Translations under genes and position numbers: made by a program
Notes under the pieces: model-generated
Told to the model about the DNA's origin: nothing
Databases searched by the model: none
What the model saw: only the letters and a program-made list of their open reading frames with translations
Source of the DNA: a virus
Lineage: Duplodnaviria > Heunggongvirae > Uroviricota > Caudoviricetes
Virus record (IMG/VR): IMGVR_UViG_2778261515_000019
Coordinates: 1 to 38,450 of that record
Strand: one strand, 5' to 3'
DNA length: 38,450 nt
Part shown: piece after piece, positions 1-38,450 of the stretch
Layout: every line of letters starts with the position of its first letter
Position numbering within the stretch: position 1 is the first letter of the stretch

Positions 1-351
1 ATGCGAGAGACAGTCGAAATTATGCGTTATCCCGTCACTCTTACACCCGCGCCGGAAGGCGGTTATATGGTTTCTTTTGTGGATATCCCTGAAGCGTTGA
101 CGCAGGGCGAAACTGTCGCTGAAGCGATGGAAGCGGCAAAAGATGCTTTACTGACCGCATTTGATTTTTATTTTGAAGATAACGAGCTTATCCCTTTACC
201 TTCGCCATTAAATAGTCACGATCACTTTATTGAAGTACCTTTGAGCGTCGCCTCTAAGGTATTGCTGTTAAATGCTTTTTTACAGTCAGAAATCACTCAG
301 CAAGAGTTAGCCAGGCGAATTGGCAAACCTAAATGTTGTAAACCCCAATAA
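1..351 (+). CDS. hicB: HicB-family antitoxin, C-terminally truncated (ORF ends inside predicted HTH, ...ITQQELARRIGKPK then 5 unrelated codons)
   Basis: N-terminal HicB/UPF0150-type sequence MRYPVTLTPAPEGGYMVSFVDIPEALTQGETVAEAMEAAKDAL; HTH-like ITQQELARRIG begins but the ORF stops 8 codons later; sequence character changes after ~337. Confidence 0.6.
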   Translation: MRETVEIMRYPVTLTPAPEGGYMVSFVDIPEALTQGETVAEAMEAAKDALLTAFDFYFEDNELIPLPSPLNSHDHFIEVPLSVASKVLLLNAFLQSEITQQELARRIGKPKCCKPQ

Positions 352-370
352 CTAAAATTTTTCCAATAAA

Positions 371-395
371 AAAGCCCCATCACAAGGACAGGGCT
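371..395 (-). terminator. Weak stem-loop plus T-tract (minus-strand sense) downstream of the 402..740 reading frame
   Basis: AGCCC...GGGCT stem with A-run on plus strand (T-run on minus strand). Confidence 0.3.
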
Positions 396-401
396 TAGAA
401 A

Positions 402-740
402 TCAATTACTTACGATGATACTTTCGCTTATCATTTTGTTGGTGATGATCTCCGGCAATGCTTCAAATGGTAGTGTTTCAGTGTAACCGTCTCGCATATC
501 ATCCCGACTAACAACACCACATTCATACTTAGTCTTTATGAGCTTCTCTAGCTTAGATGCATATTCCCCTTTACTGAATCGGAAAGACTTGACAAATGAT
601 TTAGGTTCTGGATCGGGGTCAGATAAAGCGAGTTTTCGGCACCCCGGTATTTGATACGCGTGTGAGATTTTAAAACGTGATCAGTGCAGTCCTAGCGCGG
701 TCGCTACGCGACTATTAACCCACTTCCCAGCCCTTACCAT
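402..740 (-). pseudogene. 112-codon reading frame interrupted by one in-frame TGA (codon 20); possible gene remnant or readthrough ORF
   Basis: ATG at 740..738, in-frame TGA at 683..681, frame stays open to TGA at 404..402; purine-rich stretch upstream of ATG; no similarity recognised. Confidence 0.25.
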
Positions 741-836
741 TACTGGATCTTTCCCTTCGTTAAAACGCGTTTTAGGCGCTTAGATTTTGCGTAAAACCAA
801 TAAATAAAATTACGCAAATTTAATGGAGGATAACCA

Positions 837-1394
837 ATGAAAGAAGAATTAACCCTTACAGAAATTTCCCGTTTATATGGCTATTCATTGAATGGTGGCG
901 GTAAGCGATGGTTAGAAAGGGGACTACCTTATAACACAAATACAAGACGTGTTCCGGTCAAGGAAGGTTGCGATTGGGTGCTAAAGAACATCATTAACCC
1001 GCTTAAACAAACTTCCATCAAAGAACAAATCGACGTAGAGAAATTACGCCGTGAGAGAGCATTAGCGGACGCAGCCGAACGAGAGAACCAGGAAGCAATG
1101 AATCTCCTGATTCCCGTCGGGTATGTGGAGCAGGAGCTAGCGGAATACTGCGGGAAAGTGAAGCAGACTATTTTGCAGATCGCCACAATCGACGCTTTAG
1201 AAATTCTTGAATCTGCCACTGACCAGAAAACATTAAAGAATAAGCTAAGGGAGATTATCGAGCGTCGTTTAAATGAAGTAGGGGACTTGTTCGAAAATGC
1301 AGATTTGGGAGAAGACGAGGAAGAAGAATTACCATTAATGGATGAACCGGAAGAACAAGAACCAGAAGAAGACGATGAATTTGATGTGTCTTAA
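837..1394 (+). CDS. Terminase small subunit-like DNA-binding protein (Nu1-type N-terminal HTH, acidic C-terminus)
   Basis: Strong RBS GGAGG; N-terminal HTH LTEISRLYGYS...WLERGLPY, GGGK and EKLRRE motifs reminiscent of lambda Nu1; Glu/Asp-rich tail. Confidence 0.45.
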   Translation: MKEELTLTEISRLYGYSLNGGGKRWLERGLPYNTNTRRVPVKEGCDWVLKNIINPLKQTSIKEQIDVEKLRRERALADAAERENQEAMNLLIPVGYVEQELAEYCGKVKQTILQIATIDALEILESATDQKTLKNKLREIIERRLNEVGDLFENADLGEDEEEELPLMDEPEEQEPEEDDEFDVS

Positions 1395-1490
1395 AAATTA
1401 GATACTAAATACATATGTGAAGGGTGTTGAACGGGTCAACGCCTACGGGGGAGAACATCCCCCGCTTAACTTTTAAGAGGATATAAAACT

Positions 1491-1775
1491 ATGGCTACTT
1501 TTATTACCTATGCTGTCATCATTACTATTCTGGCTGCTATCTCTGCTTATAAACTCGGAACCGAACCGAAAGAACGAGGCGAATTATTCTTAGGTGCGTT
1601 TGTTGCATTTGCTAGCCTTGCGTTAATTGTCGAAGGAATTTCTTATATTGTTGGCCTAGTTAGTATGACACTTTTTAACTTCCATCCAACTATTGCTATG
1701 CATTTGATGCTGACCGTACTTTGGGTATATTGCTTAATCGAATTTTTAACGTTTGTTTTCAAACAGACTAAATAA
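1491..1775 (+). CDS. Small integral membrane protein (about 3 predicted TM helices)
   Basis: RBS AAGAGG; hydrophobic segments ITYAVIITILAAISAY, LFLGAFVAFASLALIVEGI, LMLTVLWVYCLIEFLTFVF. Confidence 0.55.
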   Translation: MATFITYAVIITILAAISAYKLGTEPKERGELFLGAFVAFASLALIVEGISYIVGLVSMTLFNFHPTIAMHLMLTVLWVYCLIEFLTFVFKQTK

Positions 1776-1933
1776 TATTGTAATCTGCCTTTTCTCCTTA
1801 TGTGGTTTTAACAGGGAATTTTCGAAAGAGAGTTCCCGATTAAAAGCCATAAAACACATTCAGTACAGTGTTTTCATAGTCAGTGACTATACAACATAAA
1901 AACATAACAAGTATAGATTGAGTATTAATCCTC

Positions 1934-1959
1934 CCGCCCCGAAGGGGGCGGTTATTTTT
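1934..1959 (+). terminator. Rho-independent terminator
   Basis: CCGCCCC-GAAG-GGGGCGG stem-loop followed by TTATTTTT. Confidence 0.55.
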
Positions 1960-2036
1960 CTGGCTTTAAAGAATAATGTAGCATTATGTTCATTATAACC
2001 TCATCTTTGTTGTGCAAACCTAACCTAAACTTACTA

Positions 2037-2064
2037 GGGACTCTTCGGAGTCCCTTTTTTTTTT
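2037..2064. terminator. Terminator hairpin with UUCG-type tetraloop, abutting stop of minus-strand gene 2071..3072
   Basis: GGGACTC-TTCG-GAGTCCC followed by T10. Confidence 0.55.
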
Positions 2065-2070
2065 ATTGTC

Positions 2071-3072
2071 TTAAGCAACCAAACGAAGGGTAGGTCTTGC
2101 TTTCTTAATTTCATGTTTAATTTCTGGCTTAGTAAGTTTGCACAGTTCATCAATCGGCTGTAAGGTTGCTGGCGATCTACGTTGCGCGTACTTCTTATCT
2201 AAGCTAGCCCACAGATCCCGCGCTTCTTCTACTTCAACCAAAAGAATATTAGCTTGATGATAGAACTTAACCGCATCTTCCCACGTTTTAGCATTCTTGA
2301 TCTTAGTCTTCATGCTGTTAAATCGGCCTAGAAGCTGTTTTGCTTGTGCCTCTGCTTCTTTACGTGGGCGATCCCGTTCTTCCTGCTCTGCTTTCTCTTT
2401 GGCCTTAATCGCTTCCAGATTGGCTTTATATGCACAAACTTGATGGTCGTGGTCTTCAATACATGCTGGAACTTTAGGTTTTGTCACATAGAATTGAAAC
2501 ACAGTTTTTCCTAAATTGCCTTCCACATCGATAGGGAAGGTGTAGGATTTCATGTCGCTAAGTTCAACGCTGTTATCGTCGGTAGACACCAAAGCCAGAT
2601 TATAACGGCAATAGCTATTTTCTTTAATGCGGATCGTATAAACGTTTGATGTTTTCGGCGTACACTGAACAACATTACCAAAAGCGAAGACAGTAGCGAC
2701 ACCACCACGGCTAATCACAACCATAGCAACGCCTTTCTTCTCTTCATCGTAAAACCCACTAAGTTCATAACCAACCACAGAATAAACCAGACGATCACCA
2801 GTTTTATTGATGAAGCTGTTAATCATAGTATGTTCTTCTACCGTCAGCTTGATACCGTGTTTCATGATTTCTTTAATGACATTCTCAGAATCTTTAGCGC
2901 GGGGATTCTGAATAGAAAACAATTCCTGATAATAATCACCGCCGTTAAGATTATCGGTGAATTTGAAGTTTGCGGTAACTCCACCGTCAAAGGTGGAGGT
3001 CAGACGAACGTTTACCAGTGATTCAGTTTCTTCTTTGTTGAGTTTTTTGTTGTCGATTGCGTAAATGTTCAT
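2071..3072 (-). CDS. Hypothetical protein, 333 aa, globular N-terminal region plus charged C-terminal coiled-coil-like region
   Basis: Long ORF, 27-bp gap to upstream gene on same strand; KE-rich helical segment KEKAEQEERDRPRKEAEAQAKQ; no family recognised. Confidence 0.6.
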   Translation of the reverse strand: MNIYAIDNKKLNKEETESLVNVRLTSTFDGGVTANFKFTDNLNGGDYYQELFSIQNPRAKDSENVIKEIMKHGIKLTVEEHTMINSFINKTGDRLVYSVVGYELSGFYDEEKKGVAMVVISRGGVATVFAFGNVVQCTPKTSNVYTIRIKENSYCRYNLALVSTDDNSVELSDMKSYTFPIDVEGNLGKTVFQFYVTKPKVPACIEDHDHQVCAYKANLEAIKAKEKAEQEERDRPRKEAEAQAKQLLGRFNSMKTKIKNAKTWEDAVKFYHQANILLVEVEEARDLWASLDKKYAQRRSPATLQPIDELCKLTKPEIKHEIKKARPTLRLVA

Positions 3073-3099
3073 AGTAGTATTCCTCTTTTAAATTAAAAA

Positions 3100-4101
3100 T
3101 TAAGCTGCAAAATCAAGTAATTCGCGGTCCATCTCATCCATAGCCGGAATGGTTGGAACATATGGTTTATATCCTTCTTCTACATCAAGAAGGTTGTTTA
3201 AGCTGGCATCAGAAATATCACAAGAAACCACGGTTAACGCTGGTTTGATAATCGGCTGATCAACAGTAACCGCCTCCGGTGCTTCTTTTTCTTCTTTCGC
3301 TTCTTCCTGGGTAGCTGCCGGAACTACTGCTACCTTAACTTCCGGCGCTTTAACTTCTTTTGCTTCCAGTTCTTCTACACGGATTTCAAGAACTTCAATT
3401 TCTTTTTTCAGACTAATGTTTTCTTCCATCAGCATAGCGAATTTGCGTTCCATCTCAGCAAGACGTTGCTCAAAAGCACGATGCGCATCAGACAGAATCT
3501 GAATATCACGCTGCTGTAATTCTTCTTCGTAGTTGGAAACGGTTTTTTCTTTAGTGGTTTCTTTCCATACTGCCTTATCAACAGCGTTAACATTCAGTTT
3601 AGCTTTGTTGGAAACGAAGAAAGAAATATTGAATTTCTCACCGTGAGCACAATCAGACCATGCACCAACAACACTAGAAGCCAGAGCAAAGTTTTTAACT
3701 TTACCATTAACGAAACGGCCTTTAGCATCGCGGCGGGAAGCGTGGATCATGTTACCCCAGAGGCTACCAGCTTCATCTTGCAGGATAGACACTACATAGG
3801 ATTCGTCGCCGTTCTTGTAAGCGATAGCATATACTTCGCGCTGGTCTGGTTTAACCATTGCTTTCAAAGTAGCTTTCTTACGCTCTAAACCACGGTATTC
3901 TTTTTTCCAGTCGGAACCAGCATGATAGAGAGTGGTGTACAGAGAATCGATAGATTCTTCTTTATAAATATTAGTGCCAATAGTTAATTCGTCGGCTTCG
4001 TTGCTGCCATAGTTACGAATTTCGATATCTGCATCGTACTGATATTTTGCGGTGTCTGCGGTGTTGCTGTAAACGGTAATAGAGAAGTTATTTTGTTTCA
4101 T
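3100..4101 (-). CDS. Hypothetical protein, 333 aa, N-terminal globular domain, central coiled coil, acidic C-terminus
   Basis: RBS AGGAA upstream of ATG; heptad-like LAEMERKFAMLMEENISLKKEIEVLEIRVEELEAKE; same length as neighbour; no family recognised. Confidence 0.6.
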   Translation of the reverse strand: MKQNNFSITVYSNTADTAKYQYDADIEIRNYGSNEADELTIGTNIYKEESIDSLYTTLYHAGSDWKKEYRGLERKKATLKAMVKPDQREVYAIAYKNGDESYVVSILQDEAGSLWGNMIHASRRDAKGRFVNGKVKNFALASSVVGAWSDCAHGEKFNISFFVSNKAKLNVNAVDKAVWKETTKEKTVSNYEEELQQRDIQILSDAHRAFEQRLAEMERKFAMLMEENISLKKEIEVLEIRVEELEAKEVKAPEVKVAVVPAATQEEAKEEKEAPEAVTVDQPIIKPALTVVSCDISDASLNNLLDVEEGYKPYVPTIPAMDEMDRELLDFAA

Positions 4102-4202
4102 TGTAGTAATTCCTTATGTTAAGTAGAAGCCTCCTTGTTGCCGCAAGGGGGCTTTTTTATTGGTTAAAAGTTTCATAATGTAATTCTCAGTCAAAGTTGA
4201 TC

Positions 4203-4385
4203 TCACCAAACGGTAGCTTCAATCTTCACCTTGATTTCATATTTCTTTAAGAGTTTGTGGAAGGTTGATTTATCGATGCCTTCATTTTTAAACCACTCTT
4301 CAATCCTCACTCCCGGCGTTAGTTCAAAGTAGCGTTTTGCTTTTTCCAACATAATCTCGCGAGTAAATTTAACAGTTCTAGCCAT
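4203..4385 (-). CDS. Small HTH DNA-binding protein (60 aa from ATG at 4385; ORF track extends to 4421)
   Basis: RBS GAGGA 8 nt before ATG at 4385; HTH-like GIDKSTFHKLLKKYEI; first gene of minus-strand operon. Confidence 0.5.
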   Translation of the reverse strand: MARTVKFTREIMLEKAKRYFELTPGVRIEEWFKNEGIDKSTFHKLLKKYEIKVKIEATVW

Positions 4386-4484
4386 GTTACATCCTCTACA
4401 TTGTGGATTATTTTTTCTCATAAAAAGAGCTTTTCGCCCTTGATACTTCTATTTATAAAATGATTTTCAGAAAACCCTGTAAAA

Positions 4485-4506
4485 CCACTGTATATTCGAT
4501 CAGTGG
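4485..4506. promoter_or_regulatory. SOS-box-like palindrome (CTG-N10-CAG core) next to a promoter-like element for the minus-strand operon
   Basis: CCACTGTATATTCGATCAGTGG; left half ACTGTATAT matches the LexA consensus half-site as I recall it. Confidence 0.35.
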
Positions 4507-4569
4507 GAGCACGAATTGCTAAAGAGAAGATTAATAATTAATCAATTCGTGCAGTATTCAACCGAAAAA

Positions 4570-4591
4570 GCACTGTATATCTAACCAGTGC
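4570..4591. promoter_or_regulatory. Second SOS-box-like palindrome
   Basis: GCACTGTATATCTAACCAGTGC, same CACTG-N10-CAGTG architecture as 4485..4506. Confidence 0.3.
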
Positions 4592-4742
4592 CGTATTAAT
4601 TAACAGTGAATAAGGAGATTTTCAGAAGTGAACAATCATTTCTCACTTGTATTTAGTAGAGAGAAAATCTTGCTTATCATCTATATGGGGACTGTTTTGA
4701 AAATTTCAACCCCTACCAGTGAGAAAAAGTATAAAATAATCC

Positions 4743-4756
4743 TTGACAGTTGTCAA
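4743..4756. promoter_or_regulatory. Perfect 14-bp palindrome overlapping a -35-like hexamer
   Basis: TTGACAGTTGTCAA. Confidence 0.3.
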
Positions 4757-4957
4757 CACTCATGACCTAAGCGAGAAAAGGCTATCAAATTTTTTGTGCG
4801 AAAATGGCAAATAATGATTATCAACCTTTATAACCTATTATGGCACGGGGACCTTTTGACAATTTCTTTTAAATCATTAAGTTACAGCGATTTTTGATGA
4901 TTTTTTGGTTAAATAATATACAAGAATTTTCTATCAAAATATTTGAATGAATTTAAA

Positions 4958-5232
4958 GGTTTCCCCGCGATATCCCCACTTTAGAAGATGTATCCCCGTC
5001 ACCGTCCCCGCGTAAAATCCCCGTTTTGGAAGCAAAATCCCCCGGATTAGGGTAGTTTCCCCGCGATATCCCCGCGTAAAATCCCCGGTATTAGATGCGT
5101 ATTTTTATGTAAGTATATGATTTTAAATGCTTTCCCCGTGGTGTCCCCGTATCATCCCCACGTTATCCCCGACCTGTCCCCGTGGTATCCCTTCCCCGTC
5201 CCTTTCCCGTCCCCGTTTCAAAGTGGGGAAAC
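4958..5232. repeat. Iteron-like array of about 17 TCCCC(G) motifs, many spaced 10 to 11 bp
   Basis: Repeated units TTCCCCGCGATATCCCC and CCCCGCGTAAAATCCCC each occur twice; run TTTCCCCGTGGTGTCCCCGTATCATCCCCACGTTATCCCCGACCTGTCCCCGTGG; array bounded by GGTTTCCCC ... GGGGAAACC. Confidence 0.65.
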
Positions 5233-5269
5233 CAGTAATGACAGGGCTTAGAAGCGATCCAGACCTACA

Positions 5270-5310
5270 GACCAATATACCTACATACCATCAAACCAAT
5301 ATACCTACAA
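5270..5310. repeat. Direct repeat of 15 bp (ACCAATATACCTACA, two copies 11 bp apart)
   Basis: Exact duplication read directly. Confidence 0.45.
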
Positions 5311-5658
5311 AGATATTATGCGCCCTGCGGGGCGCGAGTAATCTGCTTCGAATCATTCAAGAAGGGATTTGTAATAGTGGTTACTAGATGATTCTAGATC
5401 ACTTTAATGATCATGAAAGGTATTGGTATCCCTTCGGGATTGCAACCTTCGGTTGCCAAATTGCTTCCTGATTATTATTTCTCCAAAAGAAAGATTCTTA
5501 TATTCTAAAGATACTTCTTCGTTTTGATGATGATTTAATCAAAATCTATGAAGGAGGCGAAGCCGACTGAATACCAATTCCTTTCAAATTAGACAAAAAT
5601 TTCTCGTTATAAATAATAGTGAACTTACTTTGATTCACTTTTTTAGAGGATTTCCACT

Positions 5659-6108
5659 ATGATCAATACTAAAACTCCTTTCATTCTTCTGGGTCTGAAC
5701 CATGATGATAATCTGGCTATGATGCATGTTTTCGCTAATCGTGGTTATAACATCATTCGTCATTCCGAAGACTCCAATTTCTCAACTGCTTTCTATGCTC
5801 TTAAACGTAATGGTCGCCCTACGGTGATCGTAGACTGCTTTACTGATGAAGGTCGTGAACAATACAACAACATTCCGGCAATTATTGTTCGTGATGACCT
5901 GCCGTTTGATGTTCGTGAATATGACGTTGATTTAGGCTCTTACTATGGGATCGCCGATCTTGACCAGATTATGGCTGATTATGGTAAACAACCCGCTAAG
6001 GAAGCCCAAGAACACGATGAAGACGACGAAGATGATGATTACACACCAATCGCGTTTTCTTCTCACAATAGCTTCTACGGCTACGATGAAGGCTTAGAAA
6101 TGCTGTAA
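5659..6108 (+). CDS. Hypothetical protein with strongly acidic C-terminal tract
   Basis: RBS GAGGA; 149 aa; EAQEHDEDDEDDDYTP acidic run. Confidence 0.55.
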   Translation: MINTKTPFILLGLNHDDNLAMMHVFANRGYNIIRHSEDSNFSTAFYALKRNGRPTVIVDCFTDEGREQYNNIPAIIVRDDLPFDVREYDVDLGSYYGIADLDQIMADYGKQPAKEAQEHDEDDEDDDYTPIAFSSHNSFYGYDEGLEML

Positions 6109-6130
6109 GTTAGGTCAACCCTTTGGCGTC

Positions 6131-6151
6131 TTGTCAAGGGGGTATTGACAA
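6131..6151. promoter_or_regulatory. Inverted repeat TTGTCAA-N7-TTGACAA upstream of gene 6230..6562, followed by further TTGACA-like hexamers
   Basis: TTGTCAAGGGGGTATTGACAA; additional TTGACAA at 6182. Confidence 0.3.
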
Positions 6152-6229
6152 AATTTTCTGGTTTTTTTATGATTATTGCACTTGACAATTTTGAACCTAT
6201 TTGACCTAGATTTGTAAAGAGGATGTAAC

Positions 6230-6562
6230 ATGAAAGAATTTACCATCACTAAATCCCTGTATGACTGGACTGTTAAAATCTCCAGCAAAACCGTTTCTGT
6301 AAGCCCTAGCCATGTAGAAAATGATTGGGGCGTATCCCGTGAAACTATCTCCCGTAGTATGCATGTTCCGTTTGATCTGATGTCCTTAACTGGTATTCAT
6401 GCAATGCTGGAAGTTCGCGAACAATTCGAAGCTGGTAATCACAATGCGACTCCAGTTAGCAATCACCTTCTTACTAATGAAGAACGTGAAATCATCGAAA
6501 ACTGGCGTTATGAATATGCGATTCCTTACTACGAAGAAGATCAGGTAGAAATCGATTGGTAA
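6230..6562 (+). CDS. Hypothetical protein, 110 aa
   Basis: RBS AGAGGA; clean ORF ending TAA; no family recognised. Confidence 0.55.
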   Translation: MKEFTITKSLYDWTVKISSKTVSVSPSHVENDWGVSRETISRSMHVPFDLMSLTGIHAMLEVREQFEAGNHNATPVSNHLLTNEEREIIENWRYEYAIPYYEEDQVEIDW

Positions 6563-6666
6563 TAAATTTCTATCATAAATAAAATTGTTCCGCGCGCCGT
6601 TGGCGTGTGGACAGTTAAAAACAGGAGGATTAAATCGCAAAACCGTTAATTAAGGGGAATCTTACT

Positions 6667-7518
6667 ATGAATACTGTTAAAACTATGAATACTGCACCGA
6701 CTTTCTTTGCTTCTCCGGTAGCTGCAAACGAAGATTATTCCGATGTTCGAATGACTTTGCGTGAAATTTCGGAATTTATTGGGGTACGTTTTGATAATAT
6801 CGAACGTAGTTTACATCGCCTTGTTAATCAAGGTGTTGTGAAACTCCCTCCAATGGAGGAAGTTAAAAACCACAGAAACCAGACAGTTAAAGATTATGTT
6901 TTTTCCGGTAAGCAAGGGCGATTGGATTCCATTGTTCTTATTGCTCAAAACGTACCTGAAATGACTCGTAAATTAGTAGAGCGTTGGGATTATCTCGAAA
7001 ATGAACTTTTAAAGAAAGAAGAAGAGAATAAAAGCCCGTTCCCAGATGCAAGCAAGATGACTAAGCTCGATTGGATGCGCGAAGCGGTTAAACTTGAAGA
7101 AGAAAAAGAACAACTGATTCAAGAAAAACAACAATTGGTTGATCTTCATATCCGTAAAGCCATCGACGCGCACAGTCTAACCCGCTTATTAGGCGAAAAA
7201 CGAGGCTCTACAAAGGTACAAATGATTCTGAAAGGGTTATGTACTGCTGGTGTTCTTGAGCGTCGTCTGGATGCTTCTGGTAAGCCTAACGGCTATGATC
7301 TGCTGCCTCCTGGCTATATGTTCGCTCGTATGTCGGCACACGGTCAGATCGAGTTCACTGCTGATGCTATTCCGCATCTCGTAAAACTCGGATTGCTTGA
7401 AGAAGAAAAGTCCGCAACTTTGAAATTGCCACAGCCGAATAACTCACGAGCAATCGTCAATAATACTGCTTTGCTGATTCGTCAGAATGCTGGATCACTG
7501 GAACACTTCGGACTGTGA
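6667..7518 (+). CDS. Phage regulatory protein (Rha/antirepressor-like N-terminal domain) with coiled-coil middle region
   Basis: RBS AAGGGGA; N-terminal MTLREISEFIGVRFDNIERSLHRLV resembles Rha-type winged-helix domain; ends with tandem stops TGATAA. Confidence 0.45.
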   Translation: MNTVKTMNTAPTFFASPVAANEDYSDVRMTLREISEFIGVRFDNIERSLHRLVNQGVVKLPPMEEVKNHRNQTVKDYVFSGKQGRLDSIVLIAQNVPEMTRKLVERWDYLENELLKKEEENKSPFPDASKMTKLDWMREAVKLEEEKEQLIQEKQQLVDLHIRKAIDAHSLTRLLGEKRGSTKVQMILKGLCTAGVLERRLDASGKPNGYDLLPPGYMFARMSAHGQIEFTADAIPHLVKLGLLEEEKSATLKLPQPNNSRAIVNNTALLIRQNAGSLEHFGL

Positions 7519-7526
7519 TAATTTTT

Positions 7527-7556
7527 GCCCCTGAATTTCAGGGGCTTTTTTGTTTT
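7527..7556 (+). terminator. Rho-independent terminator after the plus-strand early genes
   Basis: GCCCCTG-AATTT-CAGGGGC followed by TTTTTTGTTTT. Confidence 0.65.
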
Positions 7557-7563
7557 CTATAGG

Positions 7564-7596
7564 TATAAAAAAAGGCCAACCCCGAAGGATTGGCCT
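7564..7596 (-). terminator. Terminator for minus-strand gene 7603..7833
   Basis: AGGCCAA-CCCCGAAGGA-TTGGCCT with A-run on plus side (U-run in minus sense). Confidence 0.5.
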
Positions 7597-7602
7597 AGAG
7601 AA

Positions 7603-7833
7603 TCAAATTCCGGTAGCTTCTACCATTTCACCGTCAACCTGAACAAAGAATTTCAAATCAACTTTATGGAGTGATTTGTAGAATTGAGCAATTGAAATAC
7701 CGTGTTCACTCAATACTTGCTCTTTTTCAGCTTTACCTTTCGGTGCTTGATAGTACGCTTTTACAATCGCTGCCAGTTGTTCACGATCAAAACGGCAAGG
7801 ACGTCCGCGAGTAGCTTTAGTAGTCATAGTCAT
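7603..7833 (-). CDS. Small DNA-binding protein (AT-hook-like RGRP plus HTH)
   Basis: TRGRPCRF motif and HTH-like GISIAQFYKSLHK; RBS GGAGAAATGA context. Confidence 0.5.
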   Translation of the reverse strand: MTMTTKATRGRPCRFDREQLAAIVKAYYQAPKGKAEKEQVLSEHGISIAQFYKSLHKVDLKFFVQVDGEMVEATGI

Positions 7834-7861
7834 TTCTCCAAATTAAAGTGAATGTTCACCT

Positions 7862-8464
7862 TTATTTAGAGGATTTACATTTTATCGGAAAAAGTTCTCC
7901 ATCGTCAACGGTCATAAAGAACTCTGCCTTAATCCCGTACTTCTTCAACCGTGAATAGTATGTACCCCGACTTATATCAACCTTGCGAAGCACTTCAAAG
8001 AACCCTTTAGGATCGTTGTAATAGTGGCTATAACGCACGTTAGCGAGTTCAACGAATAGTTCCCTTGTATCACCATAGCCTTTCTTGAAAGCCTCGTTAC
8101 GATAGCGTGTAATTGCGTGATTCAATCTCTTCTGTTTCAACACTTCTCGGATCGGCTTCCACTGCAACCGATAGATAGGACCGTCATCCACTCGATAATA
8201 ACGCTTGATATCAAAATCAAACCAATCTCGGACTCTCTGGAACTCTGTATGTGATGTTCTATGCTTCTTAAAGAAGTTGTGAACGTCTGTATAACCATTA
8301 TCGCGGTAAAATTCTATTAAAATCTCTTTCGCTTCCTCACGACTAAATCCAGATGTTGTGTAGTCGGTTTTTAAATGCTTATGCTTAACTGGTAAACGAT
8401 ATTCATGATCGGTACAAGACAAGGCTAATTCTAATTCATCTCTTTGTTGCTGATTAATTAGCAT
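7862..8464 (-). CDS. DNA-binding protein with C-terminal resolvase/IS-type HTH
   Basis: 200 aa; C-terminal DISRGTYYSRLKKYGI HTH; divergent from terL. Confidence 0.5.
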   Translation of the reverse strand: MLINQQQRDELELALSCTDHEYRLPVKHKHLKTDYTTSGFSREEAKEILIEFYRDNGYTDVHNFFKKHRTSHTEFQRVRDWFDFDIKRYYRVDDGPIYRLQWKPIREVLKQKRLNHAITRYRNEAFKKGYGDTRELFVELANVRYSHYYNDPKGFFEVLRKVDISRGTYYSRLKKYGIKAEFFMTVDDGELFPIKCKSSK

Positions 8465-8549
8465 ACAACCCCCTTTAATTAATACCAGTATTTATCAAAA
8501 TATCAACAATTTAATAAATACCTTCATATTTCGTAATGAGGGTAATTAC

Positions 8550-10454
8550 ATGAAACTGATTTCAAATAAGGCAAAATTAAAAAAGATTCTCAGAAATATC
8601 TCTGCTGCAATTCGCCCACCTAAAGCCATGAAACCTAGCGAATGGGTAGAGGCTAATGTAGTTGCAACCGATGGTGTTAAAGCCGGATCGCTAATTAAAT
8701 TGCATCCCTTCCAACGTGGAATGATGGACGCGATCACCGAAGACCGTAGAAAAATTGTGTTTAAATGTTCGGCGCAGTTGGGTAAGACCATGATTCTTAA
8801 CGGAATTATCTTCCATCGGATCGCGAGTAACCCTACGAATATTGGGGTGTTGCAAAGTAACGTTAGGGAACTAAATTCTTGGATCGCTGGTAAGGTGAAG
8901 CCAGTATTAGAGGCAACCCCAGAATTAAAGGCGATGATCACCGACAAATCAGATCGCAATGCCGTTAACAACTCATCGATTATTCAGCTTCGTAACGGAT
9001 CATTCATGTATTTCATGTCGTTGAATAGTCCGTCACATCTTCGCGGTAAAACACTCCCTTTGATTATTCTTGATGAAGTTGATGCGGCTGATGAGTCAGA
9101 CGAAGGGAACCCGATCCAGCTAGCGGAACAACGCGCAACCACTTTCGGGGAAGATGCAAGGATCGTAATTGCTTCCACTCCAACCGCTCGTGATGGGGCG
9201 ATTAACCAACAATGGGAACTCTCGGATAAGAGAAAATATCATGTCGTTTGTCAGCATTGCGGACACCGACACGTAATGGAATGGAGTAACGTTTATTTCG
9301 ATTGGCATACGATTAACGGTAAGTCATTACCTAACCCAGATACAGCCGTTTACCGCTGTCCTGCATGTGAAACCGACTGGACCGAAGGGGATCGCCTACG
9401 TGCTGTTGCTAAGGGAGAATGGGTCGCCACCGAACCAAATGCGGAAGTAATCGGTTTTCATGCTAACCGCCTTATGTCTCCGTTTAGTTCTATCCGTGCG
9501 TGTGTGGTGGACTTTGCTGATAGCTACGCGAATATGTCCCTGGCAACGTTCTACAATACAGTCCTCGGTGAAACCTTCGATGATCTTAACGAAGACCGCA
9601 CAGCCGACGAATTAGAAACGCTGAAAACTGATATTAGACTAGACAATATTCCTGATGATGTACTGGCTCTGGTTGGTGGAGTTGACCAGCAAAAAGACCG
9701 TCTGGAATCTACCTTGCTGGGTATTTCTCGTAAAGGGCTATGCGTAGTTGATCACCGATCATTCTATGATGTGAACTGCGAACGCCACGAATCGCCAGCA
9801 TATGACCAGCTTTACAACTTCCTGAAAGCTAAATTCTATACCCGATCCGGTGAACGAATCCCGATGTTATCTGCTTTCGTGGACTCATCGAACGGACGAG
9901 CTACAAACGTGATCTATCGATTCTGTAGTCGGTGGCAAAATCTAACCGCCATTAAAGGCGCAAGCAATGTTGATGCACCAATCCTTCCGGTAAAAGACAC
10001 AAGAACGGGTGGTTTTACCCTTAAAATTCTGGGCGTAAACAACCTTAAAACGATGATCCGTGAAATGATTAACCGGAATTTGAGAGATGGCGATCCTCAC
10101 ACTGTCTTCCAGATTGGTGACGTTCCTGATGACTATTGCGAGCAATTGCTTTCTGAACAGTTGAAACGGCAGGGTAATACCACACGTTGGGTAAAAGTTG
10201 GTCAGCAACGAAACGAGGCTCTCGACTGCCTGGCTTATTCCTATGCTGCTTCTCGCCATGTACTCAATAAAATGTCATGGGAAAAACTCGAAGCCATCAA
10301 AGATAGTTTGAACCGTGAACCAGAAGAATCCGTAGAAGCTCCTAAATCGCAATCTGACGAGAAAATAGAAGAAACTAAGCCAATCACACGACCACAACGT
10401 CAAAACATCGCCAGACGCCCAAATAGAGGCCGTGGCTGGGTAACATCGTTCTAA
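8550..10454 (+). CDS. terL: Terminase large subunit, GpA (lambda A) family
   Basis: 634 aa; motifs LHPFQRGMMDAI, ILDEVD, NTVLGETF, IKGAS, RNEALDC align with lambda gpA as recalled; start of long plus-strand morphogenesis operon. Confidence 0.85.
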   Translation: MKLISNKAKLKKILRNISAAIRPPKAMKPSEWVEANVVATDGVKAGSLIKLHPFQRGMMDAITEDRRKIVFKCSAQLGKTMILNGIIFHRIASNPTNIGVLQSNVRELNSWIAGKVKPVLEATPELKAMITDKSDRNAVNNSSIIQLRNGSFMYFMSLNSPSHLRGKTLPLIILDEVDAADESDEGNPIQLAEQRATTFGEDARIVIASTPTARDGAINQQWELSDKRKYHVVCQHCGHRHVMEWSNVYFDWHTINGKSLPNPDTAVYRCPACETDWTEGDRLRAVAKGEWVATEPNAEVIGFHANRLMSPFSSIRACVVDFADSYANMSLATFYNTVLGETFDDLNEDRTADELETLKTDIRLDNIPDDVLALVGGVDQQKDRLESTLLGISRKGLCVVDHRSFYDVNCERHESPAYDQLYNFLKAKFYTRSGERIPMLSAFVDSSNGRATNVIYRFCSRWQNLTAIKGASNVDAPILPVKDTRTGGFTLKILGVNNLKTMIREMINRNLRDGDPHTVFQIGDVPDDYCEQLLSEQLKRQGNTTRWVKVGQQRNEALDCLAYSYAASRHVLNKMSWEKLEAIKDSLNREPEESVEAPKSQSDEKIEETKPITRPQRQNIARRPNRGRGWVTSF

Positions 10455-10526
10455 TAACTCGCCGTCCTTCGGGGCGGCTTACTCCTAAATATTGTTAATC
10501 CAATAACAATTAAATAAGGGGTGATT

Positions 10527-11021
10527 ATGAGTTTAGAACTAATTCCCTTAGTAATTCGTAAAGGCGAAAAAATCACGCTGGCGAATGAAGAGGGTGTAAC
10601 AATTCAGGTAGGAAATAGTAAAGGTATCATTTATCAGGTTGATGATACTCCGGCTAATCACGAGATTAAAACCTTAGATTTTGCCGAGGGTAAATATACC
10701 ATCGTAACCACTTTGGAAGAAGAACTGGTATCAATGCAGGAATTAACTGTATTGCCAGTATTCGCCAAACAATCCAAAAAAGAACATCTGCGGGAGACTA
10801 TCGCCAAAATCGAGCAAGTTATTTTCGCCCGTTTATCTGGGGACGAAGCCGCATTATCTCAAATGACCGTGAAAGGGAATACTTTCGCCTATGAGTCATT
10901 AGGTGTTCTCCAGCAATTAAAGACTGATTATGAACGTCAACTGTCTAAATTAATTCAAGCCGAACGACGTAAACAGGGAATTAGCCCGATTAAAAATATC
11001 AAATTACGTCTTACGCGATAA
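10527..11021 (+). CDS. Head-tail joining or head-completion protein (position-based; gpW position)
   Basis: Between terL and portal; RBS AAGGGGTG before ATG at 10527 (track ORF starts at upstream GTG 10521). Confidence 0.4.
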   Translation: MSLELIPLVIRKGEKITLANEEGVTIQVGNSKGIIYQVDDTPANHEIKTLDFAEGKYTIVTTLEEELVSMQELTVLPVFAKQSKKEHLRETIAKIEQVIFARLSGDEAALSQMTVKGNTFAYESLGVLQQLKTDYERQLSKLIQAERRKQGISPIKNIKLRLTR

Positions 11022-11031
11022 GGGGTAAATC

Positions 11032-12543
11032 ATGTTTAATCTTTTTCGACGCAATAAGGCGGTAGAAACTCCAGTTAAAACTAATCACCGCCAGCAACAA
11101 CAAAAAATCTTTATCGACAAACAAGTAGAAAAATTCCAGAAAGATTTGTCTAAGCGTTCTTTGGGCTTAGTTGGTGATCGCATTGATGGATCGCTTCAAC
11201 AAGATACTATCACAGGAACCTTCAATAAGGCTCTCAAATCGAACGGTAAACGCCTTTATGATCAGGGTCGTACTCTGGCTATAAACAATGCTGTAGGTAA
11301 GCGATACAAGCAGTATATCGTTGACCAAGTTGTTGGTACGGGGCTTGATCCGAAGCCGTCAATCGTTAAATCAAATGGCAAACTTGACACCGCACTGAAT
11401 AAGCAGATCGAGAATGCTTTCTGGAAGTGGGCGCAGAGTGCTAAACGCTTCTCTCGCAACGGTCGCTTTAACTTCCGTGAAATGCTGGCAATGGCAGAAT
11501 CTGAACGTGTTCAGGGTGGAGAATGCTTCATCGTTTTAACCAAAGAAAACAATGAGTTACAAGTTTCTATTCTGTCTGCTGATAGGTGCGACTGGTCGCT
11601 TAGTCGTGAAATAAGCAAAGACCGCGCTATCTATCAGGGGATCGAGTATGACGTAGAAACAATGCGCCCTGTTGCATACTGGTTTAGAAAAATCAATCTA
11701 CTGACTCAGACCTACACTGGCGAAAATTATCGCGTAGATGCTTCGCAAGTGTGTCATTACTATCAGCCCTTGTGCGCCGAGAGTTTGCGCGGCGTGACCG
11801 ACTTCCTACCAGTGATTAAGGATATTGCGCATCAAGAAGCGTTCCGCGAAGCTGTACTGGTCCAGAAACGAATTTCAGCTAGTAGCATGGCGTTCATCGA
11901 GCGTCCGAAAGATTCTGGTGACGATTTTGATACTGGTGAAGATGATGAACAATATCAAGCGCCGGAAGTTATTCACGATTTCGCGCCAGGTACTATTCAG
12001 GAATTACCGGAAGGGGCAACGATCAAGAGTATTCAATCCACGCAAAGCGGCGATGATTTCAATTCCTTTAACGCTGGTATGTTCACTAGCATAGCAATGG
12101 GTCTTGGCGTGTTCAATCAGGGCTTAACTGGTGATACTAGCCAAATCAACTACAGCGCCGCGCGTTTCGGTGAACTACTTCAACGTAACCGTGTTAAATC
12201 GCTACAAAACAAATTGATTGAAACAGTGGTATTGCCAATTTTTGAAGCATATCTACGCCATTATTCCGCGCGTGGTATTGTTCCGATTCGTATTACTGCA
12301 ATCCCGCATATTATCGAGAACACTACTATTATTCGTCCGCGTTTTGAGTCCGTCGATGTTATTAAAGATGTGAACGCTGATATTGCTTTAATTGATAAAG
12401 GACTTAAATCACGTACTGCTGTTATTTTGGAACGTGGCGACGATCCAGAAAAGGTATTTTCAGAGATCAGGTCTGAATCCAGTGCACTAAATATTATCGT
12501 TAATGGCGAGGGTGAAGAAAAAAATTCCCCAGCCGATCCCTAA
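11032..12543 (+). CDS. Portal protein (lambda gpB-like)
   Basis: 503 aa immediately after terL and connector gene; size and position typical of portal. Confidence 0.75.
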   Translation: MFNLFRRNKAVETPVKTNHRQQQQKIFIDKQVEKFQKDLSKRSLGLVGDRIDGSLQQDTITGTFNKALKSNGKRLYDQGRTLAINNAVGKRYKQYIVDQVVGTGLDPKPSIVKSNGKLDTALNKQIENAFWKWAQSAKRFSRNGRFNFREMLAMAESERVQGGECFIVLTKENNELQVSILSADRCDWSLSREISKDRAIYQGIEYDVETMRPVAYWFRKINLLTQTYTGENYRVDASQVCHYYQPLCAESLRGVTDFLPVIKDIAHQEAFREAVLVQKRISASSMAFIERPKDSGDDFDTGEDDEQYQAPEVIHDFAPGTIQELPEGATIKSIQSTQSGDDFNSFNAGMFTSIAMGLGVFNQGLTGDTSQINYSAARFGELLQRNRVKSLQNKLIETVVLPIFEAYLRHYSARGIVPIRITAIPHIIENTTIIRPRFESVDVIKDVNADIALIDKGLKSRTAVILERGDDPEKVFSEIRSESSALNIIVNGEGEEKNSPADP

Positions 12544-12588
12544 TAACCAACGGGGGCGCAATGCCCCCAATTAATTAAAGGTGATTAA

Positions 12589-14598
12589 ATGCTTAAATTT
12601 CGCCGCGATCTTAACGGTTACGGTGGAGTTATTAATGAAGGGCATAACGATCAATACGAATTTGAAATTGCTTTCTCAAGTACACAGCCTTATCAGCGCC
12701 AATTTTGGGATGAGCAAAATCAAGAAATGGTGGTATTAGATGAAATTCTGGTACATACACCGGAAGCGGTTGATCTGTCTCGTCTGAATAATAACGCTCC
12801 GTTGCTGTTCAATCATAATTTCGATAATCACATTGGTGTAGTCTGCGACGCTCGAATCGATGCGGATAACGTAGGCCGTGCTCTGGTTAAATTCTCTAAG
12901 CATGGCACTTTGGCTAATGATATTCGCAATAAAGTCATTGAAGGTACGATGGAAAAAATTTCTGTCGGTTATGACATTAAAGAATATCACATCGACTACA
13001 CCAAAGGGCAATTGATTGTTACTAAGTGGGCGCCTTTTGAAATTTCATTTGTGACGGTTCCCGCAGACGATTCGGTCGGTTTAAATCGCTCTCTAAATAC
13101 TATCACAGTTAATTTGGGGGCTAAACGAGATATGACTAAAGAACAAATCGAAGAAATCAAAGAAGAACAAGAATCAGCTCAGGTTGAAGAAACTCCGGTA
13201 GAAGAAAATAAAGAATCGGAAGTTGAAGAAACTCAAGAGCGCCAAGTTGAAGAGAATAAAGAAGATGAAAATCTCGAAGACGGAAAAGACGCTAAACATC
13301 CTGAAAGTGTTGATGATGATAGTTCAACTGTTCGGGAAACAGAAGAAGTAAAAGAAGAACGTGAAGCCGCTCCGGTTGAAGAAGAAAAAACCGAAGAAGT
13401 GGCTGAACGTTCCGAAGAAGACGAAGAAGAAATCCGAGCAATTGCGCGGGAACTAAATATTGATGACTCTGAATTAGCACGCGCATTGGCAATTAAAGAC
13501 ATGACGCCGGAAGCATTCCGCACTAAGGCACTAAATAATCTCGTCAATGCTCAACGTAATAACGAACAAATTAAGGACTCTAAAATGGAAAAAACTTTTG
13601 ACCTGAACAACGTAATTCGCTCTCTGGTAGATGGTGCTGCTCTGGGTGCTAACGAAGCTGAATATTCCGCTATGGCTGCTGGTGCTGCAATGCAGCGTGG
13701 TCGTGCTGCTCGCGGTGGCTCTGTATTCGTTCCGGCTGCTGCTCTGCGTGCTGCTTCCGAAGGTAACACCAAAGCTACTCTGACCGCTGTAACCGACGAA
13801 AAACTGCTGACTGAATCCTACATCGAAATGCTGCTTCCTGCTTCGTGTCTGGGTCGTCTGGGCGTGACCGTCCTGTCTGGTCTGAATGCTCCGATTGCTG
13901 TACCGAAAATGACTGCTTCCAGCGTTGATGCTTTCGGTTTCGTTGATGAAAACGGTGCTGCACCGGAAAGCAAAGCTGAATTTACAAACGTGAAAATGGC
14001 TCCGAAAACTTTTGCTGGTGGCAACCCGATCAGCCGTCAGTCTCTGAAAACTGTTCCGAATATTGCTACCCTGATCACTGATCACATTAACAAAGCTGTT
14101 CGTATCAAACTGGAACAACTGATTCTGTCTGACAAAGCTAACGAACGTGGTCCGAAAGGTCTGGTTAAGCAACTGGTAGACGCTAACCGCGTTACTAAGA
14201 AAACTGCTTTCTCTTACAAAGACTTCCTGAAAGAAATTGCAGCACTGACCGACGCTGGCGTTCCTGCTCAGGCGATCAAGTTCGCTATGAGTGGTGCAAC
14301 TGCTGCTGAACTGGAATCTACCCCGAAATCCGATCGTGGTGACGCTCAAGGCTTCATTATGGAAAACGGCAAACTGGCTGGTTACGATGTAGTTACTTCT
14401 GGCGTTATTCCGGCAGACCACATCGTTCTGGGTGACTTCTCCGGTATCATGATCGGTGAATGGGGTGGTCTGGAACTGGATATGGACGACACCACTTACC
14501 GCGCACAGTCTGCTATCGTTCCGCGTATCTGGGTAGACCTGGACTTCACCGTAGTTCAGCCGGAAGCTCTGAAAGTTCTGAAAATGGGCGAAGAGTGA
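12589..14598 (+). CDS. Prohead protease - acidic linker - scaffold-like coiled coil - HK97-fold major capsid protein, fused in one 669-aa ORF
   Basis: N-terminus has U35-type prohead protease motifs PLLFNHNFDNHIGVV and ISVGY; residues about 180-300 Glu-rich; C-terminal about 300 aa Ala/Gly-rich with capsid-like LSDKANERGPKGLV; optimal codons. Confidence 0.7.
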   Translation: MLKFRRDLNGYGGVINEGHNDQYEFEIAFSSTQPYQRQFWDEQNQEMVVLDEILVHTPEAVDLSRLNNNAPLLFNHNFDNHIGVVCDARIDADNVGRALVKFSKHGTLANDIRNKVIEGTMEKISVGYDIKEYHIDYTKGQLIVTKWAPFEISFVTVPADDSVGLNRSLNTITVNLGAKRDMTKEQIEEIKEEQESAQVEETPVEENKESEVEETQERQVEENKEDENLEDGKDAKHPESVDDDSSTVRETEEVKEEREAAPVEEEKTEEVAERSEEDEEEIRAIARELNIDDSELARALAIKDMTPEAFRTKALNNLVNAQRNNEQIKDSKMEKTFDLNNVIRSLVDGAALGANEAEYSAMAAGAAMQRGRAARGGSVFVPAAALRAASEGNTKATLTAVTDEKLLTESYIEMLLPASCLGRLGVTVLSGLNAPIAVPKMTASSVDAFGFVDENGAAPESKAEFTNVKMAPKTFAGGNPISRQSLKTVPNIATLITDHINKAVRIKLEQLILSDKANERGPKGLVKQLVDANRVTKKTAFSYKDFLKEIAALTDAGVPAQAIKFAMSGATAAELESTPKSDRGDAQGFIMENGKLAGYDVVTSGVIPADHIVLGDFSGIMIGEWGGLELDMDDTTYRAQSAIVPRIWVDLDFTVVQPEALKVLKMGEE

Positions 14599-14685
14599 AA
14601 TAACGAAGAATTGCCGGAAGAAATTCCGGTAGTTACGGCGAAAGCCACAGCTAAAAAGGTGGGACGTCCACCGAAAGCAAAATAA
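14599..14685 (+). other. In-frame 28-codon extension after the capsid TGA stop (candidate readthrough peptide NNEELPEEIPVVTAKATAKKVGRPPKAK)
   Basis: Frame open from TGA (14596-98) to TAA (14683-85); 24-nt block GTTACGGCGAAAGCCACAGCTAAA identical to the block after the tail-tube gene. Confidence 0.3.
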
Positions 14686-14690
14686 TAATT

Positions 14691-14716
14691 AGCCCTGCCT
14701 AACGGTGGGGCTTTTT
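14691..14716 (+). terminator. Rho-independent terminator (copy 1 of duplicated module)
   Basis: AGCCCTGCC-TAAC-GGTGGGGCT followed by TTTTTTG. Confidence 0.7.
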
Positions 14717-14747
14717 TGTATGTAAATACTCCATAAAGGGGGTAACT

Positions 14748-15038
14748 ATGTTCAAATTATCAGAATCACAATTAAATCGAATGTTTAAAAGTGCTCCTGT
14801 ATTTTCGGTGGAAGGTGGTAAATCAATTCGTGCTTATCATGAAATTACTACTACCGACGAACAAGGGGTAATGACAGAGACAGAATTTCTATTTTGTCGT
14901 GAGGGAGACTTAAAGCAAGGTGATATTGTCATTGTAGAAAATCAGCGTTTCAAAGTTCAATACGTTAAGCGCAATGGTGATAATACTTCTGATTGCTTTA
15001 TTACTCTGGCAGGGGGTACACATGCTCGCTACCGTTAA
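14748..15038 (+). CDS. Head-tail connector/adaptor-position protein
   Basis: RBS AAGGGGGT; 96 aa; position after capsid gene. Confidence 0.45.
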   Translation: MFKLSESQLNRMFKSAPVFSVEGGKSIRAYHEITTTDEQGVMTETEFLFCREGDLKQGDIVIVENQRFKVQYVKRNGDNTSDCFITLAGGTHARYR

Positions 15039-15444
15039 TAATATGCCGAGACTGAAAATCAAACGCGCCTTGCAAGATATTATCGAACAAGATTTAGGTC
15101 TGGCTTTAAACGTAGAACAAACTCAGCAAGGCTTTAGTGATGACGTGGTTTGTTGGATCACTGGAATGAATGAGACTTACACGCGTGTTCGTGGTGGTAA
15201 TGCAATGCAAGCTGAATGCGTTATCGAAATGCAATTATATTCTCAGATTCATGAAACCAAAATTCATGAGGGTATTTGCCAGATAATCCAGATTCAGCCG
15301 GATAACCCACGTTTTAAAGATTTGGGCTTCGCTATTTCAGATATCACTCCAGTAGCTTCTAATACCGATTATGACGATGATTCTAGTGATGGTGGTATCG
15401 TTGGGACACTTAGCCTTAAATTTTCTTATGTAGCGCGTTTTTAA
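15022..15444 (+). CDS. Head closure / tail completion-position protein (start at ATG 15022 overlapping upstream gene by 17 nt)
   Basis: RBS AGGGGGT 5 nt before ATG 15022; track ORF starts further upstream at 14974. Confidence 0.4.
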   Translation: MLATVNNMPRLKIKRALQDIIEQDLGLALNVEQTQQGFSDDVVCWITGMNETYTRVRGGNAMQAECVIEMQLYSQIHETKIHEGICQIIQIQPDNPRFKDLGFAISDITPVASNTDYDDDSSDGGIVGTLSLKFSYVARF

Positions 15445-15453
15445 GGGGTAATA

Positions 15454-16287
15454 ATGAATATTACACAAGATAACTTAGACATTTTCACGGGGTCGCATGT
15501 TGAAGTGTCGATCTCTAACCAGCTAGACAATCAGGTCGACTTTTTCGATCCTAGCTTTAGTTCTATGGAGAACATCGCAGCATTCCCTACGCTAACAGAA
15601 TCCACAGAGATTGAAACTCTGGAAGAGTACGATCAGGACGCTACGGGGAAACTTGCTGGTTATCGTAGACTGGAACCGACAACACTCACATTAAACCGTG
15701 TTCTTGACGATGAACATCAAGCAATGTTGATGAAAGCGGTAGAGGATAAAACACCTTTACGCTTCCGTATGTTCTATGTTGTGAACTCTGGCTATAGTGC
15801 TGCTAACACTGGTTACTATGTCATCTATGACGCTTATGTCACTAGTCACAAAACCCGTGGCGCAGATAACAAAGCTGTAACACTGGAATTTAAACTTGAA
15901 CCAGATGGCGGGATTCTAGCAAGGGGTATAGCGACCGAAGGCCGGATCTTACGTCAGGGTGATTTTGGTTTGGGTGCTGGTGTAAATCCATTCACGGGTC
16001 CGATTGATAGCGAGGCATTAGCAGGAAACCGTTTCGTAACTTACAAGGGAACCGCTAGCGGTAATCCATATTCAACCGACACAGCATTAATTCACCTTCA
16101 AGCTAATGAGCATGGCGCATGGCAATTAACCTGTAATACTTCTGGCGCACCGCGTTTACGTGTCCGAAATATTCAGGAAAACGGTCGTTCTGAATGGATC
16201 AAGGTATATTCCACCAATGAGAAACCGACACCTAGCGAAATTGGCGCAGTGGCTAAGACTGACCGGATCGATTTCGGTGAGTATTAA
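15454..16287 (+). CDS. Tail-tube-fold structural protein (tail terminator or second tube-like protein)
   Basis: Segment TLTLNRVLDDEHQAMLMKAVEDKTPLRFRMFYV parallels DLTLTVNYIPGDSVHEKLIKAAEDGTRVQIKIEYYV of the 20036..20509 protein. Confidence 0.45.
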   Translation: MNITQDNLDIFTGSHVEVSISNQLDNQVDFFDPSFSSMENIAAFPTLTESTEIETLEEYDQDATGKLAGYRRLEPTTLTLNRVLDDEHQAMLMKAVEDKTPLRFRMFYVVNSGYSAANTGYYVIYDAYVTSHKTRGADNKAVTLEFKLEPDGGILARGIATEGRILRQGDFGLGAGVNPFTGPIDSEALAGNRFVTYKGTASGNPYSTDTALIHLQANEHGAWQLTCNTSGAPRLRVRNIQENGRSEWIKVYSTNEKPTPSEIGAVAKTDRIDFGEY

Positions 16288-16364
16288 GATTGCTTACCTA
16301 AATAAAACATGAACGTTGGGAGGTTAACGCCTCCCTTATTCCTGTTTTATAGTGAGGTGATTCG

Positions 16365-19300
16365 ATGCAGTCGATCCAATTTAAACGCACACAAACGGCT
16401 GGTAAAAAACCAACGCCGGAACAATTATCACAGGGTGAAATCGCCTTACAGTTGGCGGATCATGTGATTTACACCAAAGACAAAAATAATAACGTAGTCC
16501 AAATTAGTGTTTCTCCAGAAAAACACGCTGAACTGAATACGAAAGTAGACAATAACAAAACTAGCACTGACCGTGTTATTGCTTCCAACAAACAAGAAGC
16601 CGCTAATAATCTGGCTAGTGCTAAAGCTGAACTGAATCAGACTATTACCACGAAAGATACAGCGACCAATAAGCGCATTGATGCTACTAACACCACGGTT
16701 AGTAACTTAACCCAGACAGTCACGGCAAATAAAACCGATGCTGATACTAAGATCAATAACCTTACGGGGACAGTTGCATCTAACAAATCAGCTATAGAAA
16801 CTACTGTAGCAAATAATAAACGAGATGCGGACAATAAAATCGCAGCTTTAACCACGACGGTTAATGACAATAACACCGCGATTAACAACAAAGTTAATAC
16901 CACTAACACCAACGTTAGCAACTTAACTAAAACTGTTACTGCAAATAAAACCGATGCAGATAACAAAATTTCTAGCTTAACTAGCACGGTTGCAGCTAAC
17001 AAAACAGCGATTGAAAAGGTCGTTTCCGACAACAAGAAAGATGCTGATACGAAGATCACCAACTTAACCAACACTGTTAATAGCAACCACACCGCCATTA
17101 ACAACAAGGTTGACCAGAATAAATCAGCTACTGATTCAGCGATTGCAGCCGCTAACCGTCGAATTGATGGTATTGAAGGTAGCAACGATGCTCTTTACAT
17201 CAAGAAGAATACCAACACTAAGCACGGCGGGTATCTGTTAAGCAAGACAGCTAACTATCTGGAAGACCAGACATCACGAGATCTTAACTACTTTGGTGCT
17301 TTCCGTACCAATGGTCTTGATGGACTCATGGATCTAACTCTTAACGTTCCTCACTCTGCCGGTAAAGCTCACGGTCGCGGATTTACTTTCCGTTATGCGT
17401 CTGGTGGATCTCGTGTTGAAACCTATGGTTTTGATAGAGATGGACAGAAGAACTTTAGCTATAAGATGTATCACGAAGGTGATAAGCCGACTCCTGGCGA
17501 GATTGGTGCATACACCAAAGCCGAAGTTGATAAGATGTTTGTTAAAAACGTCGCTATGTCTGTTCCCAATTCTAGCGAAAACGTATCTGCATATTTCAAA
17601 TTGGCAACCGCAACAATTCCACAAAACGGGCGTAGTGTGTTTTTCCGTATTCATGGTGGTGATGGTTACAACGTTGCGGCATATGACCAAGTTGATGTAG
17701 TAGAAATTCTTCTCCGTAGTGGTAACGATAGACCTAAAGGACTTAACGTAGTTGCATATCGTCGAAATACCGTCAAAGATTTTGATGTATTTGCCGTCAA
17801 TACATCCGGTGATAACTATGACATTTATGTGAAATATCAGCGTTACACTGATAACGTTATTGTAGAATATGGGAAATCTGTTAATGTAAGTCTGACGGTT
17901 TATGATACGCCGGAAGCCACGTTAATTAAACCTTCTGTTGGTGTTATTGGCGGTCGCGCGGTAACTCTATTCAATACAGAAAACAAACGAGGTGTGTTGA
18001 GTTTTGACGATAACACACAAAATAGTTATGATATTGTTCACTTGAGTAATGATAGGGGTACTGGACGAAAATATATTCGTAAATTCCGTAGTAACTATAA
18101 TGAAATGATCTGGCACGAGACGGTTCAAGGCGCCAGCTATCGTCTGGCTACTGGTGCAACTGATGCTCAGGAGATTCTAACCGTTGAATCTGTTAGCTCA
18201 ATTGCTGGAACTCATAAAGGTAATATTACTTCTGGCCGTATGCTGTTAAATGGCGGTAGTAATGTTATTACCTTGCGGCGTCCTGCTGGTCAATCCAACC
18301 ATATTGCGTTTCAAGATAATCGGACTGGAGATATTACCCGTCAAGGGTGGATCGGTTATGCCAATGCTGATACTAACGTTTTTGAATGGTATAGTGATGT
18401 AGGTGGCAGTTCTATTCGTCAACATATCGACGGACAGATCGAACTTGCAACCGGTAACACAAAACGCGTTTATACTAACGCTCAATTCATCTCAATGAAT
18501 AGCGACGCCTACCGTATGCTCTATGGTAATTATGGTGCATTCTGGCGTAATGACGGCGTTAAAGTTTATCTTCTTTCTACTGCCGAAAATGATAAATTGG
18601 GCGGATGGAATACTTATCGTCCATTCATTTATGATTTAACTTCCGGTAACGTTCAATTAGGCGGTGATGGTAACGAAGATGCATTAACGTTAGAACGTGC
18701 TTCTCGTGCCGCTCGCTTTAGTAATGACGTTTACATTAAGAAAGGGCATTTGACTTTCGACGCTGGGCGATTAAATTCCCGCGATTACTTCCGGTTTAAC
18801 CATTGGGGTGATAGCAATAACGGTCGCGATAACATCCTACAGATTGAAGACAGTAAGGGCGCACATTTTACCACTGAACGTACTTTATCAACTGGTGCGA
18901 TTAAAACTAAATTCTTCGGTGATTTGGAATCTGCTGGTCAAATTAAATGGGGTAAAGGGACCGCCGCATCTACGTTTACTCTACGTGTATGGGGTAACGA
19001 TAGTCGTAAACAAATATTTGAATGTGGCGATGAAAGTGGGTGGCATTGGTATACCCAACGACCTGGCGGTCCAGGTACTACAGCAATAGAATTTGCTATC
19101 AACGGTACTGTTAAGCCTCAAGCAATTCACAGTGGCGGTAATATCACTATCAACGGTGCTGATATTGAGTTTCGTCGCAGTGGCAATAAGCATTTGTGGT
19201 TTAGAGATCCGAACGGTTTAGAGTTAGGCTTGATGTACTGCGATGATGCTGGTGCTATTCGCTTCCGTGGTCAGAAACAAGCCCAGGCGTGGAAATTTGC

Positions 19301-19979
19301 AGATAAAATGATCCAGTTGGAATCTGGCACTGTATCCGGTGGCGGTAATGGCCTGATTCGTGGTGAAGTTGCTGGCGGTAGTTGGGCTAGCTGGCGTGAC
19401 CGTGCTGCTGGCCTTATGGTTGGGTGTCCTCAATCCACCAACTCGGCACATAACGTATGGAAAGCGACGCATTGGGGTAAATATCACATTGCAGCAATGG
19501 CTGTACATGTTCCTGATGGTACTATTACCAATGCTTTAGCTCGCCTAAACGTTCATGACGCCAACTTTGACTTTAACGCTGCGGGTGATTTTAGCGCAAG
19601 TCGTAATGGTAGCTTTAACGATGTTTACATTCGTTCGGACCGTCGTCTGAAAGTTAATCTGGAAGAATTAAAAGATGATGCTTTAGAGAAAGTAAACTCC
19701 CTGAAAGTCTACTCATACGATAAAGTTAAGTCTCTTAAAGATCGTAGTGTGATTAAACGCGAAGTCGGTATTATTGCTCAGGATCTGGAAGAAGTATTGC
19801 CGGAAGCAGTAGGTATTCAATCCACCGAAGATCCAGAAAATCCAGAAGCAATTAAGACTATTTCTAACTCTGCTGTTAATGCCTTGATTATTAAAGCTAT
19901 TCAGGAAATGGACGCCAAATATCAAGCTAAGATTGAAGCATTGACTAAAGAGATTGCCGAACTCAAAGCAACTAAATAA
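16365..19979 (+). CDS. Long tail fiber with N-terminal Thr/Asn-rich tandem repeats and C-terminal intramolecular-chaperone-like domain
   Basis: 1204 aa; two ~72-aa repeats NxSNLTxTVTANKTDADxKI...; C-terminal SDRRLKVNLEEL...VYSYD...GIIAQDLEEVLPEAV resembles autoproteolytic chaperone domains of fiber/endosialidase proteins. Confidence 0.8.
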   Translation: MQSIQFKRTQTAGKKPTPEQLSQGEIALQLADHVIYTKDKNNNVVQISVSPEKHAELNTKVDNNKTSTDRVIASNKQEAANNLASAKAELNQTITTKDTATNKRIDATNTTVSNLTQTVTANKTDADTKINNLTGTVASNKSAIETTVANNKRDADNKIAALTTTVNDNNTAINNKVNTTNTNVSNLTKTVTANKTDADNKISSLTSTVAANKTAIEKVVSDNKKDADTKITNLTNTVNSNHTAINNKVDQNKSATDSAIAAANRRIDGIEGSNDALYIKKNTNTKHGGYLLSKTANYLEDQTSRDLNYFGAFRTNGLDGLMDLTLNVPHSAGKAHGRGFTFRYASGGSRVETYGFDRDGQKNFSYKMYHEGDKPTPGEIGAYTKAEVDKMFVKNVAMSVPNSSENVSAYFKLATATIPQNGRSVFFRIHGGDGYNVAAYDQVDVVEILLRSGNDRPKGLNVVAYRRNTVKDFDVFAVNTSGDNYDIYVKYQRYTDNVIVEYGKSVNVSLTVYDTPEATLIKPSVGVIGGRAVTLFNTENKRGVLSFDDNTQNSYDIVHLSNDRGTGRKYIRKFRSNYNEMIWHETVQGASYRLATGATDAQEILTVESVSSIAGTHKGNITSGRMLLNGGSNVITLRRPAGQSNHIAFQDNRTGDITRQGWIGYANADTNVFEWYSDVGGSSIRQHIDGQIELATGNTKRVYTNAQFISMNSDAYRMLYGNYGAFWRNDGVKVYLLSTAENDKLGGWNTYRPFIYDLTSGNVQLGGDGNEDALTLERASRAARFSNDVYIKKGHLTFDAGRLNSRDYFRFNHWGDSNNGRDNILQIEDSKGAHFTTERTLSTGAIKTKFFGDLESAGQIKWGKGTAASTFTLRVWGNDSRKQIFECGDESGWHWYTQRPGGPGTTAIEFAINGTVKPQAIHSGGNITINGADIEFRRSGNKHLWFRDPNGLELGLMYCDDAGAIRFRGQKQAQAWKFADKMIQLESGTVSGGGNGLIRGEVAGGSWASWRDRAAGLMVGCPQSTNSAHNVWKATHWGKYHIAAMAVHVPDGTITNALARLNVHDANFDFNAAGDFSASRNGSFNDVYIRSDRRLKVNLEELKDDALEKVNSLKVYSYDKVKSLKDRSVIKREVGIIAQDLEEVLPEAVGIQSTEDPENPEAIKTISNSAVNALIIKAIQEMDAKYQAKIEALTKEIAELKATK

Positions 19980-20035
19980 TAAAAGTCGGGGGACTAGTTC
20001 CCCCGTTATAACAAATTTAATTAAGGGGTAATTAT

Positions 20036-20509
20036 ATGTCTCAACAATTCAAAGATATTTTTACTGGTGGTTTGGTAAGTCTGTTCTATCACGCTGATAC
20101 CACTAACACCGCTCTCAACCATGAGGGGTATGAAGAAATTAAAGAGTGTGCTGGTTTTCCTGAAACTGGTATCGAGCGCGGTACTGTAGAAGTTAAATCC
20201 TTCTCTTCTCAGTATAACCGTAAACTGGTAGGGAAGCTGAACGTTCCTGATCTGACTCTTACGGTGAATTACATCCCCGGGGATAGTGTCCACGAAAAAT
20301 TGATCAAAGCTGCCGAAGACGGCACAAGAGTACAAATCAAAATAGAGTATTATGTTGACGCCGGAAAACAGACTGGTATTCGCACCGCTTTCAACGGCTT
20401 CATTTCTAAAGTTGCTATGAACGGTGGCGATGAAGAAGTGGTAACTAAAGAGTTTACCTTTGCAGTGGACGGCAAACCGCTGAAACAGGAAATCTTCACT
20501 GCCGGATGA
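20036..20509 (+). CDS. Major tail tube protein
   Basis: 157 aa; strong RBS AAGGGGT; followed by terminator module as for capsid gene; tube-like motif DLTLTVNY ... FTFAVDG. Confidence 0.6.
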   Translation: MSQQFKDIFTGGLVSLFYHADTTNTALNHEGYEEIKECAGFPETGIERGTVEVKSFSSQYNRKLVGKLNVPDLTLTVNYIPGDSVHEKLIKAAEDGTRVQIKIEYYVDAGKQTGIRTAFNGFISKVAMNGGDEEVVTKEFTFAVDGKPLKQEIFTAG

Positions 20510-20629
20510 ACTAACGAAGAACTTCCCGAACCGGAACCACAGCCGGAACATGAAGCGGTGGTGATTCCAGAAGTAGAAGAAGTTACGGCGAAAGCCACAG
20601 CTAAACGAAGCCGCAAGGCTAAAGATTAA
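20510..20629 (+). other. In-frame 39-codon extension after the tail-tube TGA stop (TNEELPEPEPQPEHEAVVIPEVEEVTAKATAKRSRKAKD)
   Basis: Frame open from TGA (20507-09) to TAA (20627-29); shares AACGAAGAA(T/C)T.CC.GAA start and the identical 24-nt block with the capsid extension; indels relative to that copy are multiples of 3. Confidence 0.3.
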
Positions 20630-20634
20630 TTATA

Positions 20635-20663
20635 AGCCCTGCCTTAATGGTGGGGCTTTTTTA
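20635..20663 (+). terminator. Rho-independent terminator (copy 2 of duplicated module)
   Basis: AGCCCTGCCTT-AAT-GGTGGGGCT followed by TTTTTTATT. Confidence 0.7.
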
Positions 20664-20678
20664 TTGGAGCAATAAAAA

Positions 20679-21185
20679 ATGGCGAATGTCGTTAATAAGC
20701 CCGGCTGGGTCGGGTCATCTGCTGTTTCTGTAACTAGTCAACGATGGATGACCGCAGCAATGAACGCATTAAAGGTTAGTCGCCCAGCTAACATGAGTGC
20801 GATGTGTGGTCGTGGTATGGATACGGTTGTAGCTACTGCTGCGTGGTCTACTTCATTGGGTAATAACTGGGGTGTAACTGCTTCAAACTATCCAGTAACT
20901 GACATGCGCGGTAAAGGATCTATGGAGAACCCCGAAAACGTTGGCGTAGGGCGTCTGATTGGCGTTATCGTTGGTCAATTCAATGGTGGTACTCCTACTA
21001 TGGCTGTATATCTCCAGAACGGTAGAGCGGGGAATATAACCGTTAATTTGGGTGGTGCTGCTGTCACTGTTCCTTATAACAGTATGCAAAGTGGTTTTCA
21101 TTACTACTGGTTAAGCAATCCTCCGGCTGCTTTCCTTACCAACATTAAGAAGACTGGCACTAAGCAGACTTTGAAAATCTCTTAA
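20679..21185 (+). CDS. Tail-associated protein of unknown role
   Basis: 168 aa; between tail tube and chaperone genes. Confidence 0.45.
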   Translation: MANVVNKPGWVGSSAVSVTSQRWMTAAMNALKVSRPANMSAMCGRGMDTVVATAAWSTSLGNNWGVTASNYPVTDMRGKGSMENPENVGVGRLIGVIVGQFNGGTPTMAVYLQNGRAGNITVNLGGAAVTVPYNSMQSGFHYYWLSNPPAAFLTNIKKTGTKQTLKIS

Positions 21186-21227
21186 ATTCTAAATAAACAT
21201 ATCGAATTAACTTAAGAGGACACAAGA

Positions 21228-21536
21228 ATGAATATTAATGAAATGCTGAAAGCTCTTTCTCCGAAACGTGAATCTCTGACCATCGGTGGATTTACTTTCT
21301 ATGCTCGCCCTATGTCAGTAAAAGAATTTAACGAACATGTTTTCAATACTGATAAAGAAGACCGTGATGAACGTTCTATTCTTCGTTGTATTGAAGATGA
21401 AGATGGTAAACCGGTATTTGAATCTATGGAACAAGTTAAGGCACTGTATACTAACGTCCGCAGTGAATTAATCGGTTTGGTTGCTCAAGCATCATTGATG
21501 CAAGATCCGGCAGTAATTGAAAACGAGGTAAAGTAA
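21228..21536 (+). CDS. Tail assembly chaperone (G-like)
   Basis: 102 aa directly upstream of the tape measure gene; overlapping -1 frame ORF follows. Confidence 0.6.
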   Translation: MNINEMLKALSPKRESLTIGGFTFYARPMSVKEFNEHVFNTDKEDRDERSILRCIEDEDGKPVFESMEQVKALYTNVRSELIGLVAQASLMQDPAVIENEVK

Positions 21537-21916
21537 ACCCGCTTCTGAATTTCTACTTTCGGCAAATGATGCGATCGGGGCTTAGTAAAGATGAAATGGA
21601 TAATATGCCAATCACTCTGTTTTGGAAATTATACATTTTCGACACCTACTTAGAACCACAAAGCCCCGCGTTTCATGATATGCAGAATGCGATGTTGCAA
21701 TATTCCATGTATATGACGTCACAAGGAATGACACGCGAAACTGCACGTAAACTCAAGCCTAGCCAATTCCAATTAATTAGAGAAGAAAAACTCTTTAAAA
21801 CTAAAGAAGAACTGGAAGAACTTGCACGCAAGAAAGAAGAAGAACGTAAAGCTGCAACATTGAGCATGTTCGATCCATCTTTGCTTGAGAAACTCAGAAG
21901 CGCACAAACGGGGTAA
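21521..21916 (+). CDS. Tail assembly chaperone frameshift extension (GT-like product via -1 slip near 21530-21533)
   Basis: -1 frame open from 21521 to 21916; candidate slip A-AAG immediately before the G stop codon TAA. Confidence 0.5.
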   Translation, partial: KRGKVNPLLNFYFRQMMRSGLSKDEMDNMPITLFWKLYIFDTYLEPQSPAFHDMQNAMLQYSMYMTSQGMTRETARKLKPSQFQLIREEKLFKTKEELEELARKKEEERKAATLSMFDPSLLEKLRSAQTG

Positions 21917-21919
21917 TTT

Positions 21920-24349
21920 ATGACAAGACATATAGTAACAATAGAAGGGGATAATAAAGGTCTAAGGAGAAGTACCAATGAAGCCGCCGACCTTCTCGAT
22001 CGTTTGTCTGAAAAGGCAAGTAATATTGATTTTGGTGGTGGCTTATCTGGTCTGACTGGATCTCTTCGTGGGATCGCTGGCTCTGCTGGTTTGGCTGCTG
22101 GTGGTATCGGCTTAGTTGCTACCGCAGTGGTTGCAGCCGCTAAAGCTGGCGCGGAATACGTTAAACAGTATTCAGAAGTATCTAAGGCGACCGGACTCTC
22201 GATTGAATCCCTTCAAAGACTGGAAAAGGAATTTTCTGGTACTGGCCTAACAGTTGAAAAATTCGGTGATATCAACAAAGACACCTTAGATAAGATGGGT
22301 GATGCATGGGCTAACGGTGGTGGTATTGCTGATGACTTAGAATCGGTTGGCCTTAAGTTAGAAAACTATGCTCACTTCATGACAGATCCGCAAGGTGGTA
22401 TGAAAGCGGCGATCCAAGTGTTCTATGACATGAAGAAAGCCGGAAAATCAATGGCTGAAATCAAGTTCATGATGGAATCTTTAGCCAGTGATTCAAGCCA
22501 TATGACCAGCCAGCTTGAGAAATATAATAGTGCTCAAGAGGCGATGATCGCTATTCAGAATCAATCTGTTAACGTCACCGAAGAAAACGCTAAAAAATAT
22601 GATAAATTTTCTCAGAATATTAATAAGCTGGAAAATAACCTGAAAGGTGTCGGTATGACCATTACTGGTCCGCTGGTTGATAGCTTAAACTGGTTATTTG
22701 AATGGTTTAATATTGATTGGGAAAAGAGTTCTCTATTCAGGGCATTAGACCGTCTGAATAAAGAAGGTAAGACCGCAACTGGTGGTATTCTTAACACCAA
22801 CCATAAAGACGCTCAAAAGATTATTGACAAGTACAATAAAGAAAAGCGTTGGAATAATCTGGCAGATTGGGAAAAGGCCGCGATCCGTGGTGCTGGTGTC
22901 GATCCTCGTACTGCTGGCTTTGATGTTGAAGGATTTAAGAAACGTTTTGGTGATTCTTATAAGAAAAATGGCTCTCTGATTGTTGTCGATAACGGGGAAC
23001 ATCTAACCCGCAAGGCAGATCCTAACCATGATTTGACTATCCCGACTACACCAACTCGACCAGCTTCATTGGGTAAGTCTGGCAACGAGAAGAAAGCCGA
23101 GGAAGAAGCCAAAAAGAAAGCGGAAGAGGCAGCTAAAAAGGCTAAGGAAGCCGCAGAAAAAGCACAGAAAGCACGCGAGGATGCAATCAAGCGACTGAAT
23201 GCACTTGATGTTAAATTGCAAGGGCAAGTTGCAGCGTCTATTGCTTCTCAAAACAAGCAGTTAGAAGCCAGCTTGAAAGATTTGGATACTGCTTTAGATC
23301 TGGGCTTAATCTCTCAGCAAGACGCAGCCGCGAAACGCCAATCATTAATCGATCAGAATACTGAAAACGTATACAAGATGATTTTAGGTGCTGATCCGGT
23401 TGATGCTTTGAATGCCTTAACACAATTGCAACAAATCAGGGACAACGAGTTAGAAAGCCATAAACGGTTACTTGATGGCAAGGCTATCTCCTACGAAGAA
23501 TATATGCGTCGTGTGAATGATACCGAACAAAGTTATTCACAGATTGAAGATTCTTTGCATGGAATGGATGGTTTTAAAACCAATCAGTTGACCAATAGCT
23601 TAGACTATCAAGACTCAAATAACCCGTTTGCTAAATTTAATGCAATCGATAAAGAGAAATCGGAAGCGGAACAAGATTATAAGACCGATAAACTCAAGAT
23701 TGATGGGATCACCGATCCGGCTAAACGGATGGCTGCATTAGAAAAACTCAATGAAAACCATCAAAAACGAATGGCTGCAATTGAGAAGAAATATGCTGAT
23801 GCTCGACAGTCAATAGCCGATGATATGTATGGCGGTTTTGCTGCTGCAATGACTCTCTTCGGGCAGGAAAACACTAAAGCTATGCAGATGGCTTTCACTG
23901 CTCATAAAGCATTCTCCATTGGACAAGCGACGGTGAACATGTGGACGGCTGCTACCGATGCATGGAACGATCCGACCAACGTAACCACAGGTCAAAAAAT
24001 CGCTGCTGCTGCATTGGCTGTTTCTCAGAACATGGGGAACATCGCAAACATCAAGTCTACTAACGTTAGCGGTATGGCTCACGATGGTATTGATAACATC
24101 CCTCGTGAGGGTACATGGCTGCTTGATAAGGGTGAACGAGTAGTTGATCAGCGTACTAACGGTGATTTGAAAGACTTCTTATCTGCTCAAAAATCAGGCG
24201 GTGGCAACTCTCAGCCGATTGAAGTTAATGCGCCTTTGAACATTAACGGCAACGTTAATAGCTCAGACAAGATGGTTATGGATGCTATCAAACGTCACGC
24301 TAAGTTAGTTGCTCAGGCGGTAGAAGACGCACAGCGCCGTAAGATGTAA
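21920..24349 (+). CDS. Tail tape measure protein
   Basis: 809 aa; Gly-rich membrane-like segment GIAGSAGLAAGGIGLVATAVVAAA; extensive coiled-coil; position after G/GT. Confidence 0.85.
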   Translation: MTRHIVTIEGDNKGLRRSTNEAADLLDRLSEKASNIDFGGGLSGLTGSLRGIAGSAGLAAGGIGLVATAVVAAAKAGAEYVKQYSEVSKATGLSIESLQRLEKEFSGTGLTVEKFGDINKDTLDKMGDAWANGGGIADDLESVGLKLENYAHFMTDPQGGMKAAIQVFYDMKKAGKSMAEIKFMMESLASDSSHMTSQLEKYNSAQEAMIAIQNQSVNVTEENAKKYDKFSQNINKLENNLKGVGMTITGPLVDSLNWLFEWFNIDWEKSSLFRALDRLNKEGKTATGGILNTNHKDAQKIIDKYNKEKRWNNLADWEKAAIRGAGVDPRTAGFDVEGFKKRFGDSYKKNGSLIVVDNGEHLTRKADPNHDLTIPTTPTRPASLGKSGNEKKAEEEAKKKAEEAAKKAKEAAEKAQKAREDAIKRLNALDVKLQGQVAASIASQNKQLEASLKDLDTALDLGLISQQDAAAKRQSLIDQNTENVYKMILGADPVDALNALTQLQQIRDNELESHKRLLDGKAISYEEYMRRVNDTEQSYSQIEDSLHGMDGFKTNQLTNSLDYQDSNNPFAKFNAIDKEKSEAEQDYKTDKLKIDGITDPAKRMAALEKLNENHQKRMAAIEKKYADARQSIADDMYGGFAAAMTLFGQENTKAMQMAFTAHKAFSIGQATVNMWTAATDAWNDPTNVTTGQKIAAAALAVSQNMGNIANIKSTNVSGMAHDGIDNIPREGTWLLDKGERVVDQRTNGDLKDFLSAQKSGGGNSQPIEVNAPLNINGNVNSSDKMVMDAIKRHAKLVAQAVEDAQRRKM

Positions 24350-24355
24350 TTAAAA

Positions 24356-24397
24356 GCCCCCATAGTGATAAATAATCATAAAACTATGGGGGCTTTT
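24356..24397 (+). terminator. Stem-loop plus T-tract after the tape measure gene
   Basis: GCCCCCATAG ... CTATGGGGGC 10-bp stem, 18-nt loop, TTTT. Confidence 0.45.
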
Positions 24398-24399
24398 CT

Positions 24400-24960
24400 A
24401 TGTTCAAATCAAAGAATATTAAAATCACAGATTTTACTCTTAAATCAAAACAGCCTTTCTTCAAGGCGCAATCTATCTCCGGTAAGTTCCAGCGTCGCTT
24501 TACTGGCATCCATTTTTACGAAGCAGAATTTACCGCGAATTTCATGGCTCAGGATATTAACGAAGTAAAAGAATTTGTAGCACGTCACCTTTTTGGTCGT
24601 CCTTTCAATGTGCCACTGTCTTACTTTTCAAAATATACAGGTGATGTACGCCAGATGGTAACGGCTGCTGCTGGTACTGCTCGCGGTGGGCGTAAGGTGA
24701 GAATCTCCAACTTCACCGGAACACTGAAAGCGGGAACTGTCATCCAGTTTGAGAACCACAAGAAAATCTACACGATCACCGAAGATGTGAAATCAGGTGG
24801 TGAAATGAAACTCTTCCCTAACTTGCGTCAAAACGTCCTGGCGGGTGAGGTGATCAAGTATCAAAACGTAGAAGGTGAATTTGTTCTCAAAACTGAAAAT
24901 ATCGATTGGAAGATCGCCCAGATTGGCAAGATGAAATTCGAATTAGTGGAGAATGTATAA
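24400..24960 (+). CDS. Minor tail protein (distal tail / gpM position)
   Basis: 186 aa; position after tape measure. Confidence 0.45.
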   Translation: MFKSKNIKITDFTLKSKQPFFKAQSISGKFQRRFTGIHFYEAEFTANFMAQDINEVKEFVARHLFGRPFNVPLSYFSKYTGDVRQMVTAAAGTARGGRKVRISNFTGTLKAGTVIQFENHKKIYTITEDVKSGGEMKLFPNLRQNVLAGEVIKYQNVEGEFVLKTENIDWKIAQIGKMKFELVENV

Positions 24961-25613
24961 TGGCAACTATTCAAGAATCATTCAGCAAACTATGCACTAA
25001 TCTGGACTTCATCGAGGTATACAACGACCAGACAGGTCAGAATGTGTCTAGATTGACTCTACCGCAGCTTTTCTCTACTGGCTCGATGTTTCACATTATC
25101 GAAGTGATAACAGCGTCAGGTGACGTTCTACGGCTTACAGATGGGTATTTCGATTTGGACTATAACGGTTTTACATATCTCGCAACGGGTGACTTTCTTC
25201 AAATCTCATCGAATACCGAAGAGAAGGAGATCAACAACAACGGGATCAACGTAACTGTTTCTAACGTTCGCGAGGAATACATTACTCTCATTCGAAACAA
25301 GCAATTCGATAAATCTGATGTGAAAATCGAGATGGTTTTCCTTAACCCCAACACGGGAAAGGTTGAAACCACTTACCCTGTTTTCCGTGGGGTAGTCGAT
25401 TCCATCGGGATTAACATCGAACATGAAGATGATGAGTGTAAAAACGAATCAGAATTTCAGCTTAATAGTATCTGGGAAGTTCTAGATAAAAACGCCCGTA
25501 GTCATGCCTCCGATGGTATCCACCGTTCCTATGTTGGAAACGAGAACGATCTATTCTTCTCTCGTGCCGGGAAGTGGAATAGCGAAAGCAAGTGGCATTC
25601 TTCTAAGAAATAA
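24960..25613 (+). CDS. Minor tail protein L-like
   Basis: ATG overlaps upstream stop (TAATG); 217 aa; weak gpL-like segments; C-terminal Cys/His-containing region. Confidence 0.45.
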   Translation: MATIQESFSKLCTNLDFIEVYNDQTGQNVSRLTLPQLFSTGSMFHIIEVITASGDVLRLTDGYFDLDYNGFTYLATGDFLQISSNTEEKEINNNGINVTVSNVREEYITLIRNKQFDKSDVKIEMVFLNPNTGKVETTYPVFRGVVDSIGINIEHEDDECKNESEFQLNSIWEVLDKNARSHASDGIHRSYVGNENDLFFSRAGKWNSESKWHSSKK

Positions 25614-25659
25614 TCCCTTCTCCCTAAGCCTAGTAAATAACAGCATGGAGGTATTCAAC

Positions 25660-26079
25660 ATGCTAAAAACTAGGCTTATCACCGATTACATCAATTCTTT
25701 AATAGGTCAGGAGTTCGTTCAGGGTGAGAATGATTGCAATCTAATTGCATGTAAGATCATCGATATTCTCGCTGGTACTGACCTATATAATTCTCTTTAT
25801 AAAAAATATTCAACTAAAGAAGAAGGCTTGAAAATCTGCAAAGAATTAAGCGGGTATTCAAATATCCTTCAACCAATTAAGAAACATTTCAAATTAGTCA
25901 CTGATGATTTACAGGACGGCGACTTACTGGTCACAGCCCACAAATTAGGAAACCGTAATTATTATTCCGTAGTTCCTCATTATTCCGGTTATGGCCTCGT
26001 TGAAGAAGATGGTATCTGGATGACCATTCCTGTTTCAGACATTGACTATGAACAAGTTTATAGATTCGGGGGTGAATAA
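25660..26079 (+). CDS. Tail assembly protein K-like (NlpC/P60-type segment)
   Basis: RBS GGAGG; GENDCNLIACKI candidate catalytic Cys; gpK position. Confidence 0.45.
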   Translation: MLKTRLITDYINSLIGQEFVQGENDCNLIACKIIDILAGTDLYNSLYKKYSTKEEGLKICKELSGYSNILQPIKKHFKLVTDDLQDGDLLVTAHKLGNRNYYSVVPHYSGYGLVEEDGIWMTIPVSDIDYEQVYRFGGE

Positions 26080-29000
26080 TGGGATTTGAAGTATTGGTAG
26101 GCGCGGTTATTGCTGGTGCGTCTGCTGGGATGGCTGCTGCTGCAACATTTTCTGTTATGACCGCAGTCGCTATCGGTATGGCTGCTGGTGCAATGACCTT
26201 GATCGCTTCCACTGTAGGCGCACCGAAAACACCGAAAGTACAAAGCCCAGATAATGCGGTGACACTAGGAACATCAAACGATCCTAAGACAGTATTACCC
26301 GTTATTTTTGGTACTACCCGCACGGGTGCAATCTGCGTTTACAAAGCAATTTCCAAGCAAGAAAACAATAAGTTAGTGCAAATCTTCGCTATTGCCGAGG
26401 GTGAAATCGACCATTACAAAGCACTGTTTATCGATAACAAAAATGTTCTTGTTGGTAAGAACATGACGATCCGTGATGGTGTACTGGACAAAGGCAACAT
26501 TAAAGAAGAATATCGGAAAGTCTTAGAAGTTGAGTTCCGCACGGGTAAGAATCCTAACACCGCTTTGTCACTGGCAAAACGTCATTTAGGATCAGACTGG
26601 AACGACAACTACAAAGGCAATGGTATTGCAACCATGTGTATTGTGTTACGTCGTGATGACAAATCTCTTGCTGCTGGTGTTGATATTCTCCAGCCAAATA
26701 GCCAGGTAGCAGTAGACGTTTGCGGCCTTAAAATCCGTAACCTTGAAACCAATGCTATTGAGGCTAGCACTAACGGCGTGGATCAGATTTTCCACTACCT
26801 AACAAATGAAAAATATGGCTTATCCGTACCAATTGAAAACATTAACGTTGATTCATTCCTGAAAGTACGTAAACAAGTACGCCAGATGGACCTACATTCA
26901 AACGGTGCATGTGATCCGAACGCCAGCTTTAAAGAGAACTTGACTAGCCTTATGCAGACTTTCGGCGGGGTGATGTTCGAATCCTTTGGACGTATTACCC
27001 TGAAACTGGATGCTCCTGATATTGTTAAGCATACCTTCAATGAAGACAATATTATGATGGGGAAAGTATCACTGAAAACAGGTGGCACTAACGGTTATTT
27101 CAATACCATTAACGCGATGTATCAGGAACCATCAATCGACTATTCCGAGCAAATGCTACGTTATCCGGCTGATGCTGAAAACGATGCTACTATTCGTCAA
27201 GATGGTCGAATTATCGCTAAAGATATTGAATATCGTTTTGTTAAGTCTAAAGCCCAGATTGATAAACTTGCGAGTATTGAGCGAAATAAATCTCGTATCA
27301 CTCAGGTTATCAGCTTTATGACTACTGACGCATTCACTGCCGAAGTTTGGGACGTTATCAGCGTAACCTATGATGAATTGAAGCTGAATAATTCCTTATG
27401 GCGTATTACTGCAATTGATCGCTCGATTGATTCTGGTATTGCTGGGATGATGACTATCACCGCTACAGAATATAATTCTCAGGTTTATACTGACCTGAAC
27501 TATGCGGCTAACCCAGATAACCGACCAAGTGGTTTACCGGATTCAATGACAGTACAGAAACCGACTAATTTCAGAATTAAGGCAACTGGCGAGACGATTT
27601 ACGGTAAAAACGTTACTTTGACATGGGACGCACCGGAAGATTTTAACCGCTACGGTTTCCAGATTGATTATCGTGTGAGTGGATCACCTAACTGGATTAA
27701 GCTGGGACAGACTTCACAGCAAATTTTCAATATCAACGCACTGGCTAAAGATCGCTCTTATGATTACCGAGTTTGTGCTTTCGGTATCATCGCTCGATCC
27801 GATTGGGTAGAACTGATTAACCAGAATCCGACTGTTACCTATGAATTGCCGACTCCGGTTATTCGAATCAAAAATCAGGGTAGCACGCCAGGAACTTTCG
27901 AAGGTAATGATCTGATTATCGAATGGGAAAACCAGCAACAATTAGATGTTGAGATCAACGGTGAAACTAACAAGTTTAGTGACCTGTTTGAAGCATACAT
28001 TATCAAGGTGACTAACAAGGCTGGTAAGTCTATTCAGTACCGTACCCGCGATCCTGAATCATGGACTTATACGCTTGATATGAACCAGTTTAACGGCCTT
28101 TCGCGTCAACTGACGGTAGAAGTATCGGCTAAGGGCTATAACAACTCAGAGAGCGCCCCAGCGCGTTTAGTGGCTATCAACCCACAACATAAGCCAATGA
28201 AAGGTTTTAGTGCGCGTGGTGGCTTTAATACTGCGTTTGTTAGCTGGGTAGATGACGTAGAACATGACTATGCAGGGTCAATCATCCAGTATGCAACCGA
28301 TAACACTTTCTCCGATGCAAGGGCGGTAAGCACGAATAGTGTTAGCCATACTTCCTTTGATTTGGCAGACGGTGATTATTATATCCGTGGTGCTCACTAC
28401 GATATTTTCGGTATGGATGATGCTGTTTGGTCTGAACCGTATTTCATGCAAATGAAATCTACCATTAGCTGGGACGATCAGGACAAAGAAGCACTGGAAG
28501 ACCTGATTGGTTTACAAGACCGCTTAGATGAAACTATCGCGGATGCTATTGCTCAAGCTGGCGCTAATGCCGATGCTAAAATTGATGCAATGCATAAGCA
28601 AATCACTACCGAAACAGGGCAGACGGTCCAAGCCTCAGCCAATACCTTAAAGAGTCTGATTGCTACCAGCGAGCAAGCTAGCTCCACTAAGATTGATCAG
28701 GTTAAAGCTGAACTGAAAGGCGATATTAAATCCGAAGTCAGCGCATCTGCTACTACCCTGAAACAAGCAATTGCTACCAGTGAGGCAGCAAGCGCAAGCA
28801 AGATTGATCAAGTTCGGGTAGAAATGGATGGCAAGATTGCTGGCGTGAATCAGGAAGCAGATGTAAAAATCGATGCTTTGAAAGGAACCATTAACAGCAA
28901 ATATAATCTGGCAGTTAATGCAGATGGTCGCGTGGCTGGTATTCACATGAGCGCAACCAACGATCCGGCGCAACCGACGAGAATCATCTTTAATGCTGAT

Positions 29001-29855
29001 AAAATCGCGGTAGCTCCACAGAACGGATCGGAAGTATGCCCGTTTGGTATCGAAGGTAACAAGGTTTATCTCGATAATGCGATGATTCGTAATGCTGCAA
29101 TTGGTACAGCCCAGATTAATGATGCGGCGATTACCACGGCTAAAATCGGCAATGCTGCAATTAACAGCGCGAAGATTCAGGACGGGGCAATCACTAACGC
29201 GAAGATCGTAAACGGTGCAATTGATAACGCTAAAATCGGTAACTATATCCAGTCTTCCAACTGGAACGGATCGACCGGATGGCATATCAACAAGAACGGG
29301 TCCGCTACGTTCATGAACGCTACCGTTAAAGGTAATATCACGGCTGATTCTGGTACTCTGAACAACGTCACGATTAACTCTAGCTGTGTTATTAAGGGTA
29401 TGCTTGAAGCTACTCAGGTTAAGGGTGATTTCGTTAAGGTGATTGGACGTAAGTTCCCGCATCGTGATGTTAACGTTGATAATGGTTATGCTGGTTATCC
29501 ACAGGGAACGGTCACTGTTCGCGTTGAAGATGATCACAAGTTCGATCGTCAAATCGTTATTCCGGCTGTTAGTTTTGGTGGATTGCGAGCGCGTGAAGGG
29601 TCGAACAATAATACCTATTACGACACCTGTCGCCTGATTGTTCGTAAGAATGGGTCAGAGTTGTATAATAGGGCGTATGGCGGTAATACTGGTCTTTACT
29701 CAGGTGTTATTGATATGCCAGCGGGTAAGGGTGCTGTGACCTTGACCTTTGAAGTACACTCAAGCGCAATCAACAACTGGACGCCTAGCACATGGATCAG
29801 TGATTTAACAGTAATGGTAACTAAAAAAGCCACTACCGGTATTACTGTTTCTTAA
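26079..29855 (+). CDS. Tail tip / host specificity protein: gpI-like N-terminus fused to J-like body with lambda-J-like C-terminal receptor-binding region
   Basis: N-terminal Ala/Gly-rich hydrophobic stretch like lambda gpI C-terminus; C-terminal SGTLNNVTINSSCVIKG...DDHKFDRQIVIPAVSFGG...IDMPAGKGAVTLTFEV resembles lambda J C-terminus as recalled. Confidence 0.85.
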   Translation: MGFEVLVGAVIAGASAGMAAAATFSVMTAVAIGMAAGAMTLIASTVGAPKTPKVQSPDNAVTLGTSNDPKTVLPVIFGTTRTGAICVYKAISKQENNKLVQIFAIAEGEIDHYKALFIDNKNVLVGKNMTIRDGVLDKGNIKEEYRKVLEVEFRTGKNPNTALSLAKRHLGSDWNDNYKGNGIATMCIVLRRDDKSLAAGVDILQPNSQVAVDVCGLKIRNLETNAIEASTNGVDQIFHYLTNEKYGLSVPIENINVDSFLKVRKQVRQMDLHSNGACDPNASFKENLTSLMQTFGGVMFESFGRITLKLDAPDIVKHTFNEDNIMMGKVSLKTGGTNGYFNTINAMYQEPSIDYSEQMLRYPADAENDATIRQDGRIIAKDIEYRFVKSKAQIDKLASIERNKSRITQVISFMTTDAFTAEVWDVISVTYDELKLNNSLWRITAIDRSIDSGIAGMMTITATEYNSQVYTDLNYAANPDNRPSGLPDSMTVQKPTNFRIKATGETIYGKNVTLTWDAPEDFNRYGFQIDYRVSGSPNWIKLGQTSQQIFNINALAKDRSYDYRVCAFGIIARSDWVELINQNPTVTYELPTPVIRIKNQGSTPGTFEGNDLIIEWENQQQLDVEINGETNKFSDLFEAYIIKVTNKAGKSIQYRTRDPESWTYTLDMNQFNGLSRQLTVEVSAKGYNNSESAPARLVAINPQHKPMKGFSARGGFNTAFVSWVDDVEHDYAGSIIQYATDNTFSDARAVSTNSVSHTSFDLADGDYYIRGAHYDIFGMDDAVWSEPYFMQMKSTISWDDQDKEALEDLIGLQDRLDETIADAIAQAGANADAKIDAMHKQITTETGQTVQASANTLKSLIATSEQASSTKIDQVKAELKGDIKSEVSASATTLKQAIATSEAASASKIDQVRVEMDGKIAGVNQEADVKIDALKGTINSKYNLAVNADGRVAGIHMSATNDPAQPTRIIFNADKIAVAPQNGSEVCPFGIEGNKVYLDNAMIRNAAIGTAQINDAAITTAKIGNAAINSAKIQDGAITNAKIVNGAIDNAKIGNYIQSSNWNGSTGWHINKNGSATFMNATVKGNITADSGTLNNVTINSSCVIKGMLEATQVKGDFVKVIGRKFPHRDVNVDNGYAGYPQGTVTVRVEDDHKFDRQIVIPAVSFGGLRAREGSNNNTYYDTCRLIVRKNGSELYNRAYGGNTGLYSGVIDMPAGKGAVTLTFEVHSSAINNWTPSTWISDLTVMVTKKATTGITVS

Positions 29856-29873
29856 AATTTAATTTTAATAATT

Positions 29874-29914
29874 AATCCCGCTTAATTCTTTTGAGTTAGG
29901 CGGGATTATTTTTA
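29874..29914 (+). terminator. Terminator after tail-tip gene
   Basis: AATCCCGCTTAA ... TTAGGCGGGATT stem followed by ATTTTTAT. Confidence 0.5.
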
Positions 29915-29960
29915 TCTAAATATTTCTGCCATTAAACTATATAAAAATATCGGGGGCGTA

Positions 29961-30239
29961 ATGACTGAAATTATATATGGCGGTATCGGTGTTATCGCCT
30001 TAATTTGCGGTGGTCTTTGGAGACTTCACCGAAATCAATTAGCCACAGAAAATAGATTGTCGAAATTAGAGTCCAATGATGCATTGTTTAATCAGAAGTT
30101 TGAAACAATGCAAAGTAACCATGACCAGATCGCCGAGAGAGTTTATCGCATGGAACAAACACTACACGGTATAGAGAAGAAAGTGGTTGCGATGGACGCC
30201 AAATTTGACCAAGTTCTCGACATACTCAAACAAAAATAA
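29961..30239 (+). CDS. Single-TM protein with coiled-coil tail (holin/antiholin- or spanin-like candidate)
   Basis: N-terminal TM GGIGVIALICGGLW followed by heptad-rich helix. Confidence 0.4.
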   Translation: MTEIIYGGIGVIALICGGLWRLHRNQLATENRLSKLESNDALFNQKFETMQSNHDQIAERVYRMEQTLHGIEKKVVAMDAKFDQVLDILKQK

Positions 30240-30258
30240 TAATAAAAGGGGTGAATAT

Positions 30259-30429
30259 ATGAAGAATAAACTTAAGAAATATTTTGGTTATCTCTTGATT
30301 ATCGCCCTCACTTATAACGTAGCAATTAGACCTCTGCTAACGTCCTTTGGGCTTGAACTCCCGGCTATGACCGTGGATGAACAATTGCTAAGGACACTGG
30401 CGGGGGTCTTTTCGTTATTAGGGGGCTAA
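30259..30429 (+). CDS. Small membrane protein (holin-like candidate), 56 aa from ATG at 30259
   Basis: RBS AAGGGGTG; hydrophobic FGYLLIIALTYNVAI and LAGVFSLLGG. Confidence 0.4.
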   Translation: MKNKLKKYFGYLLIIALTYNVAIRPLLTSFGLELPAMTVDEQLLRTLAGVFSLLGG

Positions 30430-30430
30430 C

Positions 30431-31114
30431 ATGGCAACCAGTACCAATAAACGAAACGCTCTAAGGACTAAGAAAGCGTTACGCCAATGGACTGATAAAG
30501 CAACCGATACATTCGAAAGGGCGATAGGGGAAGGGGCGATCTTTGCTTCCAGAGCACTCCAGAAGAAGATTAACAAGAATGTTGATAGACCGACTCGATG
30601 GACTCAGCAAGCTGTAGGTAATACCAACTACAAGAACCGATCAGGGACGAGACACCAAATCTTCATCAAGGGCGCAAGGGATAAGGACAAGAAGATCGGC
30701 AGTCAAGACGACTATCTGAAACACTATTTCGATGGTGGCAAAATCAATAAGCTAGTGCCAATAGCTAACGGTAAGGTCTTAGACTCCCACGGGAACATTA
30801 AGGCCATTAAAGGCGGTAAGATGATGCGTAACATCGAAAATGGCAACTTCATCAAGGTAGAGAACAAGGAAGGGACTTTTATCATGAAGAAGTACAAGCC
30901 TAAGAAATCCCGAACCAAACGCGCTAGGAATGGATCGGCGGTGGCAAAACGTCGCTTAGAGAAACGCATACAGAAACAGAGCAAGCGAATTGTTGCCGTT
31001 AAGTCAGATAAAATTTCTACTCGTTATTCGACGCTAGGATCGTGGGAAAGCAACGAGGAAATGATGCTTAAGAACATTAATAAGCACATTAAATCGCGCA
31101 TGAGATACGTTTAA
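30431..31114 (+). CDS. Highly basic protein of unknown function
   Basis: 227 aa, Lys/Arg-rich throughout. Confidence 0.5.
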   Translation: MATSTNKRNALRTKKALRQWTDKATDTFERAIGEGAIFASRALQKKINKNVDRPTRWTQQAVGNTNYKNRSGTRHQIFIKGARDKDKKIGSQDDYLKHYFDGGKINKLVPIANGKVLDSHGNIKAIKGGKMMRNIENGNFIKVENKEGTFIMKKYKPKKSRTKRARNGSAVAKRRLEKRIQKQSKRIVAVKSDKISTRYSTLGSWESNEEMMLKNINKHIKSRMRYV

Positions 31115-31152
31115 TCCATAAATACCCTCATAGAATCTTATGGGGGTATAAC

Positions 31153-31500
31153 ATGGCTAAAAATATTTTCACTGAATTTCCTACTTATCCGGTCGATCAG
31201 CTTTCCGGTATTTTTATTAATGGCATTAGCCCAGAATCAATGACACATGATTTTGAGGCGAAGAGAGTTAAACATAAACAATATAAAGAATGTATCCGCG
31301 ATCATGAAAAAGGGACCGTGTTTTGTGTCGCTACATTGGCTAAACGTCCTAAGTATCGTTTTCGTGTAGGGCAAGAAGTCGATGTAGTTAATCCTTATAG
31401 CTTTAACTGTCTGGGTGATGCACGCGCGGTGTGTGTAGGCACTGCTCCTTATTATATCAAGGGTATGCGCTTTATTGGTTATATCTTCGAAATGATCTAA
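31153..31500 (+). CDS. Hypothetical protein, 115 aa
   Basis: Clean ORF between terminators and flanking genes; no family recognised. Confidence 0.5.
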   Translation: MAKNIFTEFPTYPVDQLSGIFINGISPESMTHDFEAKRVKHKQYKECIRDHEKGTVFCVATLAKRPKYRFRVGQEVDVVNPYSFNCLGDARAVCVGTAPYYIKGMRFIGYIFEMI

Positions 31501-31509
31501 GGGGGTAAT

Positions 31510-31863
31510 ATGTTAAGCAAACATTTTTCTCGCAAGGAATTTAAATGTAAATGCGGAAAATGTGATTATGATACAATCGACGCTGAATTACTGGTAATTC
31601 TTGAGGATGTACGAGAGCACTTCGGTAAACCAGTGATTATTAACAGTGGCAACCGTTGCCCGACTCATAACAAGAATGTAGGCGGGGCAGCCAATAGCTA
31701 TCATGTTCGAGGCCGTGCGGCTGACATTGTGATCAAGGGTGTCTCCCCTGATATTGTCCATGCTTATCTTGATGGGAAATATCCTACTCAATACGGCTTA
31801 GGCAAATATAAAACCTTTACGCATATCGATTCCAGATCGAAAAAATCACGGTGGAATGGATAA
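31510..31863 (+). CDS. Peptidase M15-family cell-wall hydrolase (endolysin candidate)
   Basis: Motifs SYHVRGRAADI and THID (zinc ligands H/D/H of the Hedgehog/DD-peptidase fold) and CKCGKC; RBS GGGGGT. Confidence 0.65.
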   Translation: MLSKHFSRKEFKCKCGKCDYDTIDAELLVILEDVREHFGKPVIINSGNRCPTHNKNVGGAANSYHVRGRAADIVIKGVSPDIVHAYLDGKYPTQYGLGKYKTFTHIDSRSKKSRWNG

Positions 31864-31896
31864 AACAAAAGCGCCTCTAGTGGGCGCTTTTTTGTT
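31864..31896. terminator. Bidirectional terminator between convergent plus operon and helicase gene
   Basis: AAGCGCC-TCTAGTG-GGCGCTT flanked by A-run and T-run. Confidence 0.65.
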
Positions 31897-33394
31897 ATAT
31901 AGCAATTGTTTTAGTTGCATAGCTGAACTTGTCGGTTAGATAATAGCGGATTCTCTCAAGTGCATGTTTTACCGCATAATTTTTATGCTTGACTTTTCCG
32001 TTACGACCGAATATACACAGATGATCTATAAGATCCCAGACCGTTGCAATATCCTTAGAACCATGTTTACGCAATGCACGACCGATACTCTGACGAACGA
32101 TAGTTGATTCCTTCACGGGATGACCGAAAATAACATGGTGCAAGTTCTTAATTGAAACACCAGTAGAGAACACACCATAGGATGCAACGCAAATGATCCC
32201 GGTTTCCCCTTCCGCTAATTTCTTAAATTCATCACGTTCTTCTGTCTTAACTCCACCGTCAATATAATAAACCTTGTTGTGTACCTTCTGTAACGCATCA
32301 TACATAAGTTTTCCGTGCTTAGTATTGCGGAACATCAGGAATACGTTTTCGCCCTTCTTAGCGAGTTTTAGCGCCAAATTACAAGCAAACTTATTTCGTC
32401 GTGGGTTAGACGTAATATACTTGATCTCTTCCGCATATTCTCTCCCCTTAACCGCGCTACATTCCTCATCGGTATAACGAAGGAAAAGACAGTTAATTTT
32501 CAGTTTTGTCACCTGCCCTTCTTCCATCAGGCGGTCAATACTCACGATCTTAGAAATATCACCGAAAAGCCCGACATACTGCATTAAATGGCACTTTGAT
32601 TCTTTCGGGGAACCAGTCATGCCGATCTTAAATTGGCAATGATTCATTCCGTTAATGATATTGGTAATATTTTTGGCACTAGCCTTATGCGATTCATCAA
32701 CTATCAACATTCCATATTGTCGGAACCATTCAGGAGGCATCTTGCAAGCTGATTGCCAGGTACTAACCGTGATTAACCTGTCTCCCGGATGTTTCCCGCT
32801 ACCACTCATCATTGTATGAATTGCTTCATAAGGGAATAACCGATAATCGATGAAATCATCCCTCATTTGAACCACTAGCGATGTAGTAGGGACAATGATT
32901 AACACTTTTCCGGTGTAATGCTCTAAGTACCAGCGAGACAGCATACAAGCAATCAATGACTTTCCGGCACTGGTAGGAAGAACCAGCATTCTACGGCGAT
33001 TATGAATACCCTGAAAGACTGCCTCCCTTTGATACCAGTAAGGATTGATTTTATTGGAACCGGAATACACTTCTAGGGAATCAATCCATTCATTAATCGC
33101 GTCTTTGGTTACATCTTCCTTCTCAAGTAATCTGGGGTCAATCCAGACTGAATACCCCATATTTTTAACGAAGACACCCAACGTTTTTAATAGTCCAATT
33201 GGTAGGGTGTTTTCATGCGTAAACAGTCTTATTCGTCCATCCCAGCCAGAATACTTGTAACGGGGGCTAAACCTAGCCCCTTCAACCTCAAACGAGAAAT
33301 AATCTCTTAATTCCATTCCGATAGAAGGAGAGCAATCAACCTTAACGAAACTGTAATCTTGAAAATGAATTTTAATATCTTGCATTAGTTCCAC
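31895..33394 (-). CDS. SF2 DNA helicase, UvsW-like
   Basis: Motif I LPTSAGKS, motif II LIVDESH; N-terminal IKIHFQDYSFVKVDCSP...LRDYFSFEVEGARF...WDGRIRLF strongly resembles T4 UvsW as recalled. Confidence 0.8.
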   Translation of the reverse strand: MELMQDIKIHFQDYSFVKVDCSPSIGMELRDYFSFEVEGARFSPRYKYSGWDGRIRLFTHENTLPIGLLKTLGVFVKNMGYSVWIDPRLLEKEDVTKDAINEWIDSLEVYSGSNKINPYWYQREAVFQGIHNRRRMLVLPTSAGKSLIACMLSRWYLEHYTGKVLIIVPTTSLVVQMRDDFIDYRLFPYEAIHTMMSGSGKHPGDRLITVSTWQSACKMPPEWFRQYGMLIVDESHKASAKNITNIINGMNHCQFKIGMTGSPKESKCHLMQYVGLFGDISKIVSIDRLMEEGQVTKLKINCLFLRYTDEECSAVKGREYAEEIKYITSNPRRNKFACNLALKLAKKGENVFLMFRNTKHGKLMYDALQKVHNKVYYIDGGVKTEERDEFKKLAEGETGIICVASYGVFSTGVSIKNLHHVIFGHPVKESTIVRQSIGRALRKHGSKDIATVWDLIDHLCIFGRNGKVKHKNYAVKHALERIRYYLTDKFSYATKTIAI

Positions 33395-33682
33395 TCCACA
33401 CTTGCAATATTCTTTATATTGTTTAGTGATTTATTGCAGTAGTGGAATGTTTCAGTTTTGCCGTATTCAATCCCGCCTATACCCACATCCAGATAGAGAA
33501 TGCAATAGTAAGACAATTTTCTCTGATAAATAGTAGTGAACTTATTATTTTAGAGGAAACTACTATGAAACTTGCTTACGCTGCCTAATGCAATTAAATT
33601 AGGCTATGTCACAACAAACAGTTGATAAATAGCCATTTTTATAGGGGAGTATCAGAACTCCCCTACAAACTGTTATTTGCAG

Positions 33683-34177
33683 TTATCTATACTCATTTGG
33701 AATTTCGATATGAAGTGTCTCACACAATAACTTCACATCATGTGCATCATTTTCATCAAACTCGTATCCCAGATGGAACATTACTTGACTATATGGTTCA
33801 ATACAGGAAACCTCTATTTCCTCAATTCTTCCTTTACCCGAAAAAGTTTCTACCGGAAAACAATCCCCATCATAAAGAATTTCACCTTCGTCCGTATATT
33901 CAAAACAATGCAAATCAATAATTCTGTTTTTCAAATCTTCCCATACAGTATGGTTCAATGTTGTATATTCCATCTTAATCTCATAAAAGCCATTAGCTTT
34001 CATTATTTCTATAAAGTTCTGATAATCGTTCTTTTCTACAAAAATGTCAATATCATTATGGGCTCTTGACTGATATCCAAGAAGAGCATCTACACCCCAT
34101 CCACCATCAAGAAAGACTTTAATCTCCGCATCTATTGCAAATTGAAGAATCTGTTTTACATCTGTTATATTGACCAT
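33683..34177 (-). CDS. lnuC: Lincosamide nucleotidyltransferase, Lnu family (lnu(C)-like), 164 aa
   Basis: Motifs FLDGGWGVDALLG, HNDIDIFV, FHLGYEFDENDAHD typical of Lin/Lnu nucleotidyltransferases; 495-bp ORF from ATG at 34177 (track ORF extends to 34246). Confidence 0.7.
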   Translation of the reverse strand: MVNITDVKQILQFAIDAEIKVFLDGGWGVDALLGYQSRAHNDIDIFVEKNDYQNFIEIMKANGFYEIKMEYTTLNHTVWEDLKNRIIDLHCFEYTDEGEILYDGDCFPVETFSGKGRIEEIEVSCIEPYSQVMFHLGYEFDENDAHDVKLLCETLHIEIPNEYR

Positions 34178-34200
34178 CTTATCATCTCCACAAATTCTAA

Positions 34201-35244
34201 TTAGGCGACCAGAGGAACTGCTGGTCTGTTTGATAAATCTCTGCATTTAGCAGTTTTCAATGTTGCCAAAACAAAAGTTAAGAAGATGTTCCTTTTCTCC
34301 ATGTCGCTTTCTTTGGCGTAATTTACAAGGTTATTCCACACAAGATAGTTGTTCAGATACTTGGTAGAAACACCGTTAAAGCCACGCATAAACCTCTTTA
34401 GCTGGCTATGGTAGCTATTGATATGTTGGATATTATAAATGCCTTTCTTGGCTTTGCCAGTCTTTAACTGCACAAGGTCAATGCCATTGGCATTTGTAAA
34501 TCTCACATAGGAGTTCATCTTGTCCGTAACAAGAGTGGAATTGGTCTTAATCCTACCATCATAAATATGATGTAAATCTCTTGTAGAAACTCTACCAGTA
34601 TTCGTAATCTTGGAGATAGACAAGCCATTCCTATTAACCGCACAAGGAACACATACCTTTTCTTGGGACAAGCCTCTGATATGTGTAGAATGACCACGCT
34701 TATGAGCCTTGCGTGGCATAGCAAATGTCTTACTCTTGCTATGATTGCCCTTGTACGAGATGGCGAAAAAAGTTTCGTCAGCCTCAATAATGCCGTCAAG
34801 GGTAACATCGTCTGCCATATTCTGAAGTGCATCCAAAATCTTGTGTCTCCAAAGGAATGCGGTGTTTCTGTGAATCCCACAAGCAACAGCAGTCTTACGA
34901 ATGGATAAGCCATTCATCATACAATCAATGTACTGCTCCCACACGGACAAGTCTTTTCTTGTACCAGACACAATGGAGTTCGTAGCAATCACGAAGGACT
35001 TGCCACAATCCTTACATACATATCGCTGTGTGCCATCTTTACGATGACCATTGCGAACCACATGGATACAGCCACAAAGAGGGCATACACGACCATTTGC
35101 AAAGCGTTCCTTTGCTACGAAATCTTCAATATTCAAAGACTTTACAAAGGCAGGACTTAAAAGCATTGTTTTAAGGCTTTCCTGCTCTGCGACAGTCAAC
35201 TTACCGATAATATCTAATGCGTCTTTGATAGTAGGCATATCCAA
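34201..35244 (-). CDS. IS1595-family (ISXO2-like) DDE transposase
   Basis: 347 aa; N-terminal zinc-ribbon CPLCGC...CKDCGK; DDE core; directly upstream of lnu gene inside the IR-bounded element. Confidence 0.75.
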   Translation of the reverse strand: MDMPTIKDALDIIGKLTVAEQESLKTMLLSPAFVKSLNIEDFVAKERFANGRVCPLCGCIHVVRNGHRKDGTQRYVCKDCGKSFVIATNSIVSGTRKDLSVWEQYIDCMMNGLSIRKTAVACGIHRNTAFLWRHKILDALQNMADDVTLDGIIEADETFFAISYKGNHSKSKTFAMPRKAHKRGHSTHIRGLSQEKVCVPCAVNRNGLSISKITNTGRVSTRDLHHIYDGRIKTNSTLVTDKMNSYVRFTNANGIDLVQLKTGKAKKGIYNIQHINSYHSQLKRFMRGFNGVSTKYLNNYLVWNNLVNYAKESDMEKRNIFLTFVLATLKTAKCRDLSNRPAVPLVA

Positions 35245-35338
35245 TTACCTCCTTCGGTGGTACTGTTTCTTACTATTATTATACGCTATTTCTCGTCAAA
35301 AATCAACCATTTGTTGTGACAGAGCCTTAAATTAAAAA

Positions 35339-35356
35339 AGGGGTACGAATGTACCC
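35339..35356 (-). terminator. Terminator of the recombinase gene (the IS element sits in its A/T tract)
   Basis: GGGGTAC-GAAT-GTACCCC with A-run on plus side. Confidence 0.55.
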
Positions 35357-35395
35357 CTTAACTGTTTTAGCTCGTTATACGTCGATTTAGGCCGC

Positions 35396-37075
35396 TTAAA
35401 TTCCAAATTCCTGTAATGGACCTGGTATTTCCTCTTCTGGTTTCCAGTTCTTATCTGTCAGCATGTCTAAACATGGATGCAGAACAAGCCCGTTACTCTC
35501 CAGAATCTGCCTATCATTGATAGTCTTCAAATCAACGAAGATCCGGCCTTTCCTCGGTCCTCTTGAATTTTCTATTACAACTCTCTGGGTCTTGCCATCG
35601 ATGTATTCCAGTACAAACAAGTTTTTGTACTTGTCAATCCTGCTACACCCGATCCGTTTTAGAGCTTGCTTAATCTTAAACCGGACCTTAATGCGATCCT
35701 CATTATAAACATCTTCTAAATCAAATTCTGCGAGCTTCTCCCAGCCTTGAGAGTCCACAGAATACATTTCCTCTTCTGCCATCTTAATCTGATTGTAGAG
35801 TGTTTCACGCTCGCTATTGAGGGTAGTAATCTGGTCGGCTAACTCCTTCGTTGCTCCTGTCATAGCAGAAAGGGTAATCAGGTTATCAATCTTGCGTGAT
35901 ATTTCATCAATCTGTACTTTCAAAGCCGGAACCGGATTAGCCTTATCCTCAGCAATCCAGATTTTATCAGCCAGCAATTGCAATACAGCTTTCTCTAATT
36001 GATCACCTCGAAAACTCCAGTTTGTATGCACACATGCAATACGACTAGAGCGCATTGCATCGCATGAATAACGATATTGGTTAGGACGTTTGTTAGTTCC
36101 TTTCACCTTAACCATAGCGGAACCGCAATGTTCACATTTCAATAGACCAACACCACTAAGCAAGGGAATAGGTTTAACTTCTTCCTTGTCTCCATAGTTA
36201 CATGCTCTAACACCAATGCTTTTCTTAAGGTGATAAAACTCAGCGTCATCTAGCACACGAGGATAATAATCCTTTAACTCATACTTAACGCCATCTACAG
36301 AGATTTCCTTGATACCAATCAAAGCGCGGGTATGGAACAACCTTTCAATCATTGCCCGTGACCAGTTTGAATGCCTCTTGTGACTTGCGGCTGGTGGTGG
36401 TGTATATGTCGCGTTAAGGTGATCCAGTATTTCGGCGGTAGACCGTCCATTCCTGCGTAATTCCACAACCTCCTGAACAATAGGGAAGAAGACCGGATCG
36501 GGACACACATAACCGGAAGTGGTATCAGTCCACCACATATTCTTTCCAATTTCCTCGATTGCAACAGCCGGATTTTGTGGATTTTCTTGATGAGCTTTAA
36601 TCTTAATCAATGCGCTTGAGTTAGTACGATTGCGCTTAGTCTGACTTTCCTCGTTAGCTCTCGCAAACAACATGACACTCAACAGCAAATCAATAGGATT
36701 GGCATTAACCGATTCCTTGCTATAGACCTTACCATCCATGCCAGTTACGATAGTTATTCCCCTACGGATAATCGAGAGAAATAGCTCTTGTGCTTCAATG
36801 ATGGATTGGCGAGAGATACGGTCCAAGTTTTCCACAACCAGCCAGCTACCAACCGGAACAGATCGACCAATCTCATCCAGAAAGCGAGATAGTGCACCTG
36901 TTCTACTGTTAGCCCCTTTGAATGCAGATACACCAAAATCCTGATAGCTTGTAACTAGCTCAAGATCATATTTTGCGGCTATCTCTGCGGCTGTTCTCTT
37001 CTGGCGTTCATAAGAACTACCATCCGCTTGCTTCATAGACGAGAAGCGAATATACGAATACAGTTTAGTTTTCAT
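35396..37075 (-). CDS. Large serine recombinase (resolvase/integrase family)
   Basis: N-terminal catalytic motif YSYIRFSSMKQ...ERQ; central recombinase domain; zinc-ribbon Cys cluster CEHCGS...SCD...CVH; C-terminal coiled coil; ATG at 37075 (track ORF starts at TTG 37090). Confidence 0.8.
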   Translation of the reverse strand: MKTKLYSYIRFSSMKQADGSSYERQKRTAAEIAAKYDLELVTSYQDFGVSAFKGANSRTGALSRFLDEIGRSVPVGSWLVVENLDRISRQSIIEAQELFLSIIRRGITIVTGMDGKVYSKESVNANPIDLLLSVMLFARANEESQTKRNRTNSSALIKIKAHQENPQNPAVAIEEIGKNMWWTDTTSGYVCPDPVFFPIVQEVVELRRNGRSTAEILDHLNATYTPPPAASHKRHSNWSRAMIERLFHTRALIGIKEISVDGVKYELKDYYPRVLDDAEFYHLKKSIGVRACNYGDKEEVKPIPLLSGVGLLKCEHCGSAMVKVKGTNKRPNQYRYSCDAMRSSRIACVHTNWSFRGDQLEKAVLQLLADKIWIAEDKANPVPALKVQIDEISRKIDNLITLSAMTGATKELADQITTLNSERETLYNQIKMAEEEMYSVDSQGWEKLAEFDLEDVYNEDRIKVRFKIKQALKRIGCSRIDKYKNLFVLEYIDGKTQRVVIENSRGPRKGRIFVDLKTINDRQILESNGLVLHPCLDMLTDKNWKPEEEIPGPLQEFGI

Positions 37076-37086
37076 ACCATTTCCAA

Positions 37087-37124
37087 ACAAAAACGCCCCT
37101 ACCGCGTATTATAACGATAGGGGC
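37087..37124 (-). terminator. Terminator between gene 37141..37386 and recombinase gene
   Basis: 10-bp stem GCCCCTACCG/CGATAGGGGC (one wobble in RNA sense) then U-run in minus sense. Confidence 0.5.
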
Positions 37125-37140
37125 ATTGGTTAGTAAGTCA

Positions 37141-37386
37141 TTAATATTTCTTTCCAGTTAGTTTTGCATCACGTTTATTAATATCCTCGATATGACTCCA
37201 TACACACGCAGTAATAAAGTCGTCATCGTCACCAACTCCGGCAACCTGTGCTAATTCAGTACACAGTTGATTTAAAGAAGGTGCAACGGCAGCACGCTTG
37301 ACACTATCACCCTGTACATATTGATCCGCATTAGCAGCACCAACCAAACCCAGAGCAAGAACGATACCAGCGATAATCTTTTTCAT
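37141..37386 (-). CDS. Small secreted protein (signal peptide, 81 aa)
   Basis: MKKIIAGIVLALGLVGAANA signal peptide with AxA cleavage motif; RBS GAGGA. Confidence 0.5.
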   Translation of the reverse strand: MKKIIAGIVLALGLVGAANADQYVQGDSVKRAAVAPSLNQLCTELAQVAGVGDDDDFITACVWSHIEDINKRDAKLTGKKY

Positions 37387-37415
37387 AATAGAATCCTCTT
37401 TGTTATTTGAATTAA

Positions 37416-37730
37416 TTAGTCTTTGAAGTCGATGGTCACGTTACCTTTAAGGGCAAGTTCCATTAAACAACTGCGCTCATCCTTCATGCTCTTACACAAT
37501 TTCATCCCGTAAACAACGAGATTATCTTTCTCTTTCCAATATTTTTGTTTATCTGCATAAACCTCGCTATATTCACTGTCTTTGAGTGAGAGAGCATTTT
37601 CTAACTGGCTAATCTCCTGATTCAGATCCTTAATCTCGGCCTTATTTGACCGGATAGTCTCTTGATGTTGAGTATCGGAATAGTCATACCCACAAACAAA
37701 TCCACCGATGCCACCAACACACAGAAACAA
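37416..37730 (-). CDS. Coiled-coil protein; a signal-peptide/TM-like N-terminus (MKKTIYAIIVSVC) lies 1 nt out of frame upstream (ATG at 37755)
   Basis: Track ORF starts at TTG; upstream ATG with RBS GAGGATTCAATTATG encodes 13 signal-like residues then shifts frame inside a GTGTGT tract. Confidence 0.4.
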   Translation of the reverse strand: MFLCVGGIGGFVCGYDYSDTQHQETIRSNKAEIKDLNQEISQLENALSLKDSEYSEVYADKQKYWKEKDNLVVYGMKLCKSMKDERSCLMELALKGNVTIDFKD

Positions 37731-37777
37731 TAATTGCGTAGATAGTCTTTTTCATAATTGAATCCTCTTTGAATGAA

Positions 37778-37921
37778 TTACGATATATTTATATCATTAA
37801 AAATTGATGCTAATTACCAGACCAAACACAACCGCACCAATCAAATCAATCCAGTTAATACACAATCCGCTATATTCTTTCTTGAATGTCTTAGATGAAA
37901 TGCCATCATGAAATTGTTTCA
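37778..37921 (-). CDS. Candidate small membrane peptide (47 aa)
   Basis: Hand-translated MKQFHDGISSKTFKKEYSGLCINWIDLIGAVVFGLVISINFNDINIS; purine-rich stretch before ATG; below ORF-track length cutoff. Confidence 0.25.
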
Positions 37922-38022
37922 TTGCTCACCCCATACTAACGACAATATAAGAAAGGCTGATCATAGTTGTGAGACTACCTCCCACGAATGAGATAAAAGC
38001 TAACATGTTTGATTCTCCAGTT

Positions 38023-38048
38023 TAAAAAGCGGTGGGAATTGCACCCAC
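38023..38048 (-). terminator. Terminator for gene 38064..38450
   Basis: GGTGGG-AATTGCA-CCCACC with A-run on plus side. Confidence 0.5.
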
Positions 38049-38063
38049 CAAATTAGAAATTAA

Positions 38064-38450
38064 TTAAGCGCGAACGATGGTCAGAGTATCCAGCAAACCT
38101 TTTTCGTATAATTCGAAACACGTTTTATATTGCTCAATCTGGAAACCATAGCGGGTGATCTTATTCAGTAGAATAATCGCGCTATTCTCATCTAGGTATT
38201 GTCCTTGCTGTCCAATGACATAAGTCTCGCGGGATAGTCTCAGCTTACGGAAACCTTTAACACCTAATTCCTTAGCCACCGCTTTAATCTCTTTAATCTC
38301 ACCCTCAGCAGCTACATATTCAGCGTCGATAATCTCAGGTGATGATCTCAGTGCTACCAGAACTAAGGCCATTGCTTCTTCTTCGGTACGAGCAACACCA
38401 GCTTTCTCGAAAGTCATCTCGCCAAATTTACGAATCATGATATTGAACAT
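38064..38450 (-). CDS. Hypothetical protein, 3' portion (gene start lies beyond the window edge)
   Basis: ORF open to the window boundary; no family recognised. Confidence 0.5.
   Translation of the reverse strand: MFNIMIRKFGEMTFEKAGVARTEEEAMALVLVALRSSPEIIDAEYVAAEGEIKEIKAVAKELGVKGFRKLRLSRETYVIGQQGQYLDENSAIILLNKITRYGFQIEQYKTCFELYEKGLLDTLTIVRA

What the first reader, a model, noticed from the sequence alone, without database searches (positions are those of the whole stretch)
1..400. hicB reading frame ends abruptly inside its DNA-binding helix: possible insertion junction
The HicB-like ORF is colinear with enterobacterial HicB up to ...ITQQELARRIGKPK, then diverges into 5 codons and a stop where the HTH should continue. 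Composition changes at about position 337. This is consistent with the phage-like element having inserted into (or recombined with) a hicAB locus, leaving a hicA toxin partner upstream without a full antitoxin.
Basis: partly seen in the sequence, partly recalled or inferred. Interest (0 to 1): 0.5.

Follow-up and report, generated by a model that had tools for sequence, protein, structure and literature searches.

The report
Prophage inserted into the hicB antitoxin gene
The hicB antitoxin gene of E. coli is cut in two here by a 38-kb prophage that inserted itself with a large serine recombinase, an ordinary kind of phage-host junction at a site I found described in no paper.

Summary
Window 22-333 encodes E. 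coli HicB residues 1-104, identical to K-12. Five foreign codons (CCKPQ) and a stop follow at 334-351.

The cause is site-specific integration of a prophage of about 38.2 kb. It has siphovirus-type structural genes and fills the rest of the window. Its large serine recombinase is encoded at 35396-37090 (-).

A contig 100% identical to the last 9 kb of the window continues past the window end. It runs through 42 nt of phage DNA, the same AAACCTAAA core, the intact last 34 hicB codons, and then ydcR.

The same junction occurs in 37 of 5,426 complete E. coli genomes. NCBI annotates both hicB halves there as pseudogenes, with hicA upstream. Sister phages with an 87% identical recombinase gene split ycdX instead. 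Comparing the junction types places the crossover at the AA at window 325-326.

The cut removes the recognition helix and the dimerisation strand of HicB but keeps the domain that neutralises HicA. hicA is annotated as an intact gene in 27 of 35 lysogens.

I found no free phage, no attP form and no paper on this site. This is a new member of a known kind, of modest interest.

The parts
22..333 (+). hicB 5' part, codons 1-104 of 138. Window 1-21 is an in-frame upstream ATG extension used by some annotations.
   Evidence: Identical to K-12 HicB residues 1-104. Pfam HicB_lk_antitox, 33.4 bits against a cut-off of 27. PGAP calls the equivalent stretch 'hicB, incomplete, missing C-terminus' in lysogens.
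325..333 (+). Core AAACCTAAA, shared by attL, attB and attR. The inferred crossover dinucleotide AA is at 325-326, inside codon K102.
   Evidence: attL/attB/attR comparison. The ycdX-type junctions share only GGAA. The curA junction shares only AAAC. The overlap of the three is AA. The best symmetry centre of the reconstructed attP falls on the same AA.
334..351 (+). Phage-derived tail of the truncated frame: TGT TGT AAA CCC CAA TAA, reading CCKPQ and a stop.
   Evidence: The sequence is identical in other lysogens.
327..371 (+). Right (P') arm of the phage attachment site. It includes ACCTAAA, which re-encodes hicB codons 102-104.
   Evidence: Conserved in all lysogens, whatever gene follows beyond position 413. 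Homologous to the P' arm of the ycdX-type phages.
372..396 (-). Hairpin followed by a T-run, a terminator-like site for leftward phage transcription, placed just inside attL.
   Evidence: 10-pair stem and T tail on the minus strand. Conserved in both the hicB-type and ycdX-type prophages.
326..38450 (.). Prophage body, about 38.2 kb in total; the last 43 nt lie beyond the window. Genes include TerS 837-1394, TerL 8550-10454, portal 11032-12543, protease-capsid fusion 12589-14598, long tail fibre 16365-19979, adhesin 20679-21185, tape measure 21920-24349, tail tip 26079-29855, endolysin 31510-31863 and UvsW-type helicase 31895-33394 (-).
   Evidence: PHROGs and Pfam matches. Colinear with the annotated prophage of ETEC1738.
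35396..37090 (-). Large serine recombinase (integrase): 564-aa ORF from TTG, 559 aa from the ATG at 37075.
   Evidence: Pfam Resolvase (55.8 bits), Recombinase (32.1) and Zn_ribbon_recom (39.7). N-terminal YSYIRFSSMKQ motif and a four-Cys ribbon are visible in the translation. It is the only recombinase annotated in the related prophage apart from an IS1 transposase.
38064..38450 (-). Last phage gene (128 aa, unknown function). Its start codon is the last base triplet of the window. attR and the hicB 3' end follow 43 nt later.
   Evidence: phrog_14908. Position relative to attR in L003, L006 and L015.

Best explanation
A temperate tailed phage integrated into the chromosomal hicB gene by site-specific recombination, catalysed by its own large serine recombinase (window 35396-37090, minus strand).

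The host site (attB) lies in hicB codons 101-104 (GGC AAA CCT AAA). The phage site (attP) carries the look-alike GG(G/C)AAACCTAAA. Strand exchange most likely occurs at the AA at window 325-326.

Window 1-326 is therefore host DNA and the rest is prophage. The phage arm happens to re-encode K102-P103-K104, then adds CCKPQ and a stop. The last 34 codons of hicB are displaced 38 kb away, next to ydcR and just beyond the window end.

Inferred consequence. The lysogen makes HicB(1-104)+5. [quoted passage not shown] It lacks the recognition helix of the HTH and the following beta-strand through which E. coli HicB dimerises. HicA should still be neutralised, but HicB can no longer repress the hicAB P2 promoter. 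Precise excision by the same enzyme would rebuild an intact hicB.
For: Shown:
- The junction and its partner. attL is in the window. attR is in a contig 100% identical to window 29396-38450 and is followed by an intact hicB 3' end and ydcR. The same layout is seen in complete genomes.
- Joining the two halves in silico gives the 138-aa K-12 HicB.
- The recombinase has all three Pfam domains of large serine recombinases, and no tyrosine integrase is annotated in the related prophage.
- The identity between the att sites is only 9-12 bp.
- The same junction is in 37 of 5,426 genomes, with prophage variants whose recombinase genes are 90-99% identical.
- Sister prophages with 87% identical recombinase genes and near-identical attP arms split ycdX.
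- The prophage carries a full set of packaging, head, tail and lysis genes.

Inferred:
- Crossover at AA, from the overlap of the three junction cores and from attP symmetry.
- Retained toxin neutralisation. HicA is bound by helix alpha-1 of the N-terminal domain independently of the DNA-binding domain (PMC10865869). A Y. pestis HicB3 lacking its C-terminal domain still forms a complex with HicA3, and E. coli HicB dimerises through a beta-strand that follows the HTH (PMC11594946).
- hicA is annotated as an intact gene in 27 of 35 lysogens. In two of them it carries the same protein accession as K-12.
Against: - No excised or free form of this phage was found: no attP in IMG/VR or JGI metagenome contigs and no related genome among 50,697 phage records.
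- No recombination directionality factor was identified.
- This copy carries a 1.7-kb IS between the recombinase and helicase genes, which might impair it.
- 8 of 35 lysogens have a frameshifted hicA, against 195 of 5,391 other genomes. This could mean the truncated antitoxin is not fully adequate. The comparison is not corrected for shared ancestry.
- Neutralisation by, and stability of, HicB(1-104)+5 are untested.
Confidence: 0.9

Rival explanations
1. The prophage is a fixed, no longer excisable remnant. On this reading hicB is simply a dead pseudogene in this lineage and the junction has no ongoing biology.
For: No attP or free phage was found in any collection searched. This copy carries an IS1595-family element with lnu(C). 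Relatives carry IS1 insertions, one of them in the recombinase gene. No repressor or replication module was recognised.
Against: The recombinase ORF is full length with its motifs intact. The morphogenesis and lysis genes are all open. The hicB 3' fragment encodes the same 34 residues as K-12. The junction occurs with several prophage variants (recombinase genes 90-99% identical), which points to repeated recent integrations. The IS lies between genes and has a clean 8-bp target duplication.
Confidence: 0.25
2. The integration acts as a reversible switch or counter-defence aimed at the HicAB toxin-antitoxin module. In one version, removing the HicB DNA-binding domain raises antitoxin output and disarms HicA. 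In the other, it destabilises the antitoxin and primes HicA against superinfecting phages.
For: The cut separates the neutralising and regulatory domains of HicB almost exactly. HicA modules have been proposed as anti-phage defences (PMC10865869). hicA-null alleles are about 8 times commoner among lysogens. Serine-integrase prophages that split genes and restore them on excision are known (SPbeta in spsM, PMC5499854).
Against: The sister phages target ycdX, a phosphatase gene unrelated to defence. Site choice therefore looks like sequence opportunism by the integrase. The enrichment is not corrected for phylogeny. No expression or phenotype data exist.
Confidence: 0.1
3. The truncation comes from a non-phage event, such as a natural short hicB allele, a deletion, or an illegitimate recombination next to an unrelated island.
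For: The composition shift is weak. Some database records name the short protein simply 'HicB family protein'.
Against: Both halves of hicB flank the element exactly and share a core. The element encodes a serine integrase. Homologous att arms occur at a second target gene.
Confidence: 0.02

Closest known systems
SPbeta prophage and its serine integrase SprA in Bacillus subtilis spsM (PMC5499854); by my own recollection also the skin element in sigK and Listeria phages in comK
   Same: A prophage with a large serine recombinase sits inside a protein-coding gene. The att identity is short, and precise excision would rebuild the gene.
   Different: Here the host is Gram-negative and the target is a toxin-antitoxin antitoxin gene. 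No directionality factor (SprB equivalent) was identified. There is no evidence for host-programmed excision. The recombinase is only distantly related: no NCBIfam match reaches its cut-off.
E. coli K-12 HicAB module (HicB structures 6HPB, 6HPC, 6U0I)
   Same: The window protein is identical to K-12 HicB over residues 1-104. hicA lies upstream in relatives.
   Different: It lacks residues 105-138, which include the HTH recognition helix, the later helices and the dimerising beta-strand. It carries a foreign CCKPQ tail.
Sister E. coli prophages integrated in ycdX, for example strain PigCaeca_2
   Same: Same gene order at the integrase end. The recombinase gene is 87% identical. The attP arms and the terminator hairpin are near-identical. 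These phages also split an ORF.
   Different: The attB is different (GGAA core in ycdX) and the P' arm diverges in its inner half.
Serine recombinases of sequenced phages: Burkholderia phage Bcep176 gp53 and the YbcK-type recombinase of lambdoid coliphages (e.g. Perceval, 4A7)
   Same: Same three-domain architecture. These are the best matches among 50,697 phage records.
   Different: Only about 30% amino-acid identity over about 82-84% of the length. Their integration sites were not examined here.

Membership tests
HicB antitoxin (type II toxin-antitoxin, HTH class) | N-terminal partial RNase H / HicB-like domain that binds HicA | tested here: met
   Pfam PF15919, 33.4 bits against a cut-off of 27, residues 10-74 of the 116-aa ORF. 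100% identical to K-12 HicB residues 1-104.
HicB antitoxin (type II toxin-antitoxin, HTH class) | Complete C-terminal HTH DNA-binding and dimerisation domain | tested here: not met
   Full-length HicB matches HTH_3 at residues 88-134. The window protein stops at residue 104 and gives no HTH_3 match. It is a truncated product of a split gene, not a full member.
HicB antitoxin (type II toxin-antitoxin, HTH class) | hicA toxin gene immediately upstream in one operon | tested here: met
   hicA is outside the window. It is present upstream in all 35 lysogens listed: annotated as an intact gene in 27 and, judging by the same annotation label and shortened match, frameshifted in 8, of which one (PI7) was inspected directly.
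Large serine recombinase (phage serine integrase) | Resolvase-type catalytic domain with a serine nucleophile, plus Recombinase domain and zinc ribbon | tested here: met
   PF00239 (55.8 bits), PF07508 (32.1 bits) and PF13408 (39.7 bits), all above their cut-offs. The YSYIRFSSMKQ motif and the CxxC...C...C ribbon are visible in the translation.
Large serine recombinase (phage serine integrase) | Short att sites with minimal attP/attB identity around a 2-bp crossover, and no long duplicated core | tested here: met
   The shared core is 9 bp (12 bp in one attP variant). Three target types overlap only at AA. The reconstructed attP has imperfect dyad symmetry centred on that AA.
Large serine recombinase (phage serine integrase) | Demonstrated attP x attB recombination, with excision dependent on a directionality factor | not testable with these tools
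   No attP-containing sequence was found and no directionality factor was recognised.
Gene-splitting prophage that acts as a regulatory switch ('active lysogeny') | The prophage interrupts an ORF, and joining the flanks restores it exactly | tested here: met
   Window 22-326 joined to the attR-side sequence of L015 gives the 138-aa K-12 HicB.
Gene-splitting prophage that acts as a regulatory switch ('active lysogeny') | Excision under a host-relevant condition without lysis, restoring gene function | not testable with these tools
   Needs culture experiments. I do not file the element under this family.

The most novel reading that the evidence does not exclude
The phage family has evolved to target the antitoxin gene of a chromosomal HicAB module. 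By cutting HicB between its toxin-binding and operator-binding domains, integration would rewire the module. It might disarm a HicA-based abortive-infection defence, or turn it into a superinfection barrier or a prophage-retention device. Excision would reset it. The roughly 8-fold excess of hicA-null hosts among lysogens would then reflect a real fitness interaction.
Probability: 0.1. Interest if true: 0.6.

Novelty: new member of a known kind. Interest (0 to 1): 0.3.

Why it matters
- It adds hicB, and ycdX for the sister phages, to the list of E. coli and Shigella prophage attachment sites. It also identifies a family of serine-integrase coliphages with no close relative among sequenced phages.
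- Serine integrases with defined short att sites are useful genome-engineering tools. Here two natural target sites and one secondary target site are available for closely related enzymes.
- For annotation, the short 'HicB family protein' found on hundreds of contigs should be read as the left half of a split gene.
- The lysogens are natural HicB DNA-binding-domain deletion mutants. They could be used to test how much HicB autoregulation matters in vivo.

Tried and rejected
- Predicted attP in IMG/VR, two patterns: no match. A pattern shared by attL and attP found only three prophage predictions that begin inside hicB.
- Predicted attP in JGI metagenome contigs: no match.
- Megablast of the whole element against 50,697 phage records: only the tail-fibre and helicase modules and the IS matched, and no record covered more than 13% of either half of the element used as query.
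- Recombinase protein against one genome per species (GTDB): no relative confirmed. This search finds close relatives only.
- Papers on hicB or ycdX as a prophage site, or on serine-recombinase prophages in E. coli: nothing relevant. The hicB mentions in the LF82 prophage paper concern a phage-borne hicAB.
- The primary HicB papers (Manav 2019; Turnbull and Gerdes 2017) are not held. I relied on a review and on Gerdes 2024.
- Displaced hicB 3' end inside the window: absent.
- Rfam scan of the window: no hit.
- Composition as evidence for the junction: too gradual to use.
- I did not run structure prediction. Full-length HicB cannot be submitted, and a single-sequence model of the fragment would add little.

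Full report
**1. The observation**

Window 1-351 is an open reading frame. From the start used by RefSeq (window 22) it is identical to E. coli K-12 HicB for residues 1-104, ending ...ELARRIGKPK. It then reads CCKPQ and a stop, where K-12 HicB continues for 34 more residues. In more than 5,200 complete E. coli genomes the match to the window stops at position 333, so divergence starts at 334. Pfam places the HTH_3 domain of intact HicB at residues 88-134. The window protein keeps the HicB-like N-terminal domain but no longer matches HTH_3.

**2. What interrupts the gene**

In strain ETEC1738, which is 96.9% identical over window 1-700, the order is yncJ, hicA, hicB 5' part, a prophage of about 36 kb, hicB 3' part (120 nt as annotated), ydcR. 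NCBI annotates both hicB pieces as incomplete pseudogenes. The window is colinear with that prophage. It encodes:
- small and large terminase subunits, portal, a protease-capsid fusion and major tail proteins;
- a long tail fibre with its adhesin, tape measure, distal tail and tail-tip proteins;
- an endolysin, a UvsW-type helicase and a Rha/Ant-like regulator.

Near the right end, at 35396-37090 on the minus strand, is a large serine recombinase with Resolvase, Recombinase and zinc-ribbon domains. Apart from an IS1 transposase, no other recombinase is annotated in the related prophage.

**3. The far end**

The window stops at the start codon of the last phage gene (38064-38450, minus strand). 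The hicB 3' end is not inside the window. A look-up of the exact recombinase protein returned a contig (L015, Logan assembly of SRR10586223) that is 100.000% identical to window 29396-38450. That contig continues with 42 nt of phage DNA, then AAACCTAAA, then the last 34 codons of hicB, which encode the K-12 residues, and then ydcR. Joining window 22-326 to that sequence rebuilds the 138-aa K-12 HicB. The prophage is therefore about 38.2 kb.

**4. The attachment sites and the crossover**

attL, attB and attR share only AAACCTAAA, or GGCAAACCTAAA in a phage variant. That is typical of serine integrases and unlike the longer cores of most tyrosine integrases.

The recombinase gene occurs in 57 complete E. 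coli genomes. About 30 copies are 90-99% identical to the window, and every one of these I inspected lies at hicB. About 24 full-length copies are 87-88% identical. In the one of these I inspected (PigCaeca_2) the prophage splits ycdX. The attP arms of the two groups are nearly identical. At ycdX the identity between attL and attR is only GGAA.

One draft genome with exactly the same recombinase protein has its right end joined to curA, through GGGAAAC|TTAAAGG. The only dinucleotide common to the three cores is the AA that follows GG(G/C), at window 325-326. The best dyad-symmetry centre of the reconstructed attP falls on the same AA. I infer that strand exchange occurs there. Codons K102-P103-K104 are then re-encoded by phage DNA. 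This step is inference, not demonstration.

**5. How common it is**

The junction is present in 37 of 5,426 complete E. coli genomes. The exact truncated protein is recorded on 592 contigs (116-aa form) and 23 contigs (109-aa form), some labelled Shigella sonnei. I found no free or circular form. No attP was found in IMG/VR or JGI metagenome contigs. No related genome was found among 50,697 phage records. The nearest phage recombinases are only about 30% identical. I found no paper naming hicB or ycdX as a prophage site.

**6. Consequence for HicAB (inferred)**

According to the literature read here:
- HicB represses promoter P2 through its C-terminal HTH, while P1 is constitutive (PMC10865869).
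- E. coli HicB dimerises through a beta-strand that follows the HTH.
- A Y. pestis HicB3 lacking its C-terminal domain still forms a complex with HicA3 (PMC11594946).

The lysogen's HicB(1-104)+CCKPQ should therefore still neutralise HicA, but be monomeric and unable to repress P2.

Consistent with this, hicA is annotated as an intact gene in 27 of 35 listed lysogens, and two of them carry the same protein accession as K-12. The other 8 are annotated 'mRNA interferase' and give a match about 22 nt shorter. In PI7, the one I inspected, this is a frameshifted hicA with a 22-bp deletion. That allele is present in 203 of 5,426 genomes overall. This gives 8 of 35 lysogens against 195 of 5,391 others (odds ratio 7.9, Fisher p = 3e-5). 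The comparison is not corrected for shared ancestry. It may mean that integration is tolerated better without an active toxin, or it may only reflect host lineage.

**7. Comparison with known systems, and verdict**

The arrangement works like the known serine-integrase prophages that split a host gene and can restore it, such as SPbeta and SprA in spsM (PMC5499854). Two features are met: the ORF is interrupted, and it is restored exactly in silico. Regulated excision and a directionality factor could not be tested, so I do not file it as a regulatory switch.

This is a new member of a known kind, at a site and with an integrase lineage that I found described nowhere. Its interest is modest unless the interaction with the toxin proves real.

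**8. Other things seen**

- An IS1595-family element carrying lnu(C) lies at 33602-35326. It has an 8-bp target duplication, is 99.3% identical to Streptococcus elements, and is absent from all 5,426 complete E. coli genomes.
- The tail-fibre and helicase genes are 84-86% identical at the DNA level to those of RB49-like lytic phages.
- A stretch of about 1.2 kb without convincing ORFs (about 4422-5658) holds two SOS-box-like palindromes and phased repeat arrays.

Noticed in passing
window 33602-35326: A 1,725-bp IS1595-family element with about 25-bp imperfect terminal inverted repeats and an 8-bp target duplication (TTAAATTA). It carries a transposase (34201-35244, minus) and lnu(C), a lincosamide nucleotidyltransferase (NCBIfam 380 bits, cut-off 300). 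It is 99.3% identical to elements of Streptococcus gallolyticus and S. lutetiensis. It sits between the recombinase and helicase genes. It is absent from all 5,426 complete E. coli genomes but present in a few draft assemblies (L014, L015).
   Followed up: yes
window 16365-21185 and 31895-33394: The distal two-thirds of the long tail fibre gene is about 86% identical at the DNA level to gp37 of RB49-like (Krischvirus) lytic phages, and a gp38-type adhesin gene follows. The UvsW-type helicase gene is about 84% identical to their uvsW. This points to fairly recent module exchange between a temperate phage with siphovirus-type structural genes and T4-like lytic phages.
   Followed up: partly
window 4422-5658: About 1.2 kb without a convincing ORF. 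It holds two SOS-box-like palindromes, CACTGTATATTCGATCAGTG (4486-4505) and CACTGTATATCTAACCAGTG (4571-4590); none were expected in shuffles. They lie upstream of a divergent 72-aa ORF (4203-4421, minus). At least 15 TCCCCG/ATCCCC motifs at roughly 11-bp phasing lie in 4950-5230, and an 8-bp periodic array lies at 5260-5307. This may be a LexA-controlled switch region together with an origin or packaging site.
   Followed up: partly
L012:401-555 (hicA of lysogen PI7); outside the window: A 22-bp deletion between TGCG repeats frameshifts hicA. The allele appears in 8 of 35 hicB lysogens (inspected in one; inferred from annotation and match length in the rest) against 195 of 5,391 other complete genomes (odds ratio 7.9, not corrected for phylogeny).
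   Followed up: partly
L005:7975-8060 and L011:6380-6600 (strain PigCaeca_2): A sister prophage whose recombinase gene is 87% identical and whose attP arms are near-identical splits ycdX (zinc-binding phosphatase) between ghrA and ycdY. The attL/attR identity there is only GGAA. About 24 complete genomes carry a full-length recombinase gene of this 87-88% class; only this one was inspected.
   Followed up: partly
L016:4640-4710 (GCA_043715605.1): A prophage encoding exactly the window's recombinase protein has its right end joined to the 3' part of curA, through GGGAAAC|TTAAAGGTTGC, instead of to hicB. This is either integration at a secondary site or a deletion from attR to a look-alike site 11 kb away. 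No complete genome has this junction.
   Followed up: partly
window 402-600: No intact ORF here. The stretch matches DNA annotated as a GIY-YIG nuclease gene next to attL in another lysogen (H2). In other lysogens a different gene follows position 413. It is probably the remnant of a homing-endonuclease gene.
   Followed up: no
window 15209-15299 (minus strand): ARAGORN calls a 91-nt tRNA-Gln inside the ORF 14974-15444. The Rfam gathering scan gives no tRNA there, so the call is probably spurious.
   Followed up: no

What the first reader, a model, noticed from the sequence alone, without database searches (positions are those of the whole stretch)
837..10454. terS-like gene separated from terL by a ~7-kb block with opposing transcription
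The Nu1-like DNA-binding gene (837..1394) and the GpA-family terL (8550..10454) would normally be adjacent in cos-type phages. Here they are split by membrane, regulatory and unknown genes, the iteron array and a minus-strand operon. Either the 837..1394 product is not the functional small terminase, or an accessory island has inserted between the packaging genes.
Basis: inference. Interest (0 to 1): 0.5.

Follow-up and report, generated by a model that had tools for sequence, protein, structure and literature searches.

The report
Split terminase genes in coli prophage
In this E. coli prophage the gene for the small DNA-packaging subunit really does lie 7 kb from its large-subunit partner, because an old rearrangement shared by a whole group of enterobacterial prophages put the phage's regulatory region between them; this is an unusual gene order, not a new kind of machine.

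Summary
ORF 837-1394 is the only Nu1-like ORF in the window. TerL at 8550-10454 has GpA ATPase and nuclease domains. 7,155 bp separate them.

837-1394 is a divergent but genuine Nu1-type small terminase. It matches PHROG 57, and its profiles hit lambda gpNu1 structures. In 14 more distant enterobacterial relatives its homologue abuts terL. Its dN/dS is 0.04-0.19.

The split is conserved, with gaps of 4.7-7.2 kb, in E. coli, Salmonella, Proteus, Buttiauxella and Atlantibacter relatives. It is therefore a derived trait of one clade, not a recent event.

The intervening block is not an accessory island. Its backbone is present in all 16 close relatives and holds nearly all the phage's non-structural, non-integration genes. 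It consists of two divergent operons around a 1.2-kb non-coding region that carries an 11-bp-phased repeat array. The array motif covaries with the neighbouring ~330-aa protein, not with TerS. Small cargo slots exist within the block.

No alternative TerS sits next to terL. A conserved non-coding element directly upstream of terS also lies upstream of terS in distant relatives, adjacent-type and split (Buttiauxella), and is the best cos candidate, though this is unproven.

The window is a whole prophage inserted in hicB. Interest is modest: a new gene-order variant of a known system.

The parts
322..333 (.). attL core GGCAAACCTAAA. The host hicB gene (1-~333) is truncated here, and phage DNA starts at about 334.
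   Evidence: In relatives hicB is annotated as partial at both ends of the prophage. The same 12 bp occur at attR in L021.
580..836 (+). Conserved non-coding region directly upstream of terS. Its core (~598-680) reads AGGTaCT...GCGAGTTTTCGGCAcCCCGGTATTTGA...GAGATTTTAAAAC. A 9-bp inverted repeat, TTTGCGTAA/TTACGCAAA, lies around 781-817. This is a candidate cos/TerS-binding region, or the terS control region.
   Evidence: It is conserved in all E. coli relatives whatever lies upstream. An nhmmer profile finds it within ~250 bp upstream of terS, and ~650 bp in one (L026), in eight distant relatives with E from 6e-7 to 9e-3, plus one marginal hit at E=0.23; these include the split-type L022. There is a single copy in the window. 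Its function is inferred.
837..1394 (+). terS: a divergent Nu1-type small terminase subunit (185 aa) with an N-terminal winged HTH, a long central helix and a disordered acidic tail ending EFDVS.
   Evidence: PHROG 57, E=1e-10. PDB profile hits to 6hn7_B, 1j9i and 7lw0. 46 of 77 remote homologues match Pfam Phage_Nu1. AF2 model. Homologues abut terL in 14 relatives. dN/dS is 0.04-0.19.
1491..1775 (+). Small membrane protein (94 aa, three hydrophobic segments) in a variable cargo slot downstream of terS.
   Evidence: Hydropathy. Present in only 8 of 16 relatives. Tn6330 with mcr-1 occupies this slot in E. coli PE15.
1934..2055 (+). Two terminator-like hairpins that end the terS unit and face the convergent minus-strand operon.
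2071..3072 (-). 333-aa protein of unknown function (N-terminal domain plus coiled coil); last gene of the leftward operon. Present only in relatives whose array has the TCCCCG motif.
3100..4101 (-). 333-aa protein (N-terminal domain, coiled coil, acidic linker, C-terminus ...LDFAA). Probably the protein that reads the repeat array.
   Evidence: The family of this protein covaries 16/16 with the array motif across relatives. It is remotely homologous to the equivalent proteins of other motif types. DNA binding is inferred.
4203..4421 (-). 72-aa HTH-like protein, first gene of the leftward operon (family F0).
   Evidence: Present in 15 of 16 relatives by tblastn, and an F0-family gene occupies this position in all 16 by clustering. 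It clusters with 7603-7833.
4422..5658 (.). 1.2-kb non-coding control region between divergent operons. It holds the array at 4962-5214: 16 same-strand TCCCC(G) motifs spaced mostly 11 or ~20 bp apart.
   Evidence: A non-coding region of similar size (1.2-1.9 kb) is found in all relatives, with four different motifs. There is no Rfam match.
5659..6108 (+). 149-aa protein with an acidic C-terminus, first gene of the rightward operon (family F1, core).
   Evidence: Present in all 16 relatives at 35-95% identity. No family match.
6230..6562 (+). 110-aa protein of unknown function; variable slot.
   Evidence: Present in 7 of 16 relatives.
6667..7518 (+). Ant/Rha-like regulator (283 aa) with an N-terminal winged HTH.
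   Evidence: PHROG 63 'anti-repressor Ant', E=6e-15. Relatives are annotated as Rha family and match Phage_pRha.
7527..7596 (.). Back-to-back terminator-like hairpins between the rightward operon and the minus-strand pair.
7603..7833 (-). 76-aa F0-family HTH-like protein (core).
   Evidence: Present in all 16 relatives at 62-100% identity. It matches both halves of 7862-8464.
7862..8464 (-). 200-aa core protein divergent from terL, made of two repeats of a three-helix-plus-hairpin module. It is not a terminase.
   Evidence: Present in all 16 relatives at 68-98% identity. AF2 pLDDT 74.5. No Pfam, PHROG, PDB or Foldseek match. hhalign against the Nu1 family gives probability 0.5%.
8550..10454 (+). 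terL: lambda gpA-type large terminase.
   Evidence: GpA_ATPase and GpA_nuclease domains.
10521..11021 (+). Head-tail joining protein.
   Evidence: PHROG 5774, E=5e-10.
11032..12543 (+). Lambda-family portal protein.
   Evidence: Phage_portal_2, E=1e-66.

Best explanation
The window is a ~38-kb temperate siphovirus prophage inserted in hicB. It packages DNA with a lambda-type two-subunit terminase. The small subunit is the 837-1394 product and the large subunit is the 8550-10454 product. In the ancestor of one enterobacterial clade a rearrangement placed the phage's early/regulatory module between the two genes. That clade includes E. coli, Salmonella, Proteus, Buttiauxella and Atlantibacter prophages, with TerL at least ~51% identical. 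The module consists of two divergent operons around a 1.2-kb control region with a phased repeat array, plus a divergent pair of winged-helix-like genes. TerS works in trans, so adjacency is not required. Its N-terminal winged HTH would bind a site near its own gene, most probably in the conserved 260-bp element just upstream, which would be cos. Its central helix would oligomerise. Its acidic C-terminal tail would recruit TerL. Shown here: the identity of the two genes, the conservation and derived nature of the split, the core status of the block, and the absence of another TerS. Inferred: where cos lies, how the subunits contact each other, and what the block's proteins do.
For: TerS identity:
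- PHROG 57 'terminase small subunit', E=1e-10, over residues 24-169.
- A family profile hits the gpNu1-type DNA-binding domains 6hn7_B, 1j9i and 7lw0 at E~1e-3. After adding remote homologues the E-values are 1e-12 to 1e-16.
- 46 of 77 remote homologues match Pfam Phage_Nu1 and 18 match DUF1441.
- The AF2 model shows a small HTH, a 49-residue helix and a disordered acidic tail. This is the three-part TerS layout described in PMC7617512.
- It is the only such ORF in the window.

Orthology and partnership:
- In 14 Enterobacterales loci with TerL 37-45% identical, the homologue (E=1e-24 to 1e-35; 27-28% identity over the whole length in the five aligned) ends where terL begins.
- TerS and TerL identities fall together: 88-96/94-98% in E. 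coli, 54/82% in Salmonella, 55/65% in Proteus, 36-39/51-54% in Atlantibacter and Buttiauxella, about 28/39-45% in the outgroup.
- dN/dS is 0.04-0.19.

The split is conserved:
- The terS-terL gap is 4.7-7.2 kb in every relative with both genes.

The block is core:
- Families F0, F1 and F3, an Ant/Rha-like gene (15 of 16), a ~330-aa gene and a non-coding region of 1.2-1.9 kb are in all 16 close relatives.
- The rest of the prophage is structural, lysis, integrase plus three small genes, or cargo.

Other points:
- The array motif covaries with the ~330-aa protein and not with TerS alleles.
- A conserved DNA element lies upstream of terS in adjacent-type relatives and in split-type L022.
Against: - The protein itself does not reach any Pfam or NCBIfam terminase model.
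- Foldseek on its model found nothing significant.
- No experiment or virion-end data show that this prophage packages DNA or where cos is.
- Similarity of the upstream element to lambda cos is not significant for most relatives: z<=0.6, and 2.5-2.7 for only two.
- terS lies in its own small transcription unit between opposing operons, so its co-expression with terL is unproven.
- The functions of the block's proteins are unknown. Calling the block 'early/regulatory' rests on elimination, one Ant/Rha-like hit and its layout.
Confidence: 0.75

Rival explanations
1. The block is a recently acquired accessory (moron or defence) island that happened to land between adjacent terS and terL. The phage does not need it.
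For: Parts of the block are variable. 1491-1775, 6230-6562 and 2071-3072 are present in only some relatives. Coverage of the first 12 kb among E. coli genomes is 53-90%. Tn6330 with mcr-1 has inserted here in strain PE15. G+C is somewhat lower, 0.34-0.42, than in the late genes. Outgroup relatives have terS next to terL.
Against: The backbone (F0, ~330-aa gene, long non-coding region, F1, Ant/Rha-like gene, F0, F3) is present in the same order in all 16 close relatives across three genera. An analogous block is present in Buttiauxella and Atlantibacter. No mobility gene or flanking repeat bounds it. Outside the block the prophage has only structural, lysis, integrase and three small genes, so it would lack regulators without it.
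Confidence: 0.08
2. 837-1394 is a Nu1-like DNA-binding protein that no longer serves as terminase. It might be a recombination directionality factor or regulator placed next to attP. Packaging would then use TerL alone or another small protein.
For: The gene lies only ~500 bp from attL, next to a serine-integrase att site. Nu1-type domains are MerR/excisionase-like winged helices, and 11 of 77 remote homologues also match HTH_17. The gene is transcriptionally separate from terL.
Against: Homology to TerS covers the whole protein, including the oligomerisation region, not just the HTH. Its homologues abut terL in 14 relatives. It diverges in step with TerL. No other TerS-like ORF is present. 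gpA-type TerL proteins are accompanied by a Nu1-like gene even in distant phyla (L038-L047).
Confidence: 0.07
3. The real small terminase is one of the conserved genes touching terL: 7862-8464 or 7603-7833 upstream on the opposite strand, or 10521-11021 downstream.
For: 7862-8464 is as conserved as TerL (68-98%) and always lies 85-105 bp from the terL start. It is built of HTH-like modules.
Against: It is on the opposite strand. It matches no terminase family, solved structure or fold. hhalign against the Nu1 family gives probability 0.5%. It is absent from Buttiauxella and Atlantibacter and from the outgroup, which still have terS and terL. 10521-11021 matches a head-tail joining family.
Confidence: 0.05
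4. The prophage is defective and the gene order is a scar of decay, so the split has no bearing on a working packaging system.
For: No isolated, characterised phage of this lineage was found. The nearest phage record, DCP80, is a mosaic. The window carries an IS1595-like transposase and other cargo.
Against: All structural, lysis, integrase and terminase ORFs are intact. The same order is kept across genera under purifying selection. Whole-prophage contigs that break at the att site suggest excision in sequenced cultures.
Confidence: 0.05

Closest known systems
Phage lambda terminase (gpNu1 + gpA) with cos directly upstream of Nu1
   Same: TerL has both gpA domains. TerS belongs to the Nu1 superfamily, with a gpNu1-like winged HTH. 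The portal is of the lambda family. A conserved non-coding element lies just upstream of terS, where lambda has cosN-cosB.
   Different: In lambda Nu1 overlaps A (191-736 and 711-2636). Here 7.2 kb with opposing transcription separate the two genes. The protein misses the Pfam Phage_Nu1 threshold. The resemblance of the upstream element to lambda cos is not statistically supported.
TerL-adjacent Nu1-like genes of related enterobacterial prophages (Yersinia, Leclercia, Phytobacter, Kluyvera, Pluralibacter and others; loci L024-L037)
   Same: The five aligned share 27-28% identity over the full length with 837-1394. All 14 match the family profile at E=1e-24 to 1e-35. They have the same TerL family, head-tail joining gene and portal order, and the same upstream DNA element.
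   Different: They keep the canonical terS-terL adjacency. Their C-terminal tails are Ser/Thr/Lys-rich rather than strongly acidic with a terminal EFDVS motif.
Phage P2, where the small (M) and large (P) terminase genes lie in divergent operons separated by scaffold and capsid genes (from my own knowledge, not tested here)
   Same: It is a cos phage whose two terminase genes are not adjacent and are transcribed in different units. This shows that adjacency is not mechanistically required.
   Different: The terminase families are different. The intervening genes in P2 are late capsid genes (~3 kb), not the regulatory region.
Iteron or centromere-like phased repeat arrays (plasmid iterons, lambda ori, R1 parC), as a comparison for the array inside the block (from my own knowledge)
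   Same: A dense same-orientation array with ~11-bp phasing, and a neighbouring gene whose allele covaries with the repeat sequence.
   Different: The ~330-aa proteins match no Rep, O or ParR family. Their fold was not tested. Whether the array is an origin, an operator or something else is unknown.

Membership tests
Nu1-type small terminase (Pfam PF07471 Phage_Nu1 / PHROG 57) | The sequence matches the family model above its curated threshold. | tested here: inconclusive
   There is no Pfam hit at E<=0.1 and none in NCBIfam. PHROG 57 matches at E=1e-10 over residues 24-169. 46 of 77 profile-linked homologues reach Phage_Nu1 at E<=0.01.
Nu1-type small terminase (Pfam PF07471 Phage_Nu1 / PHROG 57) | An N-terminal winged helix-turn-helix like the gpNu1 DNA-binding domain. 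| tested here: met
   The family profile hits 6hn7_B, 1j9i and 7lw0 at E=9e-4 to 6e-3. The extended profile reaches E=9e-16 to 5e-12. The AF2 model has two short helices and a strand before residue 41.
Nu1-type small terminase (Pfam PF07471 Phage_Nu1 / PHROG 57) | A central helical self-association domain followed by a C-terminal TerL-binding segment. | tested here: inconclusive
   The predicted helix 41-89 and further helices to residue 153, then a disordered acidic tail at 156-185, fit the layout (PMC7617512). Oligomerisation and TerL binding cannot be tested with these tools.
Nu1-type small terminase (Pfam PF07471 Phage_Nu1 / PHROG 57) | The gene lies immediately upstream of, and is co-oriented with, a gpA-type terL. 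| tested here: not met
   The gene is co-oriented but 7,155 bp away in the window and 4.7-7.2 kb away throughout the clade. The feature is met by its homologues in 14 outgroup loci.
Nu1-type small terminase (Pfam PF07471 Phage_Nu1 / PHROG 57) | The protein binds cosB and stimulates TerL cos cleavage. | not testable with these tools
   This needs biochemistry. Only a conserved candidate site at 580-836 was found.
Lambda gpA-type large terminase | An N-terminal gpA ATPase domain and a C-terminal gpA endonuclease domain. | tested here: met
   PF05876, E=8e-61, residues 50-291. PF20454, E=1.5e-46, residues 301-571.
Accessory (moron/defence) island | Present in some close relatives and absent from others, leaving an intact phage. 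| tested here: not met
   The backbone genes and the non-coding region are present in all 16 close relatives. Only individual slots vary.
Accessory (moron/defence) island | Bounded by mobility genes or repeats, or carrying recognisable defence or virulence cargo. | tested here: not met
   There is no transposase or integrase within 837-8550. No flanking direct repeats were found. PADLOC was not run. An actual transposon (Tn6330) is seen only in other strains.
Replication origin with iterons and cognate initiator | Repeated binding sites whose sequence covaries with a neighbouring initiator gene. | tested here: met
   Four motif types covary 16/16 with the family of the ~330-aa protein, with 11-bp phasing.
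Replication origin with iterons and cognate initiator | The protein belongs to a known initiator family, and an AT-rich unwinding element and DnaA boxes are present. | tested here: not met
   Neither 333-aa protein has a Pfam, PHROG or NCBIfam match. Unwinding elements and DnaA boxes were not examined. An operator or silencing array is equally possible.

The most novel reading that the evidence does not exclude
The split may be functional rather than incidental. The cos-like element plus terS would form an autonomous cassette placed right beside attP and transcribed apart from the late operon. This could let the Nu1-like protein couple excision to packaging, for example by doubling as the directionality factor of the serine integrase, or by making packaging initiation depend on the excised, circularised state. 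The whole regulatory region would then also be the first DNA to enter the capsid.
Probability: 0.06. Interest if true: 0.7.

Novelty: new variant of a known kind. Interest (0 to 1): 0.3.

Why it matters
Annotation pipelines and people look for the small terminase next to the large one. In this common prophage lineage most copies are therefore labelled 'hypothetical protein'. The lineage is found in E. coli, Salmonella and Proteus, and in some strains it carries mcr-1. Recognising the true terS and its likely cos region matters for three things: predicting packaging type, predicting transduction potential, and understanding satellite interactions. The clade also offers a natural test of whether terS-terL adjacency and co-transcription matter for terminase assembly, because sister lineages keep the canonical order. 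The intervening block carries a phased repeat array whose sequence switches together with a neighbouring protein. That may be an uncharacterised immunity or replication specificity module and is worth a separate look.

Tried and rejected
- Direct Pfam and NCBIfam scans of 837-1394 gave no terminase hit.
- Foldseek of the AF2 models of 837-1394 and 7862-8464 against the PDB gave nothing below E=1.
- Megablast of the first 12 kb against phage records found no match.
- The only phage record with a related TerL (43% identity) is DCP80. There, ~26 kb of late genes of this lineage is flanked by T4-like sequence on both sides, so its terS-terL spacing cannot be read.
- A genome-contig scan with the TerS alignment found nothing. 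The scan with a TerL alignment worked.
- Could the repeat array be the TerS binding site? Rejected: the two TerS N-terminal alleles each occur with three motif types.
- Could 7862-8464 be a TerS? Rejected.
- Could 10521-11021 be a TerS? Rejected: it matches a head-tail joining family.
- Comparison of the upstream element with the lambda cos junction: nhmmer found no hit, and local alignment scores were within shuffles for six of eight relatives. The result is inconclusive.
- Contigs of about phage length were checked for ends at cos. They break at the att site instead.
- An Rfam scan of the window found no match.
- Literature searches for this prophage or for hicB insertion found nothing relevant.
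- A homologue search for the 3100-4101 protein gave only close relatives (75-98% identity). No structure was attempted for it.

Full report
**What the window is.** The first 333 bases are the 5' part of the host antitoxin gene hicB (Pfam HicB_lk_antitox). In complete E. coli genomes that carry the same element, hicB is annotated as cut in two. hicA and the 5' piece lie on one side. The 3' piece lies ~38 kb away, after a large serine recombinase and three small genes. The same 12 bp, GGCAAACCTAAA, occur at window 322-333 and at the far junction in the relative. The window ends about 40 bp before that junction. The window is therefore one nearly complete integrated prophage. Its map runs: attL; terS-like gene; a 7-kb block; terL; head-tail joining gene; lambda-family portal; protease-capsid fusion; siphovirus tail genes; endolysin. 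On the opposite strand follow a cargo segment, the integrase and three small genes. The cargo segment (UvsW-like helicase, nucleotidyltransferase, IS1595-like transposase; 31895-35244) is absent from the relative.

**The observation.** TerL carries both gpA domains. The gap between the two genes is 7,155 bp. It holds nine ORFs in four transcription units of alternating direction, bounded by terminator-like hairpins, plus a 1.2-kb non-coding stretch. The small ORF after the terS-like gene has three strongly hydrophobic segments. The repeat array is real and extreme. Sixteen TCCCC motifs, all on one strand, lie at 4962-5214 and are spaced mostly 11 or about 20 bp apart. Thirteen of the window's fourteen TCCCCG hexamers are in these 250 bp.

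**Is 837-1394 a small terminase?**

- Alone it matches no Pfam or NCBIfam terminase model. It does match PHROG 57, 'terminase small subunit', at E=1e-10 over residues 24-169.
- A profile of its close homologues hits the solved DNA-binding domains of lambda-type small terminases (6hn7_B, 1j9i, 7lw0) at E around 1e-3.
- An exhaustive profile search found 248 proteins at E<=0.001, mostly 150-200 aa and aligned end to end. Of 77 of these, 46 match Pfam Phage_Nu1 and 18 match DUF1441. The enlarged profile hits gpNu1 structures at E=1e-12 to 1e-16.
- The AlphaFold model (pLDDT 71) shows a short N-terminal helix-turn-helix, a helix spanning residues 41-89, further helices to residue 153, and a disordered acidic tail. 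This is the three-part layout described for small terminases: DNA binding, oligomerisation, TerL binding (PMC7617512).
- A fold search with this elongated model was uninformative.
- No other ORF in the window resembles the family.

**Synteny.** This was the decisive test. A scan of one genome per species with a TerL alignment returned 28 loci. In 14 Enterobacterales loci whose TerL is 37-45% identical, an HMM of the 837-1394 family finds a homologue (E=1e-24 to 1e-35) that ends where terL begins. This is the canonical arrangement, which the literature describes as typical (PMC4524720). These loci come from Yersinia, Leclercia, Phytobacter, Rouxiella, Pseudocitrobacter, Enterobacter, Mangrovibacter, Buttiauxella sp., Pluralibacter, Pseudescherichia and Kluyvera. 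The five aligned (L036, L024, L033, L026, L028) match 837-1394 over their whole length at 27-28% identity. Even gpA-type TerL genes from other phyla have a Nu1-like gene directly upstream (L038-L047).

Every relative with TerL at least 51% identical has the split instead:

| Relatives | terS-terL gap |
|---|---|
| E. coli loci | 6.2-7.2 kb |
| Salmonella | 6.5 kb |
| Proteus | 5.6 kb |
| Buttiauxella gaviniae | 5.1 kb |
| Atlantibacter | 4.7 kb |

TerS and TerL identities decline together along this series. Within E. coli the gene shows dN/dS of 0.04-0.19. So 837-1394 is the orthologue of bona fide TerL-adjacent small terminase genes, it is maintained by selection, and the separation is a derived trait of one clade.

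**No alternative small terminase sits beside terL.**

- The downstream 166-aa gene matches a head-tail joining family.
- The upstream 200-aa gene (7862-8464) is on the opposite strand and is as conserved as TerL. It is built of two copies of a three-helix-plus-hairpin module that also makes up the neighbouring 76-aa protein.
- That 200-aa gene matches no terminase family, solved sequence or fold. It is unrelated to the Nu1 family by profile-profile comparison.
- It is absent from Buttiauxella and Atlantibacter and from the outgroup.

**What the block is.** The ORFs between terS and terL were clustered across 16 close relatives. This gives one fixed backbone, in this order:

1. A small HTH-like gene and a 313-341-aa gene on the minus strand.
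2. A non-coding region, 1.2-1.4 kb in the E. coli and Salmonella relatives and 1.9 kb in Proteus.
3. A ~150-aa gene and an Ant/Rha-like regulator on the plus strand.
4. A second small HTH-like gene and the 200-aa gene on the minus strand.

Only a few slots vary: 1491-1775, 6230-6562 and 2071-3072. In E. coli PE15 the mcr-1 transposon Tn6330 sits in the first of these slots. Outside the block the prophage has only structural, lysis and integration genes plus three small unknown genes. The block must therefore hold most of the regulatory and replication-control functions. This is an inference by elimination, supported by the Ant/Rha-like match and the divergent-operon layout.

The repeat motif in the non-coding region differs among relatives: TCCCCG, TTGCCCC, CCTACAC or ATCCCTA. 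It changes together with the family of the ~330-aa protein in all 16 cases. It does not track the alleles of the small HTH gene, the 150-aa gene or the TerS N-terminus. The array therefore belongs to the ~330-aa protein, as an origin, operator or similar site, and is not the terminase recognition site.

**Where cos may be.** The 260 bp upstream of terS are non-coding. They are conserved in all E. coli relatives even though the DNA further upstream is unrelated cargo. A profile of this region finds a matching element within ~250 bp upstream of terS (~650 bp in one, L026) in eight distant relatives (E from 6e-7 to 9e-3), with one further marginal hit (E=0.23). These include adjacent-type loci and the split-type Buttiauxella locus. 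The element occurs only once in the window. DNA conservation across relatives whose TerL is only 37-54% identical points to a functional site. Its position matches lambda, where cosN-cosB occupies the 190 bp before Nu1. A direct comparison with the lambda cos junction was not significant for most relatives. The assignment as cos therefore remains a hypothesis; a late promoter or leader is the alternative. In both gene orders examined the element lies next to terS, so in the split clade it sits away from terL. This suggests that a cos-terS cassette and the regulatory block exchanged places in the clade's ancestor.

**Verdict.** The packaging machinery itself is an ordinary lambda-type terminase. 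The 'inserted island' option is right only in that the interposition is derived; the interposed DNA is an old, conserved core module. The result is a new gene-order variant of a known system. It is of modest interest, with practical value for annotating a widespread prophage lineage. The phased array and its covarying protein are the more intriguing by-product.

Noticed in passing
window 4962-5214, with 3100-4101(-) and 2071-3072(-); relatives L003-L018: A helically phased, one-strand repeat array whose motif exists in at least four versions among relatives. It switches 16/16 together with the family of the adjacent ~313-341-aa protein. This looks like an exchangeable specificity module (origin or immunity) with no known family match.
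   Followed up: partly
window 3100-4101(-) and 2071-3072(-); L003-L023 equivalents: The ~300-340-aa proteins share a layout of N-terminal domain, coiled coil and acidic linker. Most end in two alanines (LDFAA, AYAYAA, RKAA, LNIAA, RYAA), which is reminiscent of an ssrA-like ClpXP degradation tag and suggests unstable regulators.
   Followed up: no
window 1-351 and 322-333: The prophage is inserted in the hicB antitoxin gene of the hicAB toxin-antitoxin locus. The shared 12-bp core is GGCAAACCTAAA. The fused ORF ends with five phage-encoded residues. Whether HicA stays neutralised in lysogens is an open question.
   Followed up: partly
window 31895-35244 (-): A UvsW-like helicase, an aminoglycoside-2''-adenylyltransferase-like nucleotidyltransferase and an IS1595-like transposase lie between endolysin and integrase. 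They are absent from the relative in strain OkiPb01713, so this is a cargo segment.
   Followed up: partly
L052 (E. coli PE15, NZ_CP041628) 2979-7632; also strain HeN100: The colistin-resistance transposon ISApl1-mcr-1-pap2-ISApl1 is inserted in this prophage lineage, between terS and the leftward operon.
   Followed up: partly
L001/L002 (Escherichia phage DCP80, PQ671644): About 26 kb of late genes of this lineage (TerL 43% identical, terS-like gene after the endolysin) are flanked on both sides by T4-like sequence in a record classified as a Gaprivervirus. This is either a misassembly or a striking mosaic.
   Followed up: partly
window 14631-14717, 20581-20661 and 357-400: An ~85-nt segment (the end of a coding region plus a strong terminator hairpin) is repeated after the capsid gene and after the tail tube gene. 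The same hairpin occurs inverted just inside attL.
   Followed up: no
window 15209-15299 (-): ARAGORN calls a 91-nt tRNA-Gln on the minus strand inside a plus-strand structural gene. This is probably a false positive.
   Followed up: no
L022 9305-9763 and L023 9351-9806: In the Buttiauxella and Atlantibacter relatives an endonuclease VII-like gene sits directly upstream of terL. DCP80 also carries an endonuclease VII gene within its late-gene segment. It may be a packaging accessory nuclease.
   Followed up: no
window 1349-1394 and TerS homologues: TerS of the split clade has a strongly acidic tail ending in a conserved aromatic motif (EFDVS, EFDLS, EFEVI, DYDFDD). The TerL-adjacent homologues have Ser/Thr/Lys-rich tails instead. 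The TerL N-terminus here is Lys/Arg-rich.
   Followed up: no

Follow-up and report, generated by a model that had tools for sequence, protein, structure and literature searches.

The initiators of iteron plasmids are dimeric and are remodelled by Clp or Hsp70 chaperones, and in CTX-phi a host LexA site, in PrstA, precedes the early operon that encodes the replication initiator. The repressor of phage Mu binds DNA with its N-terminal domain, has a leucine zipper in the middle and ends in a tail sensitive to ClpXP, and repressor and operator sets co-vary between heteroimmune phages. Nucleoprotein complexes on repeats are also formed by ParR on parC and by small terminase on pac or cosB. ClpXP recognises its substrate lambda O, the phage initiator, via the ClpX N-domain, and the last 10 residues of SspB, the ClpX-binding XB peptide, block degradation of lambda O (PMC3983244). 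Antirepressors under LexA control occur in 186, N15 and Gifsy phages (PMC3121763).

The locus compared here with these systems is a three-gene minus-strand block in an E. coli prophage integrated at hicB, analysed over a window of 38,450 nucleotides (the whole stretch of DNA). We estimate at roughly even odds (about 0.5) that this block serves the prophage as its core module for replication and early control, made up of an initiator (A), its iteron array, a ClpX-related partner (B) and LexA control. As the sequence-only reading had noticed, the block is flanked by a terS-like gene (phrog_57, E = 1e-10) and terL (8550-10454). The same three coding sequences are called hypothetical proteins in a RefSeq genome with 99.2% identity. 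The prophage group was found in 63 of 5426 complete E. coli genomes (~1%) and is also present in Shigella and Salmonella, and no close relative was found among 50,697 sequenced phages. Megablast against phage and plasmid collections returned zero matches, and a literature search for an already described hicB-integrated phage returned nothing relevant. In the favoured explanation, the prophage belongs to an uncharacterised siphovirus-type lineage of E. coli, Shigella and Salmonella. The features of the block and of its upstream region are as follows.

2036..2055: GC hairpin bordering the variable gene cassette on its distal side, with T10 on the plus strand and A10 on the operon strand
2071..3072, minus strand: gene B, 333 aa; product with an N-terminal beta/alpha domain, a long helical hairpin and, at the C-terminus, a disordered tail with the last residues RPTLRLVA-COOH
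3100..4101, minus strand: gene A, 333 aa; product with an N-terminal beta-rich domain (neutral to basic), a coiled coil, an acidic disordered linker and the tail LLDFAA-COOH
4125..4156: hairpin separating the HTH gene from gene A, on the proximal border of the variable cassette
4203..4385, minus strand: conserved 60-aa protein (MARTVKFTRE...), putative small HTH regulator
4422..4441, minus strand: small hairpin with T-run just upstream of the HTH gene ribosome-binding site, conserved across both regulatory classes
4486..4505: LexA-like box 1, CACTGTATATTCGATCAGTG (16-mer core 4488-4503, CTGTATATTCGATCAG)
4508..4552: operator-like element between the LexA-like boxes, AGCACGAATTGCTAAAG with inverted partner CAATTCGTGC
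4571..4590: LexA-like box 2, CACTGTATATCTAACCAGTG (16-mer core 4573-4588, CTGTATATCTAACCAG)
4589..4608: degenerate third box, CCG for CTG in the window
4728..4756, minus strand: strong sigma-70-like promoter TTGACA-17-TATACT, conserved in relatives
4780..4957: AT-rich segment conserved across types, candidate DNA-unwinding element
4961..5215, plus strand: array of ~15 TCCCCG-type direct repeats, most of them spaced by 11-13 bp, specific to the A type of the window; candidate iterons
5260..5336: second short tandem repeat, type-variable, 8-bp NANACCNA x6

All three open reading frames proposed from the sequence (the 60-aa HTH protein, A and B) were confirmed at the coordinates listed. Their description as a tight operon holds for A and B, which are 27 nt apart, but not for the HTH gene and A, between which lie 101 nt and the hairpin at 4125-4156. 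The strong terminator that was thought to close the operon was not borne out: a hairpin is present at 2036-2055, but its T10 run is on the plus strand, and the operon strand reads A10 before and UAGUAAGUUU after it. The hairpin at 4125-4156 likewise has its T-run opposite to the operon strand, its plus sense being more stable and followed by a U-run. Similarity between the variable gene cassettes (cargo types) breaks at ~2061-2064, next to the distal hairpin.

The main evidence came from a comparison of 38 related loci, seven of them from Salmonella, in all of which the block occupies the same position. Two segments vary among them, the cargo (~2062-4126) and the array (~4947-5414). The A proteins form eight clusters, unrelated or distant from each other, and each cluster has its own enriched repeat in an array located 0.9 kb from the A gene, with zero exceptions in the 38 loci. 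The repeat is TCCCCG for the A type of the window, TTTGCCCCTGAA for the 313-aa type, AACCTACACTA for the 331-aa type and CCCCAAGATTCCA for the 320-aa type; an A type that is 54% identical to the 320-aa type has CCCCGGATTAG, which is related to CCCCAAGATTCCA, and three Salmonella types have ATGTACAAGAA, TGTCCTATAAC and GTAGGAGG. The ~820 bp between cargo and array are 81-88% identical across cargo types, and their regulatory class (LexA boxes present or absent) is inherited independently of the cargo type, which argues that the match between gene and array is kept by selection and not by linkage. One-to-one co-variation of this kind points to a protein and its DNA site, for example an initiator and its origin, and not to a moron.

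Three unrelated arrays are found with B proteins whose N-domains are 60-65% identical, and one A type occurs without any B, which suggests that the binder is A; as judged from these sequence comparisons, A most likely binds the array. Two other assignments were considered and dismissed, namely B as the array binder, because similar B proteins go with different arrays, and the array as a binding site of the terS-like protein, because terS is conserved while the array changes.

The array begins exactly at the end of the conserved AT-rich segment, in which positions 4858-4957 (GC 19%) are the least stable 100 bp in the whole window and abut the first repeat. Other types have 5-10 direct repeats at a spacing of ~11 or 21-23 bp, and direct repeats at such spacings beside the least stable DNA of 38 kb favour an origin. 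Additional repeat copies are found near the operon leader in two Salmonella loci (L036 and L037). Downstream, the NANACCNA repeats are followed by a conserved GC hairpin (5321-5336). In motif scans, neither DnaA boxes nor IHF sites were enriched, and the surroundings of the array contained no exact copy of either, which counts against an initiator role of A; neither kind of site is obligatory for phage origins. An Rfam scan of the window found no RNA family.

A CTG-N10-CAG palindrome resembling a LexA box had been noted upstream of the operon; it was confirmed, and two such boxes are present instead of one. Box 1 (15.2 bits) and box 2 (20.7 bits) outscore every other site in the window on a weight matrix derived from E. 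coli LexA sites known from the literature, and these known sites themselves score 12.5-24.2 bits on the same matrix (median 19.4). In 200 random sequences of 38 kb, 15.2 bits was reached in 4% and 20.7 bits in none. Furthermore, box 2 is identical at 17 of 20 positions to the K-12 dinB SOS box, taken from the genome, and the third box is intact in most relatives, in tandem with box 2. The region of the boxes had been taken to be promoter-like; it is indeed upstream of the operon, but there is no overlap of either box with the single strong sigma-70-like promoter. The boxes sit in the leader, ~130-230 nt downstream of that promoter, which points to the operon and away from the array, and the interval between box 1 and box 2 has only a weak candidate promoter, TTGAAT-16-AATTAT (8/12).

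Boxes, two or three with an 18-bp and 85-bp geometry, were present in 21 of the 38 loci, from E. coli and Salmonella (one of the seven Salmonella loci, L034); the remaining 17 have a different cassette without boxes. Since the same cargo types also occur behind a box-less regulatory region, LexA control is not intrinsic to the cargo. The regulatory cassettes are interchangeable and of at least three kinds, that with LexA boxes being one. A link to DNA damage is plausible from the strength of the boxes and their positional conservation in related E. coli and Salmonella loci; many relatives lack them.

The gene of the small HTH protein is present as proposed, and the HTH call derives from a sequence pattern and from paralogy (paralogues at 7603-7833 and 7862-8464), with no family match. 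No relatives of the protein were found among GTDB representative genomes. Within the operator-like element, AGCACGAATTGCTAAAG is perfectly conserved across both regulatory classes. The hairpin at 4422..4441, a possible attenuator, folds weakly (z = -1.5, not significant). A 45-aa open reading frame at 4628-4765 has a good ribosome-binding site and was dismissed because of frame-shifting indels in relatives.

The statement that A and B belong to no recognised family was upheld, as neither matched Pfam, PHROGs, PADLOC, NCBIfam or PDB sequences. Thus, A has no sequence similarity to known initiator or helicase-loader families in Pfam, PHROGs, NCBIfam and PDB, a Rep_3/RepA-type winged-helix signature is absent from it, and neither protein matched antirepressor families (Ant/KilAC, Tum) in PHROGs or Pfam. 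An exhaustive HMM search with the A family found four real relatives, all orphans; P0024 and P0025 were set aside as repeat-protein artefacts and a further match as a fragment of 41 residues. Both A and B are orphans confined to enterobacterial prophages. Coiled-coil and acidic C-terminal regions had been described for both proteins. In A, a coiled coil is predicted at residues 191-250, followed by an acidic disordered stretch; in B, there is a long helical hairpin (residues 203-298). The N-terminal domain of A has an invariant HxSxR motif. The structure model of A is poor (pLDDT 53), so its DNA-binding fold is a candidate, and a Foldseek search of the B model against PDB and BFVD gave no match. 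The order of predicted strands and helices is the same in A and B, and hhalign detected no homology between the two.

The tails of B (ARPTLRLVA, KKPTLRIVA, DRPTLRLVA and EKPVLRLVA) share the ending [RK]P[TV]LR[LIV]VA even among B proteins that cannot otherwise be aligned, and an 80-aa version of B carries it too. The tail has pLDDT <50 in the model. The C-terminus of SspB is GGRPALRVVK, and the B tail resembles this ClpX-binding (XB) tail at the level of sequence, which suggests mimicry. A ends in AA in six of the eight types (LAA, FAA, YAA, KAA, RAA or EAA, with FAA in the window), which resembles the ssrA-like C-motif-1 ClpX degron (LAA). Two A types end in CQ or GQ and one type lacks B, which counts against the involvement of ClpX.

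The genes, boxes, arrays, one-to-one co-variation and tail similarities are observations; they can be accommodated in the following scheme, in which DNA binding by A, the origin, docking on ClpX and repression by LexA are inferred. A would be a dimeric, sequence-specific DNA-binding protein whose N-terminal domain recognises the phased direct repeats 0.9 kb upstream; the TCCCCG units (4961-5215) would serve as iterons by the easily melted AT-rich stretch, and phage replication would start there. B would be an exchangeable accessory protein whose flexible tail, [RK]-P-[TV]-L-R-[LIV]-V-A, binds the host ClpX N-domain in the manner of SspB, and this docking, together with the ssrA-like AA end of A, would lead ClpX(P) to remodel A or rapidly remove it. 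Phage-specific control would come from the 60-aa HTH protein together with the conserved operator that lies between the boxes. Two LexA sites (three in most relatives) would hold the operon low until DNA damage occurs, so that replication would be licensed by the SOS response.

For A as the initiator speaks that no other recognisable initiator was found elsewhere in the prophage. Against it speak the lack of a sequence or fold match of A and B to known initiators and helicase loaders, and the poor model of A; against LexA licensing speak the position of the boxes downstream of the only strong promoter and the many box-less relatives. Replication proteins with conserved synteny had been named by the sequence-only reading as the finding that would speak against its proposal of an accessory module: synteny is kept and a replication role is likely, but homology in sequence or fold is absent. 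A narrower version is tentative, and we consider it possible at well below even odds: A would represent an initiator family without known Rep relatives, B a phage-encoded mimic of the SspB tail, B and the ssrA-like-tagged A would recruit ClpX to the origin, and LexA would license many members.

The alternative that survives best, although it is unlikely, is a heteroimmunity or regulatory module in which A, as a Mu-repressor-like protein, coats a type-specific operator array in a divergent control region and so determines immunity or early transcription, and B tunes the level of A via ClpX. The operator arrays of heteroimmune repressors co-vary with the protein too, which weakens the argument for an initiator; the array lies between divergent transcription units, the prophage has no recognisable CI-type repressor anywhere, the domain order and ClpX-type tails parallel the Mu repressor, and the extra repeats of L036 and L037 are near the operon leader. 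However, the type-specific repeats overlap no promoter in the window, both promoters being located in the conserved flanks at least 200 bp off. At least 15 repeats in the same orientation, phased at 11 or 22 bp and adjoining the DNA that melts most easily, are origin-like, and placing LexA boxes before a maintenance repressor would run counter to the logic of induction.

The sequence-only reading had suggested a candidate module for superinfection exclusion, defence or anti-defence, or one linked to induction. The idea was considered here as an accessory block induced by the SOS response, or an antirepressor, that would be carried in a hot spot as exchangeable cargo. A hypervariable cassette with sharp hairpin borders, orphan proteins confined to enterobacterial prophages and the precedent of LexA-controlled antirepressors in 186, N15 and Gifsy phages are consistent with it, and a ClpX-docking tail could equally hijack proteolysis. 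The prophage also has a Rha/Ant-like gene at 6667-7518, separate from the block. PADLOC, however, gave no significant match for the three proteins or their neighbours, the position is filled in every one of the 38 loci, many loci have the same cargo without LexA boxes, and the strict pairing of protein type with a distant non-coding array would be left unexplained; the proposal was therefore given up as a main reading and is now improbable. Least probable of all is recognition of a centromere-like or packaging site, with A and B forming a nucleoprotein complex on the phased repeats for segregation or as a packaging mark, since, despite the resemblance of 11-bp-phased repeats to parC- or omega-type centromeres and terminase binding sites, the place of the block between the terS-like gene and terL and the layout of A (DNA-binding head, coiled coil, partner-binding tail), the prophage is integrated, no ParA- or ParM-type NTPase was found near the block, and the terS-like gene and terL remain 85-91% identical from one A type to another, in contrast to A and the array, which change completely, and A tails differ.

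If the block is the replication and early-control module, the missing replication and control genes of this prophage group would be filled in, a new protein family would join the short list of origin-binding initiators, and eight natural pairs of protein and DNA site would be available for studying how recognition specificity evolves. Should the narrower version hold, B would be the first adaptor encoded by a phage to tether ClpX, and A a new initiator fold diversifying with its iterons. The SspB-like tail suggests a simple route by which phage proteins may enter the host ClpXP machine, and the swaps of LexA and non-LexA cassettes would show how SOS dependence may be gained or lost via recombination. 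As a caution, adjacent non-coding DNA should be checked before hypervariable orphan cassettes are labelled 'defence hot spots'.

Among known systems, CTX-phi PrstA, GIL01 P1, Tum of 186, AntC of N15 and the Gifsy antirepressors resemble this locus in that LexA sites precede an early operon of the phage and couple it to DNA damage. Here, unlike in those promoters, the boxes 1) are in the leader and not over the recognisable promoter, 2) flank a phage-specific operator, and 3) belong to one of several interchangeable cassettes, and A and B are unrelated to Tum, Ant or RstA. In comparison with SspB, the specificity-enhancing adaptor of ClpXP, the B tail shares R, P, L, R and V with the XB tail RPALRVVK, and in both proteins the tail is preceded by a flexible region. 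Unlike SspB, B is phage-encoded, has a coiled-coil or helical hairpin and shows no similarity to the substrate-binding domain (no SspB Pfam match, and no SspB among the Foldseek PDB matches).

Iteron plasmids (P1 RepA, pSC101 RepA, RK2 TrfA and R6K pi) likewise have direct repeats at one or two helical turns by a DNA-unwinding element, an adjacent rep gene and additional repeats near the rep promoter, the last seen here in some relatives; they differ in that the present locus belongs to an integrated prophage and has neither a Rep_3/RepA-type winged-helix signature nor DnaA boxes. From the O-P/ori-lambda module of lambdoid phages, the locus is distinguished by proteins without sequence or fold similarity to O and P, by iterons outside the gene and 0.9 kb off across the regulatory region, by more numerous and shorter repeats (~15 hexamer cores at 11 bp), and by LexA-like boxes on the operon instead of CI operators. 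Like O-P, it is an early operon in which the DNA-binding domain of the putative initiator co-varies with type-specific iterons by an AT-rich stretch, with an exchangeable second partner protein and mosaic exchange among related phages.

Related loci were collected from IMG/VR via the 60-aa protein (25 loci), as RefSeq variants (three) and via B homologues (seven), and the locus table of the comparison held 38 loci. In all collected loci, the gene for the 60-aa putative HTH protein was followed by one for a protein of ~313-366 aa at the position of A, with a B-position protein usually next. The sequences formed eight clusters, several joined by weak similarity only and two unjoined, and each cluster was marked by a repeated motif of its own in non-coding DNA beyond the regulatory region, with no exceptions in the 38-locus table. 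The features of the window are as follows.

2036-2055, hairpin after B, U-run on the strand opposite the genes; coincides with a breakpoint of the exchangeable A/B cassette
2071-3072, minus strand, gene for B (333 aa)
3100-4101, minus strand, gene for A (333 aa)
4125-4156, hairpin between the HTH gene and A, U-run on the strand opposite the genes; coincides with a breakpoint of the same cassette
4203-4385, minus strand, gene for the 60-aa protein
4961-5215, ~15 copies of TCCCCG units, mostly 11-13 bp apart, the motif of the window's cluster
5321-5336, conserved GC hairpin, at the conserved zone beyond the type-specific repeats
31895-35244, genes for a UvsW-like helicase, an aminoglycoside-2''-nucleotidyltransferase-like protein and an IS1595-family transposase, between endolysin and integrase

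The remaining seven clusters carried seven other motifs, at ~11 or 21-23 bp spacing and nearly always in a single orientation, and the related repeats CCCCAAGATTCCA and CCCCGGATTAG accompanied two A proteins with N-domains 54% identical. Pairwise BLAST placed the variable segments at ~2062-4126 and ~4947-5414, and the ~820 bp between them were 81-88% identical across types. Because the match is kept between non-adjacent segments despite recombination between them, comparison of the loci indicates that these segments represent a protein and its putative DNA site. B was rejected as the array binder, since three unrelated arrays occur alongside B N-domains sharing 60-65% identity and since one type has just an 80-aa B and another none. 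The terS-like and Rha-like genes likewise showed no co-variation with the array.

The repeats start exactly at the end of a conserved AT-rich segment, and in that segment, at 4858-4957 (19% GC), is the 100-bp stretch with the lowest stability anywhere in the window. Since phased direct repeats, meltable DNA and an adjacent specificity gene occur together, with no other candidate initiator in the phage, this anatomy is most likely that of an iteron origin. Counting against an origin, A had no detectable homology to any initiator, and motif scans found no DnaA or IHF sites. It is possible that the repeats form a Mu-repressor-like operator array instead, but the lack of overlap between promoters and type-specific repeats makes this less likely. 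No known replication gene was recognisable in the prophage; the block at 31895-35244 was rejected as a replication module and is an accessory insertion, because it is missing from the 99%-identical relative OkiPb01713. Beyond the type-specific repeats, in the window (5340-5600) and in all loci, a conserved zone holds many AAAGGGATT-like and CTAGAA/ACTAGAT-like motifs, which together with the GC hairpin probably serve as sites for a conserved protein of phage or host origin.

The sequence-only reading had described a LexA-like CTG-N10-CAG palindrome in front of the operon, and the palindrome is indeed present, in two copies (4488-4503 and 4573-4588). On a weight matrix built from E. coli LexA sites in the literature, on which known sites score 12.5-24.2 bits, boxes 1 and 2 gave the two highest scores of the window, 15.2 and 20.7 bits, the former reached by 4% of random 38-kb sequences and the latter by none. 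Box 2 (CACTGTATATCTAACCAGTG) is identical to the dinB operator (CACTGTATACTTTACCAGTG, taken from the K-12 genome) at 17 of 20 positions. A third tandem box is intact in most relatives and degenerate in the window, and an additional LexA-like site (GACTGTTAAAATCTCCAGCA, 14.2 bits, 6268-6287) falls within the 5' end of the rightward operon's 110-aa gene. The sole strong promoter (4756..4728, TTGACA-17-TATACT) has the boxes ~130-230 nt downstream, with only a weak candidate promoter between the two boxes. The -35 element of this leftward promoter lies inside a perfect palindrome, TTGACA-GT-TGTCAA (4743-4756), which may be an operator. In E. coli the regulatory segment occurs in no fewer than two forms, one bearing LexA-like boxes and one bearing other operator-like repeats in their place, and these forms assort independently of cassette type. 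Two Salmonella loci (L036 and L037) have no LexA-like boxes; additional copies of the loci's own repeat (GTAGGAGG) are present instead in the leader/promoter region that precedes the small gene, a layout suggestive of autoregulation through the A-type protein.

RefSeq annotates the three minus-strand reading frames identically to the earlier description. The three-gene layout stood, while the operon is not tight at the gap between the HTH gene and A, which spans 101 nt and contains a hairpin. A strong terminator had been placed after B, but the T-run of that hairpin sits on the plus strand, as does that of the hairpin preceding A; both hairpins could be recombination boundaries or antisense-transcription terminators. 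None of the three proteins had a match in Pfam, PHROGs, PADLOC or NCBIfam, in agreement with the earlier failure to recognise a family for the large ones; PDB sequence profiles of A and B returned coiled-coil noise only, and Foldseek found no significant match for the B model in PDB or BFVD. The coiled coil of A was borne out as a prediction (residues 191-250), followed by an acidic disordered region. The structure model of A was poor (pLDDT 53) and that of B fair (pLDDT 78), the latter with a helical hairpin (203-298) that follows a beta/alpha N-domain and precedes a disordered tail. A proteins have neutral to basic N-halves and strongly acidic C-halves, and an HxSxR motif is invariant across their diverse alignment. 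The A superfamily comprises 213 clusters from E. coli, Shigella and Salmonella, every one named 'hypothetical', and only a few further members emerged when 1.84 billion representatives were searched exhaustively. Paralogues of the 60-aa protein are encoded on the minus strand upstream of terL (76 aa, 7603-7833; 200 aa, 7862-8464, with the motif twice); therefore, the phage encodes a small family of putative HTH modules.

Otherwise unalignable B-position proteins share the end [RK]-P-[TV]-L-R-[LIV]-V-A, and E. coli SspB ends in R-P-A-L-R-V-V-K; the likeness is limited to short motifs, the SspB fold being absent from B. The last ten residues of SspB, the XB peptide, bind the ClpX N-domain and compete with lambda O (PMC3983244). 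Of the eight types, six have A-position proteins ending in AA (LAA, FAA, YAA, KAA, RAA or EAA), resembling the C-terminal LAA of the ssrA tag, which is termed C-motif 1 (PMC3983244). In L023 and other type-3 loci, strains differ in how many Tyr-Ala repeats form the extreme C-terminus of the A-position protein, from ...SAYAYAA to ...SAYAYAYAYAYAYAA. Because B tails are SspB-like and A tails ssrA-like, we propose that B may tether ClpX and that A may be a ClpX(P) client. Clp unfoldases deal in the same manner with known initiators and with the Mu transposase.

Megablast gave no matches in phage and plasmid collections and matched 63 of 5426 complete E. coli genomes, with the full 3 kb covered in only six of the 63. 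By the best match (99.2%), the window is a ~37-38 kb prophage in the 3' end of hicB, with yncJ-hicA on one side and ydcR on the other. Members of the lineage are integrated at two or more different sites: most of those in E. coli lie at the 3' end of hicB, and those of one E. coli and of Salmonella lie beside the PHP-domain gene ycdX (window 1-351 and ~38.4 kb; loci L003 and L031-L037). The gene set is siphovirus-like (GpA-type large terminase, portal, protease-capsid fusion, tape measure, tail fibres, endolysin and large serine recombinase), and among 50,697 phage records the terminase had no relative above 43% identity. No CI-type repressor gene was recognisable anywhere in the lineage. A related prophage (L002, E. 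coli HeN100) carries an ISApl1-mcr-1-pap2 unit (colistin resistance) at 2255-5856, between the terS-like gene and the cassette; its insertion point corresponds to window ~1475-1766, and two ISKpn26 copies lie close by.

Past the existence and co-variation of boxes and repeats, we infer every step of the following scheme. In the lysogen, LexA at box 1, box 2 and the third tandem box, together with a binder of the conserved AGCACGAATTGCTAAAG element, would keep the operon down. DNA damage would lead to production of the 60-aa regulator, A and B; A would occupy the iterons and open the AT-rich DNA, and ClpX recruited by B would remodel or clear A. Of the roles suggested earlier, the 'induction-linked' element is supported and the defence/moron reading is not. 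In its logic the module is like lambdoid O-P/ori modules and iteron plasmids, and in its control it is like SOS-box promoters of phages, CTX-phi PrstA among them; it showed no homology to any of these families.

Follow-up and report, generated by a model that had tools for sequence, protein, structure and literature searches.

Putative LexA operators and a near-consensus marbox in the early control region of an Escherichia coli-type prophage

The 38,450-nucleotide stretch of viral DNA analysed here, which we refer to as the window, contains a 1.24-kb intergenic region (positions 4422–5658) that raises a question of regulation. From the sequence alone it had been proposed that two SOS-box-like palindromes in this region form paired operators about 85 bp apart, serving either LexA of the host or a phage repressor of similar specificity. 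Are these palindromes LexA sites and, if so, which promoter would they control?

The window is a ~38-kb E. coli-type prophage integrated in hicB. Positions 1–351 encode the 5′ part of the hicB antitoxin gene, followed on the + strand by genes for a lambda-type large terminase, a portal protein, capsid and tail proteins and an endolysin; a large serine recombinase is encoded on the − strand (35396–37090). A 1.6-kb query (window 4100–5700) matched E. coli OkiPb01713 at 98% identity, and there hicB is split by a prophage spanning ~37.5 kb, between hicA and ydcR. Relatives of the region are present in 58 of 5426 complete E. coli genomes (about 1%), and the 60-aa protein encoded next to the palindromes has 17 homologues, in E. 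coli and Salmonella prophages. Judging from the hicB insertion and from these relatives, the host is an enterobacterium, E. coli or Salmonella. LexA of such hosts recognises the classical SOS-box consensus. With chromosomal integration in E. coli and relatives in both E. coli and Salmonella pointing to a host with an E. coli-type LexA, the classical consensus printed in PMC3009722, TACTGTATATATATACAGTA, is applicable here.

The prophage family itself is poorly represented among known phages. No isolated close relative was found in the phage collection, where the best TerL match has 43% identity, and a near-identity search of the region against GenBank phages and PLSDB plasmids gave no match. 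Almost all early genes are without family matches, recognisable repressor or replication genes were not found in the prophage family, and an Rfam scan of positions 4000–5800 matched no family. Between the endolysin and integrase genes lies a − strand cargo block (31895–35244) encoding a UvsW-like helicase, an aminoglycoside-2″-nucleotidyltransferase-like protein and an IS1595-family transposase; it is missing from the closest E. coli prophage (H1), which has a GIY-YIG nuclease gene elsewhere instead.

Table 1. Features of the intergenic region and its leftward neighbour, in window coordinates.
Feature	Position	Strand	Description
60-aa HTH-like protein gene	4203..4385	-	Heads the leftward operon; of the conserved coding genes, the closest to the boxes
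Hairpin + U-run	4422..4444	-	Terminator/attenuator-like or 5′-UTR stem-loop; just upstream of the 60-aa gene
LexA box 1 (putative)	4486..4505	.	CACTGTATATTCGATCAGTG; weak/borderline; PWM 9.4, HI-like 13.1; directly abuts 20-bp marbox
Marbox (MarA/SoxS/Rob motif)	4509..4523	+ (rightward)	GCACGAATTGCTAAA; 14/15 match to consensus gcactaattgctaaa
Inverted repeat	4509-4518 and 4543-4552 (arms)	.	GCACGAATTG / CAATTCGTGC; spans marbox and candidate -10
Candidate -10 of rightward promoter	4550..4555	+	TGCAGT in the window; predicted start ~4562
LexA box 2 (putative)	4571..4590	.	CACTGTATATCTAACCAGTG; strong box; PWM 19.9, HI-like 6.5
LexA box 3 (putative)	4589..4608	.	TGCCGTATTAATTAACAGTG; degenerate here (CTG -> CCG); PWM 11.7, HI-like 12.8
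P_L, strong sigma-70 promoter (predicted)	4728..4756	-	TTGACA-17-TATACT; 11/12 consensus; top promoter score 14.7; start ~4721
Direct TCCCCG repeats, ~22 copies	4956..5228	+	Iteron-like/centromere-like; follows the cassette within the 1.24-kb intergenic region

Both palindromes are where they had been placed, CCACTGTATATTCGATCAGTGG at 4485–4506 and GCACTGTATATCTAACCAGTGC at 4570–4591, and their start-to-start distance is indeed 85 bp. Each contains CTG-N10-CAG and the common 10-mer CACTGTATAT. We scored them with a position weight matrix (PWM) built from the 16 E. coli SOS boxes in Table 4 of PMC3009722, on which the training boxes themselves score 13.9–28.8, and with a heterology-index-style (HI-like) score derived from the same 16 boxes, for which the leave-one-out range of known boxes is 0.5–12.9. 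Box 2 is the best PWM site in the 38-kb window and falls within the range of proven SOS boxes, so the proposed check by PWM came out in its favour; box 1 was borderline, scoring under every training box. Exact score distributions give a chance expectation per 38-kb window of 0.011 sites scoring at least 19.9, the value of box 2, and of 2.0 sites scoring at least 9.4, the value of box 1, while the probability that a site scoring 9.4 or more occurs within ±150 bp of box 2 is ~0.016. The score of box 2 is far beyond chance; that of box 1 alone is not.

The two palindromes are thus not equivalent, and the picture of two paired operators changes in a second respect. A further site, box 3, which had gone unnoticed, overlaps box 2 by 2 bp at an offset of 18 bp, so that the strong operator consists of the adjacent boxes 2 and 3. 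The core of a LexA box, CTGT-N8-ACAG or minimally CTG-N10-CAG around an AT-rich centre, is present at this locus: boxes 1 and 2 read CTGT-N9-CAG, and box 3 reads CCGT-N8-ACAG in the window and CTGT-N8-ACAG in most relatives. Compared with experimentally supported E. coli boxes, box 2 lies inside the range of scores, and boxes 1 and 3 are, in this copy, at or below the weakest known. Another LexA-like site in the window, GACTGTTAAAATCTCCAGCA at 6268–6287 (score 14.4), lies inside a 110-aa ORF, is degenerate in relatives (CAG to CGG in L001) and is probably due to chance.

To see which bases are kept, we compared 20 unique variants of the cassette as well as more diverged Salmonella loci. Every one of the 20 variants has box 1 at an identical offset. 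Among the variants, the changes in boxes 2 and 3 fall at spacer positions 7–14 and the CTG/CAG arms are almost invariant, the rare arm changes (TACTG, AACTG, CAGC) giving bases that are common in real LexA boxes. The CTG arm of box 3 is kept in 16 of the 20 (TGCTGTAT..AACAGTG), yielding the canonical CTGT-N8-ACAG; most of the best scorers among the relatives reach a PWM score of 18.3–18.7, and one variant attains the maximum of 20.1. The change of CTG to CCG is confined to four variants, this window included. Since positions 4420–4800 are highly conserved throughout the E. coli clade, footprinting is informative only in more distant relatives.

Such relatives bear on the palindromes. In Salmonella loci L070 and L071, 5 positions have changed in the right half of box 1 and 6 in that of box 3, and CAG is still in register. 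Box 1 has here become CACTGTATATTTTCACAGGG, a canonical CTGT-N8-ACAG with a PWM score of 13.7, and the CACTG/CAGTG hairpin is destroyed; overall, these variants read CACTG...CAGGG and TGCTG...CAGTA, breaking the CACTG/CAGTG hairpin while keeping or improving the LexA consensus. The extended CACTG/CAGTG architecture on which the original prediction was built is therefore not what is conserved; CTG-N10-CAG is. A third Salmonella locus, L074, has a cassette pared down to a single near-perfect LexA box, TACTGTATATTCATACAGTA, which scores 28.2 and lies 13 nt upstream of a forward marbox. Finally, in the distant relatives from Salmonella (L009–L011) and Proteus (L068) we found neither LexA boxes nor replacement palindromes. 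The 60/61-aa protein of relatives without LexA boxes is 65–85% identical, the 61-aa Proteus product being the one at 85%. Since the boxes are absent from these distant relatives despite a conserved scaffold, SOS control would be a clade-specific add-on. In two E. coli relatives, L072 and L073, the region ~170–190 nt upstream of the 60-aa gene contains two forward marboxes, and in the place of box 1 there is no more than the relic of half a LexA box (AAATGTGTTAAACCACAGCA), which scores 8.3. From these comparisons, LexA boxes appear to be gained and lost by the cassette.

Taken together, the E. coli or Salmonella host, the score of box 2, the retention of the arms while spacers and flanks vary and the near-consensus box of L074 indicate that the palindromes are very probably binding sites for host LexA. 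As judged from scores and conservation, this reading has good support at box 2 and, in relatives, at box 3, and is plausible for box 1, which is weak or borderline and not the equal of box 2.

Between boxes 1 and 2 lies a second regulatory motif that the original prediction had missed. The MarA ChIP-seq consensus is gcactaattgctaaa, and at least 14 matches in 15 was its authors' threshold for a conserved marbox (PMC5684230); the 15-mer GCACGAATTGCTAAA reaches that threshold. It is the only site with two or fewer mismatches in the window, and the number of sites with at most one mismatch expected per 47-kb genome is ~0.006. It forms the core of the 18-mer AGCACGAATTGCTAAAGA (4508–4525), three bases from box 1, is invariant in the family and points rightward in every examined family member that has one. 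A reading of the 18-mer as a T7-like or sigma-54 promoter was rejected because the spacing is wrong, there is no phage RNA polymerase and the marbox match explains the motif. The inverted repeat that spans the marbox is probably not a selected element either, its right arm being degenerate in most relatives and the repeat as a whole largely lost in L070 and L071.

The marbox is also found well outside this family. The exact 18-mer occurs in 54 IMG/VR stretches, its carriers being prophage relatives, T1-like virulent coliphages (the Rogue1/phiKP26 group) and temperate phages. In temperate IMG/VR contigs L017, L021, L035, L037, L063 and L067 it lies between the Q-like antiterminator and holin genes, where a late promoter would be expected, with no −10 at class II distance. 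Phage phiKP26 (L069, NC_042038.1) has 11 marboxes with two or fewer mismatches, one of them perfect, against 0.125 expected (for example at 460, 1576, 18870, 28407, 36288 and 39214 on the + strand and at 26042, 43283, 44435 and 45270 on the − strand). All lie between genes and point the same way as the gene that follows, and in 10 of the 11 cases a TAnnnT hexamer comes 20–21 nt further downstream, a class II geometry. This arrangement suggests that phiKP26 promoters depend on host Rob, MarA or SoxS; a search for an AraC-family regulator in phiKP26 found none, and we found no published report of phiKP26 marbox promoters.

The position of the marbox is compatible with control in either direction. 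Class II marboxes occupy the window from −36 to −55, and class I marboxes are in reverse orientation with their centre between −56 and −85 (PMC12052159). The marbox here is centred at ~−46 in forward orientation relative to the predicted rightward start, or at ~−71 in reverse orientation relative to a predicted leftward start, both within the published ranges.

For rightward control, the evidence comes from the candidate −10 hexamer and its surroundings. It reads TACATT or TACAAT in 18 of the 20 variants, TACAGT in L002 and TGCAGT only in this window, with T, A, A and T at hexamer positions 1, 2, 4 and 6 in 19 of 20. The block running from this hexamer to box 2, TTCGTACATTATTCAACCGAAAAAG, is invariant even in the diverged Salmonella cassette of L070 and L071, in which a TTGATT −35 lies 17 bp upstream (TTGATT-17-TACATT); in L070 this is the best + strand promoter candidate. 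Relative to the predicted start, box 1 covers −76 to −57, box 2 covers +10 to +29 and box 3 covers +28 to +47, a placement that would be the natural geometry for LexA repression of the predicted rightward promoter. The rightward orientation of the marbox is in keeping with such a promoter, which would be convergent with P_L, ~160 bp apart.

We infer a model that extends from LexA and activator binding, through the rightward promoter and the direction of control, to the biological output. The rightward promoter, with its poor −35, would depend on an activator bound to the marbox near −46. In undamaged cells, LexA on boxes 2 and 3 (+10 to +47) and on box 1 (−57 to −76) would shut this promoter, and upon DNA damage RecA-stimulated cleavage of LexA would free it. 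Rightward transcription would then run head-on into P_L and continue to the repeat array and to the rightward genes located ahead of the terminase and structural module, the presumed output being prophage induction.

Three observations count against this model. First, this copy has a G at the critical second position of the −10 (TGCAGT) as well as a damaged box 3 (CCG); thus, if the model is right, this copy is weakened. Second, the marbox is 26 nt from the −10 as against 20–21 nt in the T1-like promoters, and so fits the broad class II window only. Third, no conserved coding gene was found on the + strand for ~1 kb downstream. A 45-aa ORF at 4628–4765 with a good ribosome-binding site was considered as an SOS-induced small protein or toxin and rejected, since it carries frameshifts or premature stops in 10 of the 20 variants. 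On balance we tentatively take the rightward promoter as the one under control, with a confidence just short of even; the full statement, that LexA operators and a marbox-assisted rightward promoter lie together in an early control region, we regard as an even call from the sequence comparisons.

The DNA that rightward transcripts would cross is rich in repeats. The TCCCCG array has a phasing of ~11–13 bp, an inverted copy at its end and an AT-rich stretch at 5095–5130, and different repeat units occupy the same place in relatives (TTTTTGCCCCT in L009, TTTGCGAT/TTTACGAT in L010 and ATCCCTAG in L068). A second repeat family with an 8-bp period (ACCTACA / CCTACACTA) is located at 5260–5307 of the window and, ~450–620 nt upstream of the 60-aa gene, in L070, L072 and L074, and is much expanded in Salmonella and E. 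coli relatives. The first rightward gene (5659–6108) encodes a 149-aa protein with a long acidic tail and a conserved ...EGLEML end, which has no family or PDB match and whose homologues in relatives are 37–90% identical.

The strongest competing explanation, which we consider unlikely but a serious contender, is that the LexA boxes govern leftward expression of the 60-aa HTH gene and two 333-aa coiled-coil genes. These form the leftward operon, with the 60-aa gene (start at 4385) in first place, and no conserved coding gene other than the 60-aa gene lies within 250 bp of the boxes. Box 1 is 99 bp, and boxes 2 and 3 are 184–222 bp, from its ATG, distances that compare with 8–236 bp for Salmonella SOS genes. 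Leftward control could operate by either of two routes. In the first, LexA sitting at +114 to +236 would stop polymerases elongating from P_L, which is the only strong promoter and would transcribe across boxes 3, 2 and 1 and then through the hairpin (4444–4422) to the 60-aa gene; P_L is kept in every relative, whether LexA boxes are present or not. The usual place of action of LexA is the core promoter or its immediate vicinity, however, rather than a site more than 110 nt downstream. In the second, LexA at box 1 would block a weak promoter near the palindrome TTTATAAA (4452–4459), with the marbox, reversed and at ~−71, as a class I site. Class I is defined by just such a reverse orientation with a centre between −56 and −85, and TTTATAAA and the adjacent hairpin are conserved family-wide, but this promoter candidate is without a usable −35 and the strongest boxes, 2 and 3, are the farthest from it. 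Candidate leftward promoters overlapping boxes 2 and 3 are not conserved, as judged from the 20 variants and L070: TACAGT in box 2 was rejected as a leftward −10 because both hexamers are lost in many variants, and TACAGT in box 1 because its −35 matches at only 2 of 6 positions. Above all, the LexA box and marbox of L074 are on the far side of P_L, where they cannot affect leftward transcription, and it is mainly for this reason that we rate leftward control below rightward control.

Several elements of the predicted leftward transcription unit merit description in their own right. The −35 of P_L is embedded in a perfect palindrome, TTGACAGTTGTCAA (4743–4756), kept as TTGAC-N4/5-GTCAA in distant relatives, and this palindrome may be an operator for a phage regulator. 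The hairpin at 4422–4444 folds at −6 to −10 kcal/mol, and its stem sequences differ among the window, L003, L009, L010 and L068; together with the adjoining palindrome TTTATAAA it is kept family-wide 35–60 nt upstream of the 60-aa gene. A strong GC-rich hairpin with T-runs at 4125–4156, between the 60-aa gene and the first 333-aa gene, was called as a + strand terminator, its neighbours both being on the − strand. An AlphaFold model of the 60-aa protein has three helices (pLDDT 69) and resembles a generic three-helix bundle; no significant family or fold match was found for this protein, only insignificant matches to DNA-binding domains.

The second alternative is that a phage repressor recognises CACTG-N10-CAGTG and that the likeness to an SOS box is coincidence or mimicry. 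The palindromes of boxes 1 and 2 (CCACTG/CAGTGG and GCACTG/CAGTGC) extend beyond what LexA requires, the CAGTG at the end of all three boxes is infrequent in E. coli boxes, and the early region encodes a wealth of proteins without known function. Against this, L070 and L071 lose the extended arms (CAGGG, CAGTA) and keep CTG-N10-CAG, single arm substitutions elsewhere lead to bases common in LexA boxes (TACTG, AACTG, CAGC), L074 has a textbook LexA box, and the Proteus and Salmonella relatives, whose neighbour proteins are 65–85% identical, are without replacement palindromes. We also found no candidate for the protein itself. The repressor that the original prediction offered as its second option thus goes unsupported, there being neither a candidate protein nor palindromes in the Proteus relative with its 85% identical neighbour, and we consider it very improbable.

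A final and, if anything, even less probable explanation is that the palindromes act not as DNA sites but as RNA hairpins in the ~300-nt leader from P_L: the leader does fold better than shuffled sequences (z = −3.4), RNAalifold keeps the box 2 hairpin and a marbox stem, and two stem substitutions in the 4509–4552 repeat and one in a hairpin at 4640–4668 are G-U compatible only on the − strand, but the stems of boxes 1 and 2 have no compensatory double change and four single changes that break or weaken pairing, the box 1 stem is destroyed in L070 and L071 even as the match to the LexA consensus improves, box 3 makes a poor hairpin despite being a good LexA box, and the PWM scores would be left unexplained. 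The patterns seen in L070, L071 and L074 therefore favour LexA over both the CACTG-N10-CAGTG repressor and the RNA hairpins.

If host LexA binds the boxes, what would it hold in check? Among the window proteins scanned we found no S24, CI-like or known antirepressor domain. Searches in Pfam, PHROG, NCBIfam and PADLOC linked neither the 60-aa protein nor either of the 333-aa proteins to an antirepressor; a homologue of the Gifsy, 186 Tum or N15 AntC type was not found next to the boxes, and only a distant 283-aa Rha-like protein (6667–7518) matches an Ant-type PHROG, via its HTH region. A 200-aa reverse-strand protein was rejected as a repressor, having no family or PDB match and homologues confined to this prophage family. 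By analogy, LexA itself could conceivably serve as the lysogenic brake, as it does in GIL01 (PMC4551915), or an unrecognised antirepressor could be under LexA control, as in the Gifsy phages (PMC3121763).

Both analogies are partial. The tum gene of coliphage 186 and antC of N15 form LexA-controlled antirepressor modules, as do the modules of Gifsy-1, -2 and -3 (PMC3121763). Like these phages, and with the same E. coli and Salmonella host range, the present prophage would couple induction to the SOS response through host LexA boxes, without a self-cleaving repressor. Unlike in these phages, where one box covers the antirepressor promoter, here there are three boxes that surround a marbox inside the leader of a strong convergent promoter, and no neighbouring gene resembles a known antirepressor. 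In Vibrio phage CTXphi, LexA represses PrstA directly and RstR is needed. LexA also represses P1 of Bacillus phage GIL01 directly, in this case requiring the small co-factor gp7 (PMC4551915). As in GIL01 and CTXphi, several SOS boxes would lie at an early promoter, here a predicted one, no CI-type cleavable repressor was found among the scanned proteins, and LexA itself would keep lytic transcription off. These are, however, other phage types in other hosts, and a co-factor like gp7 or RstR was not identified here.

The arrangement of the boxes has precedents of its own. Tandem overlapping SOS boxes occur in colicin operons and two adjacent boxes at lexA, with offsets of ~15 bp in colicin E1 and 21 bp in lexA. 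Boxes 2 and 3 likewise stand side by side and, in the favoured rightward model, would lie just downstream of the −10, allowing tight cooperative repression; unlike in those cases, the offset is 18 bp, box 3 is mutated in this copy and a further box is found 85 bp upstream. Similarly to promoters of the marA/soxS/rob regulon (PMC5684230, PMC12052159), the putative rightward promoter has a forward 15-mer with 14 of 15 matches upstream of a −10-like hexamer and no good −35, but its marbox lies 26 nt from the −10 compared with about 20 nt in the marbox examples of T1-like phages. We found no published report of LexA boxes flanking a marbox.

Beside CI cleavage, LexA boxes are the standard route by which prophages couple their induction to DNA damage, so this much is to be expected. 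SOS operators of a prophage are an element of known kind, and it is their arrangement with a marbox and a convergent promoter that is unreported. What is unusual is the occurrence of three boxes, two of which bracket a near-consensus marbox, inside the leader of a strong convergent promoter in an uncharacterised prophage family. A bolder proposal, which we regard as a long shot, is that this family has no lytic-switch repressor of its own: LexA would hold off an early rightward promoter that also needs Rob, SoxS or MarA at the marbox, forming a convergent-transcription switch. If this were true, induction would integrate DNA damage with oxidative or antibiotic stress. Were it confirmed, the locus would provide a simple, testable case of a prophage reading two host stress regulons at one promoter, and would bear on prophage induction by quinolones and mar/sox inducers in enteric bacteria.

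What the first reader, a model, noticed from the sequence alone, without database searches (positions are those of the whole stretch)
4958..5232. Helically phased TCCCC(G) iteron array in a 1.2-kb non-coding region
About 17 copies of TCCCC(G) occur on one strand, many at 10-11 bp spacing (one helical turn), with duplicated longer units, bounded by inverted GGTTTCCCC / GGGGAAACC. One-face arrays like this are typical of origin iterons or of small-terminase or nucleoid-protein binding sites (pac/cos-adjacent). A 1.2-kb non-coding region is large for a phage.
Basis: seen in the sequence. Interest (0 to 1): 0.6.

Follow-up and report, generated by a model that had tools for sequence, protein, structure and literature searches.

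The report
Swappable iteron array, likely prophage origin
A dense, one-stranded array of TCCCCG repeats in an uncharacterised E. coli prophage is one of at least five interchangeable repeat cassettes, each always paired with its own version of a neighbouring protein of unknown fold, which makes it most likely that protein's binding site and probably the phage's replication origin.

Summary
Sixteen exact TCCCC copies, plus two degenerate ones, lie on one strand in 4962-5214, where 0.12 are expected (P~1e-28). They form two clusters, each phased at 11 bp, separated by a 46-bp AT-rich spacer. An inverted copy closes the right end.

The window is an E. coli prophage inserted in hicB, from a lineage with no isolated relative. 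In related prophages the same position holds different repeats: TTGCCCCTGAA, AACCTACACTA, GTTTGCGATGT or GATGTACAAGG. In 29 of 29 distinct loci the repeat type matches the type of the N-terminal domain of a ~320-aa protein encoded 0.9 kb to the left (window 3100-4101, minus strand). The genes around and between them (p60, p149, TerS, TerL, Rha) assort freely. That protein has a basic or neutral N-domain with no detectable fold relative, a coiled coil and an acidic tail.

The terminase link is not supported, because TerS and TerL types do not follow the array type.

Best reading (about 0.4): an iteron-type replication origin with its cognate initiator. The array abuts the least stable AT-rich DNA of the region, occurs at one locus only, and the phage has no other recognisable initiator.

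Rivals are an immunity or operator array, a centromere-like site, and a packaging site. No binding or replication was shown here.

The parts
4909..4948 (.). Conserved AT-rich element TTAAATAATATACAAGAATTTTCTATCAAAATATTTGAAT that abuts the left end of the array. It is the candidate unwinding element or host-factor site.
   Evidence: It is the least stable 40-mer of the whole non-coding region in types A, B (L019), C and E. It is nearly invariant across types. It contains a near-match to the IHF consensus but no exact match.
4958..5094 (+). Left iteron cluster: 9 TCCCC sites (consensus WWTCCCCGYG) with spacings of 11-20 bp. It includes two pairs of longer duplicated units and two copies of TCCCC(C)GGWTTAG.
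   Evidence: The TCCCCGGTATTAG motif is amplified to 9 copies in relative L033.
5095..5128 (.). AT-rich spacer between the two clusters. It contains TGATTTTAAATG.
   Evidence: It is the second least stable 40-mer of the non-coding region. A TGATTTTAWRG element sits in the equivalent spacer of types D and E.
5129..5215 (+). Right iteron cluster: 8 units in exact 11-bp register (YRTCCCCGTNN, the last ones degenerate), plus two out-of-register copies.
   Evidence: The right clusters of types D and E are also tandem 10-11-bp units.
5220..5242 (-). Terminal inverted iteron (AAAGTGGGGAAACC) followed by the conserved CCAGTAATGAC.
   Evidence: Inverted pairs I11 and I22. Types B, C and D also end with an inverted copy, and CCAGTAATGAC is conserved in type D.
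5243..5385 (.). Type-associated tail of the swapped cassette: ACCTACA repeats with an 8-bp period at 5260-5307, and the GC hairpin GCGCCCTGCGGGGCGC at 5322-5337.
   Evidence: Similarity to type B and C loci resumes only near 5385. Repeat family D3.
3100..4101 (-). Gene of the 333-aa protein proposed to bind the array. It has a type-specific N-domain (~aa 1-185), a coiled coil (~190-250) and an acidic, probably disordered tail.
   Evidence: Its N-domain type matches the array type in 29/29 loci. It has no hit in Pfam, PHROGs, NCBIfam or PADLOC. The AlphaFold2 model has no fold match. The coiled coil gives the only PDB sequence hits. The N-domain has pI 7.7-9.5 and the rest pI 4.1-4.7.
2071..3072 (-). 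Second 333-aa protein (A2). It is present only in type A and type E loci, and its role is unknown.
   Evidence: It is 29% identical to the 363-aa protein of L033. It is not detectably homologous to the first protein.
4203..4385 (-). Gene of a 60-aa basic HTH-like protein (p60), lying between the proposed binder gene and the array.
   Evidence: Its alleles assort independently of array type.
4728..4756 (-). Conserved leftward promoter-like site TTGACA-17-TATACT. Its -35 hexamer lies in the palindrome TTGACAGTTGTCAA.
   Evidence: It matches 11 of 12 consensus positions. It is conserved in types A, B (L019), C and E, and recognisable in D.

Best explanation
The array is the cis-acting binding platform of the 333-aa protein encoded 0.9 kb to its left (3100-4101, minus strand), and the pair most likely forms the phage's replication origin and initiator.

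Proposed mechanism (all inferred). After induction the leftward operon (p60, the 333-aa protein, A2) is expressed. The N-terminal domain reads one TCCCCG unit per helical turn. The coiled coil links bound monomers into a one-faced filament over the two clusters. The resulting strain melts the adjacent low-stability AT-rich DNA, either the conserved 4909-4948 element or the 5095-5128 spacer. The acidic C-terminal tail recruits a helicase or other host replication proteins.

What is shown: the array is real; it is one of at least five cassettes at the same position; and it co-varies strictly with the N-domain of that protein.

What is inferred: that the protein binds the DNA, that the site is an origin, and every step after binding.
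For: 1. Five repeat types occupy the same position between conserved flanks.
2. Array type equals the protein's N-domain type in 29/29 distinct loci. The 33 complete E. coli genomes with a B array are the same 33 that carry an intact B N-domain.
3. Everything else assorts freely, including p60 and the left non-coding DNA that lie between gene and array. So the pairing survives frequent recombination.
4. Within a type the N-domain is 97-100% conserved while the C-terminal half drifts to 72-87%.
5. The anatomy is origin-like. Direct repeats are phased at 11 bp. The array abuts the least stable DNA of the region and is split by the second least stable stretch; type D shows the same property with unrelated sequence.
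6. The motif is confined to this one locus in the phage.
7. The phage has no recognisable initiator, primase, polymerase or helicase loader. Its only recognisable replication-type gene is a UvsW-like helicase.
8. The domain layout (type-specific basic or neutral head, coiled coil, acidic tail) suits an initiator that oligomerises on DNA and recruits partners.
9. Two LexA-box-like sites lie in the leader of the operon, which fits expression only after induction.
10. Known origins built this way are the SaPI ori (PMC9371898) and the lambdoid ori (PMC7466680).
Against: 1. No binding, replication or unwinding was shown.
2. The protein has no similarity to any known initiator or DNA-binding fold. 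The structure model is only moderately confident (pLDDT 59).
3. No consistent DnaA boxes or exact IHF sites were found.
4. Nearly all repeats point the same way, unlike SaPI origins.
5. Types B and C lack a clear central AT-rich spacer.
6. The module is absent from plasmids, so autonomous replication has no natural precedent.
7. LexA boxes are missing from most type B loci.
8. Gene and array are only 0.9 kb apart, so linkage contributes to the co-variation.
9. Co-variation would be just as expected for a repressor and its operators.
Confidence: 0.4

Rival explanations
1. Immunity or regulatory array. The 333-aa protein is a repressor or other transcription regulator. The array is its multi-site operator in the divergent control region between the leftward operon and the rightward operon that leads into the structural genes. 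The five types would then be heteroimmune specificities.
For: 1. The layout is that of an immunity region: regulator genes read leftward and lytic or late genes read rightward from the same 1.2-kb region.
2. No CI-like repressor is recognisable anywhere in the phage.
3. Co-variation of regulator and operator among close relatives is typical of immunity modules.
4. Strain UTME-9 carries two prophages of this family with identical Rha but different array types, B and C.
Against: 1. The array does not overlap either promoter-like site. The leftward one ends about 200 bp to its left and the rightward one starts about 360 bp to its right.
2. Seventeen one-stranded sites at a single locus is unlike known operators.
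3. The LexA-like boxes suggest the operon is off in the lysogen.
4. One genome appears to carry two type B copies.
5. The protein has no HTH or CI-like domain.
Confidence: 0.25
2. Centromere-like or tethering site. The protein coats the phased repeats into a segrosome-like complex, as ParR does on parC or TubR on tubC. This would position or segregate the excised phage genome, and may autoregulate a promoter embedded between the clusters.
For: 1. Tandem 11-bp units split into two blocks with an AT-rich gap resemble R1 parC and tubC (PMC5016525).
2. A weak leftward promoter-like site (GGGACA-16-TAAAAT) spans the gap.
3. Repeat number varies from 5 to 14 within type B, which such sites tolerate.
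4. A coiled coil with a C-terminal tail could contact a partner.
Against: 1. No ParA, ParM or TubZ-type NTPase is encoded in the window.
2. The phage integrates through a large serine recombinase and is never found on plasmids.
3. The binder is not a small ribbon-helix-helix or winged-helix protein.
Confidence: 0.1
3. Packaging recognition site (cosB or pac). The repeats would be bound by the TerS-like protein, or by the 333-aa protein acting as a packaging specificity factor.
For: 1. Terminase recognition sites are often phased short repeats flanking a cleavage region (general knowledge of lambda cosB and P1 pac).
2. A TerS-like gene (837-1394) and a lambda gpA-type TerL (8550-10454) are in the neighbourhood.
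Against: 1. TerS and TerL alleles do not follow array type. Type A loci carry both TerS classes (53% identity) and both TerL classes (54% identity).
2. The C-terminal half of the type B protein is 98-100% identical in loci with different TerL classes.
3. The array is more than 3 kb from both terminase genes.
4. The 333-aa gene sits in the leftward, non-structural operon.
Confidence: 0.05

Closest known systems
SaPI / PICI replication origins (Rep helicase-initiator plus ori)
   Same: Short repeats (penta- or hexanucleotide cores) occur in 6-12 or more copies, split by an AT-rich centre. Repeat sequence and initiator specificity differ between related elements. The cis site lies next to the initiator gene (PMC9371898).
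   Different: Here nearly all repeats share one orientation. The site is 0.9 kb upstream of the gene rather than immediately downstream. The protein has no helicase or ATPase domain and no winged helix.
Lambdoid ori and O protein
   Same: Several initiator-binding iterons are followed by an AT-rich tract that melts. Iteron number varies between relatives: 4 in lambda and 6 in Stx phages (PMC7466680). By general knowledge, the initiator has a type-specific N-terminal part and a partner-recruiting C-terminal part.
   Different: Lambda iterons are ~19-bp inverted repeats located inside the O gene. Here the units are 11-bp direct repeats in non-coding DNA, and the protein is unrelated to O.
Plasmid R1 parC / ParR, and tubC / TubR centromeres
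   Same: Tandem ~11-bp direct repeats lie in two blocks around a gap. They are expected to be coated cooperatively on one face (PMC5016525).
   Different: No motor NTPase is present. The binder is a 333-aa protein of unknown fold. The element is an integrating prophage.
Lambda cosB R sites / P1 pac hexamers
   Same: Phased short repeats occur in a phage non-coding region that also holds an IHF-like site.
   Different: There is no co-variation with terminase subunits and no adjacency to them.

Membership tests
Iteron-type replication origin (lambda ori, plasmid oriV, SaPI ori) | Multiple copies of a short motif in a compact array, helically phased | tested here: met
   There are 16 exact plus 2 degenerate copies in 253 bp, with 11-bp phase within each cluster.
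Iteron-type replication origin (lambda ori, plasmid oriV, SaPI ori) | Adjacent AT-rich region of low duplex stability | tested here: met
   The least stable 40-mer of the non-coding region abuts the array at 4909-4948. The second least stable is the internal spacer. Type D shows the same pattern.
Iteron-type replication origin (lambda ori, plasmid oriV, SaPI ori) | Cognate initiator encoded nearby, with specificity matched to the iterons | tested here: inconclusive
   Co-variation with the N-domain of the 333-aa protein is 29/29. That the protein binds DNA or initiates replication was not shown.
Iteron-type replication origin (lambda ori, plasmid oriV, SaPI ori) | Initiator belongs to a known Rep, O or helicase-initiator family | tested here: not met
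   No hit in Pfam, PHROGs, NCBIfam or PDB, and no fold match.
Iteron-type replication origin (lambda ori, plasmid oriV, SaPI ori) | Host-factor sites (DnaA boxes, IHF) | tested here: inconclusive
   No consistent DnaA or exact IHF consensus across types. There are isolated matches in types B, D and E.
Iteron-type replication origin (lambda ori, plasmid oriV, SaPI ori) | Supports autonomous or induced replication | not testable with these tools
   This needs a plasmid ori assay or marker-frequency analysis.
SaPI/PICI ori | Iterons on the two sides of the AT-rich centre point in opposite directions | tested here: not met
   All sites are on the plus strand except one terminal inverted copy.
Type II/III plasmid centromere (parC, tubC) | Partner cytomotive NTPase (ParM, TubZ or ParA) in the same operon | tested here: not met
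   No such domain in any neighbouring ORF.
Type II/III plasmid centromere (parC, tubC) | Tandem repeats in one or two blocks upstream of the operon, with a promoter in the gap | tested here: inconclusive
   The two blocks are present. Only a weak promoter-like site (9 of 12 positions) lies in the gap.
Terminase recognition site (cosB / pac) | Specificity matched to the small and large terminase subunits | tested here: not met
   TerS and TerL classes assort independently of array type.
Terminase recognition site (cosB / pac) | Genome termini or first cut at or next to the site | not testable with these tools
   This needs sequencing of virion DNA.
Phage immunity operator | Sites overlap the promoters they control | tested here: not met
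   The promoter-like sites at 4728-4756 and 5590-5617 lie 200-360 bp outside the array. Unrecognised promoters are not excluded.
Phage immunity operator | Regulator and sites co-vary between heteroimmune relatives | tested here: met
   29/29 loci. An origin-initiator pair would show the same pattern.

The most novel reading that the evidence does not exclude
The ~320-aa proteins are a previously unknown class of sequence-specific DNA-binding proteins. Their N-domain has no detectable fold relative. They would read 6-11-bp direct repeats as a coiled-coil-linked filament. At least five naturally orthogonal protein-repeat pairs occur in one E. coli prophage lineage.

In a phage with no recognisable repressor or initiator, this single module might set both replication and incompatibility or immunity, with host LexA as the switch.
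Probability: 0.25. Interest if true: 0.75.

Novelty: new variant of a known kind. Interest (0 to 1): 0.58.

Why it matters
If the pairing reflects direct binding, this lineage offers five natural, mutually orthogonal protein-DNA recognition pairs built on an unclassified fold. That would be useful for studying how specificity evolves, and possibly as orthogonal parts.

It would also identify the replication or control centre of a widespread but unstudied group of E. coli prophages. The type B protein alone is seen on more than a thousand contigs, and in these prophages almost every early gene is annotated 'hypothetical'.

The hypothesis is directly testable with gel-shift assays, a plasmid origin assay and induction sequencing on available strains.

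Tried and rejected
- **Known RNA or mobile repeat.** Rfam gave only sub-threshold snoRNA noise. ARAGORN found nothing in the region.
- **Coding sequence.** The overlapping ORFs (for example 5127-5387) are not conserved, and PGAP annotates none.
- **Match to isolated phages or plasmids.** None for the DNA, for the 333-aa protein, or for the conserved 200-aa neighbour.
- **Remote homology of the protein.** A word-seeded search, a profile search and an exhaustive HMMER search over 1.84 billion representatives found only Escherichia and Shigella 'hypothetical' proteins.
- **Paralogy of the two 333-aa proteins.** Rejected.
- **Species-level relatives.** The GTDB representative-genome scan with the p149 profile found none.
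- **Polylysogeny as a test of immunity.** It gave one B+C double lysogen and one apparent B+B genome, which is too few to decide.
- **Two partial type B proteins as possible chimeras.** They turned out to be IS-disrupted prophage remnants.
- **DnaA and IHF consensus scans.** Inconsistent across types.

Full report
**1. The observation**

The region 4958-5232 carries 16 exact TCCCC on the plus strand, 13 of them TCCCCG, plus two degenerate TCCCT. One inverted copy (GGGGA) lies at 5225. The window as a whole has 27 plus-strand copies. The background rate predicts 0.12 per 275 bp, giving P~1e-28, and no shuffle of the region reached even 7 copies.

There are two clusters:
- The left cluster (4962-5082, 9 sites) has spacings of 11-20 bp. 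It contains exact duplicated longer units, such as the 19-mer TCCCCGCGTAAAATCCCCG at 5005 and 5069.
- The right cluster (5133-5210) has eight units in exact 11-bp register.

Each cluster is significantly phased at 11 bp, but the two are not in phase with each other. A 46-bp AT-rich gap separates them. The inverted ends GGTTTCCCC / GGGGAAACC are real. The 1.2-kb stretch has no credible gene.

**2. Genomic context**

The window is a prophage inserted in the E. coli hicB gene. The same element in strain RMDEC332 is bounded by the two halves of hicB.

It is a siphovirus-type temperate phage with these recognisable genes:
- a lambda gpA-type large terminase;
- a fused protease-capsid protein;
- T4-like fibre genes;
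- a UvsW-like helicase;
- a large serine recombinase.

It has no recognisable repressor, initiator, primase or polymerase. No isolated phage or plasmid is related at the DNA level, and none encodes the proteins next to the array.

The array lies in a divergent control region:
- To the left, on the minus strand, are a 60-aa HTH-like protein (p60, 4203-4385), a 333-aa protein (3100-4101) and a second 333-aa protein (A2, 2071-3072).
- To the right, on the plus strand, are an acidic 149-aa protein (p149), a 110-aa protein (p110), a Rha-family regulator and then the structural genes.

**3. The key result: a swappable cassette**

I fetched relatives through the neighbouring genes p149 and p110, through E. 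coli genome searches, and through a distant homologue of the 333-aa protein. At exactly the same position, between conserved flanks, they carry different repeat arrays:

| Type | Repeat unit | Loci |
|---|---|---|
| A | TCCCCG | window, L001/L002, L017 |
| B | TTGCCCCTGAA | 15 loci |
| C | AACCTACACTA | 9 loci |
| D | GTTTGCGATGT, with TTTACGAT in the left cluster | L021 |
| E | GATGTACAAGG, preceded by 9 copies of TCCCC(C)GGTATTAG | L033 |

The architecture recurs. Units are mostly on one strand and spaced at roughly one or two helical turns. Types A, D and E have an AT-rich spacer followed by a right-hand run of about 8 tandem 10-11-bp units. Types A-D end with an inverted copy. A conserved sequence follows: CCAGTAATGAC in A and D, GGAAACCCAG...GGCTTAGAAG in E. 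Copy number varies from 5 to 14 within type B.

**4. Co-variation with the neighbouring protein**

The ~313-371-aa protein encoded left of p60 also comes in five types. Its N-terminal ~185 residues are 19-47% identical between types and 97-100% identical within a type. Its C-terminal half is less conserved within a type, at 72-100%.

Array type and N-domain type agree in 29 of 29 distinct loci. Among 5,426 complete E. coli genomes, the 33 with a B array are the same 33 with an intact B N-domain. Two further partial hits are IS-disrupted remnants.

Every other feature assorts across array types:
- p60 alleles, although p60 lies between the gene and the array;
- the LexA-box-type left non-coding DNA;
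- p149, Rha, TerS and TerL alleles.

Crossovers are therefore frequent on both sides and in the middle, yet no mismatched pair was seen. Part of this could be linkage, since gene and array are 0.9 kb apart, or replacement of only the middle segment. I take it as good but indirect evidence that the N-domain recognises the repeats.

**5. The protein**

No family library names it. Sequence searches over billions of proteins find only Escherichia and Shigella hypotheticals.

The second protein, A2, occurs only in types A and E and is not homologous to the first. Type E has two motif families and two proteins, so A2-like proteins may read a second motif. That is speculation.

**6. What the array is not**

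It is not a terminase site. Type A loci carry both TerS classes (53% identity) and both TerL classes (54% identity). The window's TerS is 88-96% identical to the TerS of type B and C loci.

It is not a host nucleoid-protein site, because the motif changes between relatives in the same host species.

It is not a known RNA.

**7. Most likely function**

I favour an iteron-type origin with its initiator, at a confidence of about 0.4. The reasons are:
- The least stable 40-mer of the entire non-coding region is a conserved AT-rich element that abuts the array (4909-4948). The internal spacer is the second least stable. Type D shows the same property with unrelated sequence.
- The motif occurs at this one locus only.
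- The phage otherwise lacks an initiator.
- The protein's layout (type-specific head, oligomerising coiled coil, acidic tail) fits an initiator.
- Two LexA-box-like sites in the operon leader suggest expression only after induction.
- Short iterons split by an AT-rich centre and matched to an element-specific initiator are documented for SaPIs (PMC9371898). Iterons followed by an AT-rich tract, with variable iteron number, are documented for lambdoid phages (PMC7466680).

Against this reading:
- There is no known initiator fold.
- There are no consistent DnaA or IHF sites.
- The repeats are unidirectional.
- Types B and C lack a clear spacer.
- The module has no plasmid occurrence.

**8. Rivals**

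- **Immunity or operator array (0.25).** This fits the divergent layout, the lack of any recognisable repressor, and one B+C double lysogen with identical Rha. However, the array does not overlap the promoter-like sites, and the SOS boxes argue against expression in the lysogen.
- **Centromere-like site (0.1).** This fits the split 11-bp tandem design of R1 parC (PMC5016525), but there is no motor protein and the phage integrates.
- **Packaging site (0.05).** See section 6.

The remaining probability is for a function I have not thought of.

**9. Novelty**

The kind of element is known: a phased repeat array matched to a specific binder. This family, its five specificities and the unclassified protein have not been described in any source I could search. 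I rate it a new variant of a known kind, of moderate to good interest.

Noticed in passing
window 4488-4503 and 4573-4588: Two LexA-box-like sites, CCACTGTATATTCGATCAGTGG and GCACTGTATATCTAACCAGTGC, lie 85 bp apart in the leader of the leftward operon. They are conserved in types A and C and in some type B loci, but absent from most type B loci. Which promoter they control is unclear. With no CI-like repressor recognisable, host LexA may be part of the lysogeny switch.
   Followed up: partly
window 4640-4950 and 4420-4440: About 310 bp of non-coding DNA is at least 90% conserved across array types, more than the neighbouring genes. It includes a strong leftward promoter-like site (4728-4756) with a palindromic -35 region. 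A hairpin followed by a T-run on the minus strand sits just upstream of p60, and three different stems in relatives preserve its pairing. This suggests a ~300-nt leftward leader or small RNA that ends at a conserved terminator.
   Followed up: partly
window 5260-5307: An 8-bp-period repeat contains three ACCTACA copies. This is the core of the type C iteron. Two or three copies also occur beside the arrays of types B (L004, L006) and D (L021). They may be remnants of a type C array or sites for a shared factor.
   Followed up: partly
window 5322-5337 and 5428-5456: A GC-rich hairpin GCGCCC-TGCG-GGGCGC has no T-run after it. Two adjacent hairpins have TTCG loops (ATCCC-TTCG-GGAT and GCAACC-TTCG-GTTGC). 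Related loci carry other GC hairpins here. The leader of the rightward operon may be structured.
   Followed up: no
window 5468-5552: About 78% identity to intergenic DNA repeated two or three times in RB49-like T4-type phages (Krischvirus). In RB49 the match lies upstream of the small ORF RB49ORF130w. It looks like a shared early-promoter cassette between a temperate siphovirus and virulent myoviruses.
   Followed up: partly
window 5351-5365 and 5397-5411; L001, L033 and L004 right non-coding region: Another repeat family, AATCACTTTGAAGAT, lies between the array and p149. It has 2 copies in the window and 3-4 in relatives, and it is conserved across array types. It is probably a site for a conserved regulator such as Rha.
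   Followed up: no
window 837-1394 versus 8550-10454: The TerS-like gene lies 7 kb from the gpA-type TerL gene, separated from it by an oppositely oriented operon and the control region. Two TerL classes and two TerS classes (~54% identity each) circulate in otherwise near-identical prophages.
   Followed up: partly
window 31895-35244: A UvsW-like helicase is the only recognisable replication-type gene. Next to it lie a nucleotidyltransferase gene and an IS1595-family transposase gene. The RMDEC332 prophage has a different gene at the transposase position and an IS911 copy beyond the integrase.
   Followed up: partly
window 15209-15299 (minus strand): ARAGORN calls a 91-nt tRNA-Gln inside the plus-strand ORF 14974-15444 of the tail module. 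The unusual length and the location suggest a false positive.
   Followed up: no
L039 and L040 (E. coli UTME-9); L006: One strain carries two prophages of this family, types C and B, with identical Rha and 48-aa proteins. Relatives use at least two integration sites: hicB in the window, and next to ycdX in L006.
   Followed up: partly

Follow-up and report, generated by a model that had tools for sequence, protein, structure and literature searches.

The major capsid gene and the tail tube gene of an Escherichia coli prophage both stop at a TGA followed by A, and in both cases the same reading frame stays open through a conserved module that closes with TAA just before an intrinsic terminator. 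The anatomy of this module and its conservation among relatives can be read directly from the DNA, and the best explanation for them is probably programmed UGA readthrough yielding a minority of tailed subunits. The window referred to below is the whole stretch that was analysed, 38,450 nt of IMG/VR record IMGVR_UViG_2778261515_000019. It is an E. coli prophage and the region is present as such in 58 of 5426 complete E. coli genomes. Searches of phage records with the extension by megablast and tblastn gave no match and no phage record was close to the window, while an exact search for the module core among GTDB species representatives gave 0 matches.

The capsid and tail tube modules

The capsid gene (12589..14598, + strand) is an open reading frame (ORF) of 669 codons in which a prohead protease, scaffold and major capsid protein are fused, with an S78 protease and an HK97-type capsid recognised as Pfam Peptidase_S78 and Phage_capsid. 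It stops at TGA 14596-14598, which together with the next base forms the candidate leaky stop signal TGA-A (14596..14599, +), and is followed by 28 in-frame codons (14599..14682, +) translated as NNEELPEEIPVVTAKATAKKVGRPPKAK, comprising an acidic, proline-rich part, a VTAKATAK core and a basic end. Tandem stops TAA TAA (14683..14688, +) close the extension 2 nt 5' of the stem of an intrinsic terminator (14691..14717, +; terminator-like stem 14691-14712, T run to 14717), and the account of this gene end given in the first-pass annotation, an open frame of 28 codons between TGA and a TAA placed before a terminator, is confirmed. The residues directly ahead of the TGA are MGEE and a product spanning the stop would read MGEE-X-NNEELPEEIPVVTAK. 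The extension is in frame 0, the -1 frame layout of the T7 10B type was not found within the window, and the PGAP annotation of E. coli genomes omits the extension altogether.

It had also been claimed that the module recurs after the tail tube gene, and this proved correct. The lambda-like tube gene (20036..20509, +; Pfam Phage_TTP_11/12) has its TGA at 20507-20509 and is followed by a homologous module of 39 in-frame codons (20510..20626, +) translated as TNEELPEPEPQPEHEAVVIPEVEEVTAKATAKRSRKAKD, so that a product spanning the stop, which is preceded by QEIFTAG, would read QEIFTAG-X-TNEELPEPEPQPEHEAVVIPEVEEVTAK. The stops TAA TTA TAA (20627..20635, +; first TAA at 20627) are followed by an intrinsic terminator (20634..20662, +; called at 20634-20658) homologous to that at 14691-14717. 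A 25-nt core (14631..14655, +), which holds a GGC-GAAA-GCC mini hairpin at 14637-14646, has 100% DNA identity with 20581-20605 whilst the flanks differ, and this identity could be explained by gene conversion or by an RNA or protein binding site.

Several other features of the window were recorded. A 277-aa ORF at 15454-16287 is a second tube-like paralogue, the C-terminal half of which matches the tail tube protein at about 28% identity, and the tube gene sits, in an unusual order, among tail-fibre genes (gp34-like with an S74 chaperone domain; gp38_N-like) at 16365-21185. ARAGORN called a 91-nt tRNA-Gln(ttg) at 15209-15299 on the - strand, inside a + strand ORF, and this is probably spurious. 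Three operator- or iteron-like direct repeats of 19 nt (GTTTCCCCGCGATATCCCC) lie 75-96 nt apart at 4959-5148.

Conservation of the stop and the frame

Among the relatives, which are closely related E. coli prophages whose counts are not independent events and overstate the number of such events, all 33 of the capsid genes examined have TGA-A, then 28, 42, 43, 44 or 45 in-frame codons, then TAATAA, and in all 15 type A tube genes TGA-A is followed by 36, 39 or 41 in-frame codons; the type B tube genes (n = 13; 59% identical) stop at TAA 8 nt from the terminator and have no extension. A search of IMG/VR with the core, made without regard to the identity of the stop codon, found 59 module copies, including a 33-codon variant, and in 59/59 the first in-frame stop upstream of the core was TGA-A, with a long capsid or tube ORF immediately ahead of it. 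The same in-frame TGA-A cassette is borne by a second capsid type whose capsid domain is only 40% identical (L080 347-2600, and L081, L084, L104, L112 and L117).

Over all copies the extension is 28, 33 or 42-45 codons long after the capsid gene and 36, 39 or 41 codons long after the tube gene, with at least seven length changes, every one a multiple of 3, and the other two reading frames across it contain 1-7 stops each. The junction with the module is in frame in three gene contexts, and the codons neighbouring TGA-A vary while TGA-A itself stays. Wherever the module is absent the stop is TAA, with only 4-27 nt between stop and terminator in such relatives, and of the further + strand ORFs called in the window from 8550 to 31863, 17/17 stop at TAA. 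An open frame alone would be weak evidence, since dinucleotide shuffles leave the frame open in proportions of 0.25, 0.11 and 0.17, but conservation of the module across relatives is, as judged from these comparisons, far beyond chance. The relatives were checked for the frame-breaking indels or stops that would have told against an extension, and the frame is kept in all module copies. The first-pass suggestion of a candidate programmed readthrough site thus gains support from TGA-A in every one of the 59 copies, from a frame maintained through the length changes and from the three gene contexts. A recent nonsense mutation was considered and rejected, the TGA being invariant across diverged variants. 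A profile search of 5.8 billion proteins found no tail joined to a capsid or tube protein through a sense codon; its sole match was one 33-aa ORF call, and no homology to Qbeta A1 was seen.

The tandem stops of the extension abut the terminator, and a regulatory form of readthrough has to be weighed in which a ribosome at TAATAA, 2-5 nt before the terminator stem, masks the stem, RNA polymerase runs on into the low-copy genes downstream and the peptide is a by-product. We hold this to be distinctly unlikely. The final stop does always abut the terminator, the peptide sequence drifts within a frame that is maintained, and both modules stand after high-copy genes and before low-copy ones, but relatives that lack the module also have stops beside terminators, and the acidic-then-basic layout of the peptide is retained in all variants. 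If masking were to operate, the leakiness of one stop would set the ratio of capsid or tube protein to downstream low-copy virion protein.

Constraint on the peptide and on the RNA

The long extension shows 6 synonymous versus 15 non-synonymous substitutions, which looks neutral, and the short extension variant 6 versus 4 (p = 0.02), although the synonymous changes in the GRPP codons are also accounted for by hairpin pairing. On these figures amino-acid-level selection on the extension is weak. As to codon-level conservation in relatives, the frame and TGA-A are kept, but the synonymous to non-synonymous ratio is weak. The description of the tail as peptide-like rather than random holds for its acidic-then-basic layout, which every variant keeps, but not for a peptide sequence that is weakly constrained. 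The core of an AT-hook is R-G-R-P, and the likening of KKVGRPPKAK to an AT-hook does not stand, as there is only a GRP core and no RGRP; the corresponding residues are V-G-R-P-P in the window and Q/E-R-K-T-K or R-G-R-K in other variants.

In the short capsid extension the RNA forms three hairpins. One, of 11 bp with a GAAA loop (14609..14634, +; fold z = -5.5), begins 10 nt after the capsid stop codon, and its pairing survives two one-sided changes and a compensatory change of UA to CG; another, of 5 bp, lies over the VGRPP codons (14658..14672, +) and has a UA to CG compensatory change in L013. Taking the short-extension hairpins together, two compensatory and three one-sided changes keep pairing and one breaks it. 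The long capsid variant has a conserved multi-helix fold at the same offset from the stop, with no covariation, in which 2/52 paired columns are variable versus 15/34 unpaired ones, the figures for third codon positions being 1/18 and 7/11. As variation avoids paired columns even at third positions, part of the conservation acts at the RNA level. The hairpin after the stop differs completely between variants, no conserved structure was found by RNAalifold near the stop of the tube copies, and no Rfam family, SECIS included, was matched.

These data bear on the suggestion that the segment is a structured 3' untranslated element (an mRNA stabiliser, a processing site or a 3'-derived small RNA) common to the two most highly expressed late genes, with an open frame that has no function. 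RNA that folds far better than shuffles, compensatory changes, near-invariant paired columns, a 25-nt core identical between copies and neutral-like amino-acid change would all be expected of such an element, but it does not account for a TGA that never varies while its neighbours end in TAA, for length changes (at least seven) confined to multiples of 3, for a module joined in frame to three different genes or for the tandem stops at the end, and no Rfam family matches it. We hold it to be rather unlikely. Weak amino-acid selection, together with the conserved RNA structure after the capsid stop, nevertheless leaves some probability for an RNA-level role or for masking of the terminator by the ribosome.

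A bacterial SECIS is a hairpin about 10 nt after the UGA, and the hairpin at a similar distance here brings to mind selenocysteine, one of several other ways of decoding the TGA (the rest being code reassignment, a suppressor tRNA of the phage and a separate start of translation within the extension) that we consider highly improbable as a group. There is no Rfam SECIS match for a hairpin that is completely different between variants; a reassigned code is at odds with other ORFs that stop at TGA and with long ORFs that are intact under code 11; and the sole tRNA call is the doubtful tRNA-Gln. One gene caller placed a TTG-started 33-aa ORF inside the long extension, as separate initiation would have it, but the start codon is not conserved, with TTG, TCG and CTT at that position.

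Proposed readthrough and its relation to known systems

If readthrough takes place, as we infer, its level, the residue inserted and the exposure and function of the tails might be pictured as follows. Most ribosomes would terminate at UGA-A and give the normal capsid or tube protein, whilst a small fraction would insert an amino acid at the UGA, probably Trp via near-cognate tRNA-Trp, and add a tail of 28-45 residues made up of an acidic, Pro-rich linker, the VTAKATAK core and a Lys/Arg-rich end, before halting at the tandem TAA codons just 5' of the terminator. In the capsid copies the structured RNA from 10 nt after the stop probably raises the level of readthrough. T7 10B and lambda gpV would suggest by analogy that the tails are on the outside of head and tail, where they may perhaps act as weak polyanion binders. 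The first-pass annotation held UGA followed by A to be the leakiest stop context in E. coli; it is indeed prone to misreading by tRNA-Trp, but the weakest terminator is UGA-C (PMC5289835). The annotated leaky coat stop in the Qbeta-type record is TGA ACT, six bases shared by the long capsid variants and the tube copies.

Other candidates for recoding were encountered. The distant capsids that are about 40% identical and lack the module stop at TAA, some with short Lys/Ala-rich tails fused in frame, and in others (L066, L072, L068, L073 and L001) basic tails lie in the -1 frame downstream of A-run slippery sites (A AAA AAG in L072), with a nearby hairpin, making these 3' ends candidate T7 10B-like frameshifts. 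The wider capsid family has only short, varied C-termini and so does not share a general Lys/Ala tail. The distant capsids hint that phages attach similar tails through several decoding routes, as has been reported for other phage extensions (PMC5009743). Within the window, the first gene of the tail chaperone pair (21228-21916) has GTA AAG TAA at its end, with an open -1 frame that runs from 21521 into the following ORF, which is likely to represent a G/GT-type -1 frameshift.

C-terminal extension of phage structural proteins is already known to occur by frameshifting in tailed phages and by readthrough in the RNA phage Qbeta, and a limited literature search found no report of readthrough in the structural genes of tailed phages. 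If the proposal is right, a conserved UGA readthrough cassette common to capsid and tail tube genes would be a new route for tailed coliphages. It would also be a rare natural instance of E. coli readthrough that comes with a candidate RNA stimulator, and the cassette could double as a natural site for low-copy display on head and tail. The sequence of stop codon, short spacer and structured RNA resembles that of MuLV gag-pol and of plant-virus readthrough, but those are eukaryotic systems; to our knowledge, stimulation of bacterial UGA readthrough by RNA structure is not established. The occurrence of the module in both head and tail genes has a parallel in the Listeria phages PSA, A118 and A500, in which the major capsid and major tail genes each give a longer second product by recoding (PMC5009743), although the host is Gram-positive, the recoding is by +1 or -1 frameshifting and the extensions are unrelated. 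In T7 and T3, too, recoding at the end of the capsid gene (10A/10B) gives a minor C-terminally extended capsid species (PMC5009743), but by a -1 frameshift, whereas the extension in the window is in frame 0. The proposed mechanism has a precedent in the coat protein and A1 of Qbeta: the major coat gene closes with a leaky UGA-A, and a minority of the coat subunits thereby acquires a C-terminal extension, with a 5% chance annotated in the record and an identical TGA ACT context. In Qbeta, however, the genome is ssRNA and the readthrough domain is long and folded, whereas the module described here belongs to a tailed dsDNA prophage, encodes a short low-complexity tail with no homology to that domain, and is found on the tail tube gene as well as on the capsid gene.

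Follow-up and report, generated by a model that had tools for sequence, protein, structure and literature searches.

The prohead protease and major capsid protein of an Escherichia coli prophage are encoded in one reading frame, and the sequence indicates that most of the capsid protein originates from an internal second start and lacks the protease, which would then be a passenger on a minority of subunits. A conserved AAGGA Shine-Dalgarno motif with its ATG (Met333), a step in codon adaptation and an open mRNA lead us to conclude that most subunits would be made without the protease and the linker that follows it. An earlier note on this DNA held that each subunit would bring a protease and a scaffold of its own. 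This is probably wrong, in view of the conserved motif and ATG, a rise in the codon adaptation index (CAI) from 0.34 to 0.76 and the openness of the mRNA at Met333. The gene lies in a window of 38,450 nt, the whole stretch of DNA that was analysed (IMG/VR record IMGVR_UViG_2778261515_000019), and all features described below are on the + strand.

Head assembly is the function of this gene, which belongs to a lambda-like siphovirus prophage of E. coli. The full-length ORF (12589..14598 including the stop codon; ORF call, Pfam and PHROG) encodes 669 aa (~74 kDa) in the order protease, linker, helical segment and capsid. Its Shine-Dalgarno sequence as read from the DNA, AAGGTGAT (12578..12585), lies 3 nt 5' of the ATG at 12589, and the mRNA window at this first start (ATG1) is weakly structured (-5.8 kcal/mol). 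The portal gene (11032-12543) is directly upstream, a layout that is the same in 11 annotated phages. Downstream, a hairpin with a T-run (14691..14720; 9-bp stem, six GC pairs, TTTTTT) resembles an intrinsic terminator, and terminators are annotated at the equivalent place in HK97 and phage Mica. Domain searches, Pfam and PHROG among them, found no separate prohead protease or scaffold gene among the ORFs from TerL to the tail genes, and no decoration gene between the portal and tail genes. An identical protein (P0001) is already in NCBI, where it is named 'major capsid protein [Escherichia coli]'. A DNA-level search of phage records gave no near match to the window, and the prophage is uncharacterised; the nearest deposited phage protein, that of DCP80, is 45% identical and comes from a 141-kb record that is suspicious.

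Profile, catalytic-residue and fold evidence bear out the earlier reading of this ORF as a protease, an acidic linker, a helical scaffold-like segment and an HK97-fold capsid domain in one. The protease (aa ~21-165; 12649..13083) is an S78 prohead serine protease of the HK97 gp4 type: PF04586 matches aa 40-162 with 41.7 bits (cut-off 21; E 1.7e-10). His76 (12814-12816) and Ser125 (12961-12963) align with His65 and Ser114 of HK97 gp4, which we take to be the catalytic dyad of that enzyme (MEROPS S78), and the spacing of 49 residues is equal in both. The two residues are invariant in 20 of 20 aligned sequences and in all 120 E. coli variants, and are present in 149 and 151, respectively, of 151 representatives. 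Because the protease-domain sequence found no match in the PDB, a fold comparison was needed, and this revealed a fold like that of herpesvirus assemblin and T4 gp21. The U35-type protease that the earlier note placed in the N-terminal region is thus recovered by profile, S78 being the former U35, and by fold. By analogy, the protease would act on the capsid precursor, leaving a shortened capsid protein.

The linker (aa ~168-272; 13090..13404) is rich in Glu and predicted to be disordered; Glu and Asp make up 41% of aa 176-290, and AlphaFold pLDDT is <50 in the linker. Its repeats are only degenerate. It is the most variable segment near the internal Shine-Dalgarno motif among E. coli variants, and comparison of these variants led us to reject the acidic linker as an indel hot-spot in the E. 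coli population. It is followed by three helices predicted by AlphaFold (276-288, 293-301 and 307-327; pLDDT 65-75), which together make up the scaffold-like segment (aa 276-327; 13414..13569). The motif 'ER.R..EI..I...' within this segment is kept across clades in an alignment of 12 phages, and a role as scaffold is putative. The helices lie upstream of Met333, and of the region preceding the capsid domain the proposed short form retains only aa 333-397 (13585..13779; two helices and a short strand, AlphaFold pLDDT 54-66), a pro-region that by analogy is probably lost at maturation. That the proposed major product would lack the helical scaffold-like segment counts against the nested arrangement, as far as scaffolding of the shell is concerned.

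The HK97-fold capsid domain, with N-arm, E-loop, P and A domains, spans aa 398-669 (13780..14595). It matches PF05065 (E 2.3e-25) and 8gta_A (phmmer, E 5.2e-22; Foldseek with 8gta, E 4.6e-18), with further Foldseek matches to HK97, D3, 80alpha/SaPI1 and GTA capsids. The solved R4C capsid chain has 268 aa, residues 362-629 of a 629-aa gene product, and starts at the residue aligned with Leu398. In the R4C structure paper neither a precursor nor a protease nor the mature size is mentioned.

The internal Shine-Dalgarno motif, AAGGA, spans codons Lys329-Asp330 (13573..13577), 7 nt before ATG333. The nested gene proposed to begin there (13585..14598, Met333 to the stop codon) would encode a protease-less capsid precursor of 337 aa (~36-37 kDa). 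AAGGA with an ATG was present in all 80 related loci, in 20 sequence contexts with spacers of 7-13 nt and down to 32% protein identity, although many of these loci are closely related and may in effect represent some 8-10 independent lineages. Duplex energies of the motif across the 80 loci range from -5.1 to -6.2; among 827 control in-frame ATGs, only 9% are preceded by a site at -5.0 or below. The motif is encoded as Lys(AAG)-Asp/Glu in 79 loci and as Lys(AAA)-Gly(GGA) in one. Thus AAG is used at the internal Shine-Dalgarno motif in 79 loci, yet the preferred Lys codon is AAA (~4:1). Lys329 is invariant in the sub-clade alignment (A1) and Met333 in 120 of 120 E. coli variants, while the residues between motif and ATG vary (DSK, EQI, ESI, EKN or ESK). 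The mRNA window at ATG333 (-1.5 kcal/mol) is the least structured of the 16 in-frame ATG windows in the ORF. Synonymous variation among 31 distinct close variants is regionally lowest at the motif (0.028), but this test is not decisive because other windows give similar values. A crude scan found no internal sigma-70 promoter for a short product. We rejected a Met at the position equivalent to 333 as a property of the whole family, since a Met is nearby in only 71 of 151 representatives. We also rejected a 297-aa protein (P0140) as a natural unfused relative; it comes from decayed prophages in which an IS3-family insertion has cut the fused gene short.

Codon usage changes abruptly at the same place. 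E. coli CAI is 0.341 for codons 1-332 and 0.761 for codons 333-669, compared with 0.19-0.56 for the 31 other ORFs in the window. A likelihood-ratio (LLR) analysis conditioned on amino acid puts the change point after codon 329; no segment of the window other than the part downstream of it scores positive. The split statistic is 108, against 34 or less in other long ORFs (permutation p<1/300). Nc, a host-independent measure, is 46.6 upstream and 36.0 downstream, and is lower downstream in 76 of 77 loci; divergence from the flanking genes agrees with it. Across loci the median distance between change point and Met is 3 codons, and in 40 of 71 loci it is no more than 15 codons on either side, where ~5 loci would be expected. 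Applied to distant loci of unknown host, E. coli codon weights gave scattered splits, and only enterobacterial loci are interpretable; in three such distant relatives the split and the Met fall at 303 and 298 (L094), 306 and 309 (L044), and 294 and 299 (L045). As a positive control, CAI in lambda is 0.285 for the part unique to C and 0.402 for the nested Nu3 part.

We consider it likely, judging from the sequence, that the ORF is a nested in-frame gene pair whose minor fusion and abundant capsid precursor co-assemble, with the protease anchored to the shell and the subunits trimmed afterwards. Initiation at ATG1 would yield the minor 669-aa protease-capsid fusion, and initiation at ATG333, 7 nt after AAGGA, the far more abundant 337-aa precursor with neither protease nor linker. 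Long and short forms would co-assemble via their common capsid domain, and the covalent link would bring proteases into the procapsid in sub-stoichiometric number, together with the acidic and helical segment; this tether would substitute for the C-terminal targeting tail of the free HK97 gp4. After assembly, the protease would trim both forms N-terminal of about residue 375-398, giving a mature capsid protein of ~270-295 aa. We infer the use of the internal start, the ratio of the two products, their co-assembly and the position of cleavage. Protein- or ribosome-level results for this phage or its relatives were not found in the literature searched.

The alternative that survives best is that there are three products, from ATG1, ATG333 and Met182, the last (ATG at 13132) giving a 488-aa, ~54-kDa linker-scaffold-capsid form like HK97 gp5 with its delta domain. 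The candidate start is weak (13116..13134): GGGGG, or GGAGG in most variants, is followed by an 11-nt spacer and the ATG of Met182. The motif, with duplex energies of -8.4 to -9.3, is kept in all 32 E. coli-type loci, its mRNA window is the second most open (-5.4), and its position is equivalent to that of the post-protease starts proposed for DCP80, VP882, R4C and phiHAP-1. However, a spacer of 11 nt is long, 44 distant loci from the sub-clade have no ATG in the 60 codons that follow the protease domain, and codon bias does not change at 182; codon usage in the linker is unoptimised (LLR -0.38), as in low-expression genes. We therefore regard a third product as possible but doubtful.

If instead the ORF gave a single polyprotein, all ~415 subunits would carry protease, linker and scaffold, to be removed by auto- or trans-cleavage after assembly. 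The ORF is indeed uninterrupted and has a good Shine-Dalgarno sequence at ATG1, the head module is without a separate protease or scaffold gene, public annotation treats the ORF as one protein, and the mature R4C protein has evidently lost its entire N-terminal part. Nevertheless, equal translation of the two halves predicts uniform codon selection, whereas the first 332 codons look like those of a low-expression gene and the last 337 like those of a very highly expressed one, and the boundary coincides with the conserved Shine-Dalgarno motif and ATG. The space available also argues against it: by a rough estimate, 415 copies of ~44 kDa of N-terminal cargo amount to ~18 MDa, about half of the interior of a T=7 procapsid and roughly three to four times the internal protein of the HK97 prohead. 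We judge a single product to be unlikely.

The codon step and the internal start might also be unused relics, left either when a protease/scaffold gene was joined to a separately expressed capsid gene or at a mosaic recombination joint. The HK97 gp4/gp5 arrangement would be the obvious unfused ancestor. The two halves do differ in synonymous diversity among close variants (0.172 in the capsid half, 0.083 in the protease half), and this twofold difference suggests that they may have partly different recombination histories. Unused features should decay, however, and the Shine-Dalgarno motif, ATG and codon bias are kept at 32-37% protein identity, where the surrounding linker can no longer be aligned between clades; the Lys codon stays AAG against the genomic preference; and a single relic leaves unexplained why the step falls at a different Shine-Dalgarno motif and ATG in other clades. 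Relic status is thus very improbable. A cause of the codon asymmetry other than expression, either slow translation of the protease for co-translational folding or the composition of the Glu/Lys-rich linker, is the least probable of all: CAI is sensitive to composition and the linker is compositionally extreme, but the change point is the same when conditioned on amino acids, Nc and divergence from flanking genes agree with the step, the part before Met333 cannot be told apart from the 26 other ORFs in the analysis (LLR -0.05 to -0.85) and is not specially de-optimised, and known translational 'ramps' cover tens of codons, not 330.

The step in other clades lies at a different in-frame Shine-Dalgarno motif and ATG, just past the protease domain: the codon split and the start fall at 181 and 180 in DCP80, 218 and 216 in ep3, 218 and 217 in HeidiAbel, and 224 and 215 in Arya. 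A Shine-Dalgarno motif and ATG downstream of the protease domain are also present in VP882, phiHAP-1, R4C (where the internal start is predicted at codon 189), RcCronus and Mica; inspection of the FoX1 and S-CBS1 sequences revealed no obvious one. Extending the nested-pair reading, we lean, by a small margin of belief, towards the view that the widespread protease-capsid fusion genes are generally nested pairs, in which a conserved internal ribosome-binding site sets the ratio of protease to capsid protein, the protease enters the procapsid attached to a minority of shell subunits, and the position of the start has shifted in evolution. In the DCP80, ep3, VP882 and R4C lineages the internal start would lie directly past the protease, and the major product would therefore keep a delta-like domain; in the E. 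coli and Leclercia genes it would lie past the linker and helices, so that the scaffold-like segment would be supplied only by the minority long form. The literature searched contained no description of nested expression of protease-capsid fusion genes.

The fusion architecture itself is ordinary: it is known, widely distributed and already annotated, and the prophage is a common one of E. coli, carried by 58 complete genomes of the species (NZ_CP178634.1, for example). What the nested pair would add concerns the dosing and targeting of proteases into procapsids, which are solved differently by the targeting tail of HK97, by the nested protease/scaffold genes of lambda and the herpesviruses, and by T4; a capsid-tethered protease from a nested gene would, if true, be a further solution, used in hundreds of phage lineages. 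It would also bear on annotation, as thousands of entries list a product of 600-700 aa as 'major capsid protein' and give it only one start, and on practice, both in expressing such genes to obtain capsids or nanocompartments and in proteomic and cryo-EM work, the latter because the R4C structure paper omits the precursor.

The joining of protease and capsid protein in one frame is a common design that already has a name, and the earlier description of it as an unusual economy does not hold: the architecture has its own PHROGs and is shared by hundreds of clusters at 50% identity. The protein matches phrog_617 over its full length (E 1.9e-93), phrog_4523 is called 'major head and protease protein', and matches at E<=1e-30 come from at least 452 such clusters. 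The literature already reads such fusion genes as protease, scaffold and capsid in one. Like the protein described here, other phage fusions combine an S78 protease, a variable linker, helices and PF05065, and their genes directly follow a portal gene of the lambda family. They differ in that deposited phage proteins are at most 45% identical to that of the E. coli prophage, whose linker is unusually long and acidic, and in the proposed place of the internal start, directly past the protease in other clades and at the end of the linker and helices (Met333) here.

HK97 gp4 and gp5 share with the prophage ORF the protease family and its catalytic His and Ser, the capsid fold and the order of the parts, and the HK97 protease strips its capsid precursor of the N-terminal part, as is proposed for the prophage. 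There, however, the genes are separate, gp4 ending 2 nt before gp5 begins. The HK97 protease is reportedly a separate protein, less expressed than the capsid protein, that enters the prohead by means of its own C-terminal tail. It is thus free, whereas the prophage protease is covalently joined to a capsid subunit. Moreover, every HK97 subunit bears a delta domain (102 aa), a helical or coiled-coil N-terminal extension that assembly requires and that is degraded later, whereas the proposed major product of the prophage would carry only the ~65-aa pro-region. The ClpP(S14)-gpT capsid fusions of Paracoccus, ~700-aa products found in 34% of the Siphoviridae prophages surveyed (PMC6536676), likewise place a protease N-terminal to the major capsid protein, but the protease is S14 rather than S78 and the capsid Pfam family is Mu gpT.

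The closest likeness in expression would be to lambda C/Nu3, HSV-1 UL26/UL26.5 and HFTV1 gp17/gp17.5, in each of which one ORF has two in-frame starts and gives a protease-bearing long form and a much more abundant short form. Ribosome profiling together with mass spectrometry established the HFTV1 pair (bioRxiv 10.64898/2026.09.13.751334), and lambda C/Nu3 displays a codon-adaptation signature like that of the protease-capsid ORF. In these three systems the C-terminal module common to both forms is a scaffold, which leaves or is degraded, whereas in the prophage it is the HK97-fold capsid protein itself. The protease would therefore be tethered to the shell and not to the core, and for the same reason the prophage gene would work like the nested protease/scaffold pairs without being a member of that type.

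The earlier note had proposed that prohead protease, scaffold and major capsid protein are encoded as one ORF, and this ORF was borne out exactly, running from 12589 to 14598 on the plus strand with an ATG start and 669 codons for amino acids. Its Shine-Dalgarno (SD) sequence, AAGGTGAT, as read from the sequence, lies 3 nt upstream of the ATG at 12589 on the same strand. The proposed order of protease, linker, helices and capsid domain was also right. Peptidase_S78 matches residues 40–162 (Pfam, E 1.7e-10, exceeding the curated cut-off) and Phage_capsid (PF05065) matches residues 412–666 (Pfam, E 2.3e-25). His76 and Ser125 align, with identical spacing, on His65 and Ser114 of HK97 gp4, reported as the catalytic dyad of that protease (MEROPS S78; Duda et al. 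2013). Both residues are invariant in 20/20 aligned proteins and in 120/120 E. coli variants, and family representatives keep them in 149/151 (His76) and 151/151 (Ser125) cases. In a full-length structure model, residues 168–272 are disordered (pLDDT <50), helices occupy 276–288, 293–301 and 307–327, a low-confidence junction spans 323–334, 336–400 are of moderate confidence and the HK97-fold domain is confident from ∼410. Foldseek places the model closest to the capsid protein of roseophage R4C (8gta, E 4.6e-18), with the capsids of 80alpha/SaPI1, HK97, D3 and GTA next.

The linker had been described as low-complexity and repeat-prone. The first part holds: the linker is disordered, Glu and Asp make up 41% of the acidic stretch (residues 176–290), and it is unalignable across clades. 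The second holds only in that degenerate repeats are present, the best having a 24-nt period, 2.6 copies and 75% matches. Linker indels in the E. coli population are confined to single residues at site 249–251 (6/120 sequences, as against 74/120 for an Arg-Gly indel in the capsid domain), and we reject the linker as a hot-spot of length polymorphism in E. coli. The Arg-Gly indel, at residues 583–584, divides this population 74:46, and synonymous codon diversity among 31 close variants is 0.172 in the capsid half (13585–14595) and 0.083 in the protease/linker half (12589–13584); together these suggest either differing recombination histories of the two halves or diversification of the capsid surface.

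Pfam and PHROG matches place a gpA-type large terminase (8550–10454), a small head-tail joining protein (10521–11021) and a lambda-family portal (11032–12543) upstream of the fusion ORF. On its 3′ side lie a terminator-like hairpin with a T-run (14691–14712), small head-completion ORFs and siphovirus tail genes. No other ORF from terminase to tail genes carries a protease, scaffold or decoration-protein signature in Pfam or PHROG. The portal stop and the fusion ORF are 45 nt apart, and this gap contains a GC-rich hairpin, CGGGGGCGCAATGCCCCCA (12551–12569), just 5′ of the SD and with no T-run on the plus strand; the hairpin may act in mRNA processing, stability or attenuation. NCBI already lists an identical protein under the name ‘major capsid protein [Escherichia coli]’, together with hundreds of variants (94–98% identical, 666–670 aa). 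Of 5,426 complete E. coli genomes, 58 carry the module as a chromosomal prophage, with the gene labelled ‘phage major capsid protein’.

Several features elsewhere in the window deserve mention. A 1204-aa long-tail-fibre-like gene (16365–19979) lies between two paralogous tail-tube-like ORFs (15454–16287 and 20036–20509), which share 28% identity over 160 aa (E 6e-14) and each match positions ∼15–157 of phrog_158 ‘major tail protein’. The N-terminal third of the fibre is built of imperfect tandem repeats with the peptide pattern T(V/A)xxNKTDADxKIxxLT. The fibre's C-terminal part gives matches to families for the distal subunit of long tail fibres (phrog_1699, E 5e-155). Directly before the tape-measure gene come an ORF for a tail assembly chaperone (21228–21536) and a 116-aa ORF without matches (21566–21916), in the usual place of a G/GT-type programmed frameshift pair. 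Two adjacent minus-strand ORFs (3100–4101 and 2071–3072) are each exactly 333 codons long, match no PHROG and show no mutual similarity; the upstream one has a codon adaptation index (CAI) of 0.557, the window's highest gene value apart from the capsid part. The integrase (35396–37090, minus strand) is a 564-aa large serine recombinase rather than a tyrosine integrase (phrog_95, E 7e-57, plus an invertase-family match). The window has a GC content of ∼42% overall, and the E. coli average is well above this. A duplicated major tail protein alongside a capsid-protease fusion has been described in actinobacteriophage clusters AU, AM, BI, DJ and CC (bioRxiv 10.1101/2020.01.10.891226).

The arrangement had been called an unusual economy, a view that did not survive comparison with other phages. 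Over its whole length the fusion protein matches phrog_617 (‘major head protein’, 626 positions; E 1.9e-93), and it also matches phrog_4523, named ‘major head and protease protein’. Among 110 phage records with tblastn matches, both halves are matched in VP882, phiHAP-1, R4C, RcCronus, FoX1-3, ep3, ECO1230-10, HeidiAbel, Arya, S-CBS1/3 and Mica, among others; in 11 fetched loci the gene is one ORF of 602–836 aa adjoining the portal gene on its 3′ side. Searched exhaustively and without a profile, 1.84 billion cluster representatives gave 6,743 matches, 452 of them at E<=1e-30, and the best 150 are nearly all 565–700 aa long and aligned over both domains. The protease-capsid fusion is already known, and the window's gene adds a new member to it. 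Among deposited phages, the nearest homologue (45% identity) comes from PQ671644.1, ‘Escherichia phage DCP80’, a 141-kb record classed as a T4-like Gaprivervirus yet carrying a lambda-type portal and protease-capsid fusion module; the record may be a chimeric assembly or reflect prophage contamination. A related fusion gene is interrupted in several E. coli genomes by an insertion of the IS3 family (HTH_Tnp_1 and rve ORFs; loci L095–L098, e.g. AP028561.1 906285–913178) that truncates it after ∼297 codons; what remains is a ‘stand-alone’ protease-linker ORF within a decayed prophage.

The two halves of the fusion ORF differ sharply in codon usage. With the Sharp and Li E. coli weights, CAI is 0.341 for codons 1–332 and 0.761 for codons 333–669; values for the window's 31 other large ORFs lie between 0.19 and 0.56. 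Because CAI is sensitive to composition, we used a per-codon likelihood ratio given the amino acid, comparing highly expressed E. coli genes with the remaining genes of the window. A single change point fits best after codon 329. The mean ratio is −0.47 before it (26 other ORFs, −0.05 to −0.85) and +0.27 after it, no other segment being positive; codons of the acidic linker, at −0.38, are not optimised. The two-segment statistic is 108, as against <=34 for seven other long ORFs (permutation p<1/300).

An in-frame ATG at codon 333 (ATG333; 13585–13587, plus strand) is preceded on the same strand by AAGGA at 13573–13577, with a 7-nt spacer. The mRNA here is the least structured of the 16 in-frame ATGs (−1.5 kcal/mol in a 63-nt window, background −10.9 ± 4.7), the next most open being ATG182 and ATG1. 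A crude scan found no sigma-70-like promoter within the fusion ORF. ATG182, a weaker candidate start in post-protease position on the plus strand (GGGGG/GGAGG, 11-nt spacer), is limited to the E. coli-type group and shows no codon-bias step in the amino-acid-conditioned ratio.

Met333 is invariant in 120 E. coli variants, and the segment directly upstream (291–332) is the protein's most variable part. An 18-member sub-clade alignment (29–90% identity) has Lys329 invariant and Met333 nearly so within an otherwise unalignable linker. Among 80 loci with DNA from a viral-contig scan (32 at 88–94%, 1 at 43% and 47 at 32–37% identity; perhaps 8–10 independent lineages), every one carries an ATG at the corresponding position with AAGGA before it, in 20 nucleotide contexts and with spacers of 7, 9, 10 or 13 nt. 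Duplexes with the anti-SD have energies between −5.1 and −6.2 kcal/mol. Among 827 control in-frame ATGs, only 9% attain −5.0, and a core SD pentamer is present at 4%. AAGGA is encoded as Lys(AAG)-Asp/Glu(GAN) in 79 loci, despite an AAA:AAG ratio of ∼4:1 in these genes, and as Lys(AAA)-Gly(GGA) in one, while the residues between SD and ATG vary freely (DSK, EQI, ESI, EKN, DDK, EDKK, DDEN, DVNT and others). Suppression of synonymous variation does not set the internal SD apart. Upstream of the Met the effective number of codons is 46.6, as against 36.0 downstream and ∼50 in flanking genes; it is lower downstream in 76/77 distinct loci, and divergence from flanking-gene codon usage is greater downstream in 77/77. 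A host-independent test that takes the last 180 codons and the flanking genes as its two training sets puts the change point a median of 3 codons from the Met and within ±15 codons in 40/71 loci (∼5 expected if uniform). One distant branch resides in Leclercia; in distant enterobacterial loci, E. coli weights place split and Met at 303/298, 306/309, 294/299, 292/298 and 307/299.

In other E. coli/Enterobacter fusion clades, the best codon-bias split lies at an in-frame SD and ATG directly after the protease domain (each p<1/300): 181 versus 180 in DCP80 (AAGGA), 218 versus 216 in ep3 (GAGGA), 218 versus 217 in HeidiAbel and 224 versus 215 in Arya. Post-protease SD and ATG pairs also occur in VP882 (M185), phiHAP-1 (M152), R4C (M189, GGAGGA), RcCronus (M190) and Mica (M221); FoX1 and S-CBS1 showed no such pair. 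The same signature, at smaller amplitude, is present in lambda C/Nu3, the classical example of nested protease and scaffold genes: CAI is 0.285 for the C-unique part, 0.402 for the Nu3 part, 0.281 for portal, 0.430 for D and 0.449 for E. In HK97, where gp4 and gp5 are encoded by genes 2 nt apart, the values are 0.333 and 0.487.

If translation began at ATG1 alone, all codons would be read equally often and translational selection would be blind to the two halves. The conserved SD and ATG with its codon-bias step is an observation, from which we infer what follows. A sharp, conserved step at an accessible start is most simply explained by an abundant 337-aa product from Met333 and a minor 669-aa fusion, and the earlier suggestion that each capsid subunit brings its own protease is therefore not supported. 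A nested capsid gene is the best-supported reading, and we consider it probable. The protease would then be brought in sub-stoichiometrically by co-assembly of the fusion's capsid domain, and N-terminal parts would have to be removed at maturation. The solved R4C capsid chain comprises 268 aa, residues 362–629 of a 629-aa gene product, and its first residue aligns with Leu398; the R4C paper does not mention a precursor. Weak points of the nested reading are that the proposed 337-aa major product has no helical scaffold-like segment, that the two halves of the gene may have had different recombination histories, that synonymous variation does not single out the internal SD and that the 80 loci stem from perhaps 8–10 independent lineages. 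A targeted full-text literature search, which is not proof of absence, found neither protein-level data on any fusion-family member nor a prior description of nested expression in the family.

A nested capsid gene would be a new variant of a known nested-gene strategy. The HFTV1 gp17/gp17.5 nested pair has been shown by ribosome profiling and mass spectrometry (bioRxiv 10.64898/2026.09.13.751334). The nested logic would be common to this pair, lambda C/Nu3, HSV-1 UL26/UL26.5 and the window's ORF; the module shared by the two products is the scaffold in the lambda, HSV-1 and HFTV1 pairs, whereas in the window's ORF it would be the capsid protein itself.
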